Source: a bacterium
GTDB lineage: Bacteria > Krumholzibacteriota > Krumholzibacteriia > LZORAL124-64-63
Assembly: GCA_031441465.1 (NCBI GenBank)
Contig: JANOEP010000009.1
Location: 1-64,000, forward strand
Reading direction: 5' to 3'
Length of the DNA stretch: 64,000 nt
Position 1 is the first letter of the stretch, and each line of letters opens with the position of its first letter. Of the stretch, positions 1-64,000 are shown piece by piece. A model generated the notes under the pieces. It was not told where the DNA came from. It saw nothing but the letters and a program-made list of their open reading frames with translations, and did no database searches. Both the position numbers and the translations under genes were made by a program.

Positions 1-140
1 CCTCCATGCCTCCGGAAGATCGGGTCCAGGTCCGTCTGGGGGAATCCCAGAGGAATCTGGCCTACTTCCGGCCGGCGGCAAGGGGTGCCGCAGTTTTAGA
101 CCGGCGCGACAGGTGCCGCACTTTTCAGCCGGCGTTTACA
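1..140 (-). mobile_element. End of an IS21-family insertion sequence (rest lies left of the window)
   Basis: Minus strand reads TGTAAACGCCGGCTGAAAAGTGCGGCACC from 140. Two 23-bp near-identical repeats (84-106 GGTGCCGCAGTTTTAGACCGGCG; 112-134 GGTGCCGCACTTTTCAGCCGGCG) plus a weaker third near 57-76. A TG...CA terminus with multiple subterminal repeats is typical of IS21. Confidence 0.7.
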
Positions 141-156
141 GCATCGTACATATCAG

Positions 157-1899
157 GTGGGGCGGGTCGCGACGCGCCATGGGTACAACTACAACGTGGC
201 GCTTGTGCGGACTCCTGAGCAAGGGCCAAGCTATGCGCAAGACACCGCACGCGACGCCATCGCGGACCTGGACCCTACCTGGATTCTATTAGTCGGCATC
301 TGCGGTGCAGTACCAGAGGCCGAGTTTACCTTGGGCGACGTGATCATGGCCACCAGACTTCACGACTTCGTCGTGGGAGCTCAAGTCGAAGATCTGCCTC
401 CGGAGTTCATGAACCAGGGTGGCCCGATGGCAAAAGAGATCCAAGACCTCGTGGCTATTGCTCCGGCCCTTGACCTGGGTCCTTGGAATCACGTCCGCCA
501 AGTCCATGCGAAGCGTCCACAAGTCACGCTATCGCCAAAGCGATTCTATGGTTCCGACAACTGGAAGCGCGCAGCAAGATCTGCTCTAAGGTATCACTTC
601 AAAGGGGAAAGCCCAAGAACTCGGCCGCTGTTCACCACACGATCTGTCGCCTCCTCTGGGAACCTCGTCAAGAGTTCTCGGCTTATGTCCCAATGGAAGA
701 ACGCCTCCCGCGAGGTTGCGGCCGTGGAGATGGAGCTGTCGGGAGTCTACGTGGCTGCGCGGAGGCGGCAGAAAGAGTATCCTATAGTGGCCATCCGGGG
801 CATTAGCGACATTGTGGGCTTTCGTCGCGAGATCGAGTGGACAGCATATGCTTGCGCCACTGCGGCGTCGTTTGCGATTTCGCTGCTTCGGAATCTCCCG
901 CCTCATTTCCTCATCCCACATGAGGCGACCCGATCTTCAGGGAGCTCGCCGGAAAAGAGCTCTTTGACTGAAGCCACGCTGGTCTTTGATCTTTCCCTAC
1001 AATTTCACAGGAACCGCTGGTTCTTTCGCGACCGCCCCATTCTCCGCCAACATGGACGTCAGATTATCGAGATCGCTAAATGGGCTCAAGAGAACGACCG
1101 TTGCGACCTCTTTCTTCTTGTGTTGCCCGCTCTGCGGGAATATTGCGATCTCACAGGACTGTGGGCCGAACGCAAAGACTTCACATCAACGGGCCTGTTG
1201 TTCGCAGAACGATGCGGCAATCACGAGAGCCGCATCGGAAGCCTTGTTGCGCAAGCATGGTTGCTCAGCGGCCAGGGACATACAGATGCCGCTATGAGTC
1301 ACGTCAATGCTGCAATCAGAATAGCCCGTAAGGCCTCGTTGCCACTCTGGGAGTGTGAAGCAATGGCGATGGAAGCCGTTGTGTTGCGCAGACGGAGGGA
1401 CCACGCCGCCGCAATCAGATCATGCCAGAACGCTTTGCGCGTCGCAAGTCGCCTGCAAGGTAAGGGCCGCACACATGCAAGTGCGTGGATTCGGTATGAA
1501 CTCGGGCTGAATGCCCGCGACATCGGGGCATTGGACAAAATGAACCAGGAACTCATGGCGGCCCGCCGCGTTCTTCGCGTCGATAAACTCGGCAACCCTT
1601 CTTTCAACGTCGAATTTGCATGGTTGGTTCACGCGGCACTGGGCTTCGTGGCCGAAACCAAGGGGGACTACCAGCAGGCGGAGGCAATATACATGCAATC
1701 GCTGGCGTTCTTCTCGCAAGGTGGTAGTAGGTCTCACGTTGCCAGCATTCTCCTACGACTAGCCAACCTGAGTAGGCACCTTGGCAAGATGTCTGATGCA
1801 ATCAGAAATGCCGAGGAAGCGCGCGAAATTGGACGAGTACTCCAGTCTGCGCGCATTCTGCTTGCCGCAGATGCCATACTGAATGACGGAAGAACATAG
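157..1899 (+). CDS. MTA/SAH nucleosidase (purine phosphorylase fold) fused to C-terminal TPR repeats; probably 5'-truncated by IS21
   Basis: Motifs ILLVGICGAV, LGDVIMA, ASSGNLVK, AVEMELSG, IRGISD; C-terminal helical repeats (GDYQQAEAIYMQSLA). Frame is open back to the IS end (HRTYQVGR) and lacks the usual first strand and catalytic-Glu segment. Confidence 0.8.
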   Translation: MGRVATRHGYNYNVALVRTPEQGPSYAQDTARDAIADLDPTWILLVGICGAVPEAEFTLGDVIMATRLHDFVVGAQVEDLPPEFMNQGGPMAKEIQDLVAIAPALDLGPWNHVRQVHAKRPQVTLSPKRFYGSDNWKRAARSALRYHFKGESPRTRPLFTTRSVASSGNLVKSSRLMSQWKNASREVAAVEMELSGVYVAARRRQKEYPIVAIRGISDIVGFRREIEWTAYACATAASFAISLLRNLPPHFLIPHEATRSSGSSPEKSSLTEATLVFDLSLQFHRNRWFFRDRPILRQHGRQIIEIAKWAQENDRCDLFLLVLPALREYCDLTGLWAERKDFTSTGLLFAERCGNHESRIGSLVAQAWLLSGQGHTDAAMSHVNAAIRIARKASLPLWECEAMAMEAVVLRRRRDHAAAIRSCQNALRVASRLQGKGRTHASAWIRYELGLNARDIGALDKMNQELMAARRVLRVDKLGNPSFNVEFAWLVHAALGFVAETKGDYQQAEAIYMQSLAFFSQGGSRSHVASILLRLANLSRHLGKMSDAIRNAEEAREIGRVLQSARILLAADAILNDGRT

Positions 1900-2588
1900 T
1901 GCACTCCCGCACCTTGCTTGAGCAATGTCCGCTTCGGGCGAATGCGCCCTTTGTCGCCATTGTCGGCAACTCCGGCGTTGGCAAGACGACGCTCACGATG
2001 CTTCTGGCGCGGGATCTTCGCTGGGCACCTCTTGTCGAAACTCTCGTCGACAATCCGTACTACCCAGAATTCGTGCGGGATAGGGCTTACTGGGGGCTCC
2101 ATATGCAACTCCACTATCTCGCGCGCCACGCAAGAGATTCGGAGTTCATCCGTACGGCAACAGTCGGATGCGTACGCGACAGGAGTTTTTGGGAGGGCAG
2201 GCATATTTACGCTCCTGCGCTTCTCGCGCAGGGGGACATGTCATCTCGTGACTTCGCCCTCTACACAAACCTATATGACTCTGTGGCTCCCCTGTTCCCC
2301 GTTCCCCATCTCATACTTTATCTGCAAGCCGAGTGTGATTGGCTGCAGTTGCGCATTGCGCGACGTGGCCGCATTGGAGAAGAGGCCGCACTTACAAGCC
2401 TGCTCGTGCGAACGAATGAGCTCTACGAGATTTGGCTCTCAACATTCACCCTTTGTCCGGTGCTTCGCTATAATGCGGCCGCCCTCGATTGCCTGCACAA
2501 TGCCGCGCACTTGACCTCGATCGTACATGATGTATGCTCAGCACTGGATTGGCATTTGCCGGGCGATTACGTTCCGACGACGGAGTAA
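1899..2588 (+). CDS. Deoxynucleoside kinase family protein (dAK/dCK/dGK-like)
   Basis: P-loop GNSGVGKTT, NPY..F, DRSFWE, PHLILYL, lid RIARRGR..E; start overlaps upstream stop (TAGTG). Confidence 0.85.
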   Translation: MHSRTLLEQCPLRANAPFVAIVGNSGVGKTTLTMLLARDLRWAPLVETLVDNPYYPEFVRDRAYWGLHMQLHYLARHARDSEFIRTATVGCVRDRSFWEGRHIYAPALLAQGDMSSRDFALYTNLYDSVAPLFPVPHLILYLQAECDWLQLRIARRGRIGEEAALTSLLVRTNELYEIWLSTFTLCPVLRYNAAALDCLHNAAHLTSIVHDVCSALDWHLPGDYVPTTE

Positions 2589-2592
2589 TGAT

Positions 2593-3717
2593 TTGGACCT
2601 CGCTGAGAGCCTTGCTGCGCTGGAGCCATACGGGCTGATTCCAGTTCCAATTGGGCATGTAGCACCACATACTGAAAGGTACTCTGGGCCTATCGTTCGC
2701 CCTGCTCATAAATCGTCCATGTGCTCATGCCCGCTTCGCGTGAATGCGATGCTCCTTGATTACTCCAAGTTTGTTGGGGGGTGTACCAGTAAGTGGATCC
2801 GTGCTGGCTCGATTGCGTTTGGCCTGGATTCGTATTGCACAGTTCGTGTCGCATTTTCTAGCTTACATGACGGGATTGCCGTCTTGGGAGCCAATAGGCG
2901 CGCTACTGTGGTCCGTCACGTCGCGGAAGTGATGCGTCACGTTCTCCGAATAGATACGGCCCTTGGTATTGAGGTGGAGATTCTCCGAGAATCCCCATGG
3001 GTACACATGGGGCTTGGCTCAACCCCAGCCCTTCAGTGCGCTGTAGCTTCAGCTCTGAACAATCTCCTCGGTGCGCCCATCCCCTCTCACCAAATGAGGG
3101 CGGTTCTGCTGAATAATTACGCGGAGGAGATACCAGACGACAGCAACCGTGTTCTCCGCGTCCAGGCCATGGGAGCAGGTGCTGCGATCGCATTGGATGG
3201 GGGGGGGATGATCGTACTGGCTGGCTCGGCAATTCCTGTTGCGCGCATGAGCATTCCCCAAACACACGCTTTCGTGATTGCTCTTCCTCCCGGCGCCGGC
3301 ATTGAGACATCGGTAGACGCGCTGTACAAGGACGTTAGCAGCTATCCATACCTGGATCACTACTCTGAGGACCTTCGCAACGCAGTGGCATATGACGTCT
3401 TATACAGACTCCTTCCGGCAATGACATTACAGGATCTTCGCACCATTGGACAGGTGATCCAGGAGCATCGCCTTAGCGATCGTCAGATTGCCCGGTACTT
3501 TGGCCGCTACCCCTCTTGCCGGGACGGGATTGCGACGCTAAAGAACTTGCTGACTACTGGGCTGGCGGAAATAGGATCAATTACATCTACTGGCCCGGCA
3601 CTATTTGTGCTAACTCGTGAGCCTGAAGAAGCTCAGATTGCATTCGCCGATATCGGCTGGAATCACGTTCGCGTACGCGCCAACAACAATGGCCTCCTTA
3701 CTACTTCACTAGACTAA
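2593..3717 (+). CDS. GHMP-superfamily protein, beta-ribofuranosylaminobenzene-5'-phosphate (beta-RFA-P) synthase / C-glycoside synthase-like
   Basis: CPLRVNAMLLD...AGSIAFGLD N-terminal motif, HMGLGST GHMP loop, GAGAAIALDGGG, C-terminal SITSTGPALF. Likely TTG start at 2593 after GGAG (ORF track starts at 2527). Confidence 0.7.
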   Translation: MDLAESLAALEPYGLIPVPIGHVAPHTERYSGPIVRPAHKSSMCSCPLRVNAMLLDYSKFVGGCTSKWIRAGSIAFGLDSYCTVRVAFSSLHDGIAVLGANRRATVVRHVAEVMRHVLRIDTALGIEVEILRESPWVHMGLGSTPALQCAVASALNNLLGAPIPSHQMRAVLLNNYAEEIPDDSNRVLRVQAMGAGAAIALDGGGMIVLAGSAIPVARMSIPQTHAFVIALPPGAGIETSVDALYKDVSSYPYLDHYSEDLRNAVAYDVLYRLLPAMTLQDLRTIGQVIQEHRLSDRQIARYFGRYPSCRDGIATLKNLLTTGLAEIGSITSTGPALFVLTREPEEAQIAFADIGWNHVRVRANNNGLLTTSLD

Positions 3718-3729
3718 CCTGCGCTTGGA

Positions 3730-5355
3730 TTATAAGACTACGGAGGCAGTGCGCTCTTCCACAGATCGCACAATGCGGTCGGACATTAGACCCACGACCA
3801 TTTTCGCGATATCGCCATGTAGGAGCGAGGACGCCGAAGCCCGCGGCTCTAGGAACCTCTCAATCGCGTTGAGCGCAGCTTCGGTACCCCGACCTGATTT
3901 GCGCCCTGACATCAACTCACGCAAGCAGATGTGCGCCTGAGCCCCAGCAAGCATCTCGATAGCTAGCACACAGCGGAGATTTCGCAAAATCATCGAGGCC
4001 TTTCGCGCGCACCACATGCTATTGCTGATATGGTCTTCTTGGTTGTTCTTGGTTGGAATACTGTCAGCGCTTGCGGAACCGCAGAGGGTGCGACACTCTG
4101 CCACGACTGCACTGGCGGTAGAATGAGCGATTGACAACCCAGCCCGCGGCGCCGAACCAACGGTGAGATTTGTCGGCAGACCATAACTCGTCATCGGGTC
4201 AAGGAGTCTCGCTACGCGGCGTTCAGAAATCGAAGCCGCGTCGGTGAGTGCCATGGAAAGGAGGTCCATCGCCTGGGCAAGATACTGTCCGTGGAAGTTG
4301 CCGCCACTTAAGACATCGACGCCTGAGTTAGGGGTGTCATCTGTCAAGAAGACGAGAGGGTTGTCCGTGGCGCTGTTCAACTCCACATTAATTATTCCGG
4401 TTGCGTATTCGATTGCCTCCCTTACAGGACCGTGAACTTGCGGAGCACAGCGCAGGGAGTAAGCATCCTGTACCCGGCAACTGGAAGTCGCCTTGCCTCC
4501 AAGGCTAAAGCGTCGGGCTTCTGGCGTACATAGAGAAGTACCCTCTGTGATCATTCGCACATTCGCCGCTGACGCAATTTGGCCTCGATGGGGCCTACTA
4601 TTGTGGATCCTCTCGTCGAATGCACCAAGATGACCACGCACAGCCTCAAGCGTCACGGCCAATGCCACGTCAGCGTGCCGCATTGCCAGAGCCGCTTCAT
4701 CCAGCGTAATAGCCGCTAGAGCAGCGCTAACGGTGCTCCCGTTAATCAGCGAGAGAGTTTCCTTGGCTTCGAAATGGAAGGAGGCTGCAAGACCAGCGCG
4801 GCTCAGCGCTTCGTCTGCCGGAAGCACCGCTCCTTGATACATCACCCGCGATTCCGGATGCCCAATCATCGCTGCGGCAATATACGCCTGCGGAGCAAGG
4901 TCCCCGCTCGCGCCCACGCTACCTTGCTCAGGAACTACAGGCGTGATGTGCGCGTTGAGAAGATCCACAAGGCGCTCAACAACGCACGGCCTGACGCCTG
5001 AGTGGTTTGTCGCAAGTGAATGAGCTCGCAGCAACATTGCCGCCCGCACAACATCTGCTGATAGAGCGGCCCCAATTCCCACACAATGATCGCTGATAAT
5101 TTGAAGCTGGCTTTCAGCACTGTCTGCCGGGTTGGCCCGCCTTGATTGTAGGGCACCAAGTCCTGTGGTGACGCCATATGCAGGTGGTGAATCGTTGTGC
5201 AGCCACTGGGCAACAAGGAGTGCTCTGGTTCTATCTAGGGCTTCGTATGTACTGCGCCCCATCGTCAATACGCTGCCTGAGTTCTGCGGACTTGCTTCAG
5301 CACGGGCAACTTGGACTACATCTCGGATAGTCAGGTCTTGCGTCCCAACTTCCAT
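3730..5355 (-). CDS. MIO-dependent aromatic amino acid ammonia-lyase (histidine ammonia-lyase-like, atypical specificity loop)
   Basis: YGVTTGLG, GSVGASGDLAP (MIO triad ASG), LINGS, RVQDAYSLRC, DNP, GGNFHG, NQEDH; GGAGG SD upstream. Confidence 0.9.
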   Translation of the reverse strand: MEVGTQDLTIRDVVQVARAEASPQNSGSVLTMGRSTYEALDRTRALLVAQWLHNDSPPAYGVTTGLGALQSRRANPADSAESQLQIISDHCVGIGAALSADVVRAAMLLRAHSLATNHSGVRPCVVERLVDLLNAHITPVVPEQGSVGASGDLAPQAYIAAAMIGHPESRVMYQGAVLPADEALSRAGLAASFHFEAKETLSLINGSTVSAALAAITLDEAALAMRHADVALAVTLEAVRGHLGAFDERIHNSRPHRGQIASAANVRMITEGTSLCTPEARRFSLGGKATSSCRVQDAYSLRCAPQVHGPVREAIEYATGIINVELNSATDNPLVFLTDDTPNSGVDVLSGGNFHGQYLAQAMDLLSMALTDAASISERRVARLLDPMTSYGLPTNLTVGSAPRAGLSIAHSTASAVVAECRTLCGSASADSIPTKNNQEDHISNSMWCARKASMILRNLRCVLAIEMLAGAQAHICLRELMSGRKSGRGTEAALNAIERFLEPRASASSLLHGDIAKMVVGLMSDRIVRSVEERTASVVL

Positions 5356-5470
5356 AGGATCTACCTCCTATACTGCGCAGTTGAAGCGCTTGAGCAAGTG
5401 CATGATGCCCGTACCTTCCCAACGGTCTGCAGTTCTACCATACCACAGAGCCAGCCTGCAAAGTTCAATC

Positions 5471-5872
5471 CTATTTCTTTTGCAATGAGCTGACCACCCC
5501 GGGCAGGACCTTTTCCGCCGACCGCCCGATCACATACCCGCCCAGGCCAATCTCGACGATGTCCCAGAGCTTCAGAACCTCGGCCTCGCCCAGGTTCGGA
5601 GCCGACCAGCCAAGCCACCGGGCCACGATCAGCGCCACGAAGGTGAGCATCGTAATCGGCCGCCAGGTCCGCTGCAGCCAACTCTGGCCCTGCGCCTCGG
5701 ACTTGACGACATCGGCGGCCGCCCGCTCGATCTCGGAAGACCGCTCCAGAACCGCCGCCTGGAGCGCCTGCTGAAGCTCGATTCGCTTCAACTCGTGCTC
5801 GGGATTGGGGAAAATCCGGTCCGCAACCGAGCCCGCGACCTTCCCCAGAATGCCCAGAATTTCGCCAACCAT
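5471..5872 (-). CDS. Holin (3TM / gene-transfer-release holin family)
   Basis: SWLQRTWRP motif, hydrophobic segments, GLGGYVIGRSAEK; adjacent to endolysin; start ATG 5872 with SD. Confidence 0.8.
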   Translation of the reverse strand: MVGEILGILGKVAGSVADRIFPNPEHELKRIELQQALQAAVLERSSEIERAAADVVKSEAQGQSWLQRTWRPITMLTFVALIVARWLGWSAPNLGEAEVLKLWDIVEIGLGGYVIGRSAEKVLPGVVSSLQKK

Positions 5873-5883
5873 CGCGTCTCCTC

Positions 5884-6378
5884 TCAGGCATAGGCCCGGT
5901 TCAACCAGCCGCCCTGAAACACAACCTGATCTGCGCTGCGAGCGACCCGGAGCCTGTATTCCCCTGCCGCTTCGGATCGCAGCGCCGCCATCAGCGCTGC
6001 TTGGTCGGATTGCCTCGCGGCACCGCATGTTTCTGCCCCGAGACGACCGTCGAGTGCCACCCGTCGGCCGCAAGCATGAAGAGCCCGCTGCAGACAGGTC
6101 ACCGCGGTCTGATGTCCCAAATTGACAGCCAGGTCGAAGGCCTTGATGGCGATCACTTCCGGCAGGAATTCGTATCGGTGCCCATGCCAGTAGCGCTCCC
6201 AGTAGACCTCGATCGCCTGGGCTCGGGTCAGGTTCTTGACGTCCAGATCGGGATTCCAGCGCTGGGCGATCCCGAACCTGGTCGCGCCGCCGTGATCGAC
6301 CGGGTTGTCGGTGTAGACATCGCCTTCGTGCTCGAGGACGACCTCGATCGCTCGGTCGAAGAGTTCTCTGCTGGTCAC
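5884..6378 (-). CDS. Endolysin, glycoside hydrolase family 108 with peptidoglycan-binding domain
   Basis: LEHEG...D.GGATRFGI, FDLAVN.G, LQRAL...DG.LG, GWLNR. Confidence 0.9.
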   Translation of the reverse strand: MTSRELFDRAIEVVLEHEGDVYTDNPVDHGGATRFGIAQRWNPDLDVKNLTRAQAIEVYWERYWHGHRYEFLPEVIAIKAFDLAVNLGHQTAVTCLQRALHACGRRVALDGRLGAETCGAARQSDQAALMAALRSEAAGEYRLRVARSADQVVFQGGWLNRAYA

Positions 6379-6379
6379 C

Positions 6380-6739
6380 TCAACCCTCCCTTCGGGCCAA
6401 TTCCAGGCGCAGCGCGCTGAGGATGTCGCACAGTCGCTGGCTGCGATCCTTCATGTCCGTCTCGATCACCTTCTGGGTCTCGTTGAGCCGCTCCATGCCG
6501 CTGCGGATCTGGATCAAGACCTCGTGGACGTCGTCCAAGGAGTGCCGACCCGGCGCCAGAGGGCAGACGACCTTGAGCTCATCGAACGCGACCTTCGATC
6601 CACTCCCGCCGTTGCGTCGCCATTGTTGGCTTCGGACGAGATCGACCGCCTGGATGGCCAGCTTCACCGACAGCACCGTCGCCATGAGCCCCAGCCCGCC
6701 GAGTCCGAAGCTGCGGGCTACCTCAAATGCAAGTTCCAT
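6380..6739 (-). CDS. Hypothetical membrane protein in lysis cassette (N-terminal TM, C-terminal coiled coil)
   Basis: Strong SD (GAGGAG), hydrophobic N-terminus, tightly packed with endolysin. Confidence 0.6.
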   Translation of the reverse strand: MELAFEVARSFGLGGLGLMATVLSVKLAIQAVDLVRSQQWRRNGGSGSKVAFDELKVVCPLAPGRHSLDDVHEVLIQIRSGMERLNETQKVIETDMKDRSQRLCDILSALRLELARREG

Positions 6740-6761
6740 CGTTTCTCCTCATGCGCTGTCG

Positions 6762-7259
6762 TTAGGACTCCAGCTCCCAATCGAACGGTGGACTGTATTT
6801 GTCCGGCTGAACGTACGAGGCGATCAACGTGGCCCAGGGCACGCTCAGCCACGCCGGCGTCAGAGCCTCGAGTTCAACCTCAACGCGGTAGGTGGTCCCT
6901 AACGTCAAGCCGGACATGGTCACTCGGTTATTCGACGGAATTGTCCAACCGCTCGTCGCGATGACCACGGAGTCGCTGATCCGGATGATTCGCGCTCTCG
7001 CTCTGGCTTCGGACAGCGGCGCGTTGAGGTACACGTATGCGTAGGCGTTTGTACCGCCGGCTGTGAATGACGCGGGGGGCGACATGGCCAGAGTGACCGG
7101 TGGTGGCCCGCCCGCTACCGAGCGCGGCGGCATGGGCACACCCATCCCGTTGGCCCAGCCACCGCTGTGCAAAGCACCGCCGTACTGTGCCCAAATAACC
7201 TCGGGCGCTGCCATCGCGGCCAAGCAGAAGATGACCAGCCAGCGAAACTGAGATCGCAT
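6762..7259 (-). CDS. Hypothetical secreted protein (signal peptide, beta-rich Ig/FN3-like C-terminus)
   Basis: MRSQFRWLVIFCLAAMAAPEVIWA signal-like N-terminus; SGLTLGTTYRVEV resembles an FN3 strand motif; SD GGGAG before ATG 7259. Confidence 0.6.
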   Translation of the reverse strand: MRSQFRWLVIFCLAAMAAPEVIWAQYGGALHSGGWANGMGVPMPPRSVAGGPPPVTLAMSPPASFTAGGTNAYAYVYLNAPLSEARARARIIRISDSVVIATSGWTIPSNNRVTMSGLTLGTTYRVEVELEALTPAWLSVPWATLIASYVQPDKYSPPFDWELES

Positions 7260-7264
7260 GACGG

Positions 7265-7642
7265 TCACTCCCACATCAGGTCCGCTCTTCCATCACCCGA
7301 AAGAAAAGCGGCGTCCGGAGCGTTCGGCTCGAAGATGAAGCGGACAGGCAGGCCAGCTCTCAGCGTGAAGGCCGTGTCTCCCAGGGCCACTTTCGGCTTG
7401 AGCTTCGACCACGTGTTCGACGCAGCGTTGTAGGTCCAGAACGACATGGAGACCGTTCCCAGATCGGGCAGCGCGTACATGTCGAGAATGTGCGCCTTCT
7501 TCGACCCCGCCTGACCGGAGCCATAGAAGGGCACCCAGCCGGTGACACTGGATCGAGCCCCATCCTGGGCTGCCTGACTCGGCAGAGACGGCCACGTTAC
7601 GGCCACGATCAACAGCAGCAGACTGATGACGATCTTCCTCAC
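7265..7642 (-). CDS. Hypothetical secreted protein
   Basis: GTG 7642 after GGAG; MRKIVISLLLLIVAVTWPSLPSQA signal peptide. Confidence 0.6.
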   Translation of the reverse strand: MRKIVISLLLLIVAVTWPSLPSQAAQDGARSSVTGWVPFYGSGQAGSKKAHILDMYALPDLGTVSMSFWTYNAASNTWSKLKPKVALGDTAFTLRAGLPVRFIFEPNAPDAAFLSGDGRADLMWE

Positions 7643-7697
7643 GACTCCACCTTTCGCTTCCGCCCTGGCTTCAGGGCGCCCATCGGGTTGCGCCGCG

Positions 7698-9212
7698 CTA
7701 TCGGCGGGCTTCGTGCGCACTCACGCTCTTCTTGCTCGTATCGTCGCCGCTGGCGACTTCTTCAGATTCGTCCTCCGGCTCCTTCTGGCTCTCCGGCACT
7801 TCACCGGAGACGCTGATCCCGTATTCCTCAGCCAACGCCTTCTCCCGGGCCAGTTCCGCGAAGACGTCCTCGATGTCCTCGCCCTTCTCGGCCAGGAAGC
7901 CGGTCCTTGTCCCCATCCCGTTCTGGATCGAGATCACCGCAGCCCTGGCTTCCTTCTCGGGGTCGATCCATTGCCACCCGCGCGGGCGATGCCGGACGGC
8001 CATGTAGCGGGAGGGATCGCGGGAGGCGAGCTTCAAGGTCCCGGTCAGCATCGCCATGCCGAGCCAGGCCGAGTACAGCGGCCGGCGCCACATGTCGATG
8101 AAGTCCTGCTGGATGGACCGCCAGTCGTCGCGCTCAACCAGCGCGAAGCTCCGCATGGTGGAGTAGCTGACGCCCTCAGCGTCGTTGGCCAGCACGTTGT
8201 AGAAGACGCTGAACCCCGAGGCGATCTTCCGCAGCATCTGCTTGATGAACGCAGGGAACTGCGCCGTAGGATGGTCGGGCTCCCAGGCCTTGAACTCGTA
8301 GCCGTCAGGGACGATCTCGAAGGTGCCGGGGTTGGCCTCCATCGTCGCCGGCCTGGGGTCGCTCGAAAGATCCCCGGCCAACGAGTCGGCCCGCTTCTCG
8401 AACAGCCCCATCTTCGAGGCACCGATCCTGGCTGCGACAGCTTCGCTCTCCTCGTAGGCGTTGAGCATGTGCGCCGGGACCATGACCGCGTGGACCCAGG
8501 TTACCCCGCGGGTCTGGTTTACGCGCTCGGGGTCATACAAGTGGAGCATCTCGGTCGCGGGGACAAAGTAGCGCTCCCGCACCAGGTCGGTGCCCGGCGC
8601 ATTCCAGATCCAATAGCCGACCGCGCGCCCGATGGCGTCAATTTCGACGCCCATGCGGATCTCGTTCTGGGTACCGCGGCGGGGCCGACTGAACGTCTCA
8701 TCGATCAGGTCGGCGTCGATCGCCTGCAGGGCCAGACCATGGGGATTGCCCTCGAATCCCCGCCACAGGCGGACGAAGGCCTCGCCGTCACAGGCCACGG
8801 TCTTGAGGATCAGCTTCTCGAAGCGTCGCAGGGTGAGCTTGCCGTCGACCGTGACCGGAGCGCTGGCCCAGGCGTTCCAGGCGGCGTCGATGGCGGTGTT
8901 GGCCTTCGTGTCCGGCTGGTCCCCGGCCCAGACCTGGGCCTGGAGCTTGATCCCCATCGGGCCGATGACGTTGTTCACCAGCAGCCGGAAGTAGCGTTTG
9001 ACGTAGCTGTTGTTGCGGCCGAGCTCACGGGCCCGGGCGCGCAGGAGCCGCAGATCGCCGCGGATCTCGTCGTCCGCGGACCGAGCCTGCGCGATCCAGT
9101 CCAGCAGCAGCCGGTGGACGCCCGCCCCATCGAAGGCGCCGCGCTGGCCACGGATTTCTCGCCAGGCAAGCTGGAACGCGCGGCTGACGCGTTGGTGGAG
9201 CGACCGCTTCAT
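7698..9212 (-). CDS. Phage portal protein, lambda family
   Basis: LRARARELGRNN, DGEAF, GVEID..GR.V.YW, QTRGV, YSTMR, WIDPEKE; ATGA overlap with upstream gene. Confidence 0.92.
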   Translation of the reverse strand: MKRSLHQRVSRAFQLAWREIRGQRGAFDGAGVHRLLLDWIAQARSADDEIRGDLRLLRARARELGRNNSYVKRYFRLLVNNVIGPMGIKLQAQVWAGDQPDTKANTAIDAAWNAWASAPVTVDGKLTLRRFEKLILKTVACDGEAFVRLWRGFEGNPHGLALQAIDADLIDETFSRPRRGTQNEIRMGVEIDAIGRAVGYWIWNAPGTDLVRERYFVPATEMLHLYDPERVNQTRGVTWVHAVMVPAHMLNAYEESEAVAARIGASKMGLFEKRADSLAGDLSSDPRPATMEANPGTFEIVPDGYEFKAWEPDHPTAQFPAFIKQMLRKIASGFSVFYNVLANDAEGVSYSTMRSFALVERDDWRSIQQDFIDMWRRPLYSAWLGMAMLTGTLKLASRDPSRYMAVRHRPRGWQWIDPEKEARAAVISIQNGMGTRTGFLAEKGEDIEDVFAELAREKALAEEYGISVSGEVPESQKEPEDESEEVASGDDTSKKSVSAHEARR

Positions 9213-9766
9213 CGCTCGAACCCCGGGCCGGTGAACGACACGAGGACCGGCCGGGTGACGAAACCGGGGTTCTTGAGACTGGCCAGGCGGGATTCGAAGC
9301 TGGTCAGTAGGCTGACCGCCTCCTTGACCGGCATCTTCGCGACCACCCGACCGGCAATTTGATAGCTCTCCATGCCCGCCGGCAAGCGGCCCTCGATGTG
9401 GGCCCGCAGCGCCGTGACCGCCCGCTCGATCCACTCCTGTTCGGTGCCTTCGGTGGCCTCGGCCAGGTTCGGCAGCACGGTGACCGTCCCGGTGGCGATC
9501 TCGTAGACCTCACCGCCGACGCCAGAGACGCGCTCGACCCACTTGTAGAGCCCGGGGACGAACCCATCGGCCGTATCAGTGGCCGCGATGGTGACTACAA
9601 AGTCGTCTCCGTCCGCGGCGGCAGTCTTGGCCAGAACGCTCGCGCCGGCCAGATAGACCTGGAGCGTCCACCCTTCTGATGCCGGATAGTCGGCAAGCCG
9701 CCTGCGGTAGCAGACAGTCGTGCCGGCGGCGAACTGATCGGGCAGGTGCGTGAGTTCTTGTGCCAT
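9209..9766 (-). CDS. Head completion / head-tail adaptor (gpW-like C-terminus)
   Basis: Directly upstream of portal; ESYQIAGR motif typical of gpW-like proteins. Confidence 0.65.
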   Translation of the reverse strand: MAQELTHLPDQFAAGTTVCYRRRLADYPASEGWTLQVYLAGASVLAKTAAADGDDFVVTIAATDTADGFVPGLYKWVERVSGVGGEVYEIATGTVTVLPNLAEATEGTEQEWIERAVTALRAHIEGRLPAGMESYQIAGRVVAKMPVKEAVSLLTSFESRLASLKNPGFVTRPVLVSFTGPGFER

Positions 9767-9797
9767 GCTCTGACGGTGCCACCCGCCGCATGACCCG

Positions 9798-9824
9798 ACC
9801 AATCTAAATGACATTTAGATTGGT
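9798..9824. promoter_or_regulatory. Perfect 13-bp inverted repeat in divergent structural-gene promoter (candidate activator/operator site)
   Basis: ACCAATCTAAATG-A-CATTTAGATTGGT; AT-rich; centre 9811 is 45 nt from ATG 9766(-) and 46 nt from ATG 9857(+). Confidence 0.7.
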
Positions 9825-9856
9825 TGGGCTTTCGCGAATGCATCACTACTGGGTGC

Positions 9857-11836
9857 ATGAGCACACCGACTACCATCAAGACGCGCACGGTTAAGGTGCC
9901 GCGGATCCAATACCGGGACTTCGAGGTCGAAGTCGAAGCTCGCGCTGAAGGCGAGGACGGCCAGATCCGCCTCTACCCCGTCTCGTTCTCCAGCGAGGTA
10001 CCAGTTCGCCGCTTCTCCTGGGACACCTTTGAGGAGTACGACGAGGTCCTTTCCCACGTGACCGGCGACGTGGACCTCACCAGAGCCAAGAACGGCCTGC
10101 CCCTGATCAAGTCCCACCAGCGGCTCCTGCACTTCGGCTCGGTGAACGACATCGAGCTCGACGAGAAACGCGGGCGTCTCCGTGGACAGGCGAGCTTCTC
10201 GTCGATCCCCCTGGGCCAGGAGCAGGAAACGATGCTCCGCGAGGGGCACATCAAGACCGTGTCGGTCGGCTACCAGATCCTGTCGATGGAGATGGTGGCC
10301 AAGGACAAGAAGTCCGGGGTCGCCACCTACCGCTGCCGCTGGATGCCCTACGAGGTCTCCACCGAACCCATCCCCGCTGACCACAAGGTCGGTTTCGGGC
10401 GCACGCGCGCCGCGGCCGACCTCGACCTGGTCGAGTTCATGATCGAAGAGCCCGCCACCGAAGGAGAACGAACCATGAGTGTCGAAGCAGGAACCCCGCC
10501 CACCGCGGTCACCACGCCCGCGCCGGGCACCGAGACCCAGGTCGGGTCGGCGGCGGCTGCGCCGGCACCCACCACCATCCAGGCCCGCGACCGCGGCGCC
10601 GAGGCGGCCGAGATCATGGACATGGCCCAGGCTCACGGCGTGACCGACAAGGCGTCCGGCTGGATCCGGCAGGGCCTGAGCCCCGATCAGGTCTCGCGCG
10701 AGATCCTCAATGCCGTCCGCACGCACGGTTCGGGTCAGCCCTCGGCCGAATCCCTGACGGCGATGCCGACCCGCGACAAGAAGCGCTACTCCATCCACCG
10801 CGCCATCCGCATGCAGGCCGAGCTGATGGACGGCAAGCGCGCCCGGTACGACGGGATCGAAGCCGAGGTCCACGAGGAACTCACCAAGCACCGCACCGGC
10901 GCCGACCACGGCGGCGTGCTCGTCCCGTGGCGTCTGCACGACGAAGACCAGCAGCGTGTGCTGGGCACGGCCCAGCCCACCGGCGGGGCCACGCTCGTGG
11001 GCCAGCAGGTCATGCCCGACATGATCGACCTGCTGCGCAACCGCGCATTGGTGCTGGTCGCTGGCGCCAAGCTCTATCCGGGTCTGCAGGGGGTGGTCTA
11101 CTTCAACAAGAAGACCGGCGCTCCAAGTGTGACCTGGATGGAGGAGAACCCGCCGAGTGACGCCCCGCAGTCCGAGCCGGCCTTCGGCTACGTATCGCTC
11201 TCACCCAAGACGCTGATCGGCCAGGTGCAGATCCCGCGGCAGCTGCTGGTGATGTCCTCGATCGACGTCGAGGCGGACATCAGGAGCGACCTCGCGATCG
11301 GCCACGGCCTGGCGCTCGACTTCGGGGCGCTCCACGGCAAGGGCACCGACAAGCAGCCCGTCGGCATCTACGGCGCCGCCGACGTGCAGTCCCACCCCGT
11401 TGGCGGCGTGCCCGACCTCGCGGACATCACCACGATGCCCGCCCTGGTCGCGGACAAGAACGCTGACCTGGGAGCGCTGTCCTGGATGGCCACGCCGCTG
11501 ATGGCCGGGGTGCTCAAGCGTACGCCGCTGGTCAGCGGGTACCCTGTGTTCCTGTGGGCCGGCACCTACCGCGAGGGCGAGCTCGGCGGCTACCCCGCCC
11601 GCACCACGAACCAGATCTCCAAGACGCTGGGTGCCGGCAGCAACGAGCACGGCCTGATCTTCGGCAACTGGAACGACCTCCTGGTCGGCATGTGGGGCAA
11701 CGATCTGGAGATCGTGGTCGACGTGGTGACCAAGGCCGCGCGTGGCCAGATCCTGATCACCAGCTACTCGATGGGCGACATCGCGGTCCGCCGCGGCGAG
11801 TCGTTCGTCAAGGGAACCGGCGCGACGCTGTCGTAG
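9857..11836 (+). CDS. Prohead protease - major capsid protein fusion (HK97 fold)
   Basis: N-terminal protease motifs (FSSE.PV, VSVGY, W.PYEVS..PIPAD); C-terminal capsid motifs (GGATLV, W..E, LSPKTL, G.G...QP.GI, IFGNW). Confidence 0.92.
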   Translation: MSTPTTIKTRTVKVPRIQYRDFEVEVEARAEGEDGQIRLYPVSFSSEVPVRRFSWDTFEEYDEVLSHVTGDVDLTRAKNGLPLIKSHQRLLHFGSVNDIELDEKRGRLRGQASFSSIPLGQEQETMLREGHIKTVSVGYQILSMEMVAKDKKSGVATYRCRWMPYEVSTEPIPADHKVGFGRTRAAADLDLVEFMIEEPATEGERTMSVEAGTPPTAVTTPAPGTETQVGSAAAAPAPTTIQARDRGAEAAEIMDMAQAHGVTDKASGWIRQGLSPDQVSREILNAVRTHGSGQPSAESLTAMPTRDKKRYSIHRAIRMQAELMDGKRARYDGIEAEVHEELTKHRTGADHGGVLVPWRLHDEDQQRVLGTAQPTGGATLVGQQVMPDMIDLLRNRALVLVAGAKLYPGLQGVVYFNKKTGAPSVTWMEENPPSDAPQSEPAFGYVSLSPKTLIGQVQIPRQLLVMSSIDVEADIRSDLAIGHGLALDFGALHGKGTDKQPVGIYGAADVQSHPVGGVPDLADITTMPALVADKNADLGALSWMATPLMAGVLKRTPLVSGYPVFLWAGTYREGELGGYPARTTNQISKTLGAGSNEHGLIFGNWNDLLVGMWGNDLEIVVDVVTKAARGQILITSYSMGDIAVRRGESFVKGTGATLS

Positions 11837-11861
11837 CAAACGGCGCAGAGGGATGGATCGC

Positions 11862-12167
11862 ATGACGGAGCAGGGCAAGCTCACGATCGAGGTCACGACG
11901 GGTCACTGCCTGGGTGGCGAAGGCAACGACGTCTTCCCGGGTCAGGTCCTGGTGGCTCCGATCGATCTGTCGATCGCCGACGCCCGCAAGAAGGTCCGGA
12001 TGGGCTATGCCCGCGTCATCCCCTCGCAGCCCGAGGTGGGTCCGGAGGCGCCCGAGGCCTCCGGACCTGCTGTCCTGATCAACCCGGACCCGGCGCCTGA
12101 AAGCCGGGACCCCGCCACCCTTACGCCCCAAAAACACAGAGGCCGGCAGCAAACCGGCGGGAGGTAA
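11862..12167 (+). CDS. Hypothetical phage protein after capsid
   Basis: Operon position and phage-like codon use; start 11853 or 11862. Confidence 0.6.
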   Translation: MTEQGKLTIEVTTGHCLGGEGNDVFPGQVLVAPIDLSIADARKKVRMGYARVIPSQPEVGPEAPEASGPAVLINPDPAPESRDPATLTPQKHRGRQQTGGR

Positions 12168-12171
12168 CCGC

Positions 12172-12561
12172 ATGACCCACCTTCTCAATGCCCTAGCCCA
12201 GACCGTGGGCGCGGTGCTGGCCGCAGCGGCCCGCCGCACCTCGACGCTGACCGGCACTGGGATCGACGTGCTGGACTACGAGGGCGTGGCCCTGGTGCTG
12301 TTGAACACCTCGGCCGGCACCGGAACCACTCCGACCCTCGACGTGAAGCTCCAGCATTCGGACGACAACTCCACCTTCGCCGACGTGACCAGCGGGGCCT
12401 TCACGCAGGTCACCAGCGTGGCCGAGACCGCCGGCGTCAAGGTGATGAAGGTGAACGTCTCGGACCTCAAGCGCTACCTGCGCGTGGTCGGGACGATCGC
12501 CGGCACCACGCCGTCGTTCGACTTCGGCGTGGAGTTCGTGGGGATCAAGAAGGTGAGCTGA
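12172..12561 (+). CDS. Putative head decoration / capsid-associated protein
   Basis: Small beta-rich protein (VKLQHSDDNSTFADV, KRYLRV) in the position after the capsid gene; SD GGAGG. Confidence 0.6.
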   Translation: MTHLLNALAQTVGAVLAAAARRTSTLTGTGIDVLDYEGVALVLLNTSAGTGTTPTLDVKLQHSDDNSTFADVTSGAFTQVTSVAETAGVKVMKVNVSDLKRYLRVVGTIAGTTPSFDFGVEFVGIKKVS

Positions 12562-12564
12562 ACG

Positions 12565-12870
12565 ATGTTCCTCGGCGAATCCGACATCACTGCGATCCTG
12601 GCCGACCTGGCCGCCGCCGGTGGCGGCGTCGAGGTCACGCTTGGCGACGTCACCGTCCTCGGGCTGCTCGACCGCGAGGCCGTCGAGATCCTCGGCGACC
12701 AGATGCCGGGCGTCATCGCAGCTGAAGAGATGGTCCACGTCCAGGTCGGGGTGCTGCCCGGCCTCCAGTCCGGAGCCGCGATCACAGTCGGCGGGACCGC
12801 CTACACCGTCCTGAAGGTCCTGCCCTACGGAGACGGGGCCATGGTCCGCGTCGCGTTGAGGAAGCCATGA
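12565..12870 (+). CDS. Head-tail joining protein (gpFII-like)
   Basis: About 100-aa beta protein ending GTAYTV...DG..VRVAL; synteny. Confidence 0.6.
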   Translation: MFLGESDITAILADLAAAGGGVEVTLGDVTVLGLLDREAVEILGDQMPGVIAAEEMVHVQVGVLPGLQSGAAITVGGTAYTVLKVLPYGDGAMVRVALRKP

Positions 12871-13337
12871 GCACGATCCGCGAGCAGATCGTTGCGGCCG
12901 CCGTCCTGGCTTTGGCCACGGACGCCCCCGTAGGCATCCCGACTCCGGTGCGGACGCGCCTGGACTCGCCTAGCGCGGACCAACTGCCCGCGCTGACGGT
13001 CTACCAGGGCGCCGAGACGGTCGAGACGATGCGAGATGCCAAGACCGGCACGGCCAGCCGCGGCCCCATCGTGCGGCGGTCGGTGCTGCTGAGTGTCGAG
13101 GTCCTGACCAGGGCCGGAACGTCTGAGGAGCCCGACAAGGCGGCCGATCCGATCCTGGCCTGGGCCACGTCGGCGTTGGCCGCTGCCGGCGCATTCGGCG
13201 GCCTAGCCAACGGCCCCGCCGACGAAATCGGCACGAAGTTCGAGTACGAGCAGTCCGAGACGTCGTTCTGCCGCGCCACGCAGACGTTCCGAATCGAATA
13301 CCAGACCCGCACGGGTGACGCGGAAAGCCTGACCTGA
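12867..13337 (+). CDS. Tail terminator-like protein (gpU-like)
   Basis: STIREQI, LPALTVY, final IEYQT; immediately before tail tube gene. Confidence 0.6.
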   Translation: MSTIREQIVAAAVLALATDAPVGIPTPVRTRLDSPSADQLPALTVYQGAETVETMRDAKTGTASRGPIVRRSVLLSVEVLTRAGTSEEPDKAADPILAWATSALAAAGAFGGLANGPADEIGTKFEYEQSETSFCRATQTFRIEYQTRTGDAESLT

Positions 13338-13350
13338 CAGGGAGGAAACC

Positions 13351-14118
13351 ATGTCCGAGGTCGTCAACGGCAACAACATCCTGCTCGGCAGGGGCAAGAT
13401 CTACTTCGACCGGTTCGACACGAACGGTGCGCGCACCGGCGAGCTGTTCCTGGGCAACTGCCCGACGTTCGAGATCACGCCCACCAGCGAGGACATCAAG
13501 AAGTACTCGAGCGCCGACCGGTCGGCCGACCTGATCGCCTCGGACGTCCTGCGCACGACGCTCGCGATCCGCATCGTTGGGGATGAGTTCTCCAAGGAGA
13601 ACCTCGCCATGGCCCTGTTCGGCGACACGGCGACGCTGTCGCAGACAGGGGCGGCGGTCACGAACGAGGCCATCGCGGACGTGCTGCAGGGCCGGTACTA
13701 CCCGCTGTCGAAGCGCCAGGTGAGCCTGGTCTCCGTGTCCGGCACGGGCGGAACGCCGACCTACGTGCTGAACACCGACTACAAGGTCGATGCCGTGACC
13801 GGCCGCATCTACATCGTCGAGGGCGGCGATATCACTGACGGCTCGGACATCGAGGTCGACTTCACCTTCGGAACGATCGCCCTGCCGACCATCCGGGGCA
13901 TGAACCAGACCTCGGTCAAGGGGTACCTGCGGTTCATCGGCGACCCGGCCCGCGGCCCCAAGTACGAGTGCGAGATCTGGCGGGCGTCACTGCGCGCGGA
14001 CGGGGCGATCGGCTTCATCTCGGACGAGTACGCGAGCTTCACCATGGCGGGTGACATCGAGTCTGACGCCGCGAGCCACCCGAACGAGCCGCACTACCGG
14101 CTGATCAGGATCGCGTGA
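13351..14118 (+). CDS. Major tail tube protein
   Basis: LGRGKIYF, LGNCPTF, ENLAMAL motifs; strong SD; precedes chaperone and tape measure genes. Confidence 0.75.
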   Translation: MSEVVNGNNILLGRGKIYFDRFDTNGARTGELFLGNCPTFEITPTSEDIKKYSSADRSADLIASDVLRTTLAIRIVGDEFSKENLAMALFGDTATLSQTGAAVTNEAIADVLQGRYYPLSKRQVSLVSVSGTGGTPTYVLNTDYKVDAVTGRIYIVEGGDITDGSDIEVDFTFGTIALPTIRGMNQTSVKGYLRFIGDPARGPKYECEIWRASLRADGAIGFISDEYASFTMAGDIESDAASHPNEPHYRLIRIA

Positions 14119-14687
14119 TGACCGAGAAGCACACGATTGGCGGCCGCACGTTCCTGCCGCTGCGCGAGTCCACCGTCGAGCAGGACTTCCGGTTCCTGGC
14201 CCTGATCAAACGGGCCCAGATCGACGAGGTGGTCCTGCAGCCGGGCGAGAGCGCCGAGGCGTTTGCCCGGCGGCTGCTCGAAGCGACCATTGAGAGCGGC
14301 GTGATTCTGGACCTCCTCGGGTGTCTCCTGGTCCCGGAGGACATCGCACCCCGGGACCGGGACCCCGGGGAGGTCTGGACCTCTGAGGTGGGACGCGAGA
14401 CAGCCCGGTTCCTCGGGCAGCTGCGGGACCCCAAGGACAAGGCGGAGGTGCGCGGCCTGGTCCTGTCGCTGCTGGTCTCTTTTTTCGAGAGCGGGATCGT
14501 CTCTTTGTCGACTTCGAGGACATCCTCCGTCGAGGCGATCCCGAACCCCGAGAACAGCCAGGCGCACCCGGACGGTATGGCCCCTGGACCGAGCTTGTCC
14601 GGGAGCTCGCCGCAGGCGACCACGACCGGGCCGAGCGAATCGTCTACTGGCCGCTTCGCGTCGCCCTCGCATCCTACCGTCGGCTGA
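14115..14687 (+). CDS. Tail assembly chaperone gpG
   Basis: Between tail tube and tape measure genes; contains slippery heptamer T TTT TTC at 14480-14486. Confidence 0.75.
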   Translation: MMTEKHTIGGRTFLPLRESTVEQDFRFLALIKRAQIDEVVLQPGESAEAFARRLLEATIESGVILDLLGCLLVPEDIAPRDRDPGEVWTSEVGRETARFLGQLRDPKDKAEVRGLVLSLLVSFFESGIVSLSTSRTSSVEAIPNPENSQAHPDGMAPGPSLSGSSPQATTTGPSESSTGRFASPSHPTVG

Positions 14688-14830
14688 TGAGAGAGCAGGC
14701 GCTGGCAGACTTCCGTCATCGGTACCTCTGCTGGTGCGTCCTGGCCCCTCACAGTGCAAAGGGATCGCGGCCACGCCCCCCGGCGTTGCCGGATATCCTG
14801 AGAGGAAGGCCGTCTGATGGCCACTCCTGA
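14480..14830 (+). CDS. gpT segment of tail chaperone gpGT, made by programmed -1 frameshift
   Basis: The -1 frame is open from the slippery site to TGA 14828-14830 (FRERDRLF...WTELVRELAAGDHDRAERIVYWPLRVAL...), overlapping the tape measure start. Confidence 0.75.
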   Translation, partial: FFRERDRLFVDFEDILRRGDPEPREQPGAPGRYGPWTELVRELAAGDHDRAERIVYWPLRVALASYRRLMREQALADFRHRYLCWCVLAPHSAKGSRPRPPALPDILRGRPSDGHS

Positions 14831-17375
14831 TGTTCGGGTCAGGCTGTCGGCCGAGGGCGTTGCCGAGGTCGTTGCCGCCCTCAAGAAGGTCCAGGCCGAA
14901 GCCGAGAACGCCTCGGCCAAGCAGTCGCGCGGCTTCCTGGGCCTGAACCGCGTTCTGGGGTCGACCTCTGCGCTGCTTGGGGGCCTTGGGGTGGCGCTTG
15001 GGGTCGGCCAGTTCCGGCAGTGGATCCAGTCCTCAGTGAACGCGGCCGACCAGATCGATGAACTTGGCCAGAAGGTCGGCGCCTCGACTGAGAACCTGTC
15101 CGCGCTGCACATGCTCGCCCGCACTTCCGCCTCGAGCCTGGAGGAGATGGGCGCCGCCCTGGCCAAGCAGAACAAGTTCATCGGCGAGGCGGCCGCGGGG
15201 AACGCCAAGGCCACCGCCACGCTGCGTGACCTCGGACTCACCCTGGCCGACTTCAAGGGCAAGGACGCGGTCCAGATCTTCGAGTTGTTCGCCCAGCGGA
15301 TCACCGCGCTACCGTCGCCGATCCAGAAGACCAAGACGGCGATGGACGTCTTCGGACGGACCGGCGCGAACCTCGTGCCCACGATGACCGCCCTGGCCGA
15401 CGAAGGGCTCGGTGCGGTCATCGAGCGCGCCCGTGAGCTGGGCGTTCTGATCGACAGCAATCTGGCGCAGTCCGCCGCGCAGATGAACGACGACTTCGAG
15501 CTCTTGAAGGCCCAGAGCGAAGGCCTCGGTGCCCGGCTCGCCGCCGGCTTGGTCCCCCAGATGTCGCAGGCCCTGCAGATCATGAGCGGGGACCTCAAGC
15601 AGACGACCGAAGCCTGGGAACGCTTCGGCCAGGGCATCGGCCTGGTCGTGAAGTTCATTGTCGCGGTGGTGTCGTCCGCCTTTGACATTGTGGGCAGCGC
15701 CCTGGCAATGATCATGATGCGGATCGATGCCGGCGTGCGCGCGGCCTGGGCGCTCTTGCACGGCAATCTGGATGAGGCCAAGACGTTCCTCAGGGCCGCC
15801 CAGGTAGCGATCAGCGCAGAACGAAGCGCCCTAGAGGACCGCCTCAAGGCGCGGTTCGAACTGACGGTTTCCAAACCGCCCGCACCAACCGCGCGGCCGC
15901 AGGCTCCCGCGGGCGACATCGCCGAGGACCCCGCGGTCCTCGAAGCCCGGCGCGTTCAGGCGTTGCAGGCCACCCTCGACCGCGAACTAGCGCTCGTGCG
16001 CGCGGCAGCCAGCCTGCGCACCGCAGCCGAGAAGCGGGCGTTCGAGGAGGGCCTCAAGGATGTCCAGACCTACTACGCCGAGCGTCGCCGGATCGCCGAA
16101 GAGGAGCAGGCCAAAGAGATCGAAGTCCTCGAGCAGAAGCGCGCGCTGCTGGCCAGCGAGCCCGATCCCAGCCGCCGGACCGATGAGCAGGGGAAGCTCG
16201 ACGCCGAACTGGCCAAGGCCCGCCTCGAGTACGAAGGCCAGACGGCCACCCTCCTGGCCGAGGAGCGTGAGGCGGTCCAGAAGCTCGCCCAAGAGCGGCT
16301 CGCTCTGGAGAAGACTCTGCTCGAAGCCCAAGGCCGCCGGCACGAGGCAGCACTCCTGGGCATCGACGAGGAGATCCGCCGGGCCGATCTGCTGCTCAAG
16401 AAGCAGGGTGCGTCCGATGCGGAGCGCGAGGCGACGCTCGCCCGGATGCGCCGATCGATGGAATCGGGCGCCAACTTTGACGATACCAAGCGCCAGGCCG
16501 AGGCCGCCCTGGCTGACCTGGACGCCACCCGATCCGAGATCGAGGCCCGCGTCTCGGCGGGCCTGCTGTCTCAGGTCGAGGGCGAGCAACAGATCCTCGC
16601 GATCGAATCCGAGCGCCTGATCGCCCTGCAGAATCTGGCCACAGCACTGGAGCAGGCCGCCTGGGCCACCGGCGACCCCGAGCGGATCGCCCAGGCCCAG
16701 GGTTTCACTGCGGCCGTCCGCGACCTCGGGTATGCCGTCGACGGCGCCCGCGTCTCGTTCGCCGCCTTCGGCAAGACGGCCCTCGATAGCGGTCGCGACG
16801 CCCTGACCGAGTTCTTCGATACCGGCATCACCGGCGCGAAGTCTCTGGGCGACGCGTTCCGGGACCTGGCCCTTTCCATCATCGCCGACCTCAAGCGTAT
16901 GGCCGCCCAGCTTCTGGCCACCGCCATCATGAAGAAGATCGCCGGGGTGTTCAGCGATGGCGGCCAGGTCGGTGGCGCCGAGAAGAAGGCCACCGGCGGT
17001 GTCCTGGGCGGGATCGGCACGGGCACGTCGGACTCCAACCTCGCGTGGTTCTCTCGGGGCGAGTACCTCGTGCGCGCCGCGGTAGTCCGCGAGCCCGGTG
17101 TCTTGCGCCACCTCGAAGAGCTGAACCGGCGCGGGGCCCAAGCGTTAGTCCAAACCCCGGTCCTGATCGAAGCCGCTGTGCCCAGGTTCGCCGAGGGCGG
17201 TTTGGTCGATGCGCCCGCCCCCACCGACCCGCAGGCGTCCAAGGACAGCCAGCTGCTGATCGGCCTGGAGGAAGGTCTCATCTTGCGCCACCTCGAAAGC
17301 CCCGCCGGCCAGCGCATCCTTGTGAAAGCCATGGCCAAGAATCGCCGGGCGGTCCGCTCGGCCCTGGGAACGTAA
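14817..17375 (+). CDS. Tail tape measure protein
   Basis: 852 aa, Ala/Leu/Glu-rich helical; C-terminal ATGG...GTGTSDS...GEYLV and FAEGG motifs. Confidence 0.9.
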   Translation: MATPDVRVRLSAEGVAEVVAALKKVQAEAENASAKQSRGFLGLNRVLGSTSALLGGLGVALGVGQFRQWIQSSVNAADQIDELGQKVGASTENLSALHMLARTSASSLEEMGAALAKQNKFIGEAAAGNAKATATLRDLGLTLADFKGKDAVQIFELFAQRITALPSPIQKTKTAMDVFGRTGANLVPTMTALADEGLGAVIERARELGVLIDSNLAQSAAQMNDDFELLKAQSEGLGARLAAGLVPQMSQALQIMSGDLKQTTEAWERFGQGIGLVVKFIVAVVSSAFDIVGSALAMIMMRIDAGVRAAWALLHGNLDEAKTFLRAAQVAISAERSALEDRLKARFELTVSKPPAPTARPQAPAGDIAEDPAVLEARRVQALQATLDRELALVRAAASLRTAAEKRAFEEGLKDVQTYYAERRRIAEEEQAKEIEVLEQKRALLASEPDPSRRTDEQGKLDAELAKARLEYEGQTATLLAEEREAVQKLAQERLALEKTLLEAQGRRHEAALLGIDEEIRRADLLLKKQGASDAEREATLARMRRSMESGANFDDTKRQAEAALADLDATRSEIEARVSAGLLSQVEGEQQILAIESERLIALQNLATALEQAAWATGDPERIAQAQGFTAAVRDLGYAVDGARVSFAAFGKTALDSGRDALTEFFDTGITGAKSLGDAFRDLALSIIADLKRMAAQLLATAIMKKIAGVFSDGGQVGGAEKKATGGVLGGIGTGTSDSNLAWFSRGEYLVRAAVVREPGVLRHLEELNRRGAQALVQTPVLIEAAVPRFAEGGLVDAPAPTDPQASKDSQLLIGLEEGLILRHLESPAGQRILVKAMAKNRRAVRSALGT

Positions 17376-17378
17376 GCC

Positions 17379-19016
17379 ATGTTCACCACCGGCACCGCCA
17401 CCGATTACAACGACCTGGCCGAGCGGCTGAACACGTTCCTGACCGCGAAGGGATCGGCGTTCGGTCTCGCCTACACCGGAACCGGCAACGGCACTCTGAC
17501 CGCCTACAGCGGCGGGGCCTCCTCGGTCGCGGAGACGTTCACGATCACCGCGACCTCCCCCACGTCATTCAACGTCGTGGGCACTGTCACCGGCTCGATC
17601 GGGCCCGCGACTGTTGGCACGCCGTTCGCCCACGCGCACCTGGAGTTCCTGATTGCTGCCGGCGCGACGCCGTTTGTGGCTGGCGACCAGTTCACCCTGT
17701 CGACCGCGCCCAAGTGGACCAGCCTGCGCCGATCCCGCGGCTGCAGGCTCATGGCCACCCAGGCCAATGAGGGCATCTACGCCGTCCAGAACTTGGTGGA
17801 CGGTAAGCTCGACATCTGGCCGTTCAACATCGGAGGGATATCCAACCGCTCCTGGAACATCTACACGACGGTCACGCTTCCGCAGGAGGTGGAGATCACC
17901 TTCTTCGAGCCCGTGACCATCGCTACCTACGAATTGACCCTGCACGACACGACCGGGGCGGCGCCCGACGACTGGCAGATGCAGTACTGGGACGGCGCTG
18001 CGTGGGTGACGATCGATACGCGGGTCGGGATCAACTTCAACAACGGCATCCCCCAGACCTTCACCATCGCCGCGCCGATATCGGCAACCCGCTACCGGTG
18101 GCACATCACTGGTCTGCGCTACACCCAGTGCCACATGGGCACCTTGCGCATGTTCCGGCAGTCCGATGGCGTCGATGCGTGCTTCCACGAATACGCCTGG
18201 ATGGCCCCGGGCAATGGCGGCACGTCCGAGATCTTCGTCGGCATCCACGGATTCGAGCGCCAGGACGCCGACTACTACAACTGGGAGATCGCCGGCCTGG
18301 ACGGATGGGTCTCAGGGTCCAGGTTCTACCAGCAGCCCGGCTTCCAGGGAAATCTCTACCTGCCGCTCTGGAACGCCGCCATCCCCTACTGGTTCATCGC
18401 GGACGGCCGCCGCGCGGTCGTGATCGTGAAGATCTCGAATCAGTACGAGATCGCGGTCTTCGGCCTGCTCGACCCCTACTACTCACCACAGCAGTGGCCG
18501 TACCCGCTGGTCCTGGGCGGCTCGATGTCCCACGGCGAGTTCTCGGCCTGGAACGACACGGACTACCGCTGGTCCCTGTCCGACAACCGCCACCGCATCT
18601 TCACCCACGCCGACGTCGGTGGCGCCCCGGTCGGCGCCGGCGAGCGCGATCCTTGGGATACCCAACTCCGCGCCAGAAATCTCGACGGCGGCTGGAAGGC
18701 ACTTGAGGGAACGCAGCTCGACTCCATCGGGTCCACGCCCAGTACCTACAACCACATCATCTGGCCGACGCGGTGCGGCCTGTCGCTTCTGGACCCGGGC
18801 CCGGGCGCCACCTACGACCTATGGCCGGTGATGCTCATGCTCGGTGACGTCGGGGGCGGCTTCAACACGCCTGGCCAGCTGCCGGGCATCGCTCTGGTCA
18901 CCGGCCAGGGCCTGACCGCGGAGACATTGATCCGGCAGGGCGCCGTCGACTGGATCGTCATCCCCAACGTGTTCCGCAACGACCGTGACGACTTCTGCGC
19001 CGTGAGGTTGGACTGA
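17379..19016 (+). CDS. Tail tip / distal tail protein with inserted F5/8 type C (discoidin-like) domain
   Basis: First gene after tape measure; central LVDG...APDDWQMQYWDGAAWVTIDT...ATRYRW segment resembles F5/8C. Confidence 0.65.
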   Translation: MFTTGTATDYNDLAERLNTFLTAKGSAFGLAYTGTGNGTLTAYSGGASSVAETFTITATSPTSFNVVGTVTGSIGPATVGTPFAHAHLEFLIAAGATPFVAGDQFTLSTAPKWTSLRRSRGCRLMATQANEGIYAVQNLVDGKLDIWPFNIGGISNRSWNIYTTVTLPQEVEITFFEPVTIATYELTLHDTTGAAPDDWQMQYWDGAAWVTIDTRVGINFNNGIPQTFTIAAPISATRYRWHITGLRYTQCHMGTLRMFRQSDGVDACFHEYAWMAPGNGGTSEIFVGIHGFERQDADYYNWEIAGLDGWVSGSRFYQQPGFQGNLYLPLWNAAIPYWFIADGRRAVVIVKISNQYEIAVFGLLDPYYSPQQWPYPLVLGGSMSHGEFSAWNDTDYRWSLSDNRHRIFTHADVGGAPVGAGERDPWDTQLRARNLDGGWKALEGTQLDSIGSTPSTYNHIIWPTRCGLSLLDPGPGATYDLWPVMLMLGDVGGGFNTPGQLPGIALVTGQGLTAETLIRQGAVDWIVIPNVFRNDRDDFCAVRLD

Positions 19017-20089
19017 TGGCGGCCTCCTACCAGACCGGAATCAGCAGCTCGCCCACGAGTCTGCTGCAAACACTGGTGACCTGGCTCACGGGCCAAGGCT
19101 GGACCGTCAATCAGTCCGAGCAGGACGGCGCCGGCTGGCGTGCCCATCTGGTGAAGGCGGGAAGTCTGAATCTGAACCTGCGCGCCGCGGAGAACGAGCG
19201 GATCTGGCGCCGAGGCACAAGCAACTACCACGACCTTGGCAACGGTGGCTACGGCATCGGCCTGTACCTTGGAACCGGCTGGAATGGCGGCAGCAACTGG
19301 TACGCACAACCAGGCGGCCCAGTGCGGCCATACGACCTGAACACGTCCGGTTGCGGCATGAACCTGCCCCAGGGATCAGTGGCCGCGTACCACCTCTTCG
19401 ACGACGGCAACGACCACATCACCGTCGTGGTCGAGCGCGCGCCGGGGATCTTCTGCCACATGGGCTGGGGGCCGTCCCTTGAGCGGGCGTCTTTGCCGGA
19501 ACCGTTCCCCTACTTCTTCGCCAGCTCGAGCACCAAGATCAACACCGCCGAGTTGTCTGACGTCCTGTCCGGCAACCGCCGTGGCATGGACTTGACCGCC
19601 TACCCGCCGATGTCCCACACCGACGAGGACTATTCGACGATCTCCGGCAGCACCGGCCAGACGCATTGCACCGCGTTCGTCCGCGTCGATGCGGTGTCGT
19701 TCGCCGGCAGATGGATTGGCGACTGCAAACCCGAGGACGAGGGCTTCGGCTGGACCGGCCGCCGCATGCGCGACGCCCTGAACAAGTGCCTGGATGCCTT
19801 GGGCGGGATGGAAGAGGACGAGTACGTCAACTACCAGTACCTGTGGAACAGCGGAGTGAGCGGAGCCGGTGAGCGCACGCTGCAGAGCGCGTTCGGCGGC
19901 GCGTTGCTGCTGCCCCTGCATTGCTTCATGGAGGCCGAGCCGCAGAATCGCTGGGCCCCGATCGGCTACCCGCCGACGGTGTTCTGGACCGAGGCCGTGG
20001 GCCATGGCTACAGCGCTGGCGACGTCTACCAGCTGGGCGGCCAGAACTACATGCTGTTCCCGTTCTTCGCCGTGAAGAAGGCCGCCTGA
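19016..20089 (+). CDS. Phage tail tip structural protein
   Basis: Translationally coupled (TGATG) in tail operon; Gly/aromatic-rich. Confidence 0.65.
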   Translation: MAASYQTGISSSPTSLLQTLVTWLTGQGWTVNQSEQDGAGWRAHLVKAGSLNLNLRAAENERIWRRGTSNYHDLGNGGYGIGLYLGTGWNGGSNWYAQPGGPVRPYDLNTSGCGMNLPQGSVAAYHLFDDGNDHITVVVERAPGIFCHMGWGPSLERASLPEPFPYFFASSSTKINTAELSDVLSGNRRGMDLTAYPPMSHTDEDYSTISGSTGQTHCTAFVRVDAVSFAGRWIGDCKPEDEGFGWTGRRMRDALNKCLDALGGMEEDEYVNYQYLWNSGVSGAGERTLQSAFGGALLLPLHCFMEAEPQNRWAPIGYPPTVFWTEAVGHGYSAGDVYQLGGQNYMLFPFFAVKKAA

Positions 20090-21165
20090 TGGCCACCGCG
20101 GCCGCAATCCCCGGTCCCTTGAACCTCATTTCCGGGAACGACCTCTCGGTCAACCTGTCCGCGGCCGTCCTTGACCCCATCAGCGCGCGCCCGCTCTACC
20201 AGGTCGGGATGAACGCAGGCCCCCGCCTGGCGCTGGCCGACCCACGGCCAGCCGCGTTCCACATGGGCGGTGGGATTGCCCCCGTCCACGGCCTGGCCGT
20301 CCTCGGCCGGGTCCATGTGATCCCGCGCCGGCTTGACCTCGGTGCCGTGGTCTCCGAGCAGGAAGCCGAAGTCGAAGTCTGGAACGCCGACATCCAGCGC
20401 GGCCAGACCCTCGACGAGATCTCCATCGACGGTCCCGCCGGAATCGCGGTCATCGACGACCTCGGCCAGCCGGCTCATTTCCCGGCATCGGCTTCGCACA
20501 ACTACCTAGTCAAGGTCCTGAGCGACGGTGACGCCCTGATCGACAACCTGGTTACCTGGGTGTTCGCCGGGAAAGACCCCCTGGGCACCAACCTCCGCCT
20601 GCTGGGCTTCCGGTTGATTCCGTTCCCGTTCCCCCCGAACTGGGCCCAGCCCGTGACCGAGACGTTCGGGTTCATGACCGACATCCTCGTCTCATACCGG
20701 GGTATGGAGCAGCGCATCCAGCTGCGCGCCGTGCCGGTGGGCACGATCCGCTACGCAACGCTCCTGGACGACTTGCGCGACGCCCAGATGGCAGGCGCCA
20801 TCCTCTTCGGCAACCAGGCCCGCGCGTTCGGCGTGGGTCGCTGGCAGTTCCAGGCGCCGCTGCTGCAGGACGCCAGCGCAGGCGACCACGACCTCCTCTG
20901 CGACACCTCCGACATCCCGTTCGAGCCCGGCGGCATGGTCTTGCTGTGGACCGACCCATACCACTGGGAGGTCCAGACCACCCAGAGCGTGCTGCCGGAC
21001 CGCGTGGTCCTGGACTTCGGCCTCATCCAATCATGGAACGCGGGCCTGACCATCGTTCTGCCGATCGTCGTTGGCCGGCTTTCGGATGACGAAGGGTTCA
21101 CCTGGGACGCGCTCGCGATCGGCTCGACCGCGCTCACCTTCGACATCGACGGGTTCCGGACATGA
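20089..21165 (+). CDS. Phage tail structural protein
   Basis: TGATG coupling at 20087-20091; PNW..PVTE...TDIL....G.EQR..LR motif of siphophage tail-tip proteins. Confidence 0.7.
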   Translation: MATAAAIPGPLNLISGNDLSVNLSAAVLDPISARPLYQVGMNAGPRLALADPRPAAFHMGGGIAPVHGLAVLGRVHVIPRRLDLGAVVSEQEAEVEVWNADIQRGQTLDEISIDGPAGIAVIDDLGQPAHFPASASHNYLVKVLSDGDALIDNLVTWVFAGKDPLGTNLRLLGFRLIPFPFPPNWAQPVTETFGFMTDILVSYRGMEQRIQLRAVPVGTIRYATLLDDLRDAQMAGAILFGNQARAFGVGRWQFQAPLLQDASAGDHDLLCDTSDIPFEPGGMVLLWTDPYHWEVQTTQSVLPDRVVLDFGLIQSWNAGLTIVLPIVVGRLSDDEGFTWDALAIGSTALTFDIDGFRT

Positions 21166-21782
21166 GCTATCTCGGCCACGCCGTCCTCGAGCTCAACTAC
21201 AACCGAATCGGCGCCTTCGAGGAACGACTGCGCCGGAAATTCGTGCTGCTGAGCTCGAAGACCGGCCGGCGTATCGCCGACGAGCAGGCGCCGGCTCCGG
21301 CCGCTTTGCGCCCCTTCACCTGGACGGCGATCGGCCGCGACGAGATCACGGCCATGCGGGAATTCATCGATGCCCGCAAGGGGCGCGCCGTCCCGTTCTG
21401 GCTGCCGAGCTTTCAGTGGGACCTCGCCCTGGCCGAGGACATCGCCCAGAACCAGTCCGGCGCGACGATCAGGTGGGTCAGGTACAAGCAGCAGATGTGG
21501 GGCACGACCGGAGCGAGGCGGCACCTGGCGATCTGGTCGCTCGGCGAAGGCGTCATGGACTACTGCCGGATCACCGGCGCCACCGATCCGGCAAACTATC
21601 TCACCGAAACCCTGACCCTTGATCCGGTGGCCCAGCGCGACTACTCGCGCACCCAGACCGTGCTGTCGTTCCTGAAGTTCTGCCGCCTCGAGGACGACCG
21701 CATCGAGGTCTCCTACCCGAGCCCCCAGGTGGCTGAAGCTACGATCCGGGTCCGTGAACTTCCCCTGGAGGCGCCGCTGTGA
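21162..21782 (+). CDS. Phage tail structural protein
   Basis: GRAVPFWLPS and CRLEDDRIE motifs; ATGA overlap. Confidence 0.7.
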   Translation: MSYLGHAVLELNYNRIGAFEERLRRKFVLLSSKTGRRIADEQAPAPAALRPFTWTAIGRDEITAMREFIDARKGRAVPFWLPSFQWDLALAEDIAQNQSGATIRWVRYKQQMWGTTGARRHLAIWSLGEGVMDYCRITGATDPANYLTETLTLDPVAQRDYSRTQTVLSFLKFCRLEDDRIEVSYPSPQVAEATIRVRELPLEAPL

Positions 21783-22579
21783 CCTATGACGAGCGCGAGA
21801 AGAGCCGTTACCTGGCCCAGCCCGTCGAAGGGTTCCGGTTCGCCCAAGGCAGCAACCTGTGGCTCTACACCTCTGCCGACCGGGCCATCACGCTGCCGGC
21901 TGGCGTGTTCGCCCCCGAGGCGATCGTGCGCAGCGAACTCGACTTCTCCCAGGAGGACACCGGCGAGACCATCGAGCTGACGCTGCCGCGCGCCAACCCC
22001 GTCCCGGCGCTGTTCATCGGCGACCTGCCGTCCACGCCGGTCTGGGTGACCGTCTACAGGGCCCACCGCGGCGAGGAGTCCCTCGCGGTGACGATCTTCA
22101 GCGGCAAGGTGATCCGGGCGCGATTCGAGGAATCCGAAGCGATCCTCACTGGGGCGAGCCTGATGGCAATGCTCGCGCGAACGGTGCCGATCCTGGCTCT
22201 GCAGACACCGTGCAACCACGCCCTCTACTCGGGCCCGTGCGGCGCCAACCCCACCGCGAGCCGAGACATGGTCTCGGTCACGTCGGTCAATGGCGCCACC
22301 GTGGTTTCGAGCGGCTTCGCCCTGCGCCCGGACCAGTGGTACCGCGGCGGTCGCCTCGAAACCGCTACCGGTGAGACCCGATTCATCGTCGACCACCAAG
22401 GCAACACGGTGACGCTGATCTCCCCGCTGCCCGGCCTCCGTTCGCTCGACGAAGTCCGGGCCTACTGGGGCTGTGACCACCTCGAAGCCACCTGCCGGGA
22501 CAAGTTCGACAATCTCGTGAACCACCTGGGCTGGTCGCGCCTTCCGGGCCGCAATCCCTTCAGCGGGAGGATCGACTGA
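21779..22579 (+). CDS. Phage BR0599 / DUF2163-family tail hub protein
   Basis: YTSAD, C.HALY...CG, GCD....C..KF.N..N.G...P..NPF Cys motif. Confidence 0.85.
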   Translation: MTYDEREKSRYLAQPVEGFRFAQGSNLWLYTSADRAITLPAGVFAPEAIVRSELDFSQEDTGETIELTLPRANPVPALFIGDLPSTPVWVTVYRAHRGEESLAVTIFSGKVIRARFEESEAILTGASLMAMLARTVPILALQTPCNHALYSGPCGANPTASRDMVSVTSVNGATVVSSGFALRPDQWYRGGRLETATGETRFIVDHQGNTVTLISPLPGLRSLDEVRAYWGCDHLEATCRDKFDNLVNHLGWSRLPGRNPFSGRID

Positions 22580-25029
22580 TGGCCTTCTGGATCATGGCGC
22601 TGGTCTACATCGTGGGCACGGTCCTGTACGATGTTCTGCGCCCCAAGCCCAAGTTCGATGCCCCGACGCCGTCCGCCCTGGGCGACTTCCAGTTCCCGAC
22701 GATCGGCGAAGGCCGCTCGATTCCGATTGTTTGGGGCACCTGCAAGCTCGCCGGGCCGATGGTCACCTGGTACGGCGACCTCCAGGTTCAGGCAATCAAA
22801 GAGAAGGTCAAGACCGGCCTGTTCTCCTCCGATGAGATCACCACCGGGTACCGCTACTACCTCGGCGCTCAGCTGGTCCTGTGTGGCGGCGAAATCGACC
22901 GGGTATTGCAGATCCGGTTCGATGACCGGACCCCCTCGGCCGGCTACGCCCGCCTGCCGGACGTCACCCAGATCAACATCAATGCCCCGAACTTCTTCGG
23001 CGGGGAGGATTCGGAAGGCGGGGTCGCAGGCAACGTCTACGTCTACCACGGGACGGCCACCCAGCCGGCGGACACGTACCTCGAGGCCCGCCTCGGCGAG
23101 AGCTTGCCCGCCTGGCGGCGCGTCAGCTACGCCGTCTTCCGCCACGTCTACCTGGGAACGAGTCCCTACATCAAGGCTGTCTCGTTCGTGGTGCGCCGCT
23201 GCCCCAACAGTCTGGGCCTTACAGGCGACGCCCACGACATCGACGGCGACGCCAACCCCGCGGCCATGATCTACGACATCCTCATTTCGCCGCCGGCTGA
23301 AAACGGGCTCGGTCTGCCGGTCGGGTTCTTCGACGTGGCCGCCTTTCGTGCGGTCGGACAGACGTTGGCCGCCGAGGGTCTTGGGCTGTCCATGCTACAA
23401 GACCGCACCACCACCGCGAAGGATCTGGTGCTGGAGATCCTGCGCCACATCGACGGCGTCATGTACGTCGAGCCCTCGACTGGACTGCTGACCATTCGGC
23501 TCGTGCGCTACGACTACGACCCCGAGACCATCCCCGTGCTCGATGCGGACAACTGCACCGTGAAGTCGTTCGCGCGGCCCTCGTGGGGCGACCTCAAGAA
23601 CACCGTGCGCGTGGGCTACGTCAGCCGAGCGGCCGGGTTCATCGAGAAGACTGCCCAGGCCCAGGACCTGGCCTCGATCGAAGTGCAAGGCGGCGAGGTC
23701 TCTCTCCAGGATCTCACCCTGCGCGGACTGTCAAATCCGACCACAGCCCAACTGGCCGCAGCGCGCGCGCTGGCCGCCCTGGCCTATCCCTTGGCCACGA
23801 TCACAATCGACGCGGACCGCTCCGCATGGGCGTTCAGGCCGGGCGCGGTATTCAAGCTGGTCTGGGATCCCCTGGGTATCACCGGCATGGCCTGCCGCGT
23901 CGTCCGCGTCGGGACCGGGCGGCTGGACTCAGGAAAGATCGAGATTGAGGCCATGGAGGACATCTTCGCCGTGGAATGGACGGGATACACCGACCCGCCC
24001 GCATCCGGCTGGGAAGATCCCTCGGGTGATCCCCCTGCGCTCACCGATCAGGTGGCCTTGGCCGCTCCATACGAGGCGACCAAGGACTACGGCAACATGG
24101 GATCTGACGTGCAGCTGGCCGTGACGATGGCTGCGCGTGGGGTGACAGGGATCTCCCTGGGGTACAAGGCATACGTGGCTGATGGCTATGGCGGCTGGTC
24201 GCCGCCAGTCAACGTCCGTTATTTCACCCCATCGGGCGCCCTCAGCACGCCAATCGACGAGCTCACAAGCGAGATCGTCGTCGCCTCGGGTCTCGATGCC
24301 GATCTCGTGGAATCGGTCAGCGCCCCGGACTTCTCGCTTGGCGTCAACGTGGCCTGGCTCACCCATGGCGGGCTGGAGGAGTTCATCGCCTTCCAGAACG
24401 TGGTCCAGGGCGAGAGCGGGATCACGCTTCAGGTCGTCGCCCGCGGTTGCCTGGACACCGCGCCCACGGCTTTCCCGGCCGGGACTCGGGTCTGGTTCAT
24501 TTCCTACGGCAGCAGGATCGTGAACATCCGCGGGCCCGTACCGCCGACCGAAACGGTCAACAACAATCTCCGGTTTCAGCCTTACAACAACCAGAGCGAG
24601 TATCTGTTCGCCTCGTGTGTGGATTCGCCTGTCGTGGCCACAACACCCGCCCGCTCCGAGAAGGTCTACTGCCCGACCGATGTCCGGTTCAACGGGCAGA
24701 GCTACCCGGCATCGATCACCGGCGCGTTGACCGTGTCATGGTCGCATCGGAACCGTCTTGGAACGTGGAGCTACGTGGACTCGGGCGAGACCACCGCTCC
24801 TGAGGATGGCACCGAGTACGACATCCTGGTCTACGGTGAGATCGAAACGCTCGTTCACACCGAGGCTGGGTTGACCGGCACCTCCTGGACCTACAATGCG
24901 GGACAGGAGATCGCTGAGTCAGGGCTCGGTCGGCTCAACAACCATCTGCGGGTAGTCATTCAGACGTACGGGGCGGGGCGGGCGCACGTGGCGATTCGGG
25001 AGATTGAGTGGGCATTTGATCGCATGTGA
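22579..25029 (+). CDS. Central tail / host-specificity protein
   Basis: EGRSIPIVWGT...GP.V.WYGD, DANPA..IYDIL, PGAVFKL.W, RGCLDT.P; last gene of tail operon. Confidence 0.8.
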   Translation: MAFWIMALVYIVGTVLYDVLRPKPKFDAPTPSALGDFQFPTIGEGRSIPIVWGTCKLAGPMVTWYGDLQVQAIKEKVKTGLFSSDEITTGYRYYLGAQLVLCGGEIDRVLQIRFDDRTPSAGYARLPDVTQININAPNFFGGEDSEGGVAGNVYVYHGTATQPADTYLEARLGESLPAWRRVSYAVFRHVYLGTSPYIKAVSFVVRRCPNSLGLTGDAHDIDGDANPAAMIYDILISPPAENGLGLPVGFFDVAAFRAVGQTLAAEGLGLSMLQDRTTTAKDLVLEILRHIDGVMYVEPSTGLLTIRLVRYDYDPETIPVLDADNCTVKSFARPSWGDLKNTVRVGYVSRAAGFIEKTAQAQDLASIEVQGGEVSLQDLTLRGLSNPTTAQLAAARALAALAYPLATITIDADRSAWAFRPGAVFKLVWDPLGITGMACRVVRVGTGRLDSGKIEIEAMEDIFAVEWTGYTDPPASGWEDPSGDPPALTDQVALAAPYEATKDYGNMGSDVQLAVTMAARGVTGISLGYKAYVADGYGGWSPPVNVRYFTPSGALSTPIDELTSEIVVASGLDADLVESVSAPDFSLGVNVAWLTHGGLEEFIAFQNVVQGESGITLQVVARGCLDTAPTAFPAGTRVWFISYGSRIVNIRGPVPPTETVNNNLRFQPYNNQSEYLFASCVDSPVVATTPARSEKVYCPTDVRFNGQSYPASITGALTVSWSHRNRLGTWSYVDSGETTAPEDGTEYDILVYGEIETLVHTEAGLTGTSWTYNAGQEIAESGLGRLNNHLRVVIQTYGAGRAHVAIREIEWAFDRM

Positions 25030-25126
25030 GCGGCAATTGCACCACACAGGGATGTGCCGGTCGGGCGCCCATTCGCCCGTAACCGGCAATCCCTATGAGC
25101 CATCAGTGAGACGCACCACAAATCTC

Positions 25127-28667
<3,541 letters not shown>

Positions 28668-28679
28668 ACCGGGCCCCCT

Positions 28680-29909
28680 TTAGTGGTCATGCGTCGCGCC
28701 CGACTTCCCGATGTCGGCCTTGACAATGAAACTGTTCTCGGCCGCGTACATCTGGCCGGCGGTCAGTCCGGACAACACTTCAACCCATTCGTCATCGCGG
28801 CGACCCAGCTCCAGGATGGCAATCTCGAACAGGTGGCCGTCGCGGATGAACACCACGTCCCAATCCCGAAACGTCTGCAGTGCGTCGGCCTTGACCGCCA
28901 GGGGAACGGTGGCCTCATCGACGATGATCTCGCCGACGACAAAGAGTCCCGGCCGCCACCGTCCGTTGGGGTTGGGCAATTCGATCCTGGCCAGCATCGT
29001 TTGCGTGTCTTCGGAGCCGAACGGCGAGATGTAGCTCACGACACCCACGGCGCCGGTCGCGCCCTCGCCCGAGGTGACCGTAACGGCCTGGCCGATCTTC
29101 AGCTTTTCGAAGTCCCTGCGGTGCACGTTCAGGTCGACCCACACCTCGCCGAGATCCGCCACGGTGTAGATCGGCTCGCCCTCCCTGACGAACTTCCCCG
29201 GGGTGACGTCCTTGCGGATTACGGTGCCGGCCATCGCCGACCTTACCTCGTAGAGCTGGAGGCTCTCGTTGCTCTCGATGACGGCCATCACTTCGTCCTT
29301 GGCCACGTGTTCACCCTGTCGTTTGCGCACCTCTTTGACGACGCCAGGGAAGCGCGGCGCGACCTCCCGGAGGTGGTCCTCGTTGGGACTGATGCGGCCA
29401 AACACCCTGATGACGTCCCTGATCGCGGCGGGACCGACCATGGCGATGGTGATTCCCGAGCCTTGGGCGGCTTCATCGGTAATCGTCGTCCGCCCCTCGT
29501 AGGAGGCGTATTCCCAGTAGTGCTTCGCGCCCGCATACGTGGCAGTCACCACAACATCGAACGAGTGGGGCTCGTCCACGACCTTGTCGCCGACCAGGTA
29601 GTCGCTTTCCTTGGCAAACAGGAAAGTGTCCACGCGTCCGGCGATTCGGCGTAGTTCAATGGACAGATCCACGTCCGCCGGGTCGACGGCTTTGTCCTTG
29701 TCGTAGAAGTAGACGCGGAATTGTGGCGGCACGCCCCGCTCGAAGATGGTGACTTCGGTTTTGAAGTCACCGTCGGAAAGCAGGCGTCCACCATGAGGAC
29801 CTGTCGTCACATTCCCAACGACAGTTTCGCCGTGATCGTCTCCGCTGCGCTGACACGAGACCAGGCCCAGCGCCAGGGGGATCACCAGATAGAGGAGCAA
29901 CTTCTTCAA
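28680..29909 (-). CDS. czcB: RND efflux membrane fusion protein, CzcB type
   Basis: Lipoprotein-like signal (LGLVSC), GPHGGRLL, VADLGEVWV, WRPGLFV, EVLSGL, C-terminal HDH. Confidence 0.9.
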   Translation of the reverse strand: MKKLLLYLVIPLALGLVSCQRSGDDHGETVVGNVTTGPHGGRLLSDGDFKTEVTIFERGVPPQFRVYFYDKDKAVDPADVDLSIELRRIAGRVDTFLFAKESDYLVGDKVVDEPHSFDVVVTATYAGAKHYWEYASYEGRTTITDEAAQGSGITIAMVGPAAIRDVIRVFGRISPNEDHLREVAPRFPGVVKEVRKRQGEHVAKDEVMAVIESNESLQLYEVRSAMAGTVIRKDVTPGKFVREGEPIYTVADLGEVWVDLNVHRRDFEKLKIGQAVTVTSGEGATGAVGVVSYISPFGSEDTQTMLARIELPNPNGRWRPGLFVVGEIIVDEATVPLAVKADALQTFRDWDVVFIRDGHLFEIAILELGRRDDEWVEVLSGLTAGQMYAAENSFIVKADIGKSGATHDH

Positions 29910-29925
29910 GAAAGGTATCCTCCGC

Positions 29926-31350
29926 TTATGGCTGCAGGGGTTGACCGGTGAGCCGTTCGATCTCGGCCACCAGCAGGTGATATGACTTCGCCGCTTCGAT
30001 GTAGTCCTGCCTCACGGCCAATAGCGTCTCCTGCGCATCGGCCGTTTCCAGGTAAGAGAACCGACCCTGCCGATAGCCTTCGGCGGCGATCTCCAGCGAT
30101 TCCTCGGCCTGGGGCAGTATCTCACTGTGGATGCTCTCCACCGTGCGCACCGCCTGCACCAGTTCCTGGTGCAAACCGTGGAGTTGCGTTCGCAAGCGCG
30201 ACTCCGCTGCAAACCGGCTCAGCGGGGCAACCTCAGCCAGCGCTTGCGCCTCCTCGCGGGACCCCTGATTGCGGTCGAACAACGGCAAGGGCAGTGAGAC
30301 TTCGGCGACGAACGCAAAGTCATCGGGCCCGTTGAATCTGCGCACACCGCCGCCGACCGTCAGGTCGGGAGTGCGCCTCGACTTCGCCAGTTCCAACTCG
30401 GTCAGGCGCAACCGCCTTTCCGCTTCCAATCGGGCCAGGGCAGGACTGGCAGCAATGCGCTCAGCCAGTGTCTCGAAGGTGGGAGGTTGCACTACGGCGA
30501 ACAGATCCGCTTCCACCCGTGTGAACGTCGGCGTCGTATCGCCCCAAGTCGCGGCCAGCCGATATCGCGCCGCTTGCCATTCGCGACCGGCCTGTTCCTG
30601 CGCGATGCGGCTTCTCGCGAGTCCGACCGTCGCCTTTCTCCTCTCCAACACGGTCCCCTTGCCCACTGCCAGCCGCTCCTCTGCGCTGCGGACCACGGAC
30701 TCCGCCGCTTCGATCGCCTGCTCGGCCAAGGCCAGCTCATGCTGGGTCGCCAGTGCCGCGATGAACTTGGCCGTCACTTCGGACAGCACGTCCATGCGCC
30801 TCAATTCGTATTCGCTCCCTGCCAGATCGCGTGCCGAAGTGGCCACGTCGCGCCTGGCCGACCGCTTCCCCCCGAGCTCGATGAGCTGGCTGAGCTGAAG
30901 CGTCGTCTGCGCGACGGCAACGCCGCCGAATTCGCCAGAGCCGGCGAAGTCCTCCATCGTCAGGGCAGCAGCAGGGTTGGGCCGCAGGCCTGCCTGCAGC
31001 AGCCTCGCCTCACTCACCCGCAGTTCGGAAGAAAACGCCGCCAGATCGGGGTTCTTCTGCAGTGCCGAAGCTAGCGCTTGCCTCAATGTCAAAACGCCTT
31101 CCGGCGTTTGAGCTTGGGCGGTCGACACAACGGCTGCGACGACTATGATCGACAAGAGGCCGATACCTGAGCGGATGCGAGAGCCAGGTAAGGGCACCGG
31201 TCTGAGGGCACATGGACCGTCGGCGCCTCGCGTTGAATAGGGGCTGGATGCCGTGACCGGTGCGGGGCCCACCCGACCGGCGCCACCAGCCCTATGCCGG
31301 ACCCCGATCGCTCGTTTTGTTCCGATCCCGAGTACTGCGTTCATGAACAC
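29926..31350 (-). CDS. czcC: Outer membrane efflux protein, TolC/CzcC type (start uncertain, possibly 31197)
   Basis: NPDL, QAGLRPNP, QLIELGGKR, PDLTVGGG, PLPLFDRNQG, YRQG..SYLE. Confidence 0.9.
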   Translation of the reverse strand: MFMNAVLGIGTKRAIGVRHRAGGAGRVGPAPVTASSPYSTRGADGPCALRPVPLPGSRIRSGIGLLSIIVVAAVVSTAQAQTPEGVLTLRQALASALQKNPDLAAFSSELRVSEARLLQAGLRPNPAAALTMEDFAGSGEFGGVAVAQTTLQLSQLIELGGKRSARRDVATSARDLAGSEYELRRMDVLSEVTAKFIAALATQHELALAEQAIEAAESVVRSAEERLAVGKGTVLERRKATVGLARSRIAQEQAGREWQAARYRLAATWGDTTPTFTRVEADLFAVVQPPTFETLAERIAASPALARLEAERRLRLTELELAKSRRTPDLTVGGGVRRFNGPDDFAFVAEVSLPLPLFDRNQGSREEAQALAEVAPLSRFAAESRLRTQLHGLHQELVQAVRTVESIHSEILPQAEESLEIAAEGYRQGRFSYLETADAQETLLAVRQDYIEAAKSYHLLVAEIERLTGQPLQP

Positions 31351-31545
31351 GATCGATTTACCTTCCCCTCGTGGCCCCGGAAGTCGACTTGGGCCGAATG
31401 CCGGCGGTTCCGCGGTGATCGAAACAGCCCTGCGCCACCCACGGCATGCGCGGGTATTGATCTCGTGAGCACCGCAACTCCGCTAATAGCGGATGGCGCG
31501 CCAACTTATCCTAGAATGAAAGGAACTGCGGAAGGCGGCTGGATT

Positions 31546-31887
31546 TCAGCAGCGGAGAACGGTACAGCGTTCGGGTGTGACAGGGTCACAATGAGCGGCG
31601 GTTACCGGCAGGCTTTGGCTGGATTCTGAATAGTCAACATCAATCAGGGCGCAAGGAACGGACAGCCACACTCCTGAATCTGGACCACTAAGACGAAAGA
31701 CATGCCCGGCGGCCACAAACCCGTGGCCGTGATCGTCGTCATGTGAGCTGTCATGTGAGCTGAAGTCCCGGGATTCATCGAAGTGCATTGCCGCCAAGTG
31801 ATTTAAAACGGCTCCGCACGTGAAGATCGATGCGATCCACGCGAGCGCGAGCACGGCGGCGAAGTGTGGGCGTCCCGTTCGTTTCAT
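31546..31887 (-). CDS. Small His/Cys-rich exported protein upstream of czcC (CzcI-like)
   Basis: Signal-like N-terminus, HDSSHDDDHGHG, C-terminal CTVLRC; TATCGT 7 nt before ATG suggests a leaderless start. Confidence 0.55.
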   Translation of the reverse strand: MKRTGRPHFAAVLALAWIASIFTCGAVLNHLAAMHFDESRDFSSHDSSHDDDHGHGFVAAGHVFRLSGPDSGVWLSVPCALIDVDYSESSQSLPVTAAHCDPVTPERCTVLRC

Positions 31888-32066
31888 GCGCGCCACGATA
31901 GGCGAGGTATTTGAAACGCGCAAGGGTACCCCAAGTAATTTCGTGGGAATTTCCGCCATTGGTCGACTGCCGCCGGATGAATGCTGACATGATGGCCTCT
32001 CCCCACTCGATTCACGGCAGCAGTTACGGGACGATGCCGATCGAGTAGATGGGAAGGGCAGACCTG

Positions 32067-33128
32067 CTAGTGGTCATGGCGATGGTGGGCATCGGGTGTG
32101 TGTGGATGATCGTGCTCAATGGTCTCGTGCCGATGCAGGTGAACGTGCGGTTCCGCTCCGTCCACACCCGCGGCATGCTCATGCCGGTGGTGCTCATCAT
32201 CGTGGGCGTGGGCGTGCTCATGCATGAGTGCCTCGTGTCGATGGGAATGCGCGTGGCGCTCGCGCAAGAGCAACACGACTCCGCCGATCATCGCGGCCAT
32301 CGCAGCCATGTCGATCGCCGAAAGCCTCTCGTCCAGGACGACCGTGGCGAGTATGGCGCCCAGGAACGGCGCGGTCGCGAAGTAGGCGGCCTCGCGTGCG
32401 GCGCCCAAAAGGCGCAGGGCGTAGGCGTCGAGCACCACGCTCGCCCCATAGCTGACGGCTCCGAGGGCCGCGGCGGCCAGCACCAGGGACGCGGACGGCA
32501 ATCGCTCTCCGATCGCCAGTCCCAGGCCCAGGTTGACCATGCCTGCCGTCAGGGTCTTGATCCGCACCACCGCAAATGGATCGCGTAGAGACAGTCGCTG
32601 AGTGAGGTTGTTGTCGAGCCCCCAGCAGAGACACGCTCCTGTGATACAGAGGACACCCACCGCGTCGGCGCCGACTTCCCCGGGGCTCGTCTTAAGCACG
32701 CCGGCACCGAGCAACACCAAGACGGCCGCCAGTGCCGTTCGTCGGCCGAGATGCTCCCGGAATACGACCACGGCCAGCAGAATCGTGAACGGAGCCTCGA
32801 GGTTCAGCAATAGCGAGCCGACGACGCCGCGCACCCGGTCCAGGCCGACAAGCATGAGAATTGGGGCGAGGATTCCCCCGGCGACCACGACCCCTGAGAT
32901 GAAGCCGATATCGGCGCGCTTCAGGCTCGCCTCAGGGACGTTTCGCCGAAAGGGCATCGCCAGGCTAATGGCGATCCCGGCCCCGCCGTAAAGAAGGCCA
33001 GCCAGAGTCACGGGCCGAACATCGGCCAGCAGCAGCTTAGCCAATGGAGCACTGAGGCCGAATAGGGCTGCCGCCAGCAAGCCGGCCAAGGCGCCGCTGC
33101 TGCTGATCTTCGAACCGAAAGGAGTCAT
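32067..33128 (-). CDS. DMT/EamA family transporter with His-rich C-terminal tail
   Basis: Ten hydrophobic segments, LLNLE, WGLDNNLT, tail HAHSHRHEALMHEHAHAHDDEHHRHEH...HPHTPDAHHRHDH. Confidence 0.88.
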   Translation of the reverse strand: MTPFGSKISSSGALAGLLAAALFGLSAPLAKLLLADVRPVTLAGLLYGGAGIAISLAMPFRRNVPEASLKRADIGFISGVVVAGGILAPILMLVGLDRVRGVVGSLLLNLEAPFTILLAVVVFREHLGRRTALAAVLVLLGAGVLKTSPGEVGADAVGVLCITGACLCWGLDNNLTQRLSLRDPFAVVRIKTLTAGMVNLGLGLAIGERLPSASLVLAAAALGAVSYGASVVLDAYALRLLGAAREAAYFATAPFLGAILATVVLDERLSAIDMAAMAAMIGGVVLLLRERHAHSHRHEALMHEHAHAHDDEHHRHEHAAGVDGAEPHVHLHRHETIEHDHPHTPDAHHRHDH

Positions 33129-33373
33129 GGTTGGCAACGCGCCTTCGTCACAGGACCGTCGCATGGGGAACCATGGTCACAATAGTCGAGGCCGTTTCCA
33201 GCAACAACAATCCGATCATTGGCCGACGTTCTTAATTCTCGATCCACGGCACCCCCGACAACATGTCCCGTCTGCCACCCGTCAAGCCCCCTTGACCACC
33301 ACCGGCTGCCCATTCGCTGCTTACCGGTCAATTGCCGTCATCCGACCCGAGGACAACGATTGAGTTCTTTCGT

Positions 33374-33404
33374 CCGACACTTCGAGTGGGCGCAGGGTAG
33401 GTAA
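33374..33404 (+). promoter_or_regulatory. Candidate phage-sigma promoter copy 1 (CCGACAC-N14-GGGTAGGTAA)
   Basis: Motif repeated at 48060-48090(-) and 53271-53301(-) with identical spacing; upstream of packaging operon. Confidence 0.75.
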
Positions 33405-33462
33405 CCCATAGAGGCACACATTCCGCCCCGAGCGGAGACCGGGTATCGCCCCAGGAGTGACG

Positions 33463-33765
33463 ATGTTCCGCCGCGAGGCGCTCGTACTTGGCAGGTACAA
33501 GCGCGATCCCAACCGCTGGCAGACCGATTTCGGCCGCTGGGTGGCCGATTTCGGCGTGCCTCGCATCGTCGCCGGCCTCGCCCACGACCCGGACCTGCGA
33601 GTCACCAACCAGGCCGTCTACGAGTGGCTCCAGGGCCATGCCCCCCAGCCGGCCCGAGCCATGGCCCTGGTCGAGATGTCCCAGGGCCGTCTCACCCTCG
33701 AGGCCATCTACGAGCACAGCAGGCAGGTTAAGCAGTCAGAGGGCGACACCGGAGGCCAGCGATGA
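33463..33765 (+). CDS. Cro/YdaS-like small HTH protein (candidate late regulator)
   Basis: VTNQAVYEW..G..P.P.RAMALVEMSQGRLTLEAIY resembles a Cro-like HTH; SD AGGAG. Confidence 0.55.
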   Translation: MFRREALVLGRYKRDPNRWQTDFGRWVADFGVPRIVAGLAHDPDLRVTNQAVYEWLQGHAPQPARAMALVEMSQGRLTLEAIYEHSRQVKQSEGDTGGQR

Positions 33766-34427
33766 GGATCGACCTCCAGATCGATTCCGCCCCGCTCGTC
33801 CTGCGCCTGCAGAACGGCCAGCGCCGCCTGGCCTACGCCGTCGTCAACGCCATCAACAACACAGCCAAGCGGATCCAGGCCGTGGAGCGGCGGCGCGTCG
33901 AGGAAGAGTTCACGGTCCGCAAGAAGGAGTTCATCCAGCGCCAGGCGGCAGTCATCAAGCCGTTCGCCAACGTGCGGCAGGGACGTCCCTTCGCAGAGAT
34001 CGGCGTCGGGCAGAAGCCCCGCCTCCTGCTGTCCGCCTTCGAGCGCGGTGCCGAGCGCAAGCCGTTCACGCAGGGCGCCAGGCGGGTGGCCGAGCCCGTG
34101 GTCGGCGGGCCCGCGCGCCCGCAGTTCAGTCAGCAGGTCACGCCCGAGCTACGCATGGCTCGCCTTCGCTTCGACCCCACCAAGACCGGCCGCCGACGCG
34201 CTGGCGTCACGCGCACCAAGACCTACCTCGTGCCTGAGGTTGGGATCTTCCAGCGCGTCAGCCCCGTCGCGACGCGCCTCGTCTACTTCTTCTCGAAGGG
34301 CAAGAAGATCAAACCGCGTCTGCACTTCGTCGAGACGGCAGAGAAGGAAGCCGACCGTTGGTTTCGCGAGGAGATGGAGCGAGAGGTCATCAACGCCATT
34401 GCCAGGTCGAAAGGAAGCGGACTGTGA
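33762..34427 (+). CDS. Lambda gpZ-like tail completion protein
   Basis: Basic protein with A..NAINNTA, GIFQR, KPRLHF motifs; ATGA overlap. Confidence 0.6.
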   Translation: MRIDLQIDSAPLVLRLQNGQRRLAYAVVNAINNTAKRIQAVERRRVEEEFTVRKKEFIQRQAAVIKPFANVRQGRPFAEIGVGQKPRLLLSAFERGAERKPFTQGARRVAEPVVGGPARPQFSQQVTPELRMARLRFDPTKTGRRRAGVTRTKTYLVPEVGIFQRVSPVATRLVYFFSKGKKIKPRLHFVETAEKEADRWFREEMEREVINAIARSKGSGL

Positions 34428-35107
34428 CAGGGATGTGTATCACCTGCGGAGCGAATCCACGGAAGAAGGGACGCAGGCAGTGCGGCCCTTGCGCCTGGCG
34501 CTCCGAAGACCCGGACAAGGTGCGTGCGCGTCGCAAACGGAGCGGACCGCAGCGTACCGAGTACAAGCGCCGCGTTCGCCGCGAGGCTGGCGCCGAGCCG
34601 ATGGACGTCAAGCGAGCGCGGCGCGCCCAGCGGCACACTGAGGCTGAAGCCAAACGTGCAGAGCGGTTGGTCGCCAACAGCCTCGAGCGCAAGCCGTGGC
34701 TGCGATTCCCCGCGGACAGTGCCGAGAGATACCGGTGCCGCTACGAGAACGATCCCGCCTTCGCCAGGCGCGAACGGGAGCGGGCCATCGTGTTCCGATA
34801 CACACACCCCGATCTCGCCGTGAAGTCCGATCGGGGCAACCACTGGCAGTGGGCTGCATCACGAGCCGACGGATCGGTGACGAGCGCTGTGGTTCGCAAT
34901 CTCCTGCGAGCCAAGCAGTGCTACCTCTGCGGGGTCGATCTGACGCCCGACAACAGGTCCATCGACCATCGGCACGCACTTGCGCTCGGCGGAGCCCATG
35001 CCGCGGAGAACCTGGCCGCGTGCTGTTTGCCCTGCAACCGGGAGAAGGGTGCTGGGGAGAGGCAGATGCGATGCGAACGCGACGGACACCATTGGCAGCA
35101 GCCGTAA
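34424..35107 (+). CDS. HNH endonuclease with N-terminal Cys cluster
   Basis: CYLCG...IDH..AL..GG.H..ENL..CC..CN..KG; GTGA overlap; next to cos and terminase. Confidence 0.85.
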   Translation: MTGMCITCGANPRKKGRRQCGPCAWRSEDPDKVRARRKRSGPQRTEYKRRVRREAGAEPMDVKRARRAQRHTEAEAKRAERLVANSLERKPWLRFPADSAERYRCRYENDPAFARRERERAIVFRYTHPDLAVKSDRGNHWQWAASRADGSVTSAVVRNLLRAKQCYLCGVDLTPDNRSIDHRHALALGGAHAAENLAACCLPCNREKGAGERQMRCERDGHHWQQP

Positions 35108-35119
35108 GTCATTGCAGTT

Positions 35120-35162
35120 AGGTACTTTGGGCCAAAAACACCGCGGGTGGCCGGCGACCTCG
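35120..35162 (+). other. Putative cos packaging site (cosQ-like + cosN-like)
   Basis: GGCCGGCGACCT (35149-35160) matches lambda cohesive end GGGCGGCGACCT at 11/12; AGGTACT 29 nt upstream resembles lambda cosQ GGGTCCT; lies between HNH and terminase genes. Confidence 0.7.
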
Positions 35163-35184
35163 GCCCTCATAGCGTGGGAGAGTC

Positions 35185-36678
35185 ATGAAACAAGTTACCA
35201 CCGACACCAAACGTTCCAGTTCCGAAACGCCCACGAAGGCCACAGACGCGCCCGAAACGGCCGCCACGGGAGATTCCACGGGCCCGGACTCCCCCGTCCG
35301 TCTGCCCGGAAAACTGGAACACTGGAACATCGACCGGCTCCGCCCCTACGAGCGGAACCCGCGAACCCACAGCCCCGAGCAGATCACCAAGATCGCCGCC
35401 AGCCTGCTTGAGTTCGGCTGGACCAACCCGATCCTGGTGGACGGCGACGCCGGCATCATCGCCGGCCACGGGCGGCTCCTGGCGGCCCGCGAGTTGGGGA
35501 TGACTACCGTCCCGGTGATCGAACTCACACACCTGACCGAGGCACAGAAGCGTGCCTACGTCATCGCCGACAATCGTCTCGCCCTGGATGCGGGCTGGGA
35601 CGAGGACTTGCTGGCCGAGGAGTTGAGGGCGCTGGAGGGCCTCGACTTCAACCTCGAGCTGACCGGGTTCGGCTTGGACGAGCTGCACGATCTCCTCGAC
35701 GATGAGACCATCGAAGAAGTCCCCGCTCCGGAACCTCCCGATGAACCCGTGAGCCAGCAGGGCGATCTGTGGATCCTGGGCAACCACCGCCTCTTGTGCG
35801 GCGATAGCTCCGACGCCGCGTCGCTCGATCGGCTGCTGGGCGGCGCCGTGATCCACCTCGTGAACACCGACCCGCCCTACAACGTGAAGGTCGAGCCTCG
35901 GTCCAACAACGCAATCGCCGCAGGGCTGTCGAGCTTCCCGGCGGCCAAGAGCGCAGTGGAAGCCTCCGACGCTCGCGGCATGCACCACCAGGGGTTCGAC
36001 CTGGCCCGCCACAAGACCAAGTCGAAGCCTACCGGCAAGATGCGCGCGAAGGACCGCCCCCTGGCCAACGACTTCGTCTCGGACGAGGCCTTCGACGAGC
36101 TGCTCCTGGCCTGGTTCGGGAACATCGCCCGCGTGCTGCAGCCCGGTCGCTGCTTCTACATCTGGGGCGGCTACGCCAACTGCGGAAACTACCCCCCGGT
36201 CCTGAAGGCATGCGGGCTCTACTTCAGCCAAGCGATCATCTGGGTGAAGGAACACCCCGTGCTGACCCGCAAGGACTACATGGGTAACCACGAATGGGCG
36301 TTCTACGGCTGGCGCGAAGGGGCGGGGCACAAGTTCTACGGCCCGACGAACGCCGTCGATGTCTGGGCGGTCAAGAAGGTCAACCCACAGAGCATGGTCC
36401 ATTTGACCGAGAAGCCGATCGAACTGGCCGTGCGCGCGATCCAGTACTCCTCAAAGCAAGGTGAGAACGTGCTCGATCTGTTCGGCGGCAGCGGCTCGAC
36501 CCTCATGGGTGCAGACCAGATCGGCCGGCATGCGTTCCTCATGGAACTCGATCCCGCCTACACCGACGTGATCGTGATGCGCTGGCAGGAAGCCACCGGA
36601 CAGCAGGCCACGCTCGACGGAGACGGACGCACGTTCGACGCGGTCGCCGCTGACCGCGGGGCTGCTCGGGATGAGTAG
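35185..36678 (+). CDS. ParB-N domain - DNA methyltransferase (N6A/N4C, beta class) fusion
   Basis: NPRTH...FGWTNPIL..IIAGHGR...ADNRL; HRLLCGDS, TDPPYN, H.TEKP, LDLFGGSGST. Confidence 0.9.
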   Translation: MKQVTTDTKRSSSETPTKATDAPETAATGDSTGPDSPVRLPGKLEHWNIDRLRPYERNPRTHSPEQITKIAASLLEFGWTNPILVDGDAGIIAGHGRLLAARELGMTTVPVIELTHLTEAQKRAYVIADNRLALDAGWDEDLLAEELRALEGLDFNLELTGFGLDELHDLLDDETIEEVPAPEPPDEPVSQQGDLWILGNHRLLCGDSSDAASLDRLLGGAVIHLVNTDPPYNVKVEPRSNNAIAAGLSSFPAAKSAVEASDARGMHHQGFDLARHKTKSKPTGKMRAKDRPLANDFVSDEAFDELLLAWFGNIARVLQPGRCFYIWGGYANCGNYPPVLKACGLYFSQAIIWVKEHPVLTRKDYMGNHEWAFYGWREGAGHKFYGPTNAVDVWAVKKVNPQSMVHLTEKPIELAVRAIQYSSKQGENVLDLFGGSGSTLMGADQIGRHAFLMELDPAYTDVIVMRWQEATGQQATLDGDGRTFDAVAADRGAARDE

Positions 36679-36681
36679 GCG

Positions 36682-37245
36682 GTGGCCAGGCAAGCGAAGA
36701 AGGAGTTGATCTCCCAGCGCGAGTACGCTCGTCGGCTCGGCGTCTCCCACGTGGCAGTCCAGCGCGCCGTGAAGACGGGCCGGATCTCGACGGTGAATGG
36801 GAAGGTCGACCCGGCCCAGGCCGACCGGCAGTGGCAGGAGAACACCGACCAGAGCAAGCCCCGCAACCGGATCACCGGCAGCCCCAAACAGGCCCGGACG
36901 CCCGGAGAACCGTCTGAGCCCATGGACATGGGCGTGGCCGACGAGGTCATCGGCGGCACCAACACGGCAACCGGCTATGCCAAGGCCCGCGCCCCCCGCG
37001 AGCTGTACCAGGCGCAACTGGCCAAGCTCGAGCTGGACCGTCAACGCGGCACCCTGATCCGGGCCGACGAGGTCCGCATCGGGGCGTTCAACATGGCCCG
37101 CAAGGCCAGAGACCAGTTGATCGCCCTGCCCGAGCGCGTCGCTGCGCTCTTGGCCGCTACCCAGGAGCCCGCCGAGGTCCAACGCATCCTCGAGGAAGAG
37201 ATCGAGCGGATCTGCCAGGAGGTCGCGGATGCAGAACGGCCGTGA
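36682..37245 (+). CDS. Terminase small subunit (Nu1-like)
   Basis: N-terminal HTH SQREYARRLGVSHVAVQRAV..GRI; coiled-coil C-terminus; overlaps terminase large subunit gene. Confidence 0.8.
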   Translation: MARQAKKELISQREYARRLGVSHVAVQRAVKTGRISTVNGKVDPAQADRQWQENTDQSKPRNRITGSPKQARTPGEPSEPMDMGVADEVIGGTNTATGYAKARAPRELYQAQLAKLELDRQRGTLIRADEVRIGAFNMARKARDQLIALPERVAALLAATQEPAEVQRILEEEIERICQEVADAERP

Positions 37246-39079
37246 CGTCTACGAGACCGCCTACCGGGCGGGCTGGCGCCCCGAGCCGCGGCTGACCGTC
37301 AGCACCTGGGCGGACGCGCACCGTGTCATGGGCAACCGCGCTGGCCACGCGGCGACCCACTGGCGCACGGCGACCACGCCCTACCTGCGCGAGATCATGG
37401 ACGCCCTGGGCCCCCGCTCGCCGGCGCGGCGAGTCGTCTTCATGAAGGGCTCCCAGTTGGGGGGCACCGAAGCAGGCAACAACTGGCTCGGGTTCGTCAT
37501 GCACCACTCGCCCGGTCCGATCCTGGTCCTGCGTCCGACCGTAGACGAAGCCCGGCGCTTCAGCCGGCAGCGCCTGGACCCCATGATCGCCACAACTCCG
37601 GTGCTACACGACCTGGTCCGCGAAGCGCGTTCACGCGACGGCGGCAACAGTCTTCTTATCAAGGAATTCCCCGGCGGGGTCCTGTTCCTCACCGGCTCGA
37701 ACTCGGCGACCGGCGTCAAGTCGATGCCGATCCGCTGGCTCTTCTGCGACGAGATCGACGAGTACCCGGGCGACGTGGACGGCCAGGGCGATCCGATCGC
37801 GCTCGCCGAGAAGCGGACCACCGGCCCGACCTACTCACGGCGGAAGATCTTTCTCGTCTCGACGCCCACGATCAAAGGCATCTCGCGGATCGAACGGGAG
37901 TATCTGGTCTCGGACCAGCGGCGCTACTTCGTCCCCTGCCCTCACTGCGGCAACTACGACTGGATGCGCTGGGAGAACATCCGCTGGATGAACGACGACC
38001 CGAAGACCGCCGTCCTCGCCTGTGTCGCCTGCGGCGTCCTGATCGAAGAGCGGTTCAAGACGCAGATGCTCAGCCAGGGTCAGTGGCGCCCTACGGCTGT
38101 CGGCAACGGCGACACCATCGGGTTCCACCTCTCCAGCCTCTACTCCCCGCTTGGCTGGCTACCGTGGGCGGCAACCGTCGCCGAGTTCCTGGAGTCCAAG
38201 GACAACCCGCTGCGGCTGAAGAACTGGGTCAACAGCGTGCTGGGCGAGACCTGGGAAGAACGCGGGGAGACCGTCGAACCCGGCAGTTTGCTGGCACGGG
38301 CGGAGCGGTATACGGCCGAGGTCCCGGCCGGCGTGGGTGTGCTCGTCGCTTCGGTGGACGTCCAGGGTGACCGCCTGGAGTGCGCGGTGAAGGGCTACGG
38401 CGTCGCCGAGGAGTCCTGGCTGGTCGCCTTCTCCCAGTTCCATGGCGATCCCGGGCGCGACCAGGTCTGGCTCGATCTCGACCGCTTCCTACGGCAGGAG
38501 TTCACCCACGAGTGCGGCCAGAAGGTCCCGATCACCTGCGTGGCCGTCGACAGCGGCGGGCACCACTCCGAGCAGGTCTACCGCTTCTGCCGCGCCCGGA
38601 TCGACCGGCGCGTGTTCGCCGTCCGCGGTGGTTCCGAGCGCGGCAAGCCTCTGGTCGGCCGCCCGTCCGATCACAACCGCTATCGGGCGAAGCTGTTCAC
38701 CCTCTGCGTCGACACGGGCAAGGAGATCGTGTACTCGCGGCTGCGGATCGGGAGCTCGGGGCCCGGCTACTGCCACCTGCCCGAGTGGATCGACGCCGAG
38801 TATGTGGCGCAGCTAACCGCCGAGAAGGCCATCCGCAAGTGGGTGAAGAACCGCGGCACGGTTCGCGAGTGGGTCAAGACCCGCGAGCGCAACGAGGCGC
38901 TCGATCTGGAGGTCTACTGCCTGGCCGCCCTCTACATCCTGGGGCCGGCGTTCGTGAAGTCCCTACCGGAGCGGGCCGCCGCCCTGGCCCACCGGCGCGA
39001 GACGCCGGCGGTGACCGAACCGGAGCCGTCCGCGCCAATACCGCGGCGCCGGGGGTGGATCGATGGGTGGAGGGGATAA
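37229..39079 (+). CDS. Terminase large subunit, lambda gpA family
   Basis: TPYLREIMD, MKGSQLGGTE, DEID.YP...GDP, STPT, CPHC, VDVQ, DSGG, RNEALD..VY. Confidence 0.95.
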   Translation: MQNGRDVYETAYRAGWRPEPRLTVSTWADAHRVMGNRAGHAATHWRTATTPYLREIMDALGPRSPARRVVFMKGSQLGGTEAGNNWLGFVMHHSPGPILVLRPTVDEARRFSRQRLDPMIATTPVLHDLVREARSRDGGNSLLIKEFPGGVLFLTGSNSATGVKSMPIRWLFCDEIDEYPGDVDGQGDPIALAEKRTTGPTYSRRKIFLVSTPTIKGISRIEREYLVSDQRRYFVPCPHCGNYDWMRWENIRWMNDDPKTAVLACVACGVLIEERFKTQMLSQGQWRPTAVGNGDTIGFHLSSLYSPLGWLPWAATVAEFLESKDNPLRLKNWVNSVLGETWEERGETVEPGSLLARAERYTAEVPAGVGVLVASVDVQGDRLECAVKGYGVAEESWLVAFSQFHGDPGRDQVWLDLDRFLRQEFTHECGQKVPITCVAVDSGGHHSEQVYRFCRARIDRRVFAVRGGSERGKPLVGRPSDHNRYRAKLFTLCVDTGKEIVYSRLRIGSSGPGYCHLPEWIDAEYVAQLTAEKAIRKWVKNRGTVREWVKTRERNEALDLEVYCLAALYILGPAFVKSLPERAAALAHRRETPAVTEPEPSAPIPRRRGWIDGWRG

Positions 39080-39445
39080 CGCATGCGCTGGCGAGAAGTA
39101 GGGACTACGCCGGGTTGGGCGAGATGCGCTGCAAGAAGCGCCCCGGCGTTCCCCACTGATGAAGAATCATATCAGATGCATGTCGAATGTTCAACTGGCG
39201 TGAGGCTCTGCGGCGCGCCGGGGGCGCGGGTTTCCGATTCGAGCTCAGAGCTACCGGCCAAAGGACGCCGACTTGGCGTCTCTGCCGCCCAGGAATTGGC
39301 CCCAAATCACCATTCCTCGCGCCAATCGCAAGACGCTGCAAACAATGCATTTATCTGTTGTTTTGCCTTCCCATTCGGCCCAGAAAGCTCGTCACTGTGA
39401 CTGCGGCGGGCACGGGGCCCGGCGCGCCAGAACTAGGAGAACCCC

Positions 39446-39712
39446 ATGACGGTCAACGAGATGATCGAGCGCCTGCAGGAGGTCGCGGGCGACGGCTTTG
39501 GCGAATGCGAGGTGCGCCTCGCCTTCCAACCCAGCTGGCCGCTGCAGTTCGAGATCGGCGGGATCGCGGTCCCCGACGACGAGTCCCGCGGCCAGGGCGA
39601 ACCCGACGAAGAACCGGATGACGCGGCCTCGGTGGTCTACCTCGTCGAGGGCGGCCACCCCAATGGCGACTCCCCCTACGCGCCCGCCTGGGCGTTCGCC
39701 GCGGCGCAGTGA
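39446..39712 (+). CDS. Hypothetical small acidic phage protein
   Basis: SD AGGAG; MTV.E.IE.L...EVRLA.QPSWP motif. Confidence 0.7.
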   Translation: MTVNEMIERLQEVAGDGFGECEVRLAFQPSWPLQFEIGGIAVPDDESRGQGEPDEEPDDAASVVYLVEGGHPNGDSPYAPAWAFAAAQ

Positions 39713-39725
39713 GGAGGCCGATCCC

Positions 39726-39938
39726 ATGGCAACGAATCACGACCGGCCCTCGCGACTGCGCTTCAACGACGGGATGGAGTTCGACCTCAGCGGCGACCTG
39801 CGGGTCGTCCACCGCCGCGACGGCTGGTACGTCGTCGGCCGGGGCATGCTCGTCCCCGTCGCCGATCGCGAAGAAGGCGACCGCATGGTCGCGGAAATGA
39901 ACAACCGAGGAGGCGATAGCGATGCGCTACGGACCTGA
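39726..39938 (+). CDS. Hypothetical small phage protein
   Basis: SD GAGGAGG; phage-like codon use; operon position. Confidence 0.65.
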   Translation: MATNHDRPSRLRFNDGMEFDLSGDLRVVHRRDGWYVVGRGMLVPVADREEGDRMVAEMNNRGGDSDALRT

Positions 39939-40248
39939 CGACAAGTTCTGGGTCGTCGTCGACCCCAAGCCTCACAGCACGCTCGAAGATCTCATGTTTC
40001 GTGCCTCGCTCCGAGACCTGGAGCTGCAGTTCAAGGGCGGGCTGCAGATCGAAGAGAACCCGACGCTCTTCACCGACGAGCAAGCGGCGAAGTACGAGGC
40101 CTACGGGCGGATGACCGCCATGCGGGCCAGCCAGGCCATCCTGCGCGCTGGCCGCGAGAACCCCGACACCCGGATCGATCGCGTGGAGATCTACGGTGCT
40201 GACGGGACGCTGGTGTTCGCGGCGGACATCACGCAGGAGGTCGACTGA
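39922..40248 (+). CDS. Hypothetical phage protein
   Basis: SD GAGGAGG; overlaps previous ORF. Confidence 0.7.
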   Translation: MRYGPDDKFWVVVDPKPHSTLEDLMFRASLRDLELQFKGGLQIEENPTLFTDEQAAKYEAYGRMTAMRASQAILRAGRENPDTRIDRVEIYGADGTLVFAADITQEVD

Positions 40249-40249
40249 C

Positions 40250-40501
40250 ATGGCGACGAACGCGGCGCCGCGATTCGGCTTCGAGGCACACCAAGTGTTC
40301 TGGAACGAGCAGGGCAGCATCGTCTGCGCCTGCTGCCACATCCCCTACCCCGGGACCGACACCTGGATCTGGGAGCGGTGGGAGGAGATCACGCCCGCTG
40401 ACATGGTGGAAATCGACCGCCAGGGCGGGCGCGTGGCGTGCGAGGGCTGCGGCAAAGAGCCCAGCCGGATCGCGCGCCTGACATCAAGCGAGAGGAACTG
40501 A
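40250..40501 (+). CDS. Hypothetical Cys-rich (possible Zn-binding) phage protein
   Basis: SD AGGAGG; CACCH and CEGC motifs. Confidence 0.65.
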   Translation: MATNAAPRFGFEAHQVFWNEQGSIVCACCHIPYPGTDTWIWERWEEITPADMVEIDRQGGRVACEGCGKEPSRIARLTSSERN

Positions 40502-40504
40502 ACC

Positions 40505-40759
40505 ATGAGCAAGACCACGAAGAAGACGACGCGGGCCCGCAAGCCCGCCGCCGAAAAGCCGGCCGCTGAGACCAAGGCCCCGCGCGAGGAGCTCTGCGTG
40601 TTCGCTTTCCGGCTGACCGAGGCCGAGCGGGACGCCATCCACAAGGCAGCCGGGCCGGCGAAGGCCTCGAAGTTCGCGCGCAACCTGCTTGTCGCCGCCG
40701 CGACGAAGGACGACGCGGCGGTCAGGGCGATCATGAAGGAGATCGCGGCCGTAGCCTAG
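40505..40759 (+). CDS. Small DNA-binding protein, ribbon-helix-helix-like
   Basis: VFAFRLTEAERDAIHKAAG...SKFAR..L beta-alpha-alpha pattern; Lys-rich N-terminus. Confidence 0.6.
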   Translation: MSKTTKKTTRARKPAAEKPAAETKAPREELCVFAFRLTEAERDAIHKAAGPAKASKFARNLLVAAATKDDAAVRAIMKEIAAVA

Positions 40760-40780
40760 CTCGCTGGCTCCATCCCAGCA

Positions 40781-40814
40781 CCGACGACCTCTCGGCGACC
40801 CGAGGGGTCTTCGG
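40781..40814 (+). terminator. Stem-loop terminator-like hairpin ending small-gene operon
   Basis: CCGACGACCTCTCGG-CGAC-CCGAGGGGTCTTCGG just after stop; weak U tract. Confidence 0.5.
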
Positions 40815-40868
40815 CTTCAGGGCAGTGAAGGCCTCGCCCCCATCTTCCAGTCTCAACCGCCAGGCCGT

Positions 40869-41179
40869 TTCACCCCTTCACCCTTTTCACCCACCCTCAC
40901 ATGCACACGAGAATACAGAAAGAAATAGTACGCGGGGGTGAAAGGGTGAAAGGGGGAATTAGAGAGATAACTCATTGAAATATATATATTTATCATTTCT
41001 GTCTTTCACCCTGTTTCACCCTCTTCTTTTCTTCCTTTGCGAGGGGGCGAAAAGGGTGAAATGCGTGCAACGTGTTGTTGTCCATGCTCTTACGGCGATT
41101 TTTACCGTTGGCGTTTCACCTTTGGGCGTTCTGGCACCCGATCGGGTGAAAGGCGCTGCTGTTTCACCGTGGGGGTGAA
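40869..41179. repeat. Iteron-like repeat array with AT-rich core: putative phage replication origin
   Basis: 12 exact TTCACC/GGTGAA cores in alternating orientation around GAAATATATATATTTATCATTT (about 40977-40998), directly downstream of primase gene. Confidence 0.7.
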
Positions 41180-41307
41180 CGGAGCGGGCTCCAGCTGGTG
41201 GCGTTCCCTGTCTCTGTGCTGAAGATCCAGAAATGACAGTCCACATGCACAAGCGGACATATTGCATCCACTTGTGCTTTCTGATCGCATTGCCAAAACG
41301 GGGTGCC

Positions 41308-43458
41308 TCAGCCGGCGATGGCTGCTTTCTCCATCAGCCGGTAGAACTGCCCGCCGCCACCGCTGACGATCTCCGTCCGAATCGCGATGTCGCCGCGCTG
41401 TTCCAAGGTGCTGATCAGGACGCGGAAAGTCTTGGCGTCGATCTTCATTCGCTTCAGGAGCACGCTGTGGGACAGCTCGCCACCTGGTGCCGTCCGCAGC
41501 TTGCGCAGGAGCTTGAGGCATTCAGCATGGAAGGGATTCTCGGCCACGTGGGATTGGGCCATGAACAGCATGCGGCGAGCCTGGTGGATAGCGAATCGGC
41601 TCGCCCAGTCCGCAGCCTCGCGCCCGATCTCGGGATTCAGATGGTTCTCGCTGACCGCGTAGATCAGCGCAAGCTTGCGCGCGTGCTCGGCGACCCGACC
41701 CCACAACGCCGTGCCGGCCGAATCGCCGACGCCCTCGGCTCGCGCATACTCCTGCTCGGCCTCACCACGCGCTTCGTCGAGGACCGTTCGCGCTGCTTCT
41801 GTTTGCGGCACGATCAAGGGCACGGGGTGCCAGTCCTGTAGGTTCCCGGTTCCGGGCCGGAAATCGGCCCACCATCGCGCCGTCTGCAGGACGCTGTCAG
41901 GGACCGGATGAATCCCCGGCGCCCGCCCTTGTGACCGAGTTCCGCACTCGAGGATGATCGTCCGCGCGAAGAACCCGTTGGTCAACATGCGCTCCGAGAG
42001 CGCCTCATAGTAGTGGTTCGGGATGGCCGTACCGAAGACCACCAGGCAAGGCTGGTCAATCGCGCCAGGCGTGTCACGACCGGCTTTACGCCGCATGGGG
42101 AAGATCGAGTTAGCCGTCGAGAACATCGTCAGCAGTGTGCCCATGATGTTCTCGTGCCGGGCATCGCGAGACTTGTTGATCGACTGCAACATGCCGTCGA
42201 TCTCGTCTGTCTGAAACAGCATGCACGGTTCTGTGAGGAGAGCATCTTGAACCCCTTCTCCGGACGCGAACCGGCCGCCGACCTGGTCGGACAACCCGAC
42301 AGCATGCAGTATCTCGGTATTCAGCTTGCGTGGCCGGTCTTTGCCGGCCGAGGAGAGAGCCAAGCCGAGCAAGTATAGGTTGGTCCGGTTGTCGTCCGGG
42401 TCGCGGACCTTTCGTCCCGCCAGTACACCCAGCAGGGCAAGAGCACCAGCGAACGCCAGCACCACGTTGGGGTATGGAGCGGTGGCCAGGCAGTGGTCCA
42501 TGACCTCGGACACGAATCCAGGGATGCGCAGCAACTCGTCAGGAATCGGGCCGGGATCGACCAGCGCCGGTGCCGGATCCTCGGCCGGGGTGGCCATCTC
42601 GGCGTCCTGTCCCCAGTGGTTTTCGGCCACTGCGACGGCGACCTGGTCGGGCTCGTAGCTGGCGACGCTGGCGGCGATCCGTTCGACTTCCCGCCCGGTC
42701 ACTGGCGGCCGGCAGCGGTCCTGGTTGGCCCGCGTCAGGGCGACCAGGATCTCCTCCTGGCTCATCCCCACCCGGCGCATGGCCCCGCCCAGGCGCGCCA
42801 ACGTGGCGTTCCGTTGGCCGGTTGGTATCACATTGCCACCGGCCGCCGGCGTCGCGCCCTGGGGCGCCACGAGTGCGCCGTGGGCCGCCACCTGGCCGTC
42901 CTCAGCGGGCCGTTTGCCTCCCTGGACAAAGAGGTCCGCTCCGCCGTCGACCTGGGCCGCGAGCCACGCGGGGGACTCAGGCTGATCGGCCGGCCCAGTC
43001 TCGATAGCCTTGATCCACTGGTACGGCTTGCCGCCCACCACCGAGGGCGGCAGGACGATGTAGCCTCCGTTGGCCCGGGTGTCGACCTTCGGGGCGAGCC
43101 GACCCGCGGTGCTGCTCCAGCTCTTGCCCGCCGGCTGCCGGAAGATGTAGTGCCGGCCGCCGCGAGGGGTCAGCGAGACCGGGCATTCTCCGAGCGCCTC
43201 GAGGTCATCGCCAGGCCAGGGGTTGTCAGCCCCGTCGACGTCGACGACCAGGAGGCCGGCGGTCGGCATGCCGATGTTCGCGTCCGGCCGCGCCGTCCAC
43301 CAAGCCGTGATCTGGCCGGCATCCGTCGTGGCGTCCAGGAACCCATGCGGCGTCGCGGGGGCTTTTCCGCACGGAATGCACGGAAAGACCGGGTACCCGA
43401 GCTCCGCATACCTCAACGCCGCCTGCAGCATCTTCCCGTTGGATTCGCCCACAAGCAC
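41308..43458 (-). CDS. Bifunctional primase/polymerase (Prim-Pol + PriCT-1 + DUF3987-like helicase region)
   Basis: GYPVFPC...K.P, ANIG, VVDVD, TPRGGRH..F, DTR..GGYIVLPPS; GQRN.TL; SSAGK, DEI, NGFFAR. Confidence 0.88.
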   Translation of the reverse strand: MLVGESNGKMLQAALRYAELGYPVFPCIPCGKAPATPHGFLDATTDAGQITAWWTARPDANIGMPTAGLLVVDVDGADNPWPGDDLEALGECPVSLTPRGGRHYIFRQPAGKSWSSTAGRLAPKVDTRANGGYIVLPPSVVGGKPYQWIKAIETGPADQPESPAWLAAQVDGGADLFVQGGKRPAEDGQVAAHGALVAPQGATPAAGGNVIPTGQRNATLARLGGAMRRVGMSQEEILVALTRANQDRCRPPVTGREVERIAASVASYEPDQVAVAVAENHWGQDAEMATPAEDPAPALVDPGPIPDELLRIPGFVSEVMDHCLATAPYPNVVLAFAGALALLGVLAGRKVRDPDDNRTNLYLLGLALSSAGKDRPRKLNTEILHAVGLSDQVGGRFASGEGVQDALLTEPCMLFQTDEIDGMLQSINKSRDARHENIMGTLLTMFSTANSIFPMRRKAGRDTPGAIDQPCLVVFGTAIPNHYYEALSERMLTNGFFARTIILECGTRSQGRAPGIHPVPDSVLQTARWWADFRPGTGNLQDWHPVPLIVPQTEAARTVLDEARGEAEQEYARAEGVGDSAGTALWGRVAEHARKLALIYAVSENHLNPEIGREAADWASRFAIHQARRMLFMAQSHVAENPFHAECLKLLRKLRTAPGGELSHSVLLKRMKIDAKTFRVLISTLEQRGDIAIRTEIVSGGGGQFYRLMEKAAIAG

Positions 43459-43469
43459 CTACTTCAAGG

Positions 43470-45191
43470 TCAGAAGGGTAGATCGTCATCATCCAGCGGG
43501 TCGTAGGCACCCGCGGAGCCACCGGCCAGGACTCCGGTCGGCTCGCGGTCGTCGTCCATCCCCGGTTCGCGCCAGGCGGGCCTGTCATCCAGCTCGTAGC
43601 CGATGATCCGCGGGAACTGGTCACCAACCACGGTGCGCACGGTGATCGAGCGGGTCCGGCACAGTGCGCCGTCGTTGGCCAGCAACTCAGCCACGGCCGC
43701 AGTCCGCGGCGCCGGAGCGGTCGACCTGCGCCGCCACCACGATTCGGCCTTCTGGCGGGCCCAGCCGGTATGTTCGAAGCAGATCCACTCGGACTGGTGC
43801 TGGTGAAAGCCGGTTTGGTACTCGACCCGCAGGGTCTTGGGCGCATCCTCTGGAGCGCCCTTCTTGCTGTGGATGCTGTAGAAGACCTCACGCACGTCGT
43901 GGACCGTGGTCGTCACCTCGCCCGAGAGAATGCCCTCAGTAGACGCGGTCGCCTCGTGCTGCCGCCGGTCGGGAGGCGGGAACTCGTAGCCGCAATCCGG
44001 GCACACGGCGTAGCCGGCGGCGATCAGGCTCTGGCACTCAGGGCACTGCTTGGCCGGCGCCTCGCCGTTGCCGCGATGGTTGACGGCCTGTATCCGGATG
44101 GCGTCGACAGGTCCGTGCCGCAGCACATTCCCGCCGAAGTCCAGAACCAGGCAGTTCTCCTTGCCCGCGTTCAGGCGGAATCCGCGACCAACCATCTGAT
44201 AGTAGAGCCCCGGCGACAACGTCGGCCGCACCATGGCCACGCAGTCGATGTTCGGCGCGTCGAATCCCATGGTCAGCACGTTGACGTTGACCAGGTACTT
44301 GATCCTGCCGGCCTTGAACTCGGCCAGGACCCGGTCGCGCTCCTCGGTCGCGGTCTCGCCGAAGACGGTGGCCACCGTCTCGTTCCCCATCCTGCGCAAG
44401 ACCGCGGCGACATGCTCGCCATGCTGGACTCCGGTGGTGAACACGAGGACCGAGTGCCGCCCCTGGGTCTGCTCGACGATCTCCCGGCAGGCCGACTCGA
44501 CGAGCTCGTCGGTGTCCATGAGGTCCTCGGCCTCGCCGGCCACGAACTCGCCCGCGCGCACATGCAGACCCGAAGTGTCCAGCGGCTGGGCACACCCCTT
44601 GGTGATCAACGGGCAGAGGTAGCCCTGGATGATCAGTTCCTTCACGCCAATCTCGTAGCAGACCTCGTTCAGGACGTTACCAGGCTCGCAGATCATTCCG
44701 CTCTTCATCCGAAACGGTGTCGCGGTCAGCCCGATCACCCGCAGGTTGGGATTCACCTTGCGGGCGTCCTCCAGAAAGGTCCGGTACATCCCGTCCCCGT
44801 CCGGGGGAATCATGTGCGCCTCGTCGATGATCACCAGGTCGAAGGCGTCGAGCTCGCAGGCCCGTCGGTAGACCGACTGGATCCCCGCAATGATGATCGG
44901 GTGCTCAGTGTCCCTGCTCTTCAGACCCGCTGAGTAGATCCCGGTCTTCATCCACATCTCAGGCGCCACGACGTGGATCTTGTCCAGCGCCTGCTCGAGC
45001 AGCTCCTTGACGTGGGCCAGGATCAGGACACGGCCGCCCCAACGCCCAACGGCATCCCTGCAGACCGTGGCCATAACGGGAGTTTTGCCCCCACCTGTCG
45101 GAATCACCACGCAGGGATTGTCGTCGCGTTCGCGCAGGTGGCTGTAGATCGCAGCCACCGCCTCCTGTTGGTAGGGCCTGAGCTCAAGCAC
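43470..45191 (-). CDS. SF2 DEAD/DEAH helicase (RadD/YejH-like) with Zn finger
   Basis: LRPYQ, PTGGGKT, DEAH, GLTATP, QMVGRGFR, CPEC...CPDC. Confidence 0.92.
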   Translation of the reverse strand: MLELRPYQQEAVAAIYSHLRERDDNPCVVIPTGGGKTPVMATVCRDAVGRWGGRVLILAHVKELLEQALDKIHVVAPEMWMKTGIYSAGLKSRDTEHPIIIAGIQSVYRRACELDAFDLVIIDEAHMIPPDGDGMYRTFLEDARKVNPNLRVIGLTATPFRMKSGMICEPGNVLNEVCYEIGVKELIIQGYLCPLITKGCAQPLDTSGLHVRAGEFVAGEAEDLMDTDELVESACREIVEQTQGRHSVLVFTTGVQHGEHVAAVLRRMGNETVATVFGETATEERDRVLAEFKAGRIKYLVNVNVLTMGFDAPNIDCVAMVRPTLSPGLYYQMVGRGFRLNAGKENCLVLDFGGNVLRHGPVDAIRIQAVNHRGNGEAPAKQCPECQSLIAAGYAVCPDCGYEFPPPDRRQHEATASTEGILSGEVTTTVHDVREVFYSIHSKKGAPEDAPKTLRVEYQTGFHQHQSEWICFEHTGWARQKAESWWRRRSTAPAPRTAAVAELLANDGALCRTRSITVRTVVGDQFPRIIGYELDDRPAWREPGMDDDREPTGVLAGGSAGAYDPLDDDDLPF

Positions 45192-45537
45192 TTCGGACTT
45201 CCTCCAGGCGCACCAGAGTGCGGCCGCCGCGGACGCACCCGCACATCTCGATGTTCAGCTTCTTGATCTGGCTGTCGTCGGCGTACAGGCCGCCGTGCTG
45301 GAGCGCATCAAGAAGGGCCTTTTGCAAATTGTCTGCATCGCGACGCTGGTGATTGGGCGGGTAGACTTCGATCTCCATGCGCAGCGGACCCCGCAAGCCG
45401 CCGACTCCGAGGCCGGCGAGGATGGCGCAGACCCGTTCGCGGAACCTGCGCCCCTCGCGGCTGATGAGCGTCCGGTGACCAACGCGCCGGTAGTAGTGGT
45501 TCACCGACGGCGGAAACGGCAGCTCGATCTCGATCAT
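45184..45537 (-). CDS. rusA: RusA Holliday junction resolvase
   Basis: LPFPPSVNHY, RRDADN..KALLDAL, DDSQI. Confidence 0.9.
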   Translation of the reverse strand: MIEIELPFPPSVNHYYRRVGHRTLISREGRRFRERVCAILAGLGVGGLRGPLRMEIEVYPPNHQRRDADNLQKALLDALQHGGLYADDSQIKKLNIEMCGCVRGGRTLVRLEEVRSA

Positions 45538-45989
45538 CGGCGGGCCCAAGGCGGGGTGCTTGTCGCCTCCTGCTGAGGCACGCCCGCGGCGGCGTCCTTG
45601 CGGGCGTAGCCGCGGATCTCGTTGACCACGTCACCGGTGTCGTCGCGTTTCTTGCATTTCACCGTGATCACCAGAGGCAGGTTGTGCAGTTCGATCGAAT
45701 CCTTGGGCTGCAGCACGCCGATCGCGCGGCAGAGAGCCGACAGTTCGCCCTGGGCGATCTGGACGGCCTGCCGGTTCGGATTGTCCAGGTTGAGCCGCGA
45801 CCAGAGCAGCCGGTTCTTGAACGGCCCGTCGATCACCTGGAACGTGAGCTCCAGATAGTGACCGGCACCGCTCTTGGTCGGCTTCATCTGCGAGTCGGTG
45901 ATGATGGCGATGTACTTGCCCGCGGGCAGCGGCTCGAAATCGGTCGCGGGGTCGACGTTGTTGGCGTCAAAGCCGTTGAGATTTGCCAT
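45534..45989 (-). CDS. DUF669-family phage single-stranded DNA binding protein
   Basis: FEPLPAGKY...I, YLELTFQV, NEIRGY, C-terminal PPW; adjacent to Sak4-like ATPase. Confidence 0.8.
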   Translation of the reverse strand: MANLNGFDANNVDPATDFEPLPAGKYIAIITDSQMKPTKSGAGHYLELTFQVIDGPFKNRLLWSRLNLDNPNRQAVQIAQGELSALCRAIGVLQPKDSIELHNLPLVITVKCKKRDDTGDVVNEIRGYARKDAAAGVPQQEATSTPPWARR

Positions 45990-45991
45990 GG

Positions 45992-46774
45992 CTACTTCGC
46001 TCCTTTGCTCTTGCCGCCCTGCGGCGCGACGATCGGTTCGGTGGTCATGTGCTGGGCGTAGACGTTCCAGTCCAGCGGCATCTCTTCGGGGAGACTCAGG
46101 CGGTTCTTGGCCACGTGGGCGGGGCGCTCGACCGTACGCAGGACGCGCTCGCCAGTGCCGATGCCCTGGTTGCGTTTGCGGTCGAAGCCCTCGTCGGTCT
46201 GCTTGGTGAAGACCTTGAACGTGGCGAACAGGACCTCGTCGCACCACTCCTGCAGGACTTGGGATGCCAGGCGGTGCAGACGTGGCACGTAGCGGTCGTA
46301 GCTATCGGTCTCGGGGTTCTCGAAACGCTCGATCCGGGCGTGGGCGATCAGAACCGTCGTCATGCCCTTGTCGCTGCGCAGCGCGGACAGGCCCTCGAGG
46401 AACTCGCGCCATTGCGACATGGCGAACACGTAGCCCTTGGCGTAGCCGATGTCCTCGATGCTCTCGACGTTTCGCTTGCGGCAGACGTCGGTCCAGATAA
46501 GGCGTTCCAGCCAGTCCAGCGAATCCACCACAACGGTTCGATAGGGGTGCTCGTCGGTGTAGAGCTCCGACAGGGCCTGCATGGCCTGATCGAACGTCGT
46601 GGTGACCGGGAACTTGGCGCAGTTGATCTCGCCGAGGCCATCCTCGGTTTGAATGAACACGGGCTTCGGTGCGCACGATGCGAAGGTCGACTTCCCGATG
46701 CCGTGGGTGCCGTAGAGCATCACCCGTCTCGGGGCCGGACCTCGTCCGCTGGTGACTTGCTGCAGAAGCTTCAC
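45992..46774 (-). CDS. Sak4-like AAA ATPase recombinase (AAA_24)
   Basis: YGTHGIGKST, TEDG, VVDSLDWLE, GYAKGY, IAHA, AKNR; GTG start after AAAGGAG. Confidence 0.85.
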   Translation of the reverse strand: MKLLQQVTSGRGPAPRRVMLYGTHGIGKSTFASCAPKPVFIQTEDGLGEINCAKFPVTTTFDQAMQALSELYTDEHPYRTVVVDSLDWLERLIWTDVCRKRNVESIEDIGYAKGYVFAMSQWREFLEGLSALRSDKGMTTVLIAHARIERFENPETDSYDRYVPRLHRLASQVLQEWCDEVLFATFKVFTKQTDEGFDRKRNQGIGTGERVLRTVERPAHVAKNRLSLPEEMPLDWNVYAQHMTTEPIVAPQGGKSKGAK

Positions 46775-46805
46775 GGTCGCATCTCCTTTCCGGTTGAGAT
46801 TGGTT

Positions 46806-46877
46806 GGGAAGCGGGCGGACCCAGGGAGTCCCGACGCGCTCGGGCGACAGCGCGTCACGCCATTCCGCCCGCTCCCC
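46806..46877 (-). other. Intergenic structured RNA element (nested hairpin)
   Basis: Outer stem AGCGGGCGGA (46810-19) / TCCGCCCGCT (46864-73), inner stem GACGCGCT (46833-40) / AGCGCGTC (46849-56). Confidence 0.5.
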
Positions 46878-46884
46878 TTGGCGT

Positions 46885-47712
46885 TCAGATCCAGTCGAAG
46901 TCGCGGATGTCCTCGTAGCCGGTGAGCCACTCGTCCCGCTCTCGGCAGTCGATCAGGCGCGCGATGCCTTCCTCGTTCTCCTTCTGGGCGAGCCCGAGAA
47001 CCTCCTCGCTGATCCTCCAGACGCCGCAGCGCACGGGTTCGCGCTTCTCCACGGCGATCATGTAGACGGGGAGGTTCGTGCCGGTGAGGAAGGCGATCAC
47101 GGATCGGTAGAAGGCCAGCTGGTGAGCGTAGCCGTAGGCGCGCGCATCCGTCTGAAGCCAGTCGATGTTCTCGCAGGTCTTCAGGTCGACGATCCCGCGC
47201 TCGGGATTCAGCCAGTCCAGACGCGACTGGCATGGCAGGCCGCAGTACGTCGCCCGCACCACGCCTTCGGGGACACCGTCAGCCAGAAGAGCCGAGGCGT
47301 GCTTGTGGGTCTGCACCGACGCGTTGAGACCTTCGATCAGGGCTGCCTGCTCGTCATCGAGCACGGGCTTGCCCTGCTCGTCCGCCCAGTCCTGGAAGGC
47401 CTTTGTGCGGCTGCCGAACGGCTGGCCGGTCCTCGGGTTGATCGGCCCGCCGAAGGCGTAGGTCTGCTCGTAGACCTCGCGGCCTTCGAGGATCAGGACA
47501 TGCGCAGCGCGGCCGACGACGTACGCCGGGCGGTCCTGGTCTTGCACCAGTCCGAGGTGCTTCTTGTGGTAGAGCAGCGGGTTGCGCCGGAACTCGGCCA
47601 GCATGTGGCTGGACAGGTACTTGCCAGCCTGGGCGTGGTACACGTCGGCCGGTTCGCAGATCAGGTCCTGGACGCTCCACGCGCGTCGCTTGAAGACTTC
47701 TGGCAGGTTCAT
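46885..47712 (-). CDS. PD-(D/E)XK exonuclease, RecE/DUF3799-like
   Basis: YHA....LSS, GRAAH..ILE, PE, RLDW, IVDLKT, YAHQLAFY, AVEK.EP. Confidence 0.85.
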   Translation of the reverse strand: MNLPEVFKRRAWSVQDLICEPADVYHAQAGKYLSSHMLAEFRRNPLLYHKKHLGLVQDQDRPAYVVGRAAHVLILEGREVYEQTYAFGGPINPRTGQPFGSRTKAFQDWADEQGKPVLDDEQAALIEGLNASVQTHKHASALLADGVPEGVVRATYCGLPCQSRLDWLNPERGIVDLKTCENIDWLQTDARAYGYAHQLAFYRSVIAFLTGTNLPVYMIAVEKREPVRCGVWRISEEVLGLAQKENEEGIARLIDCRERDEWLTGYEDIRDFDWI

Positions 47713-48014
47713 GAGTTGAGGTCCTCCGTTTCCGTCTTGGGCATGCGCTCGACGCGGCTGACCGAAAAGGCCCCCTCGCCGAACTCCCGGATGGCAAAAC
47801 CCGTGAAGATGCGGCTGATGTCCTGACCGACGACCGTGTCGGCATCGATCACGCAGGCGTGTTTCTCGGCGTCGAAGCAGTACTTCGCGTCGAGCCTCAC
47901 CCGCGACTTCCCGTGCAGGCCCTCGACCGCCATCACGGCCAGGAGCAGGGTGCTCTCGATCTCGTCTGCCGGCGCGGTGGCCTCGAACTCGTAGCGGTGG
48001 ATTTCTCGGTTCAT
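47709..48014 (-). CDS. Hypothetical phage protein, first gene of replication operon
   Basis: SD AGAGGA; ATGA overlap with exonuclease gene. Confidence 0.7.
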   Translation of the reverse strand: MNREIHRYEFEATAPADEIESTLLLAVMAVEGLHGKSRVRLDAKYCFDAEKHACVIDADTVVGQDISRIFTGFAIREFGEGAFSVSRVERMPKTETEDLNS

Positions 48015-48059
48015 CGTGCTTCCTCTTTTGCAGTTCCGGGCGTGTCTGCCCGCTGAGGG

Positions 48060-48090
48060 TTACTTACCCTGTCCCTTGCCGAGGTGTCGG
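48060..48090 (-). promoter_or_regulatory. Candidate phage-sigma promoter copy 2 (CCGACAC-N14-GGGTAAGTAA), embedded in the sigma gene 3' end
   Basis: Same motif and spacing as copies 1 and 3; its final TAA is the sigma stop codon; precedes replication operon. Confidence 0.75.
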
Positions 48091-48683
48091 GAGTCGCCGA
48101 GGTATTCGCGCAGTCCGTTGTCCTCGAAGATCTTCCGCAGACGGGCGATGCCCTTTTCGTAGAGCGTGCTGCGCGGCACGCCGATTTCGCGGGCGATCTC
48201 GGCCACGGTTCGGGTCTGCAGGCGGCGGGCGAAGTCACGCAGATCCTCGGGCAGTTCGTCCAACACCAACGAGAGGTCGAGCCTGAGGTCGATGCGTTCG
48301 GCCTCAGGGCGGTCGTGGCGCGCGAGTTCTTCGTCGTAGGCGTCCTGGCTGAGGACCTCGTCGAGCCCACGCTGCTGGCCGTCCTGGTCCTCGACCTGCG
48401 CATCCAGCGGGCAGACATGCCGCCGGTAGTCGCGCTTCTCCTGGCGCTGGTGGCGAATCAGGGTGGAGACCTTGCGGTCGACGACACGGGCCACGAAGGT
48501 GCTCAGGCCCGCCCTGTCGGGATCGTATTTGGCGAGTCGCCGCAGCAGATCCAGCATCATGTCCTGCTGCAGGTCGTCGTAGTCGTCGCGGGTGAATCCG
48601 TACTTGTTGATCAACTGCCTGGCTTTGTGCCGAATGACTTCACGGGCGTATCCGTCAAGGATGCGCTGCTTCGCGTTCTCCAT
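48060..48683 (-). CDS. Phage-encoded ECF-type sigma-70 factor
   Basis: Region 2 DDLQQD..L.L...L.KYDP.R..LSTF..RVV; region 4 LP..LR...TVAEIAREIGVPRSTL. Confidence 0.85.
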   Translation of the reverse strand: MENAKQRILDGYAREVIRHKARQLINKYGFTRDDYDDLQQDMMLDLLRRLAKYDPDRAGLSTFVARVVDRKVSTLIRHQRQEKRDYRRHVCPLDAQVEDQDGQQRGLDEVLSQDAYDEELARHDRPEAERIDLRLDLSLVLDELPEDLRDFARRLQTRTVAEIAREIGVPRSTLYEKGIARLRKIFEDNGLREYLGDSRHLGKGQGK

Positions 48684-48868
48684 CGGAACCTCTTTTGAGG
48701 CCGCGGAGAGGCGCAAGGGTGTCGCACGAGGCAGCGCATAGACCGGCGTGGCGGAGGCGCACGTGGTTCGCCGTTACGGCGACACCCACATGCACCTCCA
48801 CCTTGTGGCCGGTTGTATGTCTGGTGACGATCAGTCAGGGATGAGTGCGGGGCGGCCAGCCCCTCGGG

Positions 48869-49195
48869 TCAGGCGGCGGCTTCCTCCACCTGCATGCGGA
48901 AGGGCAGGCCGTGCTTGACCTCCAGGCAACGCACCGTCGCGTTGCCAAGGGAGGCAAACGTGTCCATGAGTTCCTGGACGCTCGACTTCAGAGCGAAGTC
49001 GGTGAGCCCGGCTTCGGAACGACGACCATTGCCGGCGCCGAACTTCACGTCCCGGACAACGCGAGGACGAGGTTTGAGCACCGGCAGGCCGTCGCGGATC
49101 ACGAGCCCTTCGATGATGCCGAAATCGAGCTTCTGCATCAGTCCGACGAGCTCGACCTGGGCTGGCAAGAGTGCGGATTTCCTGGGAGGCTTCAT
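48869..49195 (-). CDS. Hypothetical phage protein upstream of sigma factor
   Basis: LMQKLDFG.IE.L.IRDG.P...LEVKHGLPF; SD GGAAGGA. Confidence 0.7.
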   Translation of the reverse strand: MKPPRKSALLPAQVELVGLMQKLDFGIIEGLVIRDGLPVLKPRPRVVRDVKFGAGNGRRSEAGLTDFALKSSVQELMDTFASLGNATVRCLEVKHGLPFRMQVEEAAA

Positions 49196-49293
49196 GGAGG
49201 ATCCTTCCTGCTGTTGGTGTCCTGGGGATAACCTGTGCGTAACCTGTGGCCTAAACACTAAACGCTGTGGACCAAAAAAAGGGGTTGGGGACA

Positions 49294-49989
49294 TCACGAG
49301 AACAACCCTGGAACTGGCACGTGGGTCCGGATCAGCCCCAGCTCGATCAGGCGGATCTGCATCGCCTGCGCCGAGACCTCGAACACCGGTGCCATCTGCC
49401 TCGCTACCTCGACCGTGGGCCGTTCGTCCGCGCCGAGACCCCAGCGGGCCTTCAGGTCTGCGATCTCGTCGGCGGCGATGTACGGCCGCCGCGACCCGTG
49501 GACGGATTCCCACTGGGCGTAAACCATGTCCTTCGGCATCAGCACGTTGCCCGCGAAGGAGTCGGCCTGCCATTCCCGTGGGTCCTTCGATCCCGATCGG
49601 CACACAATGGGCTCCTCCCTACCCGCGAACAGAACCTCTTGCCCTTGGTCGGCCAGATACCGATGCCGGTGCAATTCCCAATGACCGATCTCGTGCCCGA
49701 CCGTGAACCGGTAGCGCCCCAGTTTGTCCGGAAACACGGACGGATCGAGGGACTGATCGATTTTCACCTCGCGAGACCGGATCCAGGTACCGCCCAGGAC
49801 ATTCGGGACATTCAACAGTCGCGGAAGATCCGCGAAGTCGAACGTGAGACCGAGATGGGCCTCGAGGATCTCTTCGACCGGAACCGGCGGCTGAACGCTC
49901 ACACCATACTTCCTGCCGTAGTCGGCCAACAAGACCAGGGTGCCAGCTTCGATGTCTTCCTTGGGGACAAAGTCATGGGATCGCGCCAT
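49294..49989 (-). CDS. immA: ImmA/IrrE family zinc metallopeptidase (anti-repressor)
   Basis: PVPVE, RYRFTVGHEIGHW.LH, EWQAD.FA..LMP, F.VS..AM.IRL. Confidence 0.9.
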   Translation of the reverse strand: MARSHDFVPKEDIEAGTLVLLADYGRKYGVSVQPPVPVEEILEAHLGLTFDFADLPRLLNVPNVLGGTWIRSREVKIDQSLDPSVFPDKLGRYRFTVGHEIGHWELHRHRYLADQGQEVLFAGREEPIVCRSGSKDPREWQADSFAGNVLMPKDMVYAQWESVHGSRRPYIAADEIADLKARWGLGADERPTVEVARQMAPVFEVSAQAMQIRLIELGLIRTHVPVPGLFS

Positions 49990-50013
49990 TCGTACCTCCT
50001 GTACGTCCTGCGA

Positions 50014-50379
50014 TCAGGACTTCCTCTTCATGTACCGTATGGTTCGTTCGAGATCCTCGGCGGTAAAGCCGCGGTCACGTGCCGCTCGCAGTAGGTCGGC
50101 CATCGCCCTGGGCTCGGACTTGATGATTTCATCGAGCTCCGGGTCGGTCTTGCCGGCCAGCGCCAGCAATTCATCGGCATCGACTTCGAGCAGTGCGGCC
50201 ATCGTGATGATGTGCTCTGCTCTCGGCGGATCGAATTCTCCGGTTTCGATCTTGCTCAGGAACGTGGCGCTTATACCGACTTTCTGTGCGAACTGCCTGA
50301 GGGAAAAAGTGGGATCGACCGCCTTCTTCGCCTCGCGGAGATCACGAATCCGCTGCCCGAATCTTAGGTTTCCTGCCAT
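50014..50379 (-). CDS. XRE-family HTH repressor (ImmR-like)
   Basis: FGQRIRDLR...SLRQFA..VGIS.TFLSKIE.G..PP; paired with ImmA. Confidence 0.9.
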   Translation of the reverse strand: MAGNLRFGQRIRDLREAKKAVDPTFSLRQFAQKVGISATFLSKIETGEFDPPRAEHIITMAALLEVDADELLALAGKTDPELDEIIKSEPRAMADLLRAARDRGFTAEDLERTIRYMKRKS

Positions 50380-50558
50380 GGTTTCACCGCCTTCCTCTTG
50401 CCGAACGGCCTGGGTGACGCGCTCGGTCTGTCGGACATCGCCGCCCGTTCATGTTCAGTTAATACTACACACAAGCTCGGCCGTCAAGGGTGTGTGATCT
50501 GATCGCGGTCGGTCTGTTGTGAAATAACAAGTTAGGGTTTTTGCCCTGCGCCCTAGAG

Positions 50559-50969
50559 TCAGTCCGGGACCCCCGCCTTGAGGTCCCGCCACATCACCCG
50601 CTGCTTCCGCCAGTCCGGAACCGCGGCGATCGGCCGGACCATCTTCTCGCCGACGGGGGCCCGGCCGCCATCCGAGCGGGGCAGGTACAGGATCTCCTCC
50701 TGGATGTCCGGAGCCAGGAGAACCAGGCTCATGATCTGCGTCATGCGGGCGCGCGTCACCAGCTGCAAGCGGGCCAGCTCGGCGTAATCGGCGACTTCCC
50801 CTTGCCGATGGAGGTCCGCCATGTGGATCGCCAAGGCCATCACGCGCGAGATGCGAGGCACGCCGCCCAGAGCCGGCGGGTTCGCCTTGACCCCTTCCTG
50901 AATCACCTTCCTGCCACGCTTCATACTCCGGAAATGGACTTCCTTCGTGATCTTCAGCGGCCGTGTCAT
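50559..50969 (-). CDS. Recombinase-associated HTH protein
   Basis: YAELAR...VTRARMTQIM.L..LAPDIQEEIL; ATGA-coupled to recombinase. Confidence 0.7.
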   Translation of the reverse strand: MTRPLKITKEVHFRSMKRGRKVIQEGVKANPPALGGVPRISRVMALAIHMADLHRQGEVADYAELARLQLVTRARMTQIMSLVLLAPDIQEEILYLPRSDGGRAPVGEKMVRPIAAVPDWRKQRVMWRDLKAGVPD

Positions 50970-52519
50970 GCGTTCTCCTCCGCGTACTCGCGCGACAACA
51001 TCTCGATGCCCGCCGGGTGGAAGGTCACCGCCACCGTTCCCTTGTCGCCGTCGTAGTCCACGCGCTGGATCAAGAGTCGCAGCACCCGCGCCTGCTCGCG
51101 CAGCGTGAGCGTCTCCCAGACAGGATCGAAGGCGGCCATCGCTCGGGCGGCCTCTTTCTCGTCGATCAGATCCCGCCCCAAGGTGGCCATCTCCTCCCGG
51201 ATCTCAGCCAGGCGCAGCTCCACGCCACGAATGCGATCCAACAGGTCAGCCATGCGGTCGGTGGCCGTGCCGCCAGAACCGACCGAACCCGCCAGGTCGC
51301 GCATCTGGGCGTTGTGGCGCCTCAGTTCGCGCGTCAGACCCGACTTCTCAGCCTCGAGCTCCTTGATCCGCGCCTTGGCCTCTGCCCGCGCTCCACCCAG
51401 CGTCTCGGCCAGGAGCGCTGGATCGCTCCCGATGCAACGCACCTGGTCGATGACGAACTTCTCGATCTCGCCGGCGGGGATCGCCTTCGACGGGCAGTTG
51501 TGCCAGCCGCGCTTCTGGGCGTTGGCGCAGACGTAGTACCGGTAGCGCCGGTCCTTCTTGGTGGCGTGGGTCGGCACCATGGCGCAGTTGCACGGCACGC
51601 AATTGATCAGGCCCTTGAGGATGGCGCCGAACTGGTTGCAAACGTGCCTGCCGCCATTGGCCCCGTTGCGCCCCAGGATCTGCCTGACGCGGCGGAACGT
51701 CTCGTCGTCCACGATCGCCGGTTGCTCCCCGGCGTGAATCTCGTCCTTGTAGGTCGACCGGCCGGTATAGAGGACATTGGTCAACAGGCAGTAGAGGCTG
51801 TGCTTGTTGAAGGGCGAGCCGCCGGATTCGCGGCCCTTCCTGGTGGTCCACTGCTTGTTGGTCCACCCCCGCGCGTCCAGCTCCGCAATGGTGGCGATGA
51901 GCGACTCGCGGTCCAGGTAAAGCTCGTAGATGGCCCGCACGTGGGTGGCCTCCGCCTCGTTGACCAGCAGGCGGCCGCCTCGAGGATCGACGTCGAAACC
52001 GAGGATCGGCCGCCCACCGGACCACTTCCCCTTGCGGCGGGTCGCAGCGATCTTGTCGCGCGTGCGCTCGGAGATGATCTCCCGCTCGAACTGCGCGAAC
52101 GACAGCAGGATGTTCAGGGTCAGCCGACCCATGGAACTAGTCGTGTTGAACTGCTGCGTCACAGAGACGAAGGAGACGCCGCGCTTGTCGAGGGCTTCCA
52201 TGATCCGGGTGAAGTCCAGCAGGCTGCGCGACAACCGGTCGACCTTGTAGACCACGATGCAGTCGATCCGCCCGGCCTCGACGTCGGCCATCAGGCGCTT
52301 GAACGCTGGGCGTTCCATGTTGCCGCCAGTGTAGCCACCGTCATCGTATCGGTCCGGCAGGCAGACCCACCCCTCGCTCTTCTGGCTGGCAATGAAGGCC
52401 TCGCCGGCCTCGCGCTGGGCGTCGAGGCTGTTGAACTCCTGCTCGAGCCCTTCCTCTGTGCTCTTGCGGGTGTAGGTGGCGCAGCGAATGGTCGGGGTGC
52501 CCGTCCTCCTACCGGCCAT
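50966..52519 (-). CDS. Large serine recombinase (integrase)
   Basis: YTRKS catalytic motif, SLDAQRE, ERPA, VYKVDRLSRS, FEREIISER, recombinase domain, Zn ribbon CVPC...YYVC...C, coiled coil. Confidence 0.95.
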   Translation of the reverse strand: MAGRRTGTPTIRCATYTRKSTEEGLEQEFNSLDAQREAGEAFIASQKSEGWVCLPDRYDDGGYTGGNMERPAFKRLMADVEAGRIDCIVVYKVDRLSRSLLDFTRIMEALDKRGVSFVSVTQQFNTTSSMGRLTLNILLSFAQFEREIISERTRDKIAATRRKGKWSGGRPILGFDVDPRGGRLLVNEAEATHVRAIYELYLDRESLIATIAELDARGWTNKQWTTRKGRESGGSPFNKHSLYCLLTNVLYTGRSTYKDEIHAGEQPAIVDDETFRRVRQILGRNGANGGRHVCNQFGAILKGLINCVPCNCAMVPTHATKKDRRYRYYVCANAQKRGWHNCPSKAIPAGEIEKFVIDQVRCIGSDPALLAETLGGARAEAKARIKELEAEKSGLTRELRRHNAQMRDLAGSVGSGGTATDRMADLLDRIRGVELRLAEIREEMATLGRDLIDEKEAARAMAAFDPVWETLTLREQARVLRLLIQRVDYDGDKGTVAVTFHPAGIEMLSREYAEENA

Positions 52520-53009
52520 CGGCGCACCCCTTTTCAACCAAATTGAAGAACCCGAACCCATTCCAGTGGGTGCCCGTGACCTTCTTGGCCACGGCGCTCA
52601 AGGTCCGGTAGATGTCGCCCTCGTACTCGAACCCCTTTGGTAGGACCCGCACCTCGATGACCTGGCCCTTGTAGCGGCGTGTGATGATCGCGCCGGGCAT
52701 GGGCAGGCGGTCGTCCTGGGGGAATTCGATGGGAGCGGTTGCGGTCACGCCGCCGGGCACGACGGCCCGCGGCCTCGGTGCGGTCAGGCGGACGTCCGAC
52801 TCGGTGGCCAGTTCCCGGGCCCGCTGCCGGGCACGCTCGGACAAATCGCCCTCCTGGTTGACCTGCAAGCGCCAGACGATCCGGCGGATCAGGAACTCCT
52901 TGTGACGGGAGGCCGTGTCCTCGCCAAAGACCTCGGCGTACTTCCTCCGCAGCTCCGGCACCGTCATGCGCTTCAACGCGGTGATTTCCTTCCCGATGTT
53001 CAACGCCAT
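52509..53009 (-). CDS. DUF2924 domain protein
   Basis: L.RRI.WRLQ...G.LS, PG..I.R.YKG, F.YEG..Y.TLSAVA...TGTHWNG..FF; upstream of serine recombinase. Confidence 0.88.
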   Translation of the reverse strand: MALNIGKEITALKRMTVPELRRKYAEVFGEDTASRHKEFLIRRIVWRLQVNQEGDLSERARQRARELATESDVRLTAPRPRAVVPGGVTATAPIEFPQDDRLPMPGAIITRRYKGQVIEVRVLPKGFEYEGDIYRTLSAVAKKVTGTHWNGFGFFNLVEKGCADGR

Positions 53010-53022
53010 GGTGCATCTCCTC

Positions 53023-53235
53023 TCATGTTCTCGGCTCGGCTAACCAGGACACATGAGGGTCGCCGGGCGCGGACACATCAAGGGCTTTCTGGTCGGTGGA
53101 ATCGGGCGCGGAATCGCATGCTTCCGGCGGGTTCGTGCATGCGGTGCGCAGGCGGAGCAGGCCGCGGCCAAGGATGGCGGCGACCTCCTGACGGTGCTGC
53201 GTTGGGGTCAGATCATCGGGGATTGAATGCTGCAA
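53023..53235 (-). CDS. Hypothetical small protein, first gene of recombinase operon
   Basis: TTG start after GGAGG; EVAAILGRGLLRL motif. Confidence 0.55.
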   Translation of the reverse strand: MQHSIPDDLTPTQHRQEVAAILGRGLLRLRTACTNPPEACDSAPDSTDQKALDVSAPGDPHVSWLAEPRT

Positions 53236-53270
53236 GGGTCGCCTCCGGGTAACGGTAACACCTCTGGTGT

Positions 53271-53301
53271 TTACCTACCCGGAGACAGTTGAATGTGTCG
53301 G
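53271..53301 (-). promoter_or_regulatory. Candidate phage-sigma promoter copy 3 (CCGACAC-N14-GGGTAGGTAA)
   Basis: Same motif and spacing; 36 nt upstream of recombinase operon. Confidence 0.75.
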
Positions 53302-53418
53302 ATCCACCGTTGCGACGCCTCGCAGCGCACGGACCTGGCTTTCCGCTCAAGAGGAAATCTTGCTCGGAGACCAGGCGTGGGGTGAGTGATGCGAGGTCAC
53401 GAGCTCCATTCTCACCGC

Positions 53419-54159
53419 TCACAGAAGACCGGACTTGGCCGTTAGGTTCCTCAGATTGTCACGAATTCGTTCACGTGCTTCCAGTGGATCCACCCTCCAG
53501 ATGTCTCCGAGCGCACGCTCCGCCTGATCCACATCCCAGGGGAACAGCGGTTCCATGCCGTTTCTCGTGAACGGTCCGTCTGTCTCCGTCAATACGCGGT
53601 CGATTGGCATCAGACCGACGAGTTTCCGACCTTTCTCGCCCTTCAGCATCGCGGGCCCCACGCTGAACCAGCACCCCAGCGAGATGGCGCGCAGCAACTC
53701 CCTCTCGGTCCCGGAGAACCAGTGAAGCACCGGCGTGCTTGATCCTACATAGCGCTCGATCTCGTCAAACGTCTCTGTGGCCGCCCCCCTCGAGTGAACA
53801 CTCATGATGCGCCCGCCCTCATGGTCAACTGCCTGGAGGATCGTTCGGAAGATCTCTGTTTGTAATGGGAGTGATGCTCGATGCCGTCGCGAACCGTCGA
53901 GCCCGATTTCACCGACGAATCTGGCTTCCGGCAAGAGTTTAATGAACCGCGCTACCTCTCCCGCCCGTTCGACCACCAGCTCGGGATGGAGACCTAACCC
54001 CAAGTGCACTCTCGGCGCGCTGTCAATGACTCGCTTGGTTCCGCTCCATGCCAGCGGGGTGGTCGTAACGGCCAGAACGTAGCATTGCCTTCGCACAGCT
54101 TCGACGACGACCGCTTGTGGGTCGGGGTACAGATCGATGTGGCAGTGCAGATCAATCAC
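53419..54159 (-). CDS. qatD: Qat anti-phage system TatD-family nuclease
   Basis: DLHCHIDLYPD, GLHPEL, GEIGLDGS, HSRGA, LHWFSG, ETDGPF. Confidence 0.92.
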   Translation of the reverse strand: MIDLHCHIDLYPDPQAVVVEAVRRQCYVLAVTTTPLAWSGTKRVIDSAPRVHLGLGLHPELVVERAGEVARFIKLLPEARFVGEIGLDGSRRHRASLPLQTEIFRTILQAVDHEGGRIMSVHSRGAATETFDEIERYVGSSTPVLHWFSGTERELLRAISLGCWFSVGPAMLKGEKGRKLVGLMPIDRVLTETDGPFTRNGMEPLFPWDVDQAERALGDIWRVDPLEARERIRDNLRNLTAKSGLL

Positions 54160-55427
54160 AGTATTCCCGATGCCTCAAGGAGGATCCGAGCTTCATCGAT
54201 ACCGCGACCTACGGTTTGCGTGAACGGTGTCGGGTTGTCGAGCTCTGCGAAACTGATTGCCCCAGACGCCCAGCGCTCGACATCCTCTGCCTGCACTCGC
54301 AAGCACGCCATGGCGAGAGAACGAACGTCGTCGAACTCCCGCTGTGCACTCAGGTTAGCGAACTCGTAGACCGTGCCGTCAGGCTGTCCCCATCTTAGGA
54401 AAGCGGCCCGCCGTACCAGACACGGGATACACCGTCCACAGTGCTTGTAGCCGTAGCGCCCAAACCTCCCGCAGCTCGTGGATTGACTCGCGAGGTTTTG
54501 AAGAAGATCCTGCCGGCGACACTCCGCAAGTAGCTCGCCTTTCGTTCGAAACTGGTACGGGTTCCGAATCACAACGTTCAGCCCCACCGTTTCCCAGATG
54601 CTCTGCATCTGCCGGAGGAAGTACGGATGGGTGGTTCGCGTACTCAGACTTCCAATCCGAAGGTTGGTCAATGGAACGTTCATGCTGATGAAGCCGTTCT
54701 CCGGCACAACGAGATGGACAGAAGTCGCCGCCGACTCTCGGAGCGCAGAGGCAGCGAGCAGGCCGTACGCGAGGAATATGACAGAACGCGCCCTTTGGGA
54801 GCGCTCAGCCGTACCGGGCGGTCGGGCAGCGTGCGAGAGCTGAAGATGAGTCAGGCCAGAGCCGATCGTGGCCGCGAAAGCACCTTGTCGATCAGAATCG
54901 CCGCTAGCTCGTTGGCTGACGAGAATGGGCGTCCTCCCCTCGTCGACAAGGTCGATCGCGCCCACCAGGCTGTCCATGCCGCCAGAGAGCAGACACACGG
55001 TGTCCCCGGATGGCCGCCTCTGACCAAGTCGTCTCCGCTTTGCCCGCGGGGGAGGAGTCGGACCACCGCCCTCAAATTCGATAGTCCAGACGTCACCTGT
55101 GAGAAACCCTAGCGCCTTTTCGAGTGCAGCGGCTTGGGGCGTCCAGGTCAACGGCGATTGCACAGCCACGCTTAACTCAATCTGACGAGTCCAGCCATCT
55201 GCGCTTCTGTGCCGCAGACATCCTTGGTCCGCCGCAATCACTGCCAAGGCGATAGACAAGAAGTCCCAGGTCATGGAATCGACAACGAGCCCCGATCGAC
55301 GCACCTCGATCGGAATCGATGACCCAACCCGGCCGATCCGGCCCGACGTCGGTGCCGTGTACATTGCGAAGGCAATCCCCGTGGCATCGTCCATCGCGGG
55401 CGGGTTCTGGGAGCATACGATCTTCAC
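54156..55427 (-). CDS. qatC: Qat anti-phage system QueC-like protein
   Basis: DGWTR, LLSGGMDS PP-loop, ERSQRARS, PENGFIS, STRTTHP, TKGE, HCGRC.PC..RR. Confidence 0.92.
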   Translation of the reverse strand: MKIVCSQNPPAMDDATGIAFAMYTAPTSGRIGRVGSSIPIEVRRSGLVVDSMTWDFLSIALAVIAADQGCLRHRSADGWTRQIELSVAVQSPLTWTPQAAALEKALGFLTGDVWTIEFEGGGPTPPPRAKRRRLGQRRPSGDTVCLLSGGMDSLVGAIDLVDEGRTPILVSQRASGDSDRQGAFAATIGSGLTHLQLSHAARPPGTAERSQRARSVIFLAYGLLAASALRESAATSVHLVVPENGFISMNVPLTNLRIGSLSTRTTHPYFLRQMQSIWETVGLNVVIRNPYQFRTKGELLAECRRQDLLQNLASQSTSCGRFGRYGYKHCGRCIPCLVRRAAFLRWGQPDGTVYEFANLSAQREFDDVRSLAMACLRVQAEDVERWASGAISFAELDNPTPFTQTVGRGIDEARILLEASGIL

Positions 55428-56224
55428 TCGACATACTCCTCGAACACCGAAAAGGTCTCTTGGATGACCTTGCTCGTGAGAATTGCGACGGCCGAGCCAT
55501 CCATGGGACGACTAGTCTGTCGCTGCGTCCGGAATGCCGCCGAGACCGTCTCCTCGACGTACTCCCGGATCTCCTTCATTCGATCGATAGCAGAAGCCGG
55601 ACTGGGAGCCTTTTCCAAGATGGACCTGCCCACGTCGAGCTCGATGCGCTGCACGATTTCGTACACTATGTGGCGCTCAAGAACCCACTCGATCTGCTGC
55701 TCCGTAAGCGACGCGATGTCCACGTTGGGGTCGTTCGCCAGGAGATCGGAAAGAGCCGCGTTGACCGCCCTCTGGCTCGACTCCGCATCTTGTGTGCCAT
55801 CACTGGGACTGACGAATCTGGCGACCCTGTCGATAATCTCCCGAGCCGATCGCCCTGCAAGACTTGCCGCATCAAAGCCAAGATGCGCGGGATCGATGGT
55901 ACCGGCGCTGAGCCCTCTGAGGGCGTCGACGAGAACGCCGGAGCGATTGGCCGCACCTCCCATTCTCCGGGCGGCGCTGCGCGACCCACCCAAGCCCTTA
56001 CCCGCATAGCTGGCGAGACCGCGGCGAAGCGATGAGCGATCACCTGACCGTGCGAAATCGCCGAGCCCCCGCCGCGCAGTGCCGAACCTCGCTCGGGGTG
56101 CGAGAGGCCCTGCGGCAGATTGGTCTTGCTCGGCGACCGGTTCCGGCTCGCCAGCCTCCGGTACCCACGGAGGAACGAGCGGCACCCCACTCCCAGGGCC
56201 GGAACTGGACGCGGAGGTCCCCAT
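55424..56224 (-). CDS. qatB: Qat anti-phage system protein QatB
   Basis: N-terminus MGTS.SS.GP....PLVPPW, RF..AR; TGATG coupling to qatA fixes start at 56224. Confidence 0.88.
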   Translation of the reverse strand: MGTSASSSGPGSGVPLVPPWVPEAGEPEPVAEQDQSAAGPLAPRARFGTARRGLGDFARSGDRSSLRRGLASYAGKGLGGSRSAARRMGGAANRSGVLVDALRGLSAGTIDPAHLGFDAASLAGRSAREIIDRVARFVSPSDGTQDAESSQRAVNAALSDLLANDPNVDIASLTEQQIEWVLERHIVYEIVQRIELDVGRSILEKAPSPASAIDRMKEIREYVEETVSAAFRTQRQTSRPMDGSAVAILTSKVIQETFSVFEEYVE

Positions 56225-58083
56225 CAGACATCCTTCTTTGCGAGCGCCTTGATTGCCTTCTTCACCGGTCCCGGTGTCTCCGGGCTCTTCGACCACAGAT
56301 CGAGCGCCTCGCGCGCCCAATCTTTGTCGCCGAGCAGGGGAATGATGGCCGGGGTCAGGCGCGACGGGCTGAGCTGTGTCAGGAATTTGCCGAACGCCGT
56401 AGCCATCTCAGGCGCTGCTTCGATGAGCGCGAGGAACGCCCACAACACGTTTGGCTTGCCCCACGACTGCTCCTGCCGAGCGCGGACCATCAGGCGCTCT
56501 ACTATGATCGTGTGGTCTCTGCCTGGAAGTGCGCGGAGTGAATCGCCAAGAGTCGAGGTGGCGGAAGTCAGCTTCAGAAGCCCTTCGAGCAGCGCGAGTG
56601 CCGGCGTGGACATCTGATCGGCTGCGGTTACGATGGGGAGCGTCTCCCGACTGACGTAGACGACGGCGCGAAGATCGAGCTCCCCCAGTTCGGGTTCGAG
56701 GGCAAGCCAGTCCTTCACAAATGGCGTATCCCAATCGCGGTCGGGCCGGGTAATGTCGCCCCCCGAACGAGCCTGTCGTTCCCACTCCGCCAGAAACGCT
56801 GGGCGTCCTTCATCACCATCGTTTACGGCTGTCACCAGGCGCTGGTACGCCGATTCGGCAGCACACCGCTCAAAGAGCAGCACCTTTGCGAGCGTCGACT
56901 CGTCGACCGCCACGCCCTGTGACTTCGCGACCGCTAGACGGATCCATAGTGTGTTCAGAAACCGCTTGATCAGACGGGGATTTCCGTTGATCTGTTGGGC
57001 GGTCGTCATTAGCGGAGCGAGTCGATCGGCGAGCTCCAGGTTCGCTCGGACTCCCACATCGACGTCCGGAACAAGCTCGGTCATGAAGGCCAGGTCGACG
57101 CGCTTACCAGACCAGGATGATGTAAGGCGCTCGCAGACCTTCGAGCGAATTTCCTCCATTCGCTCATCACTTAACCCCGCCTTGTTCAGATAGAGCAACA
57201 TCAAGTAGGCGCGAACTTCCTGGGTGCCCAATGGCGGCACGCGGAGTGGAACCTGGATGAGCTTGTCGAAATAGTTCGTGACCAGGTCGTTGTCAAACTC
57301 TACGCCCGTGAAGTGAACGCGCACGGCGTGACGGATCATCTTGTCGTCCGCAGCAATCACGAATGCCGTTCGCGGTAGAAACAGGAACAGTCGCATGGCC
57401 TCCAACGTGGAAATTGCTGTAGCGGGAAGGCATCGATCGAGGTCGTCGATAAAGACGACCAACGTCGTGTCCATCGCCTTGAGGATCTCCTCGAACTGTT
57501 CCCGCAGCGCGTGGATCTGCTGAGGCGGCGTCTCTTCTTTGGCCGGCTTGACCGTCTCGGCCCCCGCCTTCACAACCTCTTTGCCCGCCTTCTCGAGGGT
57601 CGCAACGTCCTTCTTCGTAACGTCGCCATCCGTCACTCCTTGTAACGCGGCCCAGGCTGCTCCCAATATGCCGACGGGAGGTATTCCAGCGGCCATCGCC
57701 ACGGCAGAGCCGGCGGTGAGTCCGGCGACACGAAACCAGTCGACGCGCCCCAGGAACTTCTTTGCCTTGGTCAGCGCCGTCCGGTTGTCCGCGGCCTTCT
57801 CGACCAGCTTGGTGGCAATCTCTTCGAGCAGCGCGGCGCGCGCGTCATCGTATCCCTGGTAGAGCCAGGCGTTGAAGTTGACAAAGAGGTACTTCTTACC
57901 TTCGTCACGCGCCTTCAAGGCGTCGGAGATGAGGTTCAACATCGAAGACTTGCCGACACCCCAGCCACCCGATACGCCGATCGATAGCGGCGAACCATCC
58001 GCCTGTACGATCAGCTCTGCGGCAGTCTCGGCTACGCATCGGAAGTTGAGATAATCCTCTCTGGTGTCGTTATCGGACCACAA
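56224..58083 (-). CDS. qatA: Qat anti-phage system KAP-family P-loop NTPase
   Basis: MWSD..T..DYLNF, GGWGVGKSS, FNAWLYQGYDD, FIDDLDRCLP, YFDKLIQVP, NPRLIKRFLN. Confidence 0.92.
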   Translation of the reverse strand: MWSDNDTREDYLNFRCVAETAAELIVQADGSPLSIGVSGGWGVGKSSMLNLISDALKARDEGKKYLFVNFNAWLYQGYDDARAALLEEIATKLVEKAADNRTALTKAKKFLGRVDWFRVAGLTAGSAVAMAAGIPPVGILGAAWAALQGVTDGDVTKKDVATLEKAGKEVVKAGAETVKPAKEETPPQQIHALREQFEEILKAMDTTLVVFIDDLDRCLPATAISTLEAMRLFLFLPRTAFVIAADDKMIRHAVRVHFTGVEFDNDLVTNYFDKLIQVPLRVPPLGTQEVRAYLMLLYLNKAGLSDERMEEIRSKVCERLTSSWSGKRVDLAFMTELVPDVDVGVRANLELADRLAPLMTTAQQINGNPRLIKRFLNTLWIRLAVAKSQGVAVDESTLAKVLLFERCAAESAYQRLVTAVNDGDEGRPAFLAEWERQARSGGDITRPDRDWDTPFVKDWLALEPELGELDLRAVVYVSRETLPIVTAADQMSTPALALLEGLLKLTSATSTLGDSLRALPGRDHTIIVERLMVRARQEQSWGKPNVLWAFLALIEAAPEMATAFGKFLTQLSPSRLTPAIIPLLGDKDWAREALDLWSKSPETPGPVKKAIKALAKKDV

Positions 58084-58896
58084 TGTGGTCTCCTTCCAGC
58101 CACGCCATCGTCTTCATGACAAGCGCCATGGATCGGTCCCGTCCGCGCCTCAGCTTTCACAAAGGGGCGGGGAACAATTCTCCCCTTACCTCGGCAGTTG
58201 CAGAATCCAGTGCTTGGGACCCGGGCAACCGCGGACTGGCGCCGCACACCTGCGCTGCCTGCGGGGTCCGTCAATCTTGCTTGTCGAGGCTGAGTCATAC
58301 CTCTTGAAGCCATCACAGCCCCACCCAGAGGCGTGGTTCGGTTACAGATACGCCAAACCCCGCAATGCTCATTCGGACACTTGGATCCGCGTCCGGAATC
58401 ATATGCCACATTCCTTGCGAACACGATACGTAACTGCTGCGTTAAATCCGAGAGTGGTGCGAAACAGTCGGGTAAGCCAGAGAAGTCGCCTCCCCCGGTC
58501 CCCCACAGATCCGAAGTTGAGGCATCCCCCCATTCCGTCCGGTTCCTGAGGGCGGGAGTTCATACGAAGAAGCTAGCGGCAGTTTCTCCACAGTGGAAAC
58601 CGCCCCTCTCTTGATGACGGTTACGATCGACCACCACGAGCTTCCCGAGCGCTAAATCCGAGGGGGTTGTGAAACAGAGATTCCGAGAGTTTTTCTACCA
58701 CCGACCGGGGTCCGGCCGTAACCCCTGACTGTTCCCACCGACCCCCAAACTCTCCTCCCAAAACAGAGATTTCGACCCCACCCGGCGAAACCGCGCAATC
58801 CGTTGCCAGACTTGGGGATAAGCGAAAAGCCCGAAAGCTCTCGCCCCGGGCCACGCCGCTAACCGGAAGGTATGTCGAATTCCGCTGAAAAAGGAT

Positions 58897-58971
58897 TGGC
58901 TCCCCGGGTAGGGCTCGAACCTACAACCCTGCGGTTAACAGCCGCATGCTCTACCATTGAGCTACCGAGGA
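58897..58971 (-). tRNA. tRNA-Asn (anticodon GTT)
   Basis: TCCTCGG TA GCTC AATGGTA GAGC A TGCGG CTGTTAA CCGCA GGGTT GTAGG TTCGAGC CCTAC CCGGGGA G CCA: complete cloverleaf with encoded CCA. Confidence 0.97.
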
Positions 58972-59187
58972 ACCAGAACTCGTGCGTTGGATACCGCCGC
59001 CCAAGCTGGGCGCTCCAGCGGAATCGGTACGATAGCCGATCAAGCCCAACCTGTCAAGATATCGGCCGTTCCGGGGCTTTCTTGAGGATTCCCGCCTGGG
59101 TCGGGCTCCGATCCCTCTTGCCGAACCGGCTCGTTCGCGATCTAATCGCGGAGCTGACCCCCATCTCCCCACGCGCGGAGGAACCTC

Positions 59188-59532
59188 ATGAAGCCCCACG
59201 CCTGGATCCACGAGTTCCCCGCCGCGATCACCGTCTGCGACGCGGCGGGGATCATTCTCGAGATGAACGCGCGCGCCATCGCGACCTTCGCCGACCAGGG
59301 CGGCGCCGCCCTGGTCGGCCTGAACCTCCTGGACTGCCACCCCGAACCCTCGCGCTCGCAGGTGACCTCCATGCTGACCAACCGCACCCGCAACGCCTAC
59401 ACGATCGAGAAGCGCGGCGTGCGCAAGCTGATCTACCAGTCCCCCTGGTTCCTGGACGGCGAGTACGGCGGCTTCGTGGAGCTGTCGCTGGAGATCCCCG
59501 CGGCGATGCCGCACTTCGTCCGTCAGGGCTGA
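59188..59532 (+). CDS. Stand-alone PAS domain protein
   Basis: AITVCD..GII..MN, LVG.NLLDCHP, YTIEK.G; SD GGAGG. Confidence 0.8.
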   Translation: MKPHAWIHEFPAAITVCDAAGIILEMNARAIATFADQGGAALVGLNLLDCHPEPSRSQVTSMLTNRTRNAYTIEKRGVRKLIYQSPWFLDGEYGGFVELSLEIPAAMPHFVRQG

Positions 59533-59583
59533 TTCGGGCCCGGTGATTGGCTGCGTTCGCGGGATTGCCGTATCCTGATCCGC

Positions 59584-61239
59584 ATGAAAAACACTCCCCT
59601 CATCCTGGGCGGCCACGTCGGCGACCTGGACGTCCGCTTCGAGCTGGGCGAAGGCGTCCACGTCGTCGGCCGCAGCGCCGACTGCGCCGTCGTGTTGGCC
59701 GAGTCCTCGATCTCGCGCCGCCACGCCGAGATCGAGCACCTCGACGGGCGGGTCCGCATCCACGATCTGGGCAGCCACAACGGCACGCAGGTCAACGGGG
59801 TCGCGATCGGAGACTGGCAGGAACTGAAGCACGGCGACAAACTGGTGCTGGGCCGAGCGACGCTCACCGTCGGCGGCAAGCCGGACACGCAGGCGCTGAT
59901 GACCTTCGTCGGCGACCGGCCGTCGACGGGCGTGGCGATCACCTGGCACGAGGTCACCGGGCGCGACCGCAGCGGCCGCCTCTCCCTGCGCGCGGGCGGC
60001 AAGCGCGCCGAGCTGTTCACCGTGCTGGCCGAAGCGGGCAGCCTGCTGATCTCCCCGGGCGCGCCCGAGGACCTCTTCGAACCCATCCTGGACCTCGTCG
60101 ACGCGGCCATGGCGCCCGAACGCGCGCTGATCGTGCTGCTGGACGAGCAGGACGGCGAGCCGCAGGTACGGGCCTCCCGGGTGCGCGGCGGCGGCGCGGC
60201 CTCGAACATCATGCTGAGCCGCACGGTGATCGAGCGGGTGCTCGGCGAGCGGGTCTCGTTCCTGATCGAGGATGCGCAGCGGGACGTGGCCCTGCAGGCG
60301 CAGATGAGCATCATCTCGCAGGGGCTGCACACGGCCATGGCCGCGCCGCTGTTCGACAACCAGAGCGTCATCGGCCTGCTCTACGCCGACTCCGCCGACA
60401 CCGCCGACCGCTACACCACCGACGAGTTGAAGGCCTTCACCCTGCTGGCCAACTGCATCGCGGTCGCCCTGACCCACGCCCGCTACCACACCATGGAGGC
60501 CGAGAAGCAGCGCCTCGACACCGAACTGGGTGCGGCGAGGCGCATCATGGCCACGCTGCTGCCCGCCGAGGCGCCGGCGGTCGCGGGCTGGGAGCTGCTG
60601 ACCCACCTGGAGTCCTGCACCGAGGTGGGCGGCGATCTCTACGACGTCTTCCCACTGCCCGACGGGCGCCTAGCGGTCGTGATCGGGGACGTGGCGGGCA
60701 AGGGGCTGGGCGCGGCGCTGCTCGTCTCCTCGCTGCTGCCGCTGCTGCGCGGACTCGCCGGTTCGATCCCCGACCCCTCGGACCTCGTCCACCGGCTCAA
60801 CGCCGTGCTCTTCGCCGCCACCGAGTCGATCCGCTACGCCACGCTGTTTGTGGGACTGCTCGATCCGGCCACCGGCGAGCTCGCCTACGTCAACGCCGGC
60901 CACAACCCGCCCTTCGTGGTACGCGGCGACGGCGCGACCGAGTCGCTGGCCGGCACGGGACTGCCGGTGGCCCTGGTCGAAGAGGGGGTGTGGCGGGCCG
61001 GCGCGGCGGCGCTCGCGCCCGGCGACCTGTTGGTGCTCTACACCGACGGCATCCCCGAGGCCTGGAACGCCGAGGACGAGGACTACGGGGACGAGCGGCT
61101 GCGCGCCCTGCTGGCGTCGCTGCGCGGCTGCCCCGTGGCCGCGGTGCGCGACGCCGTGCTGGCCGAAGTGAAGGCTTTCGTGGGCGAGGCTCCCACCAGC
61201 GACGACGTGACGCTGGTGCTGCTGCGGCGCCTGCCCTGA
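59584..61239 (+). CDS. FHA - GAF - SpoIIE/PP2C phosphatase (RsbU-like)
   Basis: FHA GR...ISRRHA...DLGS.NGT.VNG; GAF; VGGD.YD, GDVAGKG, NAGH, YTDG, DDVT. Leaderless-type TATCCT 7 nt before ATG. Confidence 0.9.
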   Translation: MKNTPLILGGHVGDLDVRFELGEGVHVVGRSADCAVVLAESSISRRHAEIEHLDGRVRIHDLGSHNGTQVNGVAIGDWQELKHGDKLVLGRATLTVGGKPDTQALMTFVGDRPSTGVAITWHEVTGRDRSGRLSLRAGGKRAELFTVLAEAGSLLISPGAPEDLFEPILDLVDAAMAPERALIVLLDEQDGEPQVRASRVRGGGAASNIMLSRTVIERVLGERVSFLIEDAQRDVALQAQMSIISQGLHTAMAAPLFDNQSVIGLLYADSADTADRYTTDELKAFTLLANCIAVALTHARYHTMEAEKQRLDTELGAARRIMATLLPAEAPAVAGWELLTHLESCTEVGGDLYDVFPLPDGRLAVVIGDVAGKGLGAALLVSSLLPLLRGLAGSIPDPSDLVHRLNAVLFAATESIRYATLFVGLLDPATGELAYVNAGHNPPFVVRGDGATESLAGTGLPVALVEEGVWRAGAAALAPGDLLVLYTDGIPEAWNAEDEDYGDERLRALLASLRGCPVAAVRDAVLAEVKAFVGEAPTSDDVTLVLLRRLP

Positions 61240-61255
61240 GTCATTACCGCGCCTC

Positions 61256-64000
61256 TCAGGTCCGCCCCGCCCTCCGACCGCTCAGCCGCGTCTGGAAGCG
61301 ATCGAGGTAGGTGAAGAACACCGGCGTCACGTAGAGGGTGATCAGCTGCGAGAAGAGCAGGCCGCCCACGACGCACAACCCCAGCGGCCGCCGCGCCTCC
61401 GAGCCCGCGCCCATCCCCAGCGCGATCGGCAGCGTGCCCACCAGTGCGGCCAGCGTGGTCATCATGATCGGCCGGAAGCGGATGCTGCAGGCCTGGACGA
61501 TGGCCGCCTCCGCCTCCATGCCCCGGCGCTTCGCGTCCAGCGCGAAGTCGATCATCATGATGGCGTTCTTCTTCACCACGCCGATCAGCATGATCAGGCC
61601 GACGAAGCTGTACAGGCTCAGGTCGGCCTTGAAGATCAGCAGCGTCAGCAGCGCCCCGAACAGGGCGAAGGGCAGGCCGGTCAGGATCGTGATCGGGTGC
61701 ACGAAGCTCTCGTAGAGGATGCCCAGGATCAGGTAGACGACCAGGATGGCGATGATCAGCATGGCCGTCATGCCGGACTGCGAGGCCTTGAACGCCTGGG
61801 CGGTGCCCGCGAAATTCGTGACGATCGACGACGGCAGCGTCTCGCGCGCGATCCGGTTGACGGCCGCCACCGCCTCGCTCAGCGCCACCCCCTCGCCGAG
61901 GTTGAAGGACACCGTCACCGACGGCAGCTGCCCCGAGTGGTTGACCGTGAGCGGCCCGACGCCGGGCACGATCTGCGCGATCGCCGACAGCGGCACCAGC
62001 CCGCCGCCGGCCGCGCTCACGTAGAGGCTGCCGACGGCCGCCGCGTCGCGCTGGCGCTCCGGCAGCAGTTCCATCAGCACGTAGTACTGGTTGTTCGGCG
62101 CCAGGATGGTCGACACCTGGCGCGTGCCGAACGCCGAGTAGAGGGTCTCCTCGATCGCCCGCGGCGTCACGCCGAGCGAAGCGGCGCGGTCGCGGTCGAT
62201 GACGACGTCGATCTCGGGGTTGCTCACACGCAGGTCGCTGTTGATGTCGCGCAGCGCCGGCTCTTGCCGCAACCGGGATTCGAACACGGGCGCGGCCGCG
62301 TACAGCGCGTCGAGGTCGGCCGACTGCAGGGTGAACTGGTAGAGCCCCGACGCGAAGCGCGCGCCGATGTTGATGGCCGGCGGGTTGGTGACGAAGGCGC
62401 GGATGCCCGGGATCGCGGCCAGCTTGCCGCGCAGGCTGCCGACGACCTGGTCGGCGCTCAGCTCCCGCTCGGCGCGCGGCTTCAGGCGCAGGAAGAAGCG
62501 GCCCTGGTTGCCGGACGCGGTCGGCCCGCCGGCCCCGACGCTCGACATGAAGACGTCGACGTTCGGGTCCTGCGCCAGCACCGCCGCCACGCTCTGCTGG
62601 TGCGCGCTCATGGCCTCGTACGAGAGCCCTTCCGCCCCTTCCGTCGTTCCGGTGAGGAACCCGGTGTCGGTGCTGGGGATGAAGCCCTTGGGCACCACCT
62701 GGAACAGGACCATCGTGCCGGCGAACACCGCCGCCGACAGCAGCAGCGTGGCGCGCTTGTGCCGCATCGCCGTGCCGAGCGTCCGCTCGTACAGCGCGAG
62801 CCCGCCCGTCCACACCCGCTCGATGCCGTCGTAGAACCGGTTGTGCTTCACGTGCTGGGGCTTCAGGAAGCGGCTGCACATCATCGGCGTCAGCGTCAGC
62901 GACACGAAGCCCGAGACCAGGATCGCGGTCATGATGACGACCGCGAACTCCCGGAACAGCCGGCCCATGATCCCGCCCATGAACAGGATGGGGATGAACA
63001 CCGCGGCCAGCGAGAGCGTCATCGAGACGATGGTGAAGCCGACCTCGCGCGCCCCGTCGACCGCGGCCGCGTAAGGCTGCTTCCCCATCTCCAGGTGACG
63101 GTAGATGTTCTCCAGCATCACGATGGCGTCGTCCACGACGAAGCCGACCGACAGGGTCAGCGCCATCAGCGACAGGTTGTCCAGGCTGTGGCCCAGCAGC
63201 GCCATCACCCCGAACGTCCCCACCAGCGACATCGGCAAGGCGAGGCTGGGGATCACCGTGGCCGACAGGTTGCGCAGGAACAGGAAGATCACCAGCACCA
63301 CCAGGCACAGGGTCAGCAGCAGGGTGAACTTGACGTCGCGGATCGACTCGCGGATCGGCTGGGCCCGGTCGATCATCACGTTCAGCGTCGCGGAAGCCGG
63401 CAGCTGGCTGCGCAGGTCCGGCAGCAACGCCTGCACCGCCCGCGAGACTTCGTCGGTGTTGGTGCCGGGCTGCCGCTGCACGGCCAGCATGATCGCGCGC
63501 TGGTCGACGAACCAGCTGGCGGTGCGGTCGTTCTGCACGCCGTCGACGACACGCCCCAGGTCCTGCAGGCGCACCGGCGCGCCGTCGCGGTAGGCCACCA
63601 CGATCGGCCGGTACTCCGCCGCCGAATTCAGCTGCCCGGTGGCGCGCACGGTCGTGGCCTTGTCCGGGCCCCACAGCGTGCCGGTGGGCAGGTTGACGTT
63701 GTTCGCCTGGATCGACCGGACGACCTCGTCGAGGCCGATGCCGCGCGAGGCCAGGGCCTGCGGGTCGAGCTGCACGCGCACCGCGTACTTCTGGGTGCCG
63801 TAGACCTGCACCTGGGCCACGCCGCTCACCATCGAGATGCGCCGCGCGATCATCGTCTGCGCGTACTCGTCCAGGACCGAGAGCGGCAGCGTCGGCGACG
63901 TGATGTTGATCATGAGGATGGGCGAGTCGGCCGGGTTCACCTTCTGGTAGGACGGCGGCGACGGCATGTCGCTCGGCAGCTGCCGCTGCACCGCGGCGAT
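61256..64000 (-). CDS. Multidrug efflux RND permease (MdtB/MdtC-like), 5' part outside window
   Basis: KVNPADSPI, GFVVDDAIVMLENI, SLTLTPMMC, GVVKKNAIMMIDFA, RFRPIMMTT. Confidence 0.92.
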   Translation of the reverse strand: MAAVQRQLPSDMPSPPSYQKVNPADSPILMINITSPTLPLSVLDEYAQTMIARRISMVSGVAQVQVYGTQKYAVRVQLDPQALASRGIGLDEVVRSIQANNVNLPTGTLWGPDKATTVRATGQLNSAAEYRPIVVAYRDGAPVRLQDLGRVVDGVQNDRTASWFVDQRAIMLAVQRQPGTNTDEVSRAVQALLPDLRSQLPASATLNVMIDRAQPIRESIRDVKFTLLLTLCLVVLVIFLFLRNLSATVIPSLALPMSLVGTFGVMALLGHSLDNLSLMALTLSVGFVVDDAIVMLENIYRHLEMGKQPYAAAVDGAREVGFTIVSMTLSLAAVFIPILFMGGIMGRLFREFAVVIMTAILVSGFVSLTLTPMMCSRFLKPQHVKHNRFYDGIERVWTGGLALYERTLGTAMRHKRATLLLSAAVFAGTMVLFQVVPKGFIPSTDTGFLTGTTEGAEGLSYEAMSAHQQSVAAVLAQDPNVDVFMSSVGAGGPTASGNQGRFFLRLKPRAERELSADQVVGSLRGKLAAIPGIRAFVTNPPAINIGARFASGLYQFTLQSADLDALYAAAPVFESRLRQEPALRDINSDLRVSNPEIDVVIDRDRAASLGVTPRAIEETLYSAFGTRQVSTILAPNNQYYVLMELLPERQRDAAAVGSLYVSAAGGGLVPLSAIAQIVPGVGPLTVNHSGQLPSVTVSFNLGEGVALSEAVAAVNRIARETLPSSIVTNFAGTAQAFKASQSGMTAMLIIAILVVYLILGILYESFVHPITILTGLPFALFGALLTLLIFKADLSLYSFVGLIMLIGVVKKNAIMMIDFALDAKRRGMEAEAAIVQACSIRFRPIMMTTLAALVGTLPIALGMGAGSEARRPLGLCVVGGLLFSQLITLYVTPVFFTYLDRFQTRLSGRRAGRT

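Follow-up and report, generated by a model that had tools for sequence, protein, structure and literature searches.

Four genes of low GC content lie at the left end of a 64,000-nt stretch of DNA (the window), directly beside the lysis genes of a prophage, and the question they raise is whether they act together and, if so, to what end. They specify a PNP-fold nucleosidase with a TPR array (ORF1), a protein of the dNK family (ORF2), a GHMP-fold protein resembling ForT (ORF3) and an MIO ammonia-lyase (ORF4). The reading favoured here, with a probability of about 0.5, is that this cargo represents an undescribed, nucleotide-centred anti-phage system made up of a three-gene operon and a convergent MIO lyase.

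Genomic setting of the cargo genes

The features of the region are listed in Table 1. An earlier note on this DNA had described three tightly packed ORFs and a convergent lyase beyond a 12-bp gap, and ORF positions and Pfam matches bear this out: ORF1 and ORF2 share a 1 nt overlap, and the stops of ORF3 and ORF4 are 12 nt apart. ORF4 is convergent with ORF3 but co-directional with the lysis genes, and its ATG is preceded by GGAGG. Two boundaries required revision. The start of ORF3 at 2527 is probably too far upstream, the true start being most likely TTG 2593, 4 nt past the ORF2 stop, where a GGAG precedes the codon by 9 nt and the position agrees with the start of relative P0003; and the 5' end of ORF1 is cut by a repeat.

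Table 1. Features at the left end of the window
Feature	Position (nt)	Strand	Evidence
Repeat end, most likely of an insertion sequence; start of contig	1–140		Multi-copy at contig ends
ORF1, 5'-truncated PNP nucleosidase with TPR array, defence-type	142–1899; first possible start GTG 157 (157–1899 = 580 aa)	+	PNP_UDP_1, TPR_12
ORF2, (deoxy)nucleoside kinase of dNK family, apparently intact	1899–2588, 229 aa	+	PF01712
ORF3, GHMP-fold ForT-like protein	2593–3717; longest ORF 2527–3717, 396 aa	+	GHMP_kinases_N, Foldseek
ORF4, HAL-type MIO ammonia-lyase	3730–5355, 541 aa	-	PF00221
Junction of cargo and conserved prophage backbone	5356–5499		Homology onset in related prophages
Holin, prophage lysis cassette (5471–6378)	5471–6073	-	GTA_holin_3TM (PF11351) 2.4e-10; phrog_3427
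GH108 endolysin, prophage lysis cassette	5884–6378	-	Glyco_hydro_108 1.5e-19 and PG_binding_3; phrog_315

The lower GC content noted earlier is confirmed, with values per kb of 0.55–0.59 across bases 1–5000 against 0.64–0.69 in the phage core. Contigs of the genome range from 0.64 to 0.73 (overall about 70%, the phage about 65%, the four ORFs 55–59%), and the GC3 of the four cargo genes is 0.55–0.62, compared with 0.73–0.90 for the holin, endolysin, portal and terminase genes. Composition is even across all four cargo genes. Contigs of a sequencing run from another study (X3) also show the cargo, and the X3 piece across the ORF3/lyase junction (3525–3808) has 0 differences. ORF3 was absent from all 207 other genomes of the phylum searched, and no orthologue of ORF4 was found in the phylum (best match, 46%). 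Because of these absences and the low GC and GC3, bases 141 to about 5490 are read as foreign cargo, lying in a variable slot just downstream of the holin gene.

The slot was compared in five related prophages with portal proteins 83–93% identical. In all five, homology begins at window positions 5470–5499, the 3' end of the holin gene, and contigs of four runs diverge left of 5486–5508. Past this junction the relatives carry different low-GC DNA (0.54–0.60), in which PADLOC matched 14 of 25 proteins. Restriction-modification and other defence genes are present in three of the five, namely type I R-M with PDC-M23A/B (L108), a type III methyltransferase (1390 bits) with a GajB-like helicase (L109), and a PglX-like methyltransferase (360 bits) with mad1 and PDC-S02/type IV-like matches (L107). 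The other two carry methyltransferases only; these could be orphan enzymes with no defence role and to that extent weaken a defence reading. The slot in relatives is thus mostly occupied by anti-phage genes, and the holin and endolysin genes directly adjoin the block, so the earlier placement of the cargo in a slot beside the lysis cassette holds.

Truncation of ORF1

The window begins at a contig end, and its first 140 bases are a repeat that recurs at four other contig ends, as identical copies of 139–140 nt in C11, C43 and C13 and as 146 nt at 98.6% in C44. The shared part ends exactly at base 140 in all copies, and a 724-bp contig covering the repeat has a depth of 471/342 against 29/23 for flanking DNA (runs X1/X2). 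The repeat is most likely an insertion sequence. Homology of ORF1 to the full-length proteins P0153 and P0154 (46% and 45% identity) reaches the repeat junction, and the first strand and the rest of an N-terminal stretch of about 45 residues, present in P0153, P0160 and P0180, are absent from ORF1. A linker of roughly 85 residues found in P0153 and P0154 is also missing. The lost 5' piece was searched for in the assembly and not found. Both the promoter side of the first gene and about 45 of its codons have been lost to the mobile repeat, leaving an incomplete catalytic domain; the system is therefore probably inactive in this genome at present and not working as a whole here.

The four cargo proteins

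ORF1 matches PNP_UDP_1 (PF01048) with 51.5 bits (residues 11–236 on profile positions 41–223 of 233) and TPR_12 with 56.5 bits, and retains the EME and SD active-site motifs. PADLOC returned PDC-M60C (2.4e-15) and the PN-superfamily effector model (1e-08), and these models also match 18 of 18 tested homologues at 1e-12 to 1e-26. Scores with housekeeping models are far below their cut-offs (MtnN, 31.9 bits vs 169; futalosine hydrolase, 30.5 vs 124.7). In other proteins, homologous PNP domains (40–62% identity) are joined to partners such as LabA/NYN, an AAA ATPase or a Ser/Thr kinase. As judged from these matches, the PNP domain of ORF1 is of the defence-effector type (Cap17/DtcC-like) and not a housekeeping enzyme, in line with the effector role suggested before. 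PNP domains of this type have been shown to cleave ATP/dATP in CBASS and Detocs, and to occur in Avs proteins with TPRs (10.1101/2023.01.24.525353).

ORF2 belongs to the dNK family (PF01712, 97.4 bits, E = 1.2e-27, cut-off 27), and its translation shows the P-loop GNSGVGKTT, a DRS motif and the Arg-rich lid RIARRGR. The nearest solved relative is 8puu, a 'deoxynucleoside kinase' (2e-20), with residues 17–192 and the motifs aligned. PADLOC gave ORF2 weak P-loop matches only, a point against the defence reading; with the VakA model, the orthologue in metagenome contig L001 (43% identity over 203 aa) scored 5.5e-06 and ORF2 a weak 0.0037.

A GHMP small-molecule kinase is recognised by a GHMP_kinases_N score above cut-off together with the motif II consensus P-x-G-S-G-L-G-S-S-A, and ORF3 scores 22.6 bits against a cut-off of 22.3. 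It has the GHMP fold, and its top Foldseek match is ForT. The fold comparison with ForT proposed in the earlier note came out in favour of ForT by Foldseek, but on VIA Z homoserine kinase ties with it. ForT, PyfQ and beta-RFA-P (RHP) synthase are GHMP-fold enzymes that join PRPP to an aromatic carboxylate, giving a C-glycoside with loss of CO2 and PPi; in ForT, R19 binds both PRPP phosphates, H99 heads the pyrophosphate loop, and T106 and G134/R135 form the 5'-phosphate site, essential for PRPP binding (PMC8183095). In the profile alignment, PsRL of the ORF3 family falls on ForT PaRL and H-x-G-L-G-S on H-S-G-F-G-S. The equivalent of R19, the motif-I Arg R71, is invariant in 61 of 61 family sequences, and that of H99, H160, is present in at least 90% of them. 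By loop position, T106 aligns with P167 in the branch of ORF3 (T166 adjoins) and with Ser in the wider family, and the HMMER alignment of the family with ForT left out the stretch around R135. The family also has invariant N-x-x-E-E and V-Q motifs of its own and an extra conserved N-terminal segment of about 40–60 residues.

ORF3 falls far short of the curated synthase models: it scores 19.5 bits on NF040726 (beta-RFA-P synthase, cut-off 328) and has no match to TIGR00144 (cut-off 113.5 bits). The best scores among 25 distant members of the family, 105.6 and 91.4 bits on the two models, are also under these cut-offs, and beta-RFA-P synthase models rank first in NCBIfam for 22 of the 25. ORF3 is placed on a rare branch within an uncharacterised clade that is sister to beta-RFA-P synthase and ForT, though it may yet be a kinase. 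The likeness to a C-glycoside synthase claimed earlier is thus upheld in fold and in the R19 and H99 equivalents but not in the curated scores, and at T106 the aligned residue is a proline with a threonine beside it. The low scores, the tie with homoserine kinase and this proline weigh against the favoured reading.

ORF4 falls within the MIO lyase superfamily (Lyase_aromatic, PF00221, 504.9 bits) and carries the MIO-forming Ala-Ser-Gly (ASG) triad and a QEDH motif. It scores below the HutH equivalog cut-offs (TIGR01225, 438.4 vs 539.15; NF006871, 459.5 vs 524). Its closest relatives anywhere are at most 52% identical, and a HutH-like gene of the host itself, on C16, is 39% identical. From this homology, ORF4 is a foreign, extra copy of a HAL-type MIO enzyme. 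An MIO lyase next to a GHMP-like gene turned up in 0 of the 83 loci searched, which speaks against the defence reading. The earlier inclusion of a lyase in the cluster agrees with family, triad and composition but not with recurrence; ORF4 is tied to the operon only by adjacency and composition, a putative link.

Gene order and competing explanations

In the diverged metagenome contig L001, the TPR C-terminus, dNK and GHMP-like gene follow one another just as they do here, and the proteins are 41%, 43% and 40% identical to those described above. Recurrence of the order indicates that the grouping is more than chance. L001 is, however, the only independent locus with this order, and it ends before any fourth gene, so that the proposed co-occurrence of all four genes is seen for three and not for the lyase. 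The branch of ORF3 is extremely rare, L001 being the only other contig recovered with flanking genes; a 29%-identical relative (L002/L003) has a NUDIX gene on one side and an AAA_28 P-loop gene on the other.

Gene content, the truncation, foreign origin, the three-gene order in one diverged locus and the defence hot spot are shown by the sequences; under the favoured reading, an anti-phage system, the biochemical steps are all deduced from family, homology and gene order. The TPR part would gate the nucleosidase, and infection would trigger destruction of (d)ATP or a similar nucleotide. The kinase and ForT-like enzyme may produce or restore a small molecule resembling a ribose phosphate or a nucleotide, serving as an antiviral analogue, a signal or an antidote, and the lyase might, speculatively, provide an acid of the imidazole-acrylate type.

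The alternative that fares best, although rather unlikely, is a small-molecule or nucleoside-analogue cassette with no part in phage defence, its product being a secondary metabolite, a cofactor or a signal, in which the lyase would produce an acrylate acid, the ForT-like enzyme would ribosylate or phosphorylate it, and the kinase and nucleosidase would serve precursor supply or salvage. MIO lyases often begin natural-product pathways. Among 80 loci of the wider ORF3 family, a PrnB-like or U32-like gene is present in 71, a methyltransferase in 69, a PLP decarboxylase in 29 and HAD in 25, and of 13 proteins scanned, six are fused to methyltransferase and two to PrnB-like domains. These conserved clusters look biosynthetic rather than defensive, and a dNK, PNP-TPR or MIO lyase gene occurs in 0 of the 80 loci, both points against the defence reading. 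ForT and its kin are themselves enzymes of antibiotic or cofactor pathways (PMC8183095). However, the ORFs and Pfam matches of the cassette include no tailoring gene of the kinds usual in the wider family. The TPR-fused PNP domain is of effector rather than salvage type, and the prophage slot holds defence genes in relatives.

It is also unlikely that ORF1 alone is a single-gene abortive-infection defence, accompanied by a nucleoside/sugar salvage pair (with ORF3 a plain kinase) and an ordinary histidine-degrading lyase, all travelling together by descent and not function. Many PNP homologues are indeed single proteins with their own sensor domains, the kinase score and the tie with homoserine kinase suit a plain GHMP kinase, and ORF4 retains His and Glu-Asp-His motifs, which we take to be HAL-type residues. 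Yet gene order is held at just 40–43% identity with coupled reading frames (the 1-nt overlap and 4-nt gap), the rare branch of ORF3 has the same neighbours in L001, ORF3 and ForT have the motif-II His and motif-I Arg in common, and the genome already possesses a HutH-like gene.

A more elaborate form of defence appears quite doubtful: the ForT-like synthase would join PRPP to a lyase-made acid (urocanate or a relative), and the dNK-type kinase would convert the product to a non-canonical nucleotide, possibly a C-linked one, whose role would be to poison phage replication or, as a second messenger, to switch the TPR-gated (d)ATP nucleosidase. The earlier note had proposed such an unusual C-nucleotide for defence; the defence context fits, but the C-nucleotide chemistry stays speculative. 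If true, it would bring a GHMP-fold C-nucleotide synthase into immunity for the first time. Least probable is that decaying foreign genes were left by IS activity as a chance mosaic without joint function, for although the IS-like repeat cuts ORF1 and the linker of about 85 residues is gone, the three other genes are full-length with intact motifs, composition is uniform and L001 repeats the three-gene order.

PNP nucleosidase effectors have only recently been recognised as an arm of immunity, in bacteria and eukaryotes alike. Should the three operon proteins act together as an anti-phage system, defence would be linked to the making or rebuilding of an unusual nucleotide, a possible source of new nucleoside-analogue chemistry. 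The analysis also yielded two by-products: a prophage family in a little-studied phylum has a defence hot spot downstream of its holin gene, and beta-RFA-P synthase has a large, uncharacterised sister clade whose members keep a conserved set of partners. Members of this clade are found in candidate-phyla bacteria, DPANN archaea, actinomycetes and clostridia.

Comparison with known systems

The combination of genes lies outside named defence systems, as had been supposed. PADLOC and Pfam detected none of the defining partner genes of Detocs, CBASS, Avs, PDC-M60 or pVip, and histidine kinase, receiver, CD-NTase, STAND NTPase and radical SAM domains are all missing from the Pfam matches of the four proteins. 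For ORF3 and ORF4, PADLOC returned no match, which counts against the defence reading.

ORF1 resembles the Cap17/DtcC-type effectors of CBASS, Detocs, Avs, pAgo and DRT8 in its PF01048 domain, its match to the PN-superfamily effector model, its EME and SD motifs and the shuffling of the domain among partners in close homologues. Some Avs and Detocs proteins likewise combine PNP with TPRs (10.1101/2023.01.24.525353). In contrast to those systems, Pfam shows no STAND NTPase, SAVED, receiver or pAgo partner here; the partners are a dNK kinase and a ForT-like enzyme, and ORF1 is N-terminally truncated. We found no report of a dNK or ForT-like enzyme as partner of PNP nucleosidase effectors. ORF3 shares with ForT, PyfQ and beta-RFA-P synthase the GHMP fold, with ForT as top structural match, and the residues equivalent to R19 and H99, but differs in its sub-threshold scores, the Pro at T106, the added N-terminal segment and its own motifs.

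Prokaryotic viperins with associated nucleotide kinases produce chain-terminating nucleotide analogues. The cluster is similar in pairing a small-molecule enzyme with a nucleotide/nucleoside kinase in a defence context, with weak VakA matches, and differs in that the enzyme is GHMP-fold rather than a radical-SAM viperin and that an effector-type nucleosidase is added. Temperate phages and satellites have defence hot spots, for example in P2 and P4. The slot described here is similar in its fixed backbone position and in the different low-GC defence cargo of each relative, but it lies directly downstream of a holin gene, and the prophage family that has it belongs to another bacterial phylum.

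Organisation and composition of the gene block

All four ORFs claimed for the left end of the window in the earlier note are present, with exactly the coordinates it gave. ORF1 and ORF2 overlap by a single base. The most likely start of ORF3 is TTG 2593, which lies 4 bases after the ORF2 stop, has a GGAG 9 bases upstream and coincides with the beginning of P0003, a member of ORF3's own rare branch. Also borne out were the convergent arrangement of ORF3 and the lyase gene (ORF4), with 12 bases from stop to stop, the low GC of the block (0.55–0.59 vs 0.64–0.69 in the phage core) and the adjoining lysis cassette, consisting of holin and GH108 endolysin genes directly to the right. GC3 is 0.55–0.62 in all four genes vs 0.73–0.90 in the holin, endolysin, portal and terminase genes; the contigs of the genome itself (3.49 Mb, 74 contigs, the window being the initial 64 kb of contig C9) have a GC of 0.64–0.73. 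Contigs from two other studies, one a groundwater run (X3) and one a biofilm run (X4), contain pieces nearly identical to parts of the cargo, and one of these crosses the ORF3/lyase junction with 0 differences. The gene arrangement is therefore not an assembly artefact, but as these pieces represent the same element they do not count as evolutionary evidence.

Features of the window discussed in the text
Feature	Coordinates	Strand	Assignment
Terminal repeat	1–140		interpreted as an insertion-sequence end
ORF1	157–1899	+	PNP_UDP_1 plus TPR
ORF2	1899–2588	+	dNK
ORF3	2527–3717 (longest ORF)	+	weak GHMP_kinases_N
ORF4	3730–5355	-	aromatic amino-acid lyase
Portal	7698–9434	-	
Transporter region	25127–33164		EamA transporter and RND operon
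AcrB-like	25127–28315		RND efflux operon
HlyD-like	28680–29909		RND efflux operon
OEP	29926–31350		RND efflux operon
Terminase	37229–39079	+	
Recombinase	50966–52561		serine recombinase
Gene group	53419–58083		TatD-like DNase, weak QueC-like match, unassigned ORF, KAP-family P-loop NTPase
186-nt stretch	58721–58905		
tRNA	58897–58971		tRNA-Asn

Four more contigs of the genome (C11, C13, C43 and C44) also end in the terminal repeat, the sharing stopping at base 140 every time, and in two runs that are a possible source of the window DNA a 724-bp contig over the repeat is 14–16 times deeper than the flanking DNA. At least five contigs thus terminate in this repeat; the insertion sequence is likely highly active and the cause of much of the assembly fragmentation. 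Two full-length relatives of ORF1, P0153 (729 aa, 46% identity) and P0154 (715 aa, 45%), align with the window frame up to the repeat junction (HRTYQV... from base 142) and extend beyond it by about 45 N-terminal residues, which include the first strand of the PNP fold. ORF1 is thus 5'-truncated, in agreement with its Pfam match, which begins at profile position 41 of 233. It is also without a linker stretch of roughly 85 residues that both relatives have. A tblastn search of the assembly with the N-termini of seven homologues did not recover the missing 5' piece, and the contigs of the four runs compared included no repeat-free allele.

A variable cargo site next to the holin gene

Nine further genomes of the family have portal genes of 81–94% identity, and five of these loci were compared. 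Each of the five becomes homologous to the window at 5470–5499, the 3' end of the holin gene, and the DNA left of this border is different (GC 0.54–0.60), with PADLOC matches for 14 of 25 proteins; contigs of the four runs likewise diverge left of 5486–5508. The cargo slot proposed beside the lysis cassette, directly downstream of the holin gene, is therefore a variable site that carries mostly defence genes. PADLOC identified type I R-M plus PDC-M23A/B in one relative (L108), a type III methyltransferase and a GajB-like/NERD helicase in a second (L109), and a PglX-like methyltransferase, mad1 and PDC-S02/type IV-like matches in a third (L107). The remaining two carry only methyltransferases, which could be orphan enzymes, with an additional weak ZacB match in L106 but not in L105. 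The defence genes in the slots of these relatives raise the odds that the window cargo is defensive as well.

Elsewhere in the prophage, the portal and terminase genes lie far apart on opposite strands, and the transporter region separates the tail genes (to ~25 kb) from the methylase/terminase genes (35–39 kb); a rearranged, composite or degenerate prophage is possible. One in-frame TGA is present in each of three portal homologues (G157:C559, G121:C249 and G140:C159), which could reflect a frameshift, a broken gene or recoding. The gene group between the serine recombinase and tRNA-Asn genes may form another islet for defence or DNA modification. The 186-nt stretch beside and partly inside the tRNA gene recurs in the same genome (C16:11221–11405, 89.8% identity), and could represent either another tRNA-Asn region or what is left of an attachment site.

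Properties of the individual genes

ORF1 retains the active-site motifs EME and SD, known from MtnN. A housekeeping MtnN or futalosine hydrolase was rejected, as scores are far below the cut-offs (MtnN 31.9 vs 169). In PADLOC it matches PDC-M60C (2.4e-15) and a 'PN-superfamily' effector (1e-08), and both models match all 18 homologues tested (1e-12 to 1e-26). PNP domains with 40–62% identity to that of ORF1 are fused to LabA/NYN, AAA ATPase, Ser/Thr kinase, TIR, AlbA_2 and other domains, and homologue P0190 carries an AbiTii-like domain. Such domain shuffling is typical of immune effectors, and ORF1 is accordingly classed as a defence-type nucleosidase. A scan of viral_contigs with P0153 returned no match. 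ORF2 is a standard dNK-family kinase (PF01712, 97.4 bits; 8puu, 2e-20) with P-loop, DRS motif and Arg-rich lid all intact.

ORF3 is rare. None of the 207 further genomes in the phylum carries it, only one relative turned up among 5.8 billion proteins in a word-indexed search, and a HMMER scan of 1.84 billion representatives gave 203 relatives at E<=1e-3, only four of them at E<=1e-80 and the remainder beginning at 1e-62. A two-sequence alignment gave no relative in genome_contigs or viral_contigs, using exact peptide patterns that can miss relatives of 40% identity, and in the ESM Atlas only generic 'GHMP family kinase' clusters were matched. The family shares the motifs P-x-R-L-N-A-M, H-x-G-L-G-S and N-Y-G-E-E. 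Beta-RFA-P synthase models match 51 of 61 members (best 4e-26) and homoserine kinase matches 58 of 61 (best 3e-13); one of the former is the top match in 22 of 25 distant members, always below cut-offs. R71 and H160 of ORF3 are the counterparts of ForT R19 and H99, for which functional roles have been described (PMC8183095). These matches and residues place ORF3 in an uncharacterised sister clade of the C-glycoside synthases, so that the earlier description of the GHMP enzyme as C-glycoside-synthase-like holds in part; however, scores stay below the curated cut-offs and ForT T106 aligns with a proline. ORF3 is not a member of the curated beta-RFA-P synthase family, and the odds that it works 'like ForT' are perhaps even. 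No bona fide beta-RFA-P synthase was found in the genome itself, and five other genomes gave sub-threshold matches only.

The lyase carries the ASG triad and the HAL-type His and QEDH motifs, and has an Asp in place of the Ser or Ala of relatives; its score is under the HutH cut-offs. The closest relatives anywhere are at most 52% identical, a second HutH-like gene is present in the same genome (contig C16, 39% identity), and matches in 195 of 208 genomes of the phylum reach 46% at best, which together indicate a foreign extra copy. The host's own hut gene was rejected as an identity because of the foreign composition and the other genomic copy. ORF4 lies downstream of the lysis genes and is co-directional with them, and has its own GGAGG and the composition of the cargo. 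It had no match in viral_contigs.

Co-occurrence of the genes and the wider ORF3 family

The earlier note had treated the four genes as one candidate system. For three of them the order recurs in L001, a metagenome contig of 2,058 bp (GC 0.53) that encodes in turn the C-terminal end of a P0154-like TPR protein, a dNK and a relative of ORF3 (41%, 43% and 40% identity, respectively). Support for a three-gene operon thus comes from one independent, diverged locus, while the lyase was seen in none; L001 ends inside the third gene and is silent on a lyase. On L002 and L003 a 29%-identical ORF3 relative is flanked by a NUDIX gene and an AAA_28 P-loop gene.

For the wider family, a sample of 80 genome loci was examined from candidate-phyla bacteria, DPANN archaea, Streptomyces and kin, and clostridia, with partners counted within 4 kb (17 of 80 loci have <2 kb flank on one side); as the loci are kin, the counts are not independent. 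The conserved partner set differs from that of the block: by tblastn, dNK, PNP-TPR and MIO lyase were found at 0/80 loci. The core is a PrnB-like (50) or U32-like (21) gene, present at 71/80 loci, with a SAM methyltransferase (69/80, all lineages), and the family protein is sometimes fused to these partners. A HAD phosphatase (25/80) occurs in actinomycetes and clostridia and a PLP decarboxylase (29/80) mostly in these, while Ham1 (39/80) and a P-loop kinase (31/80) are confined to the candidate-phyla/DPANN/other group. This wider family represents a large uncharacterised sister clade of beta-RFA-P synthase. The combination of decarboxylase, hydroxylase-like gene, GHMP enzyme and methyltransferase resembles the logic of the psilocybin pathway, and by this analogy a phosphorylated or ribosylated aromatic amine is a possible product. 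Literature searches found no paper linking PrnB with GHMP or with Patescibacteria, and no mention of beta-RFAP synthase with methyltransferase/Ham1 among the matches listed.

Interpretation and comparison with known systems

With a probability of about one half, the block is an undescribed defence cassette centred on nucleotides, which the repeat insertion has probably disabled in this genome. The other half is shared by three alternatives: a biosynthetic cassette unrelated to defence, a single PNP-TPR defence gene accompanied by hitch-hiking salvage genes, and a decaying mosaic. In the proposed defence cassette, the PNP-TPR protein would, on family evidence, be the effector; the dNK and the ForT-like enzyme might produce an analogue or a signal or else restore a nucleotide, and the lyase could, speculatively, supply an acid substrate. 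Two points speak against the scheme of the earlier note: a PRPP-derived product is already a 5'-monophosphate, and a PNP-fold enzyme would not cleave a C-glycoside.

PADLOC has no model covering this set, consistent with the view that it corresponds to no named defence system. A literature search found no paper linking a GHMP-fold enzyme with anti-phage nucleosidases among the matches listed; the supplements of the preprint 10.1101/2023.01.24.525353 may bear on this, as its Table S4 might include PNP-TPR operons that have such neighbours. In that preprint, PNP domains of the Cap17 clade are shown to cleave ATP and dATP in CBASS and Detocs, and to occur N-terminally in Avs proteins and together with TPRs.
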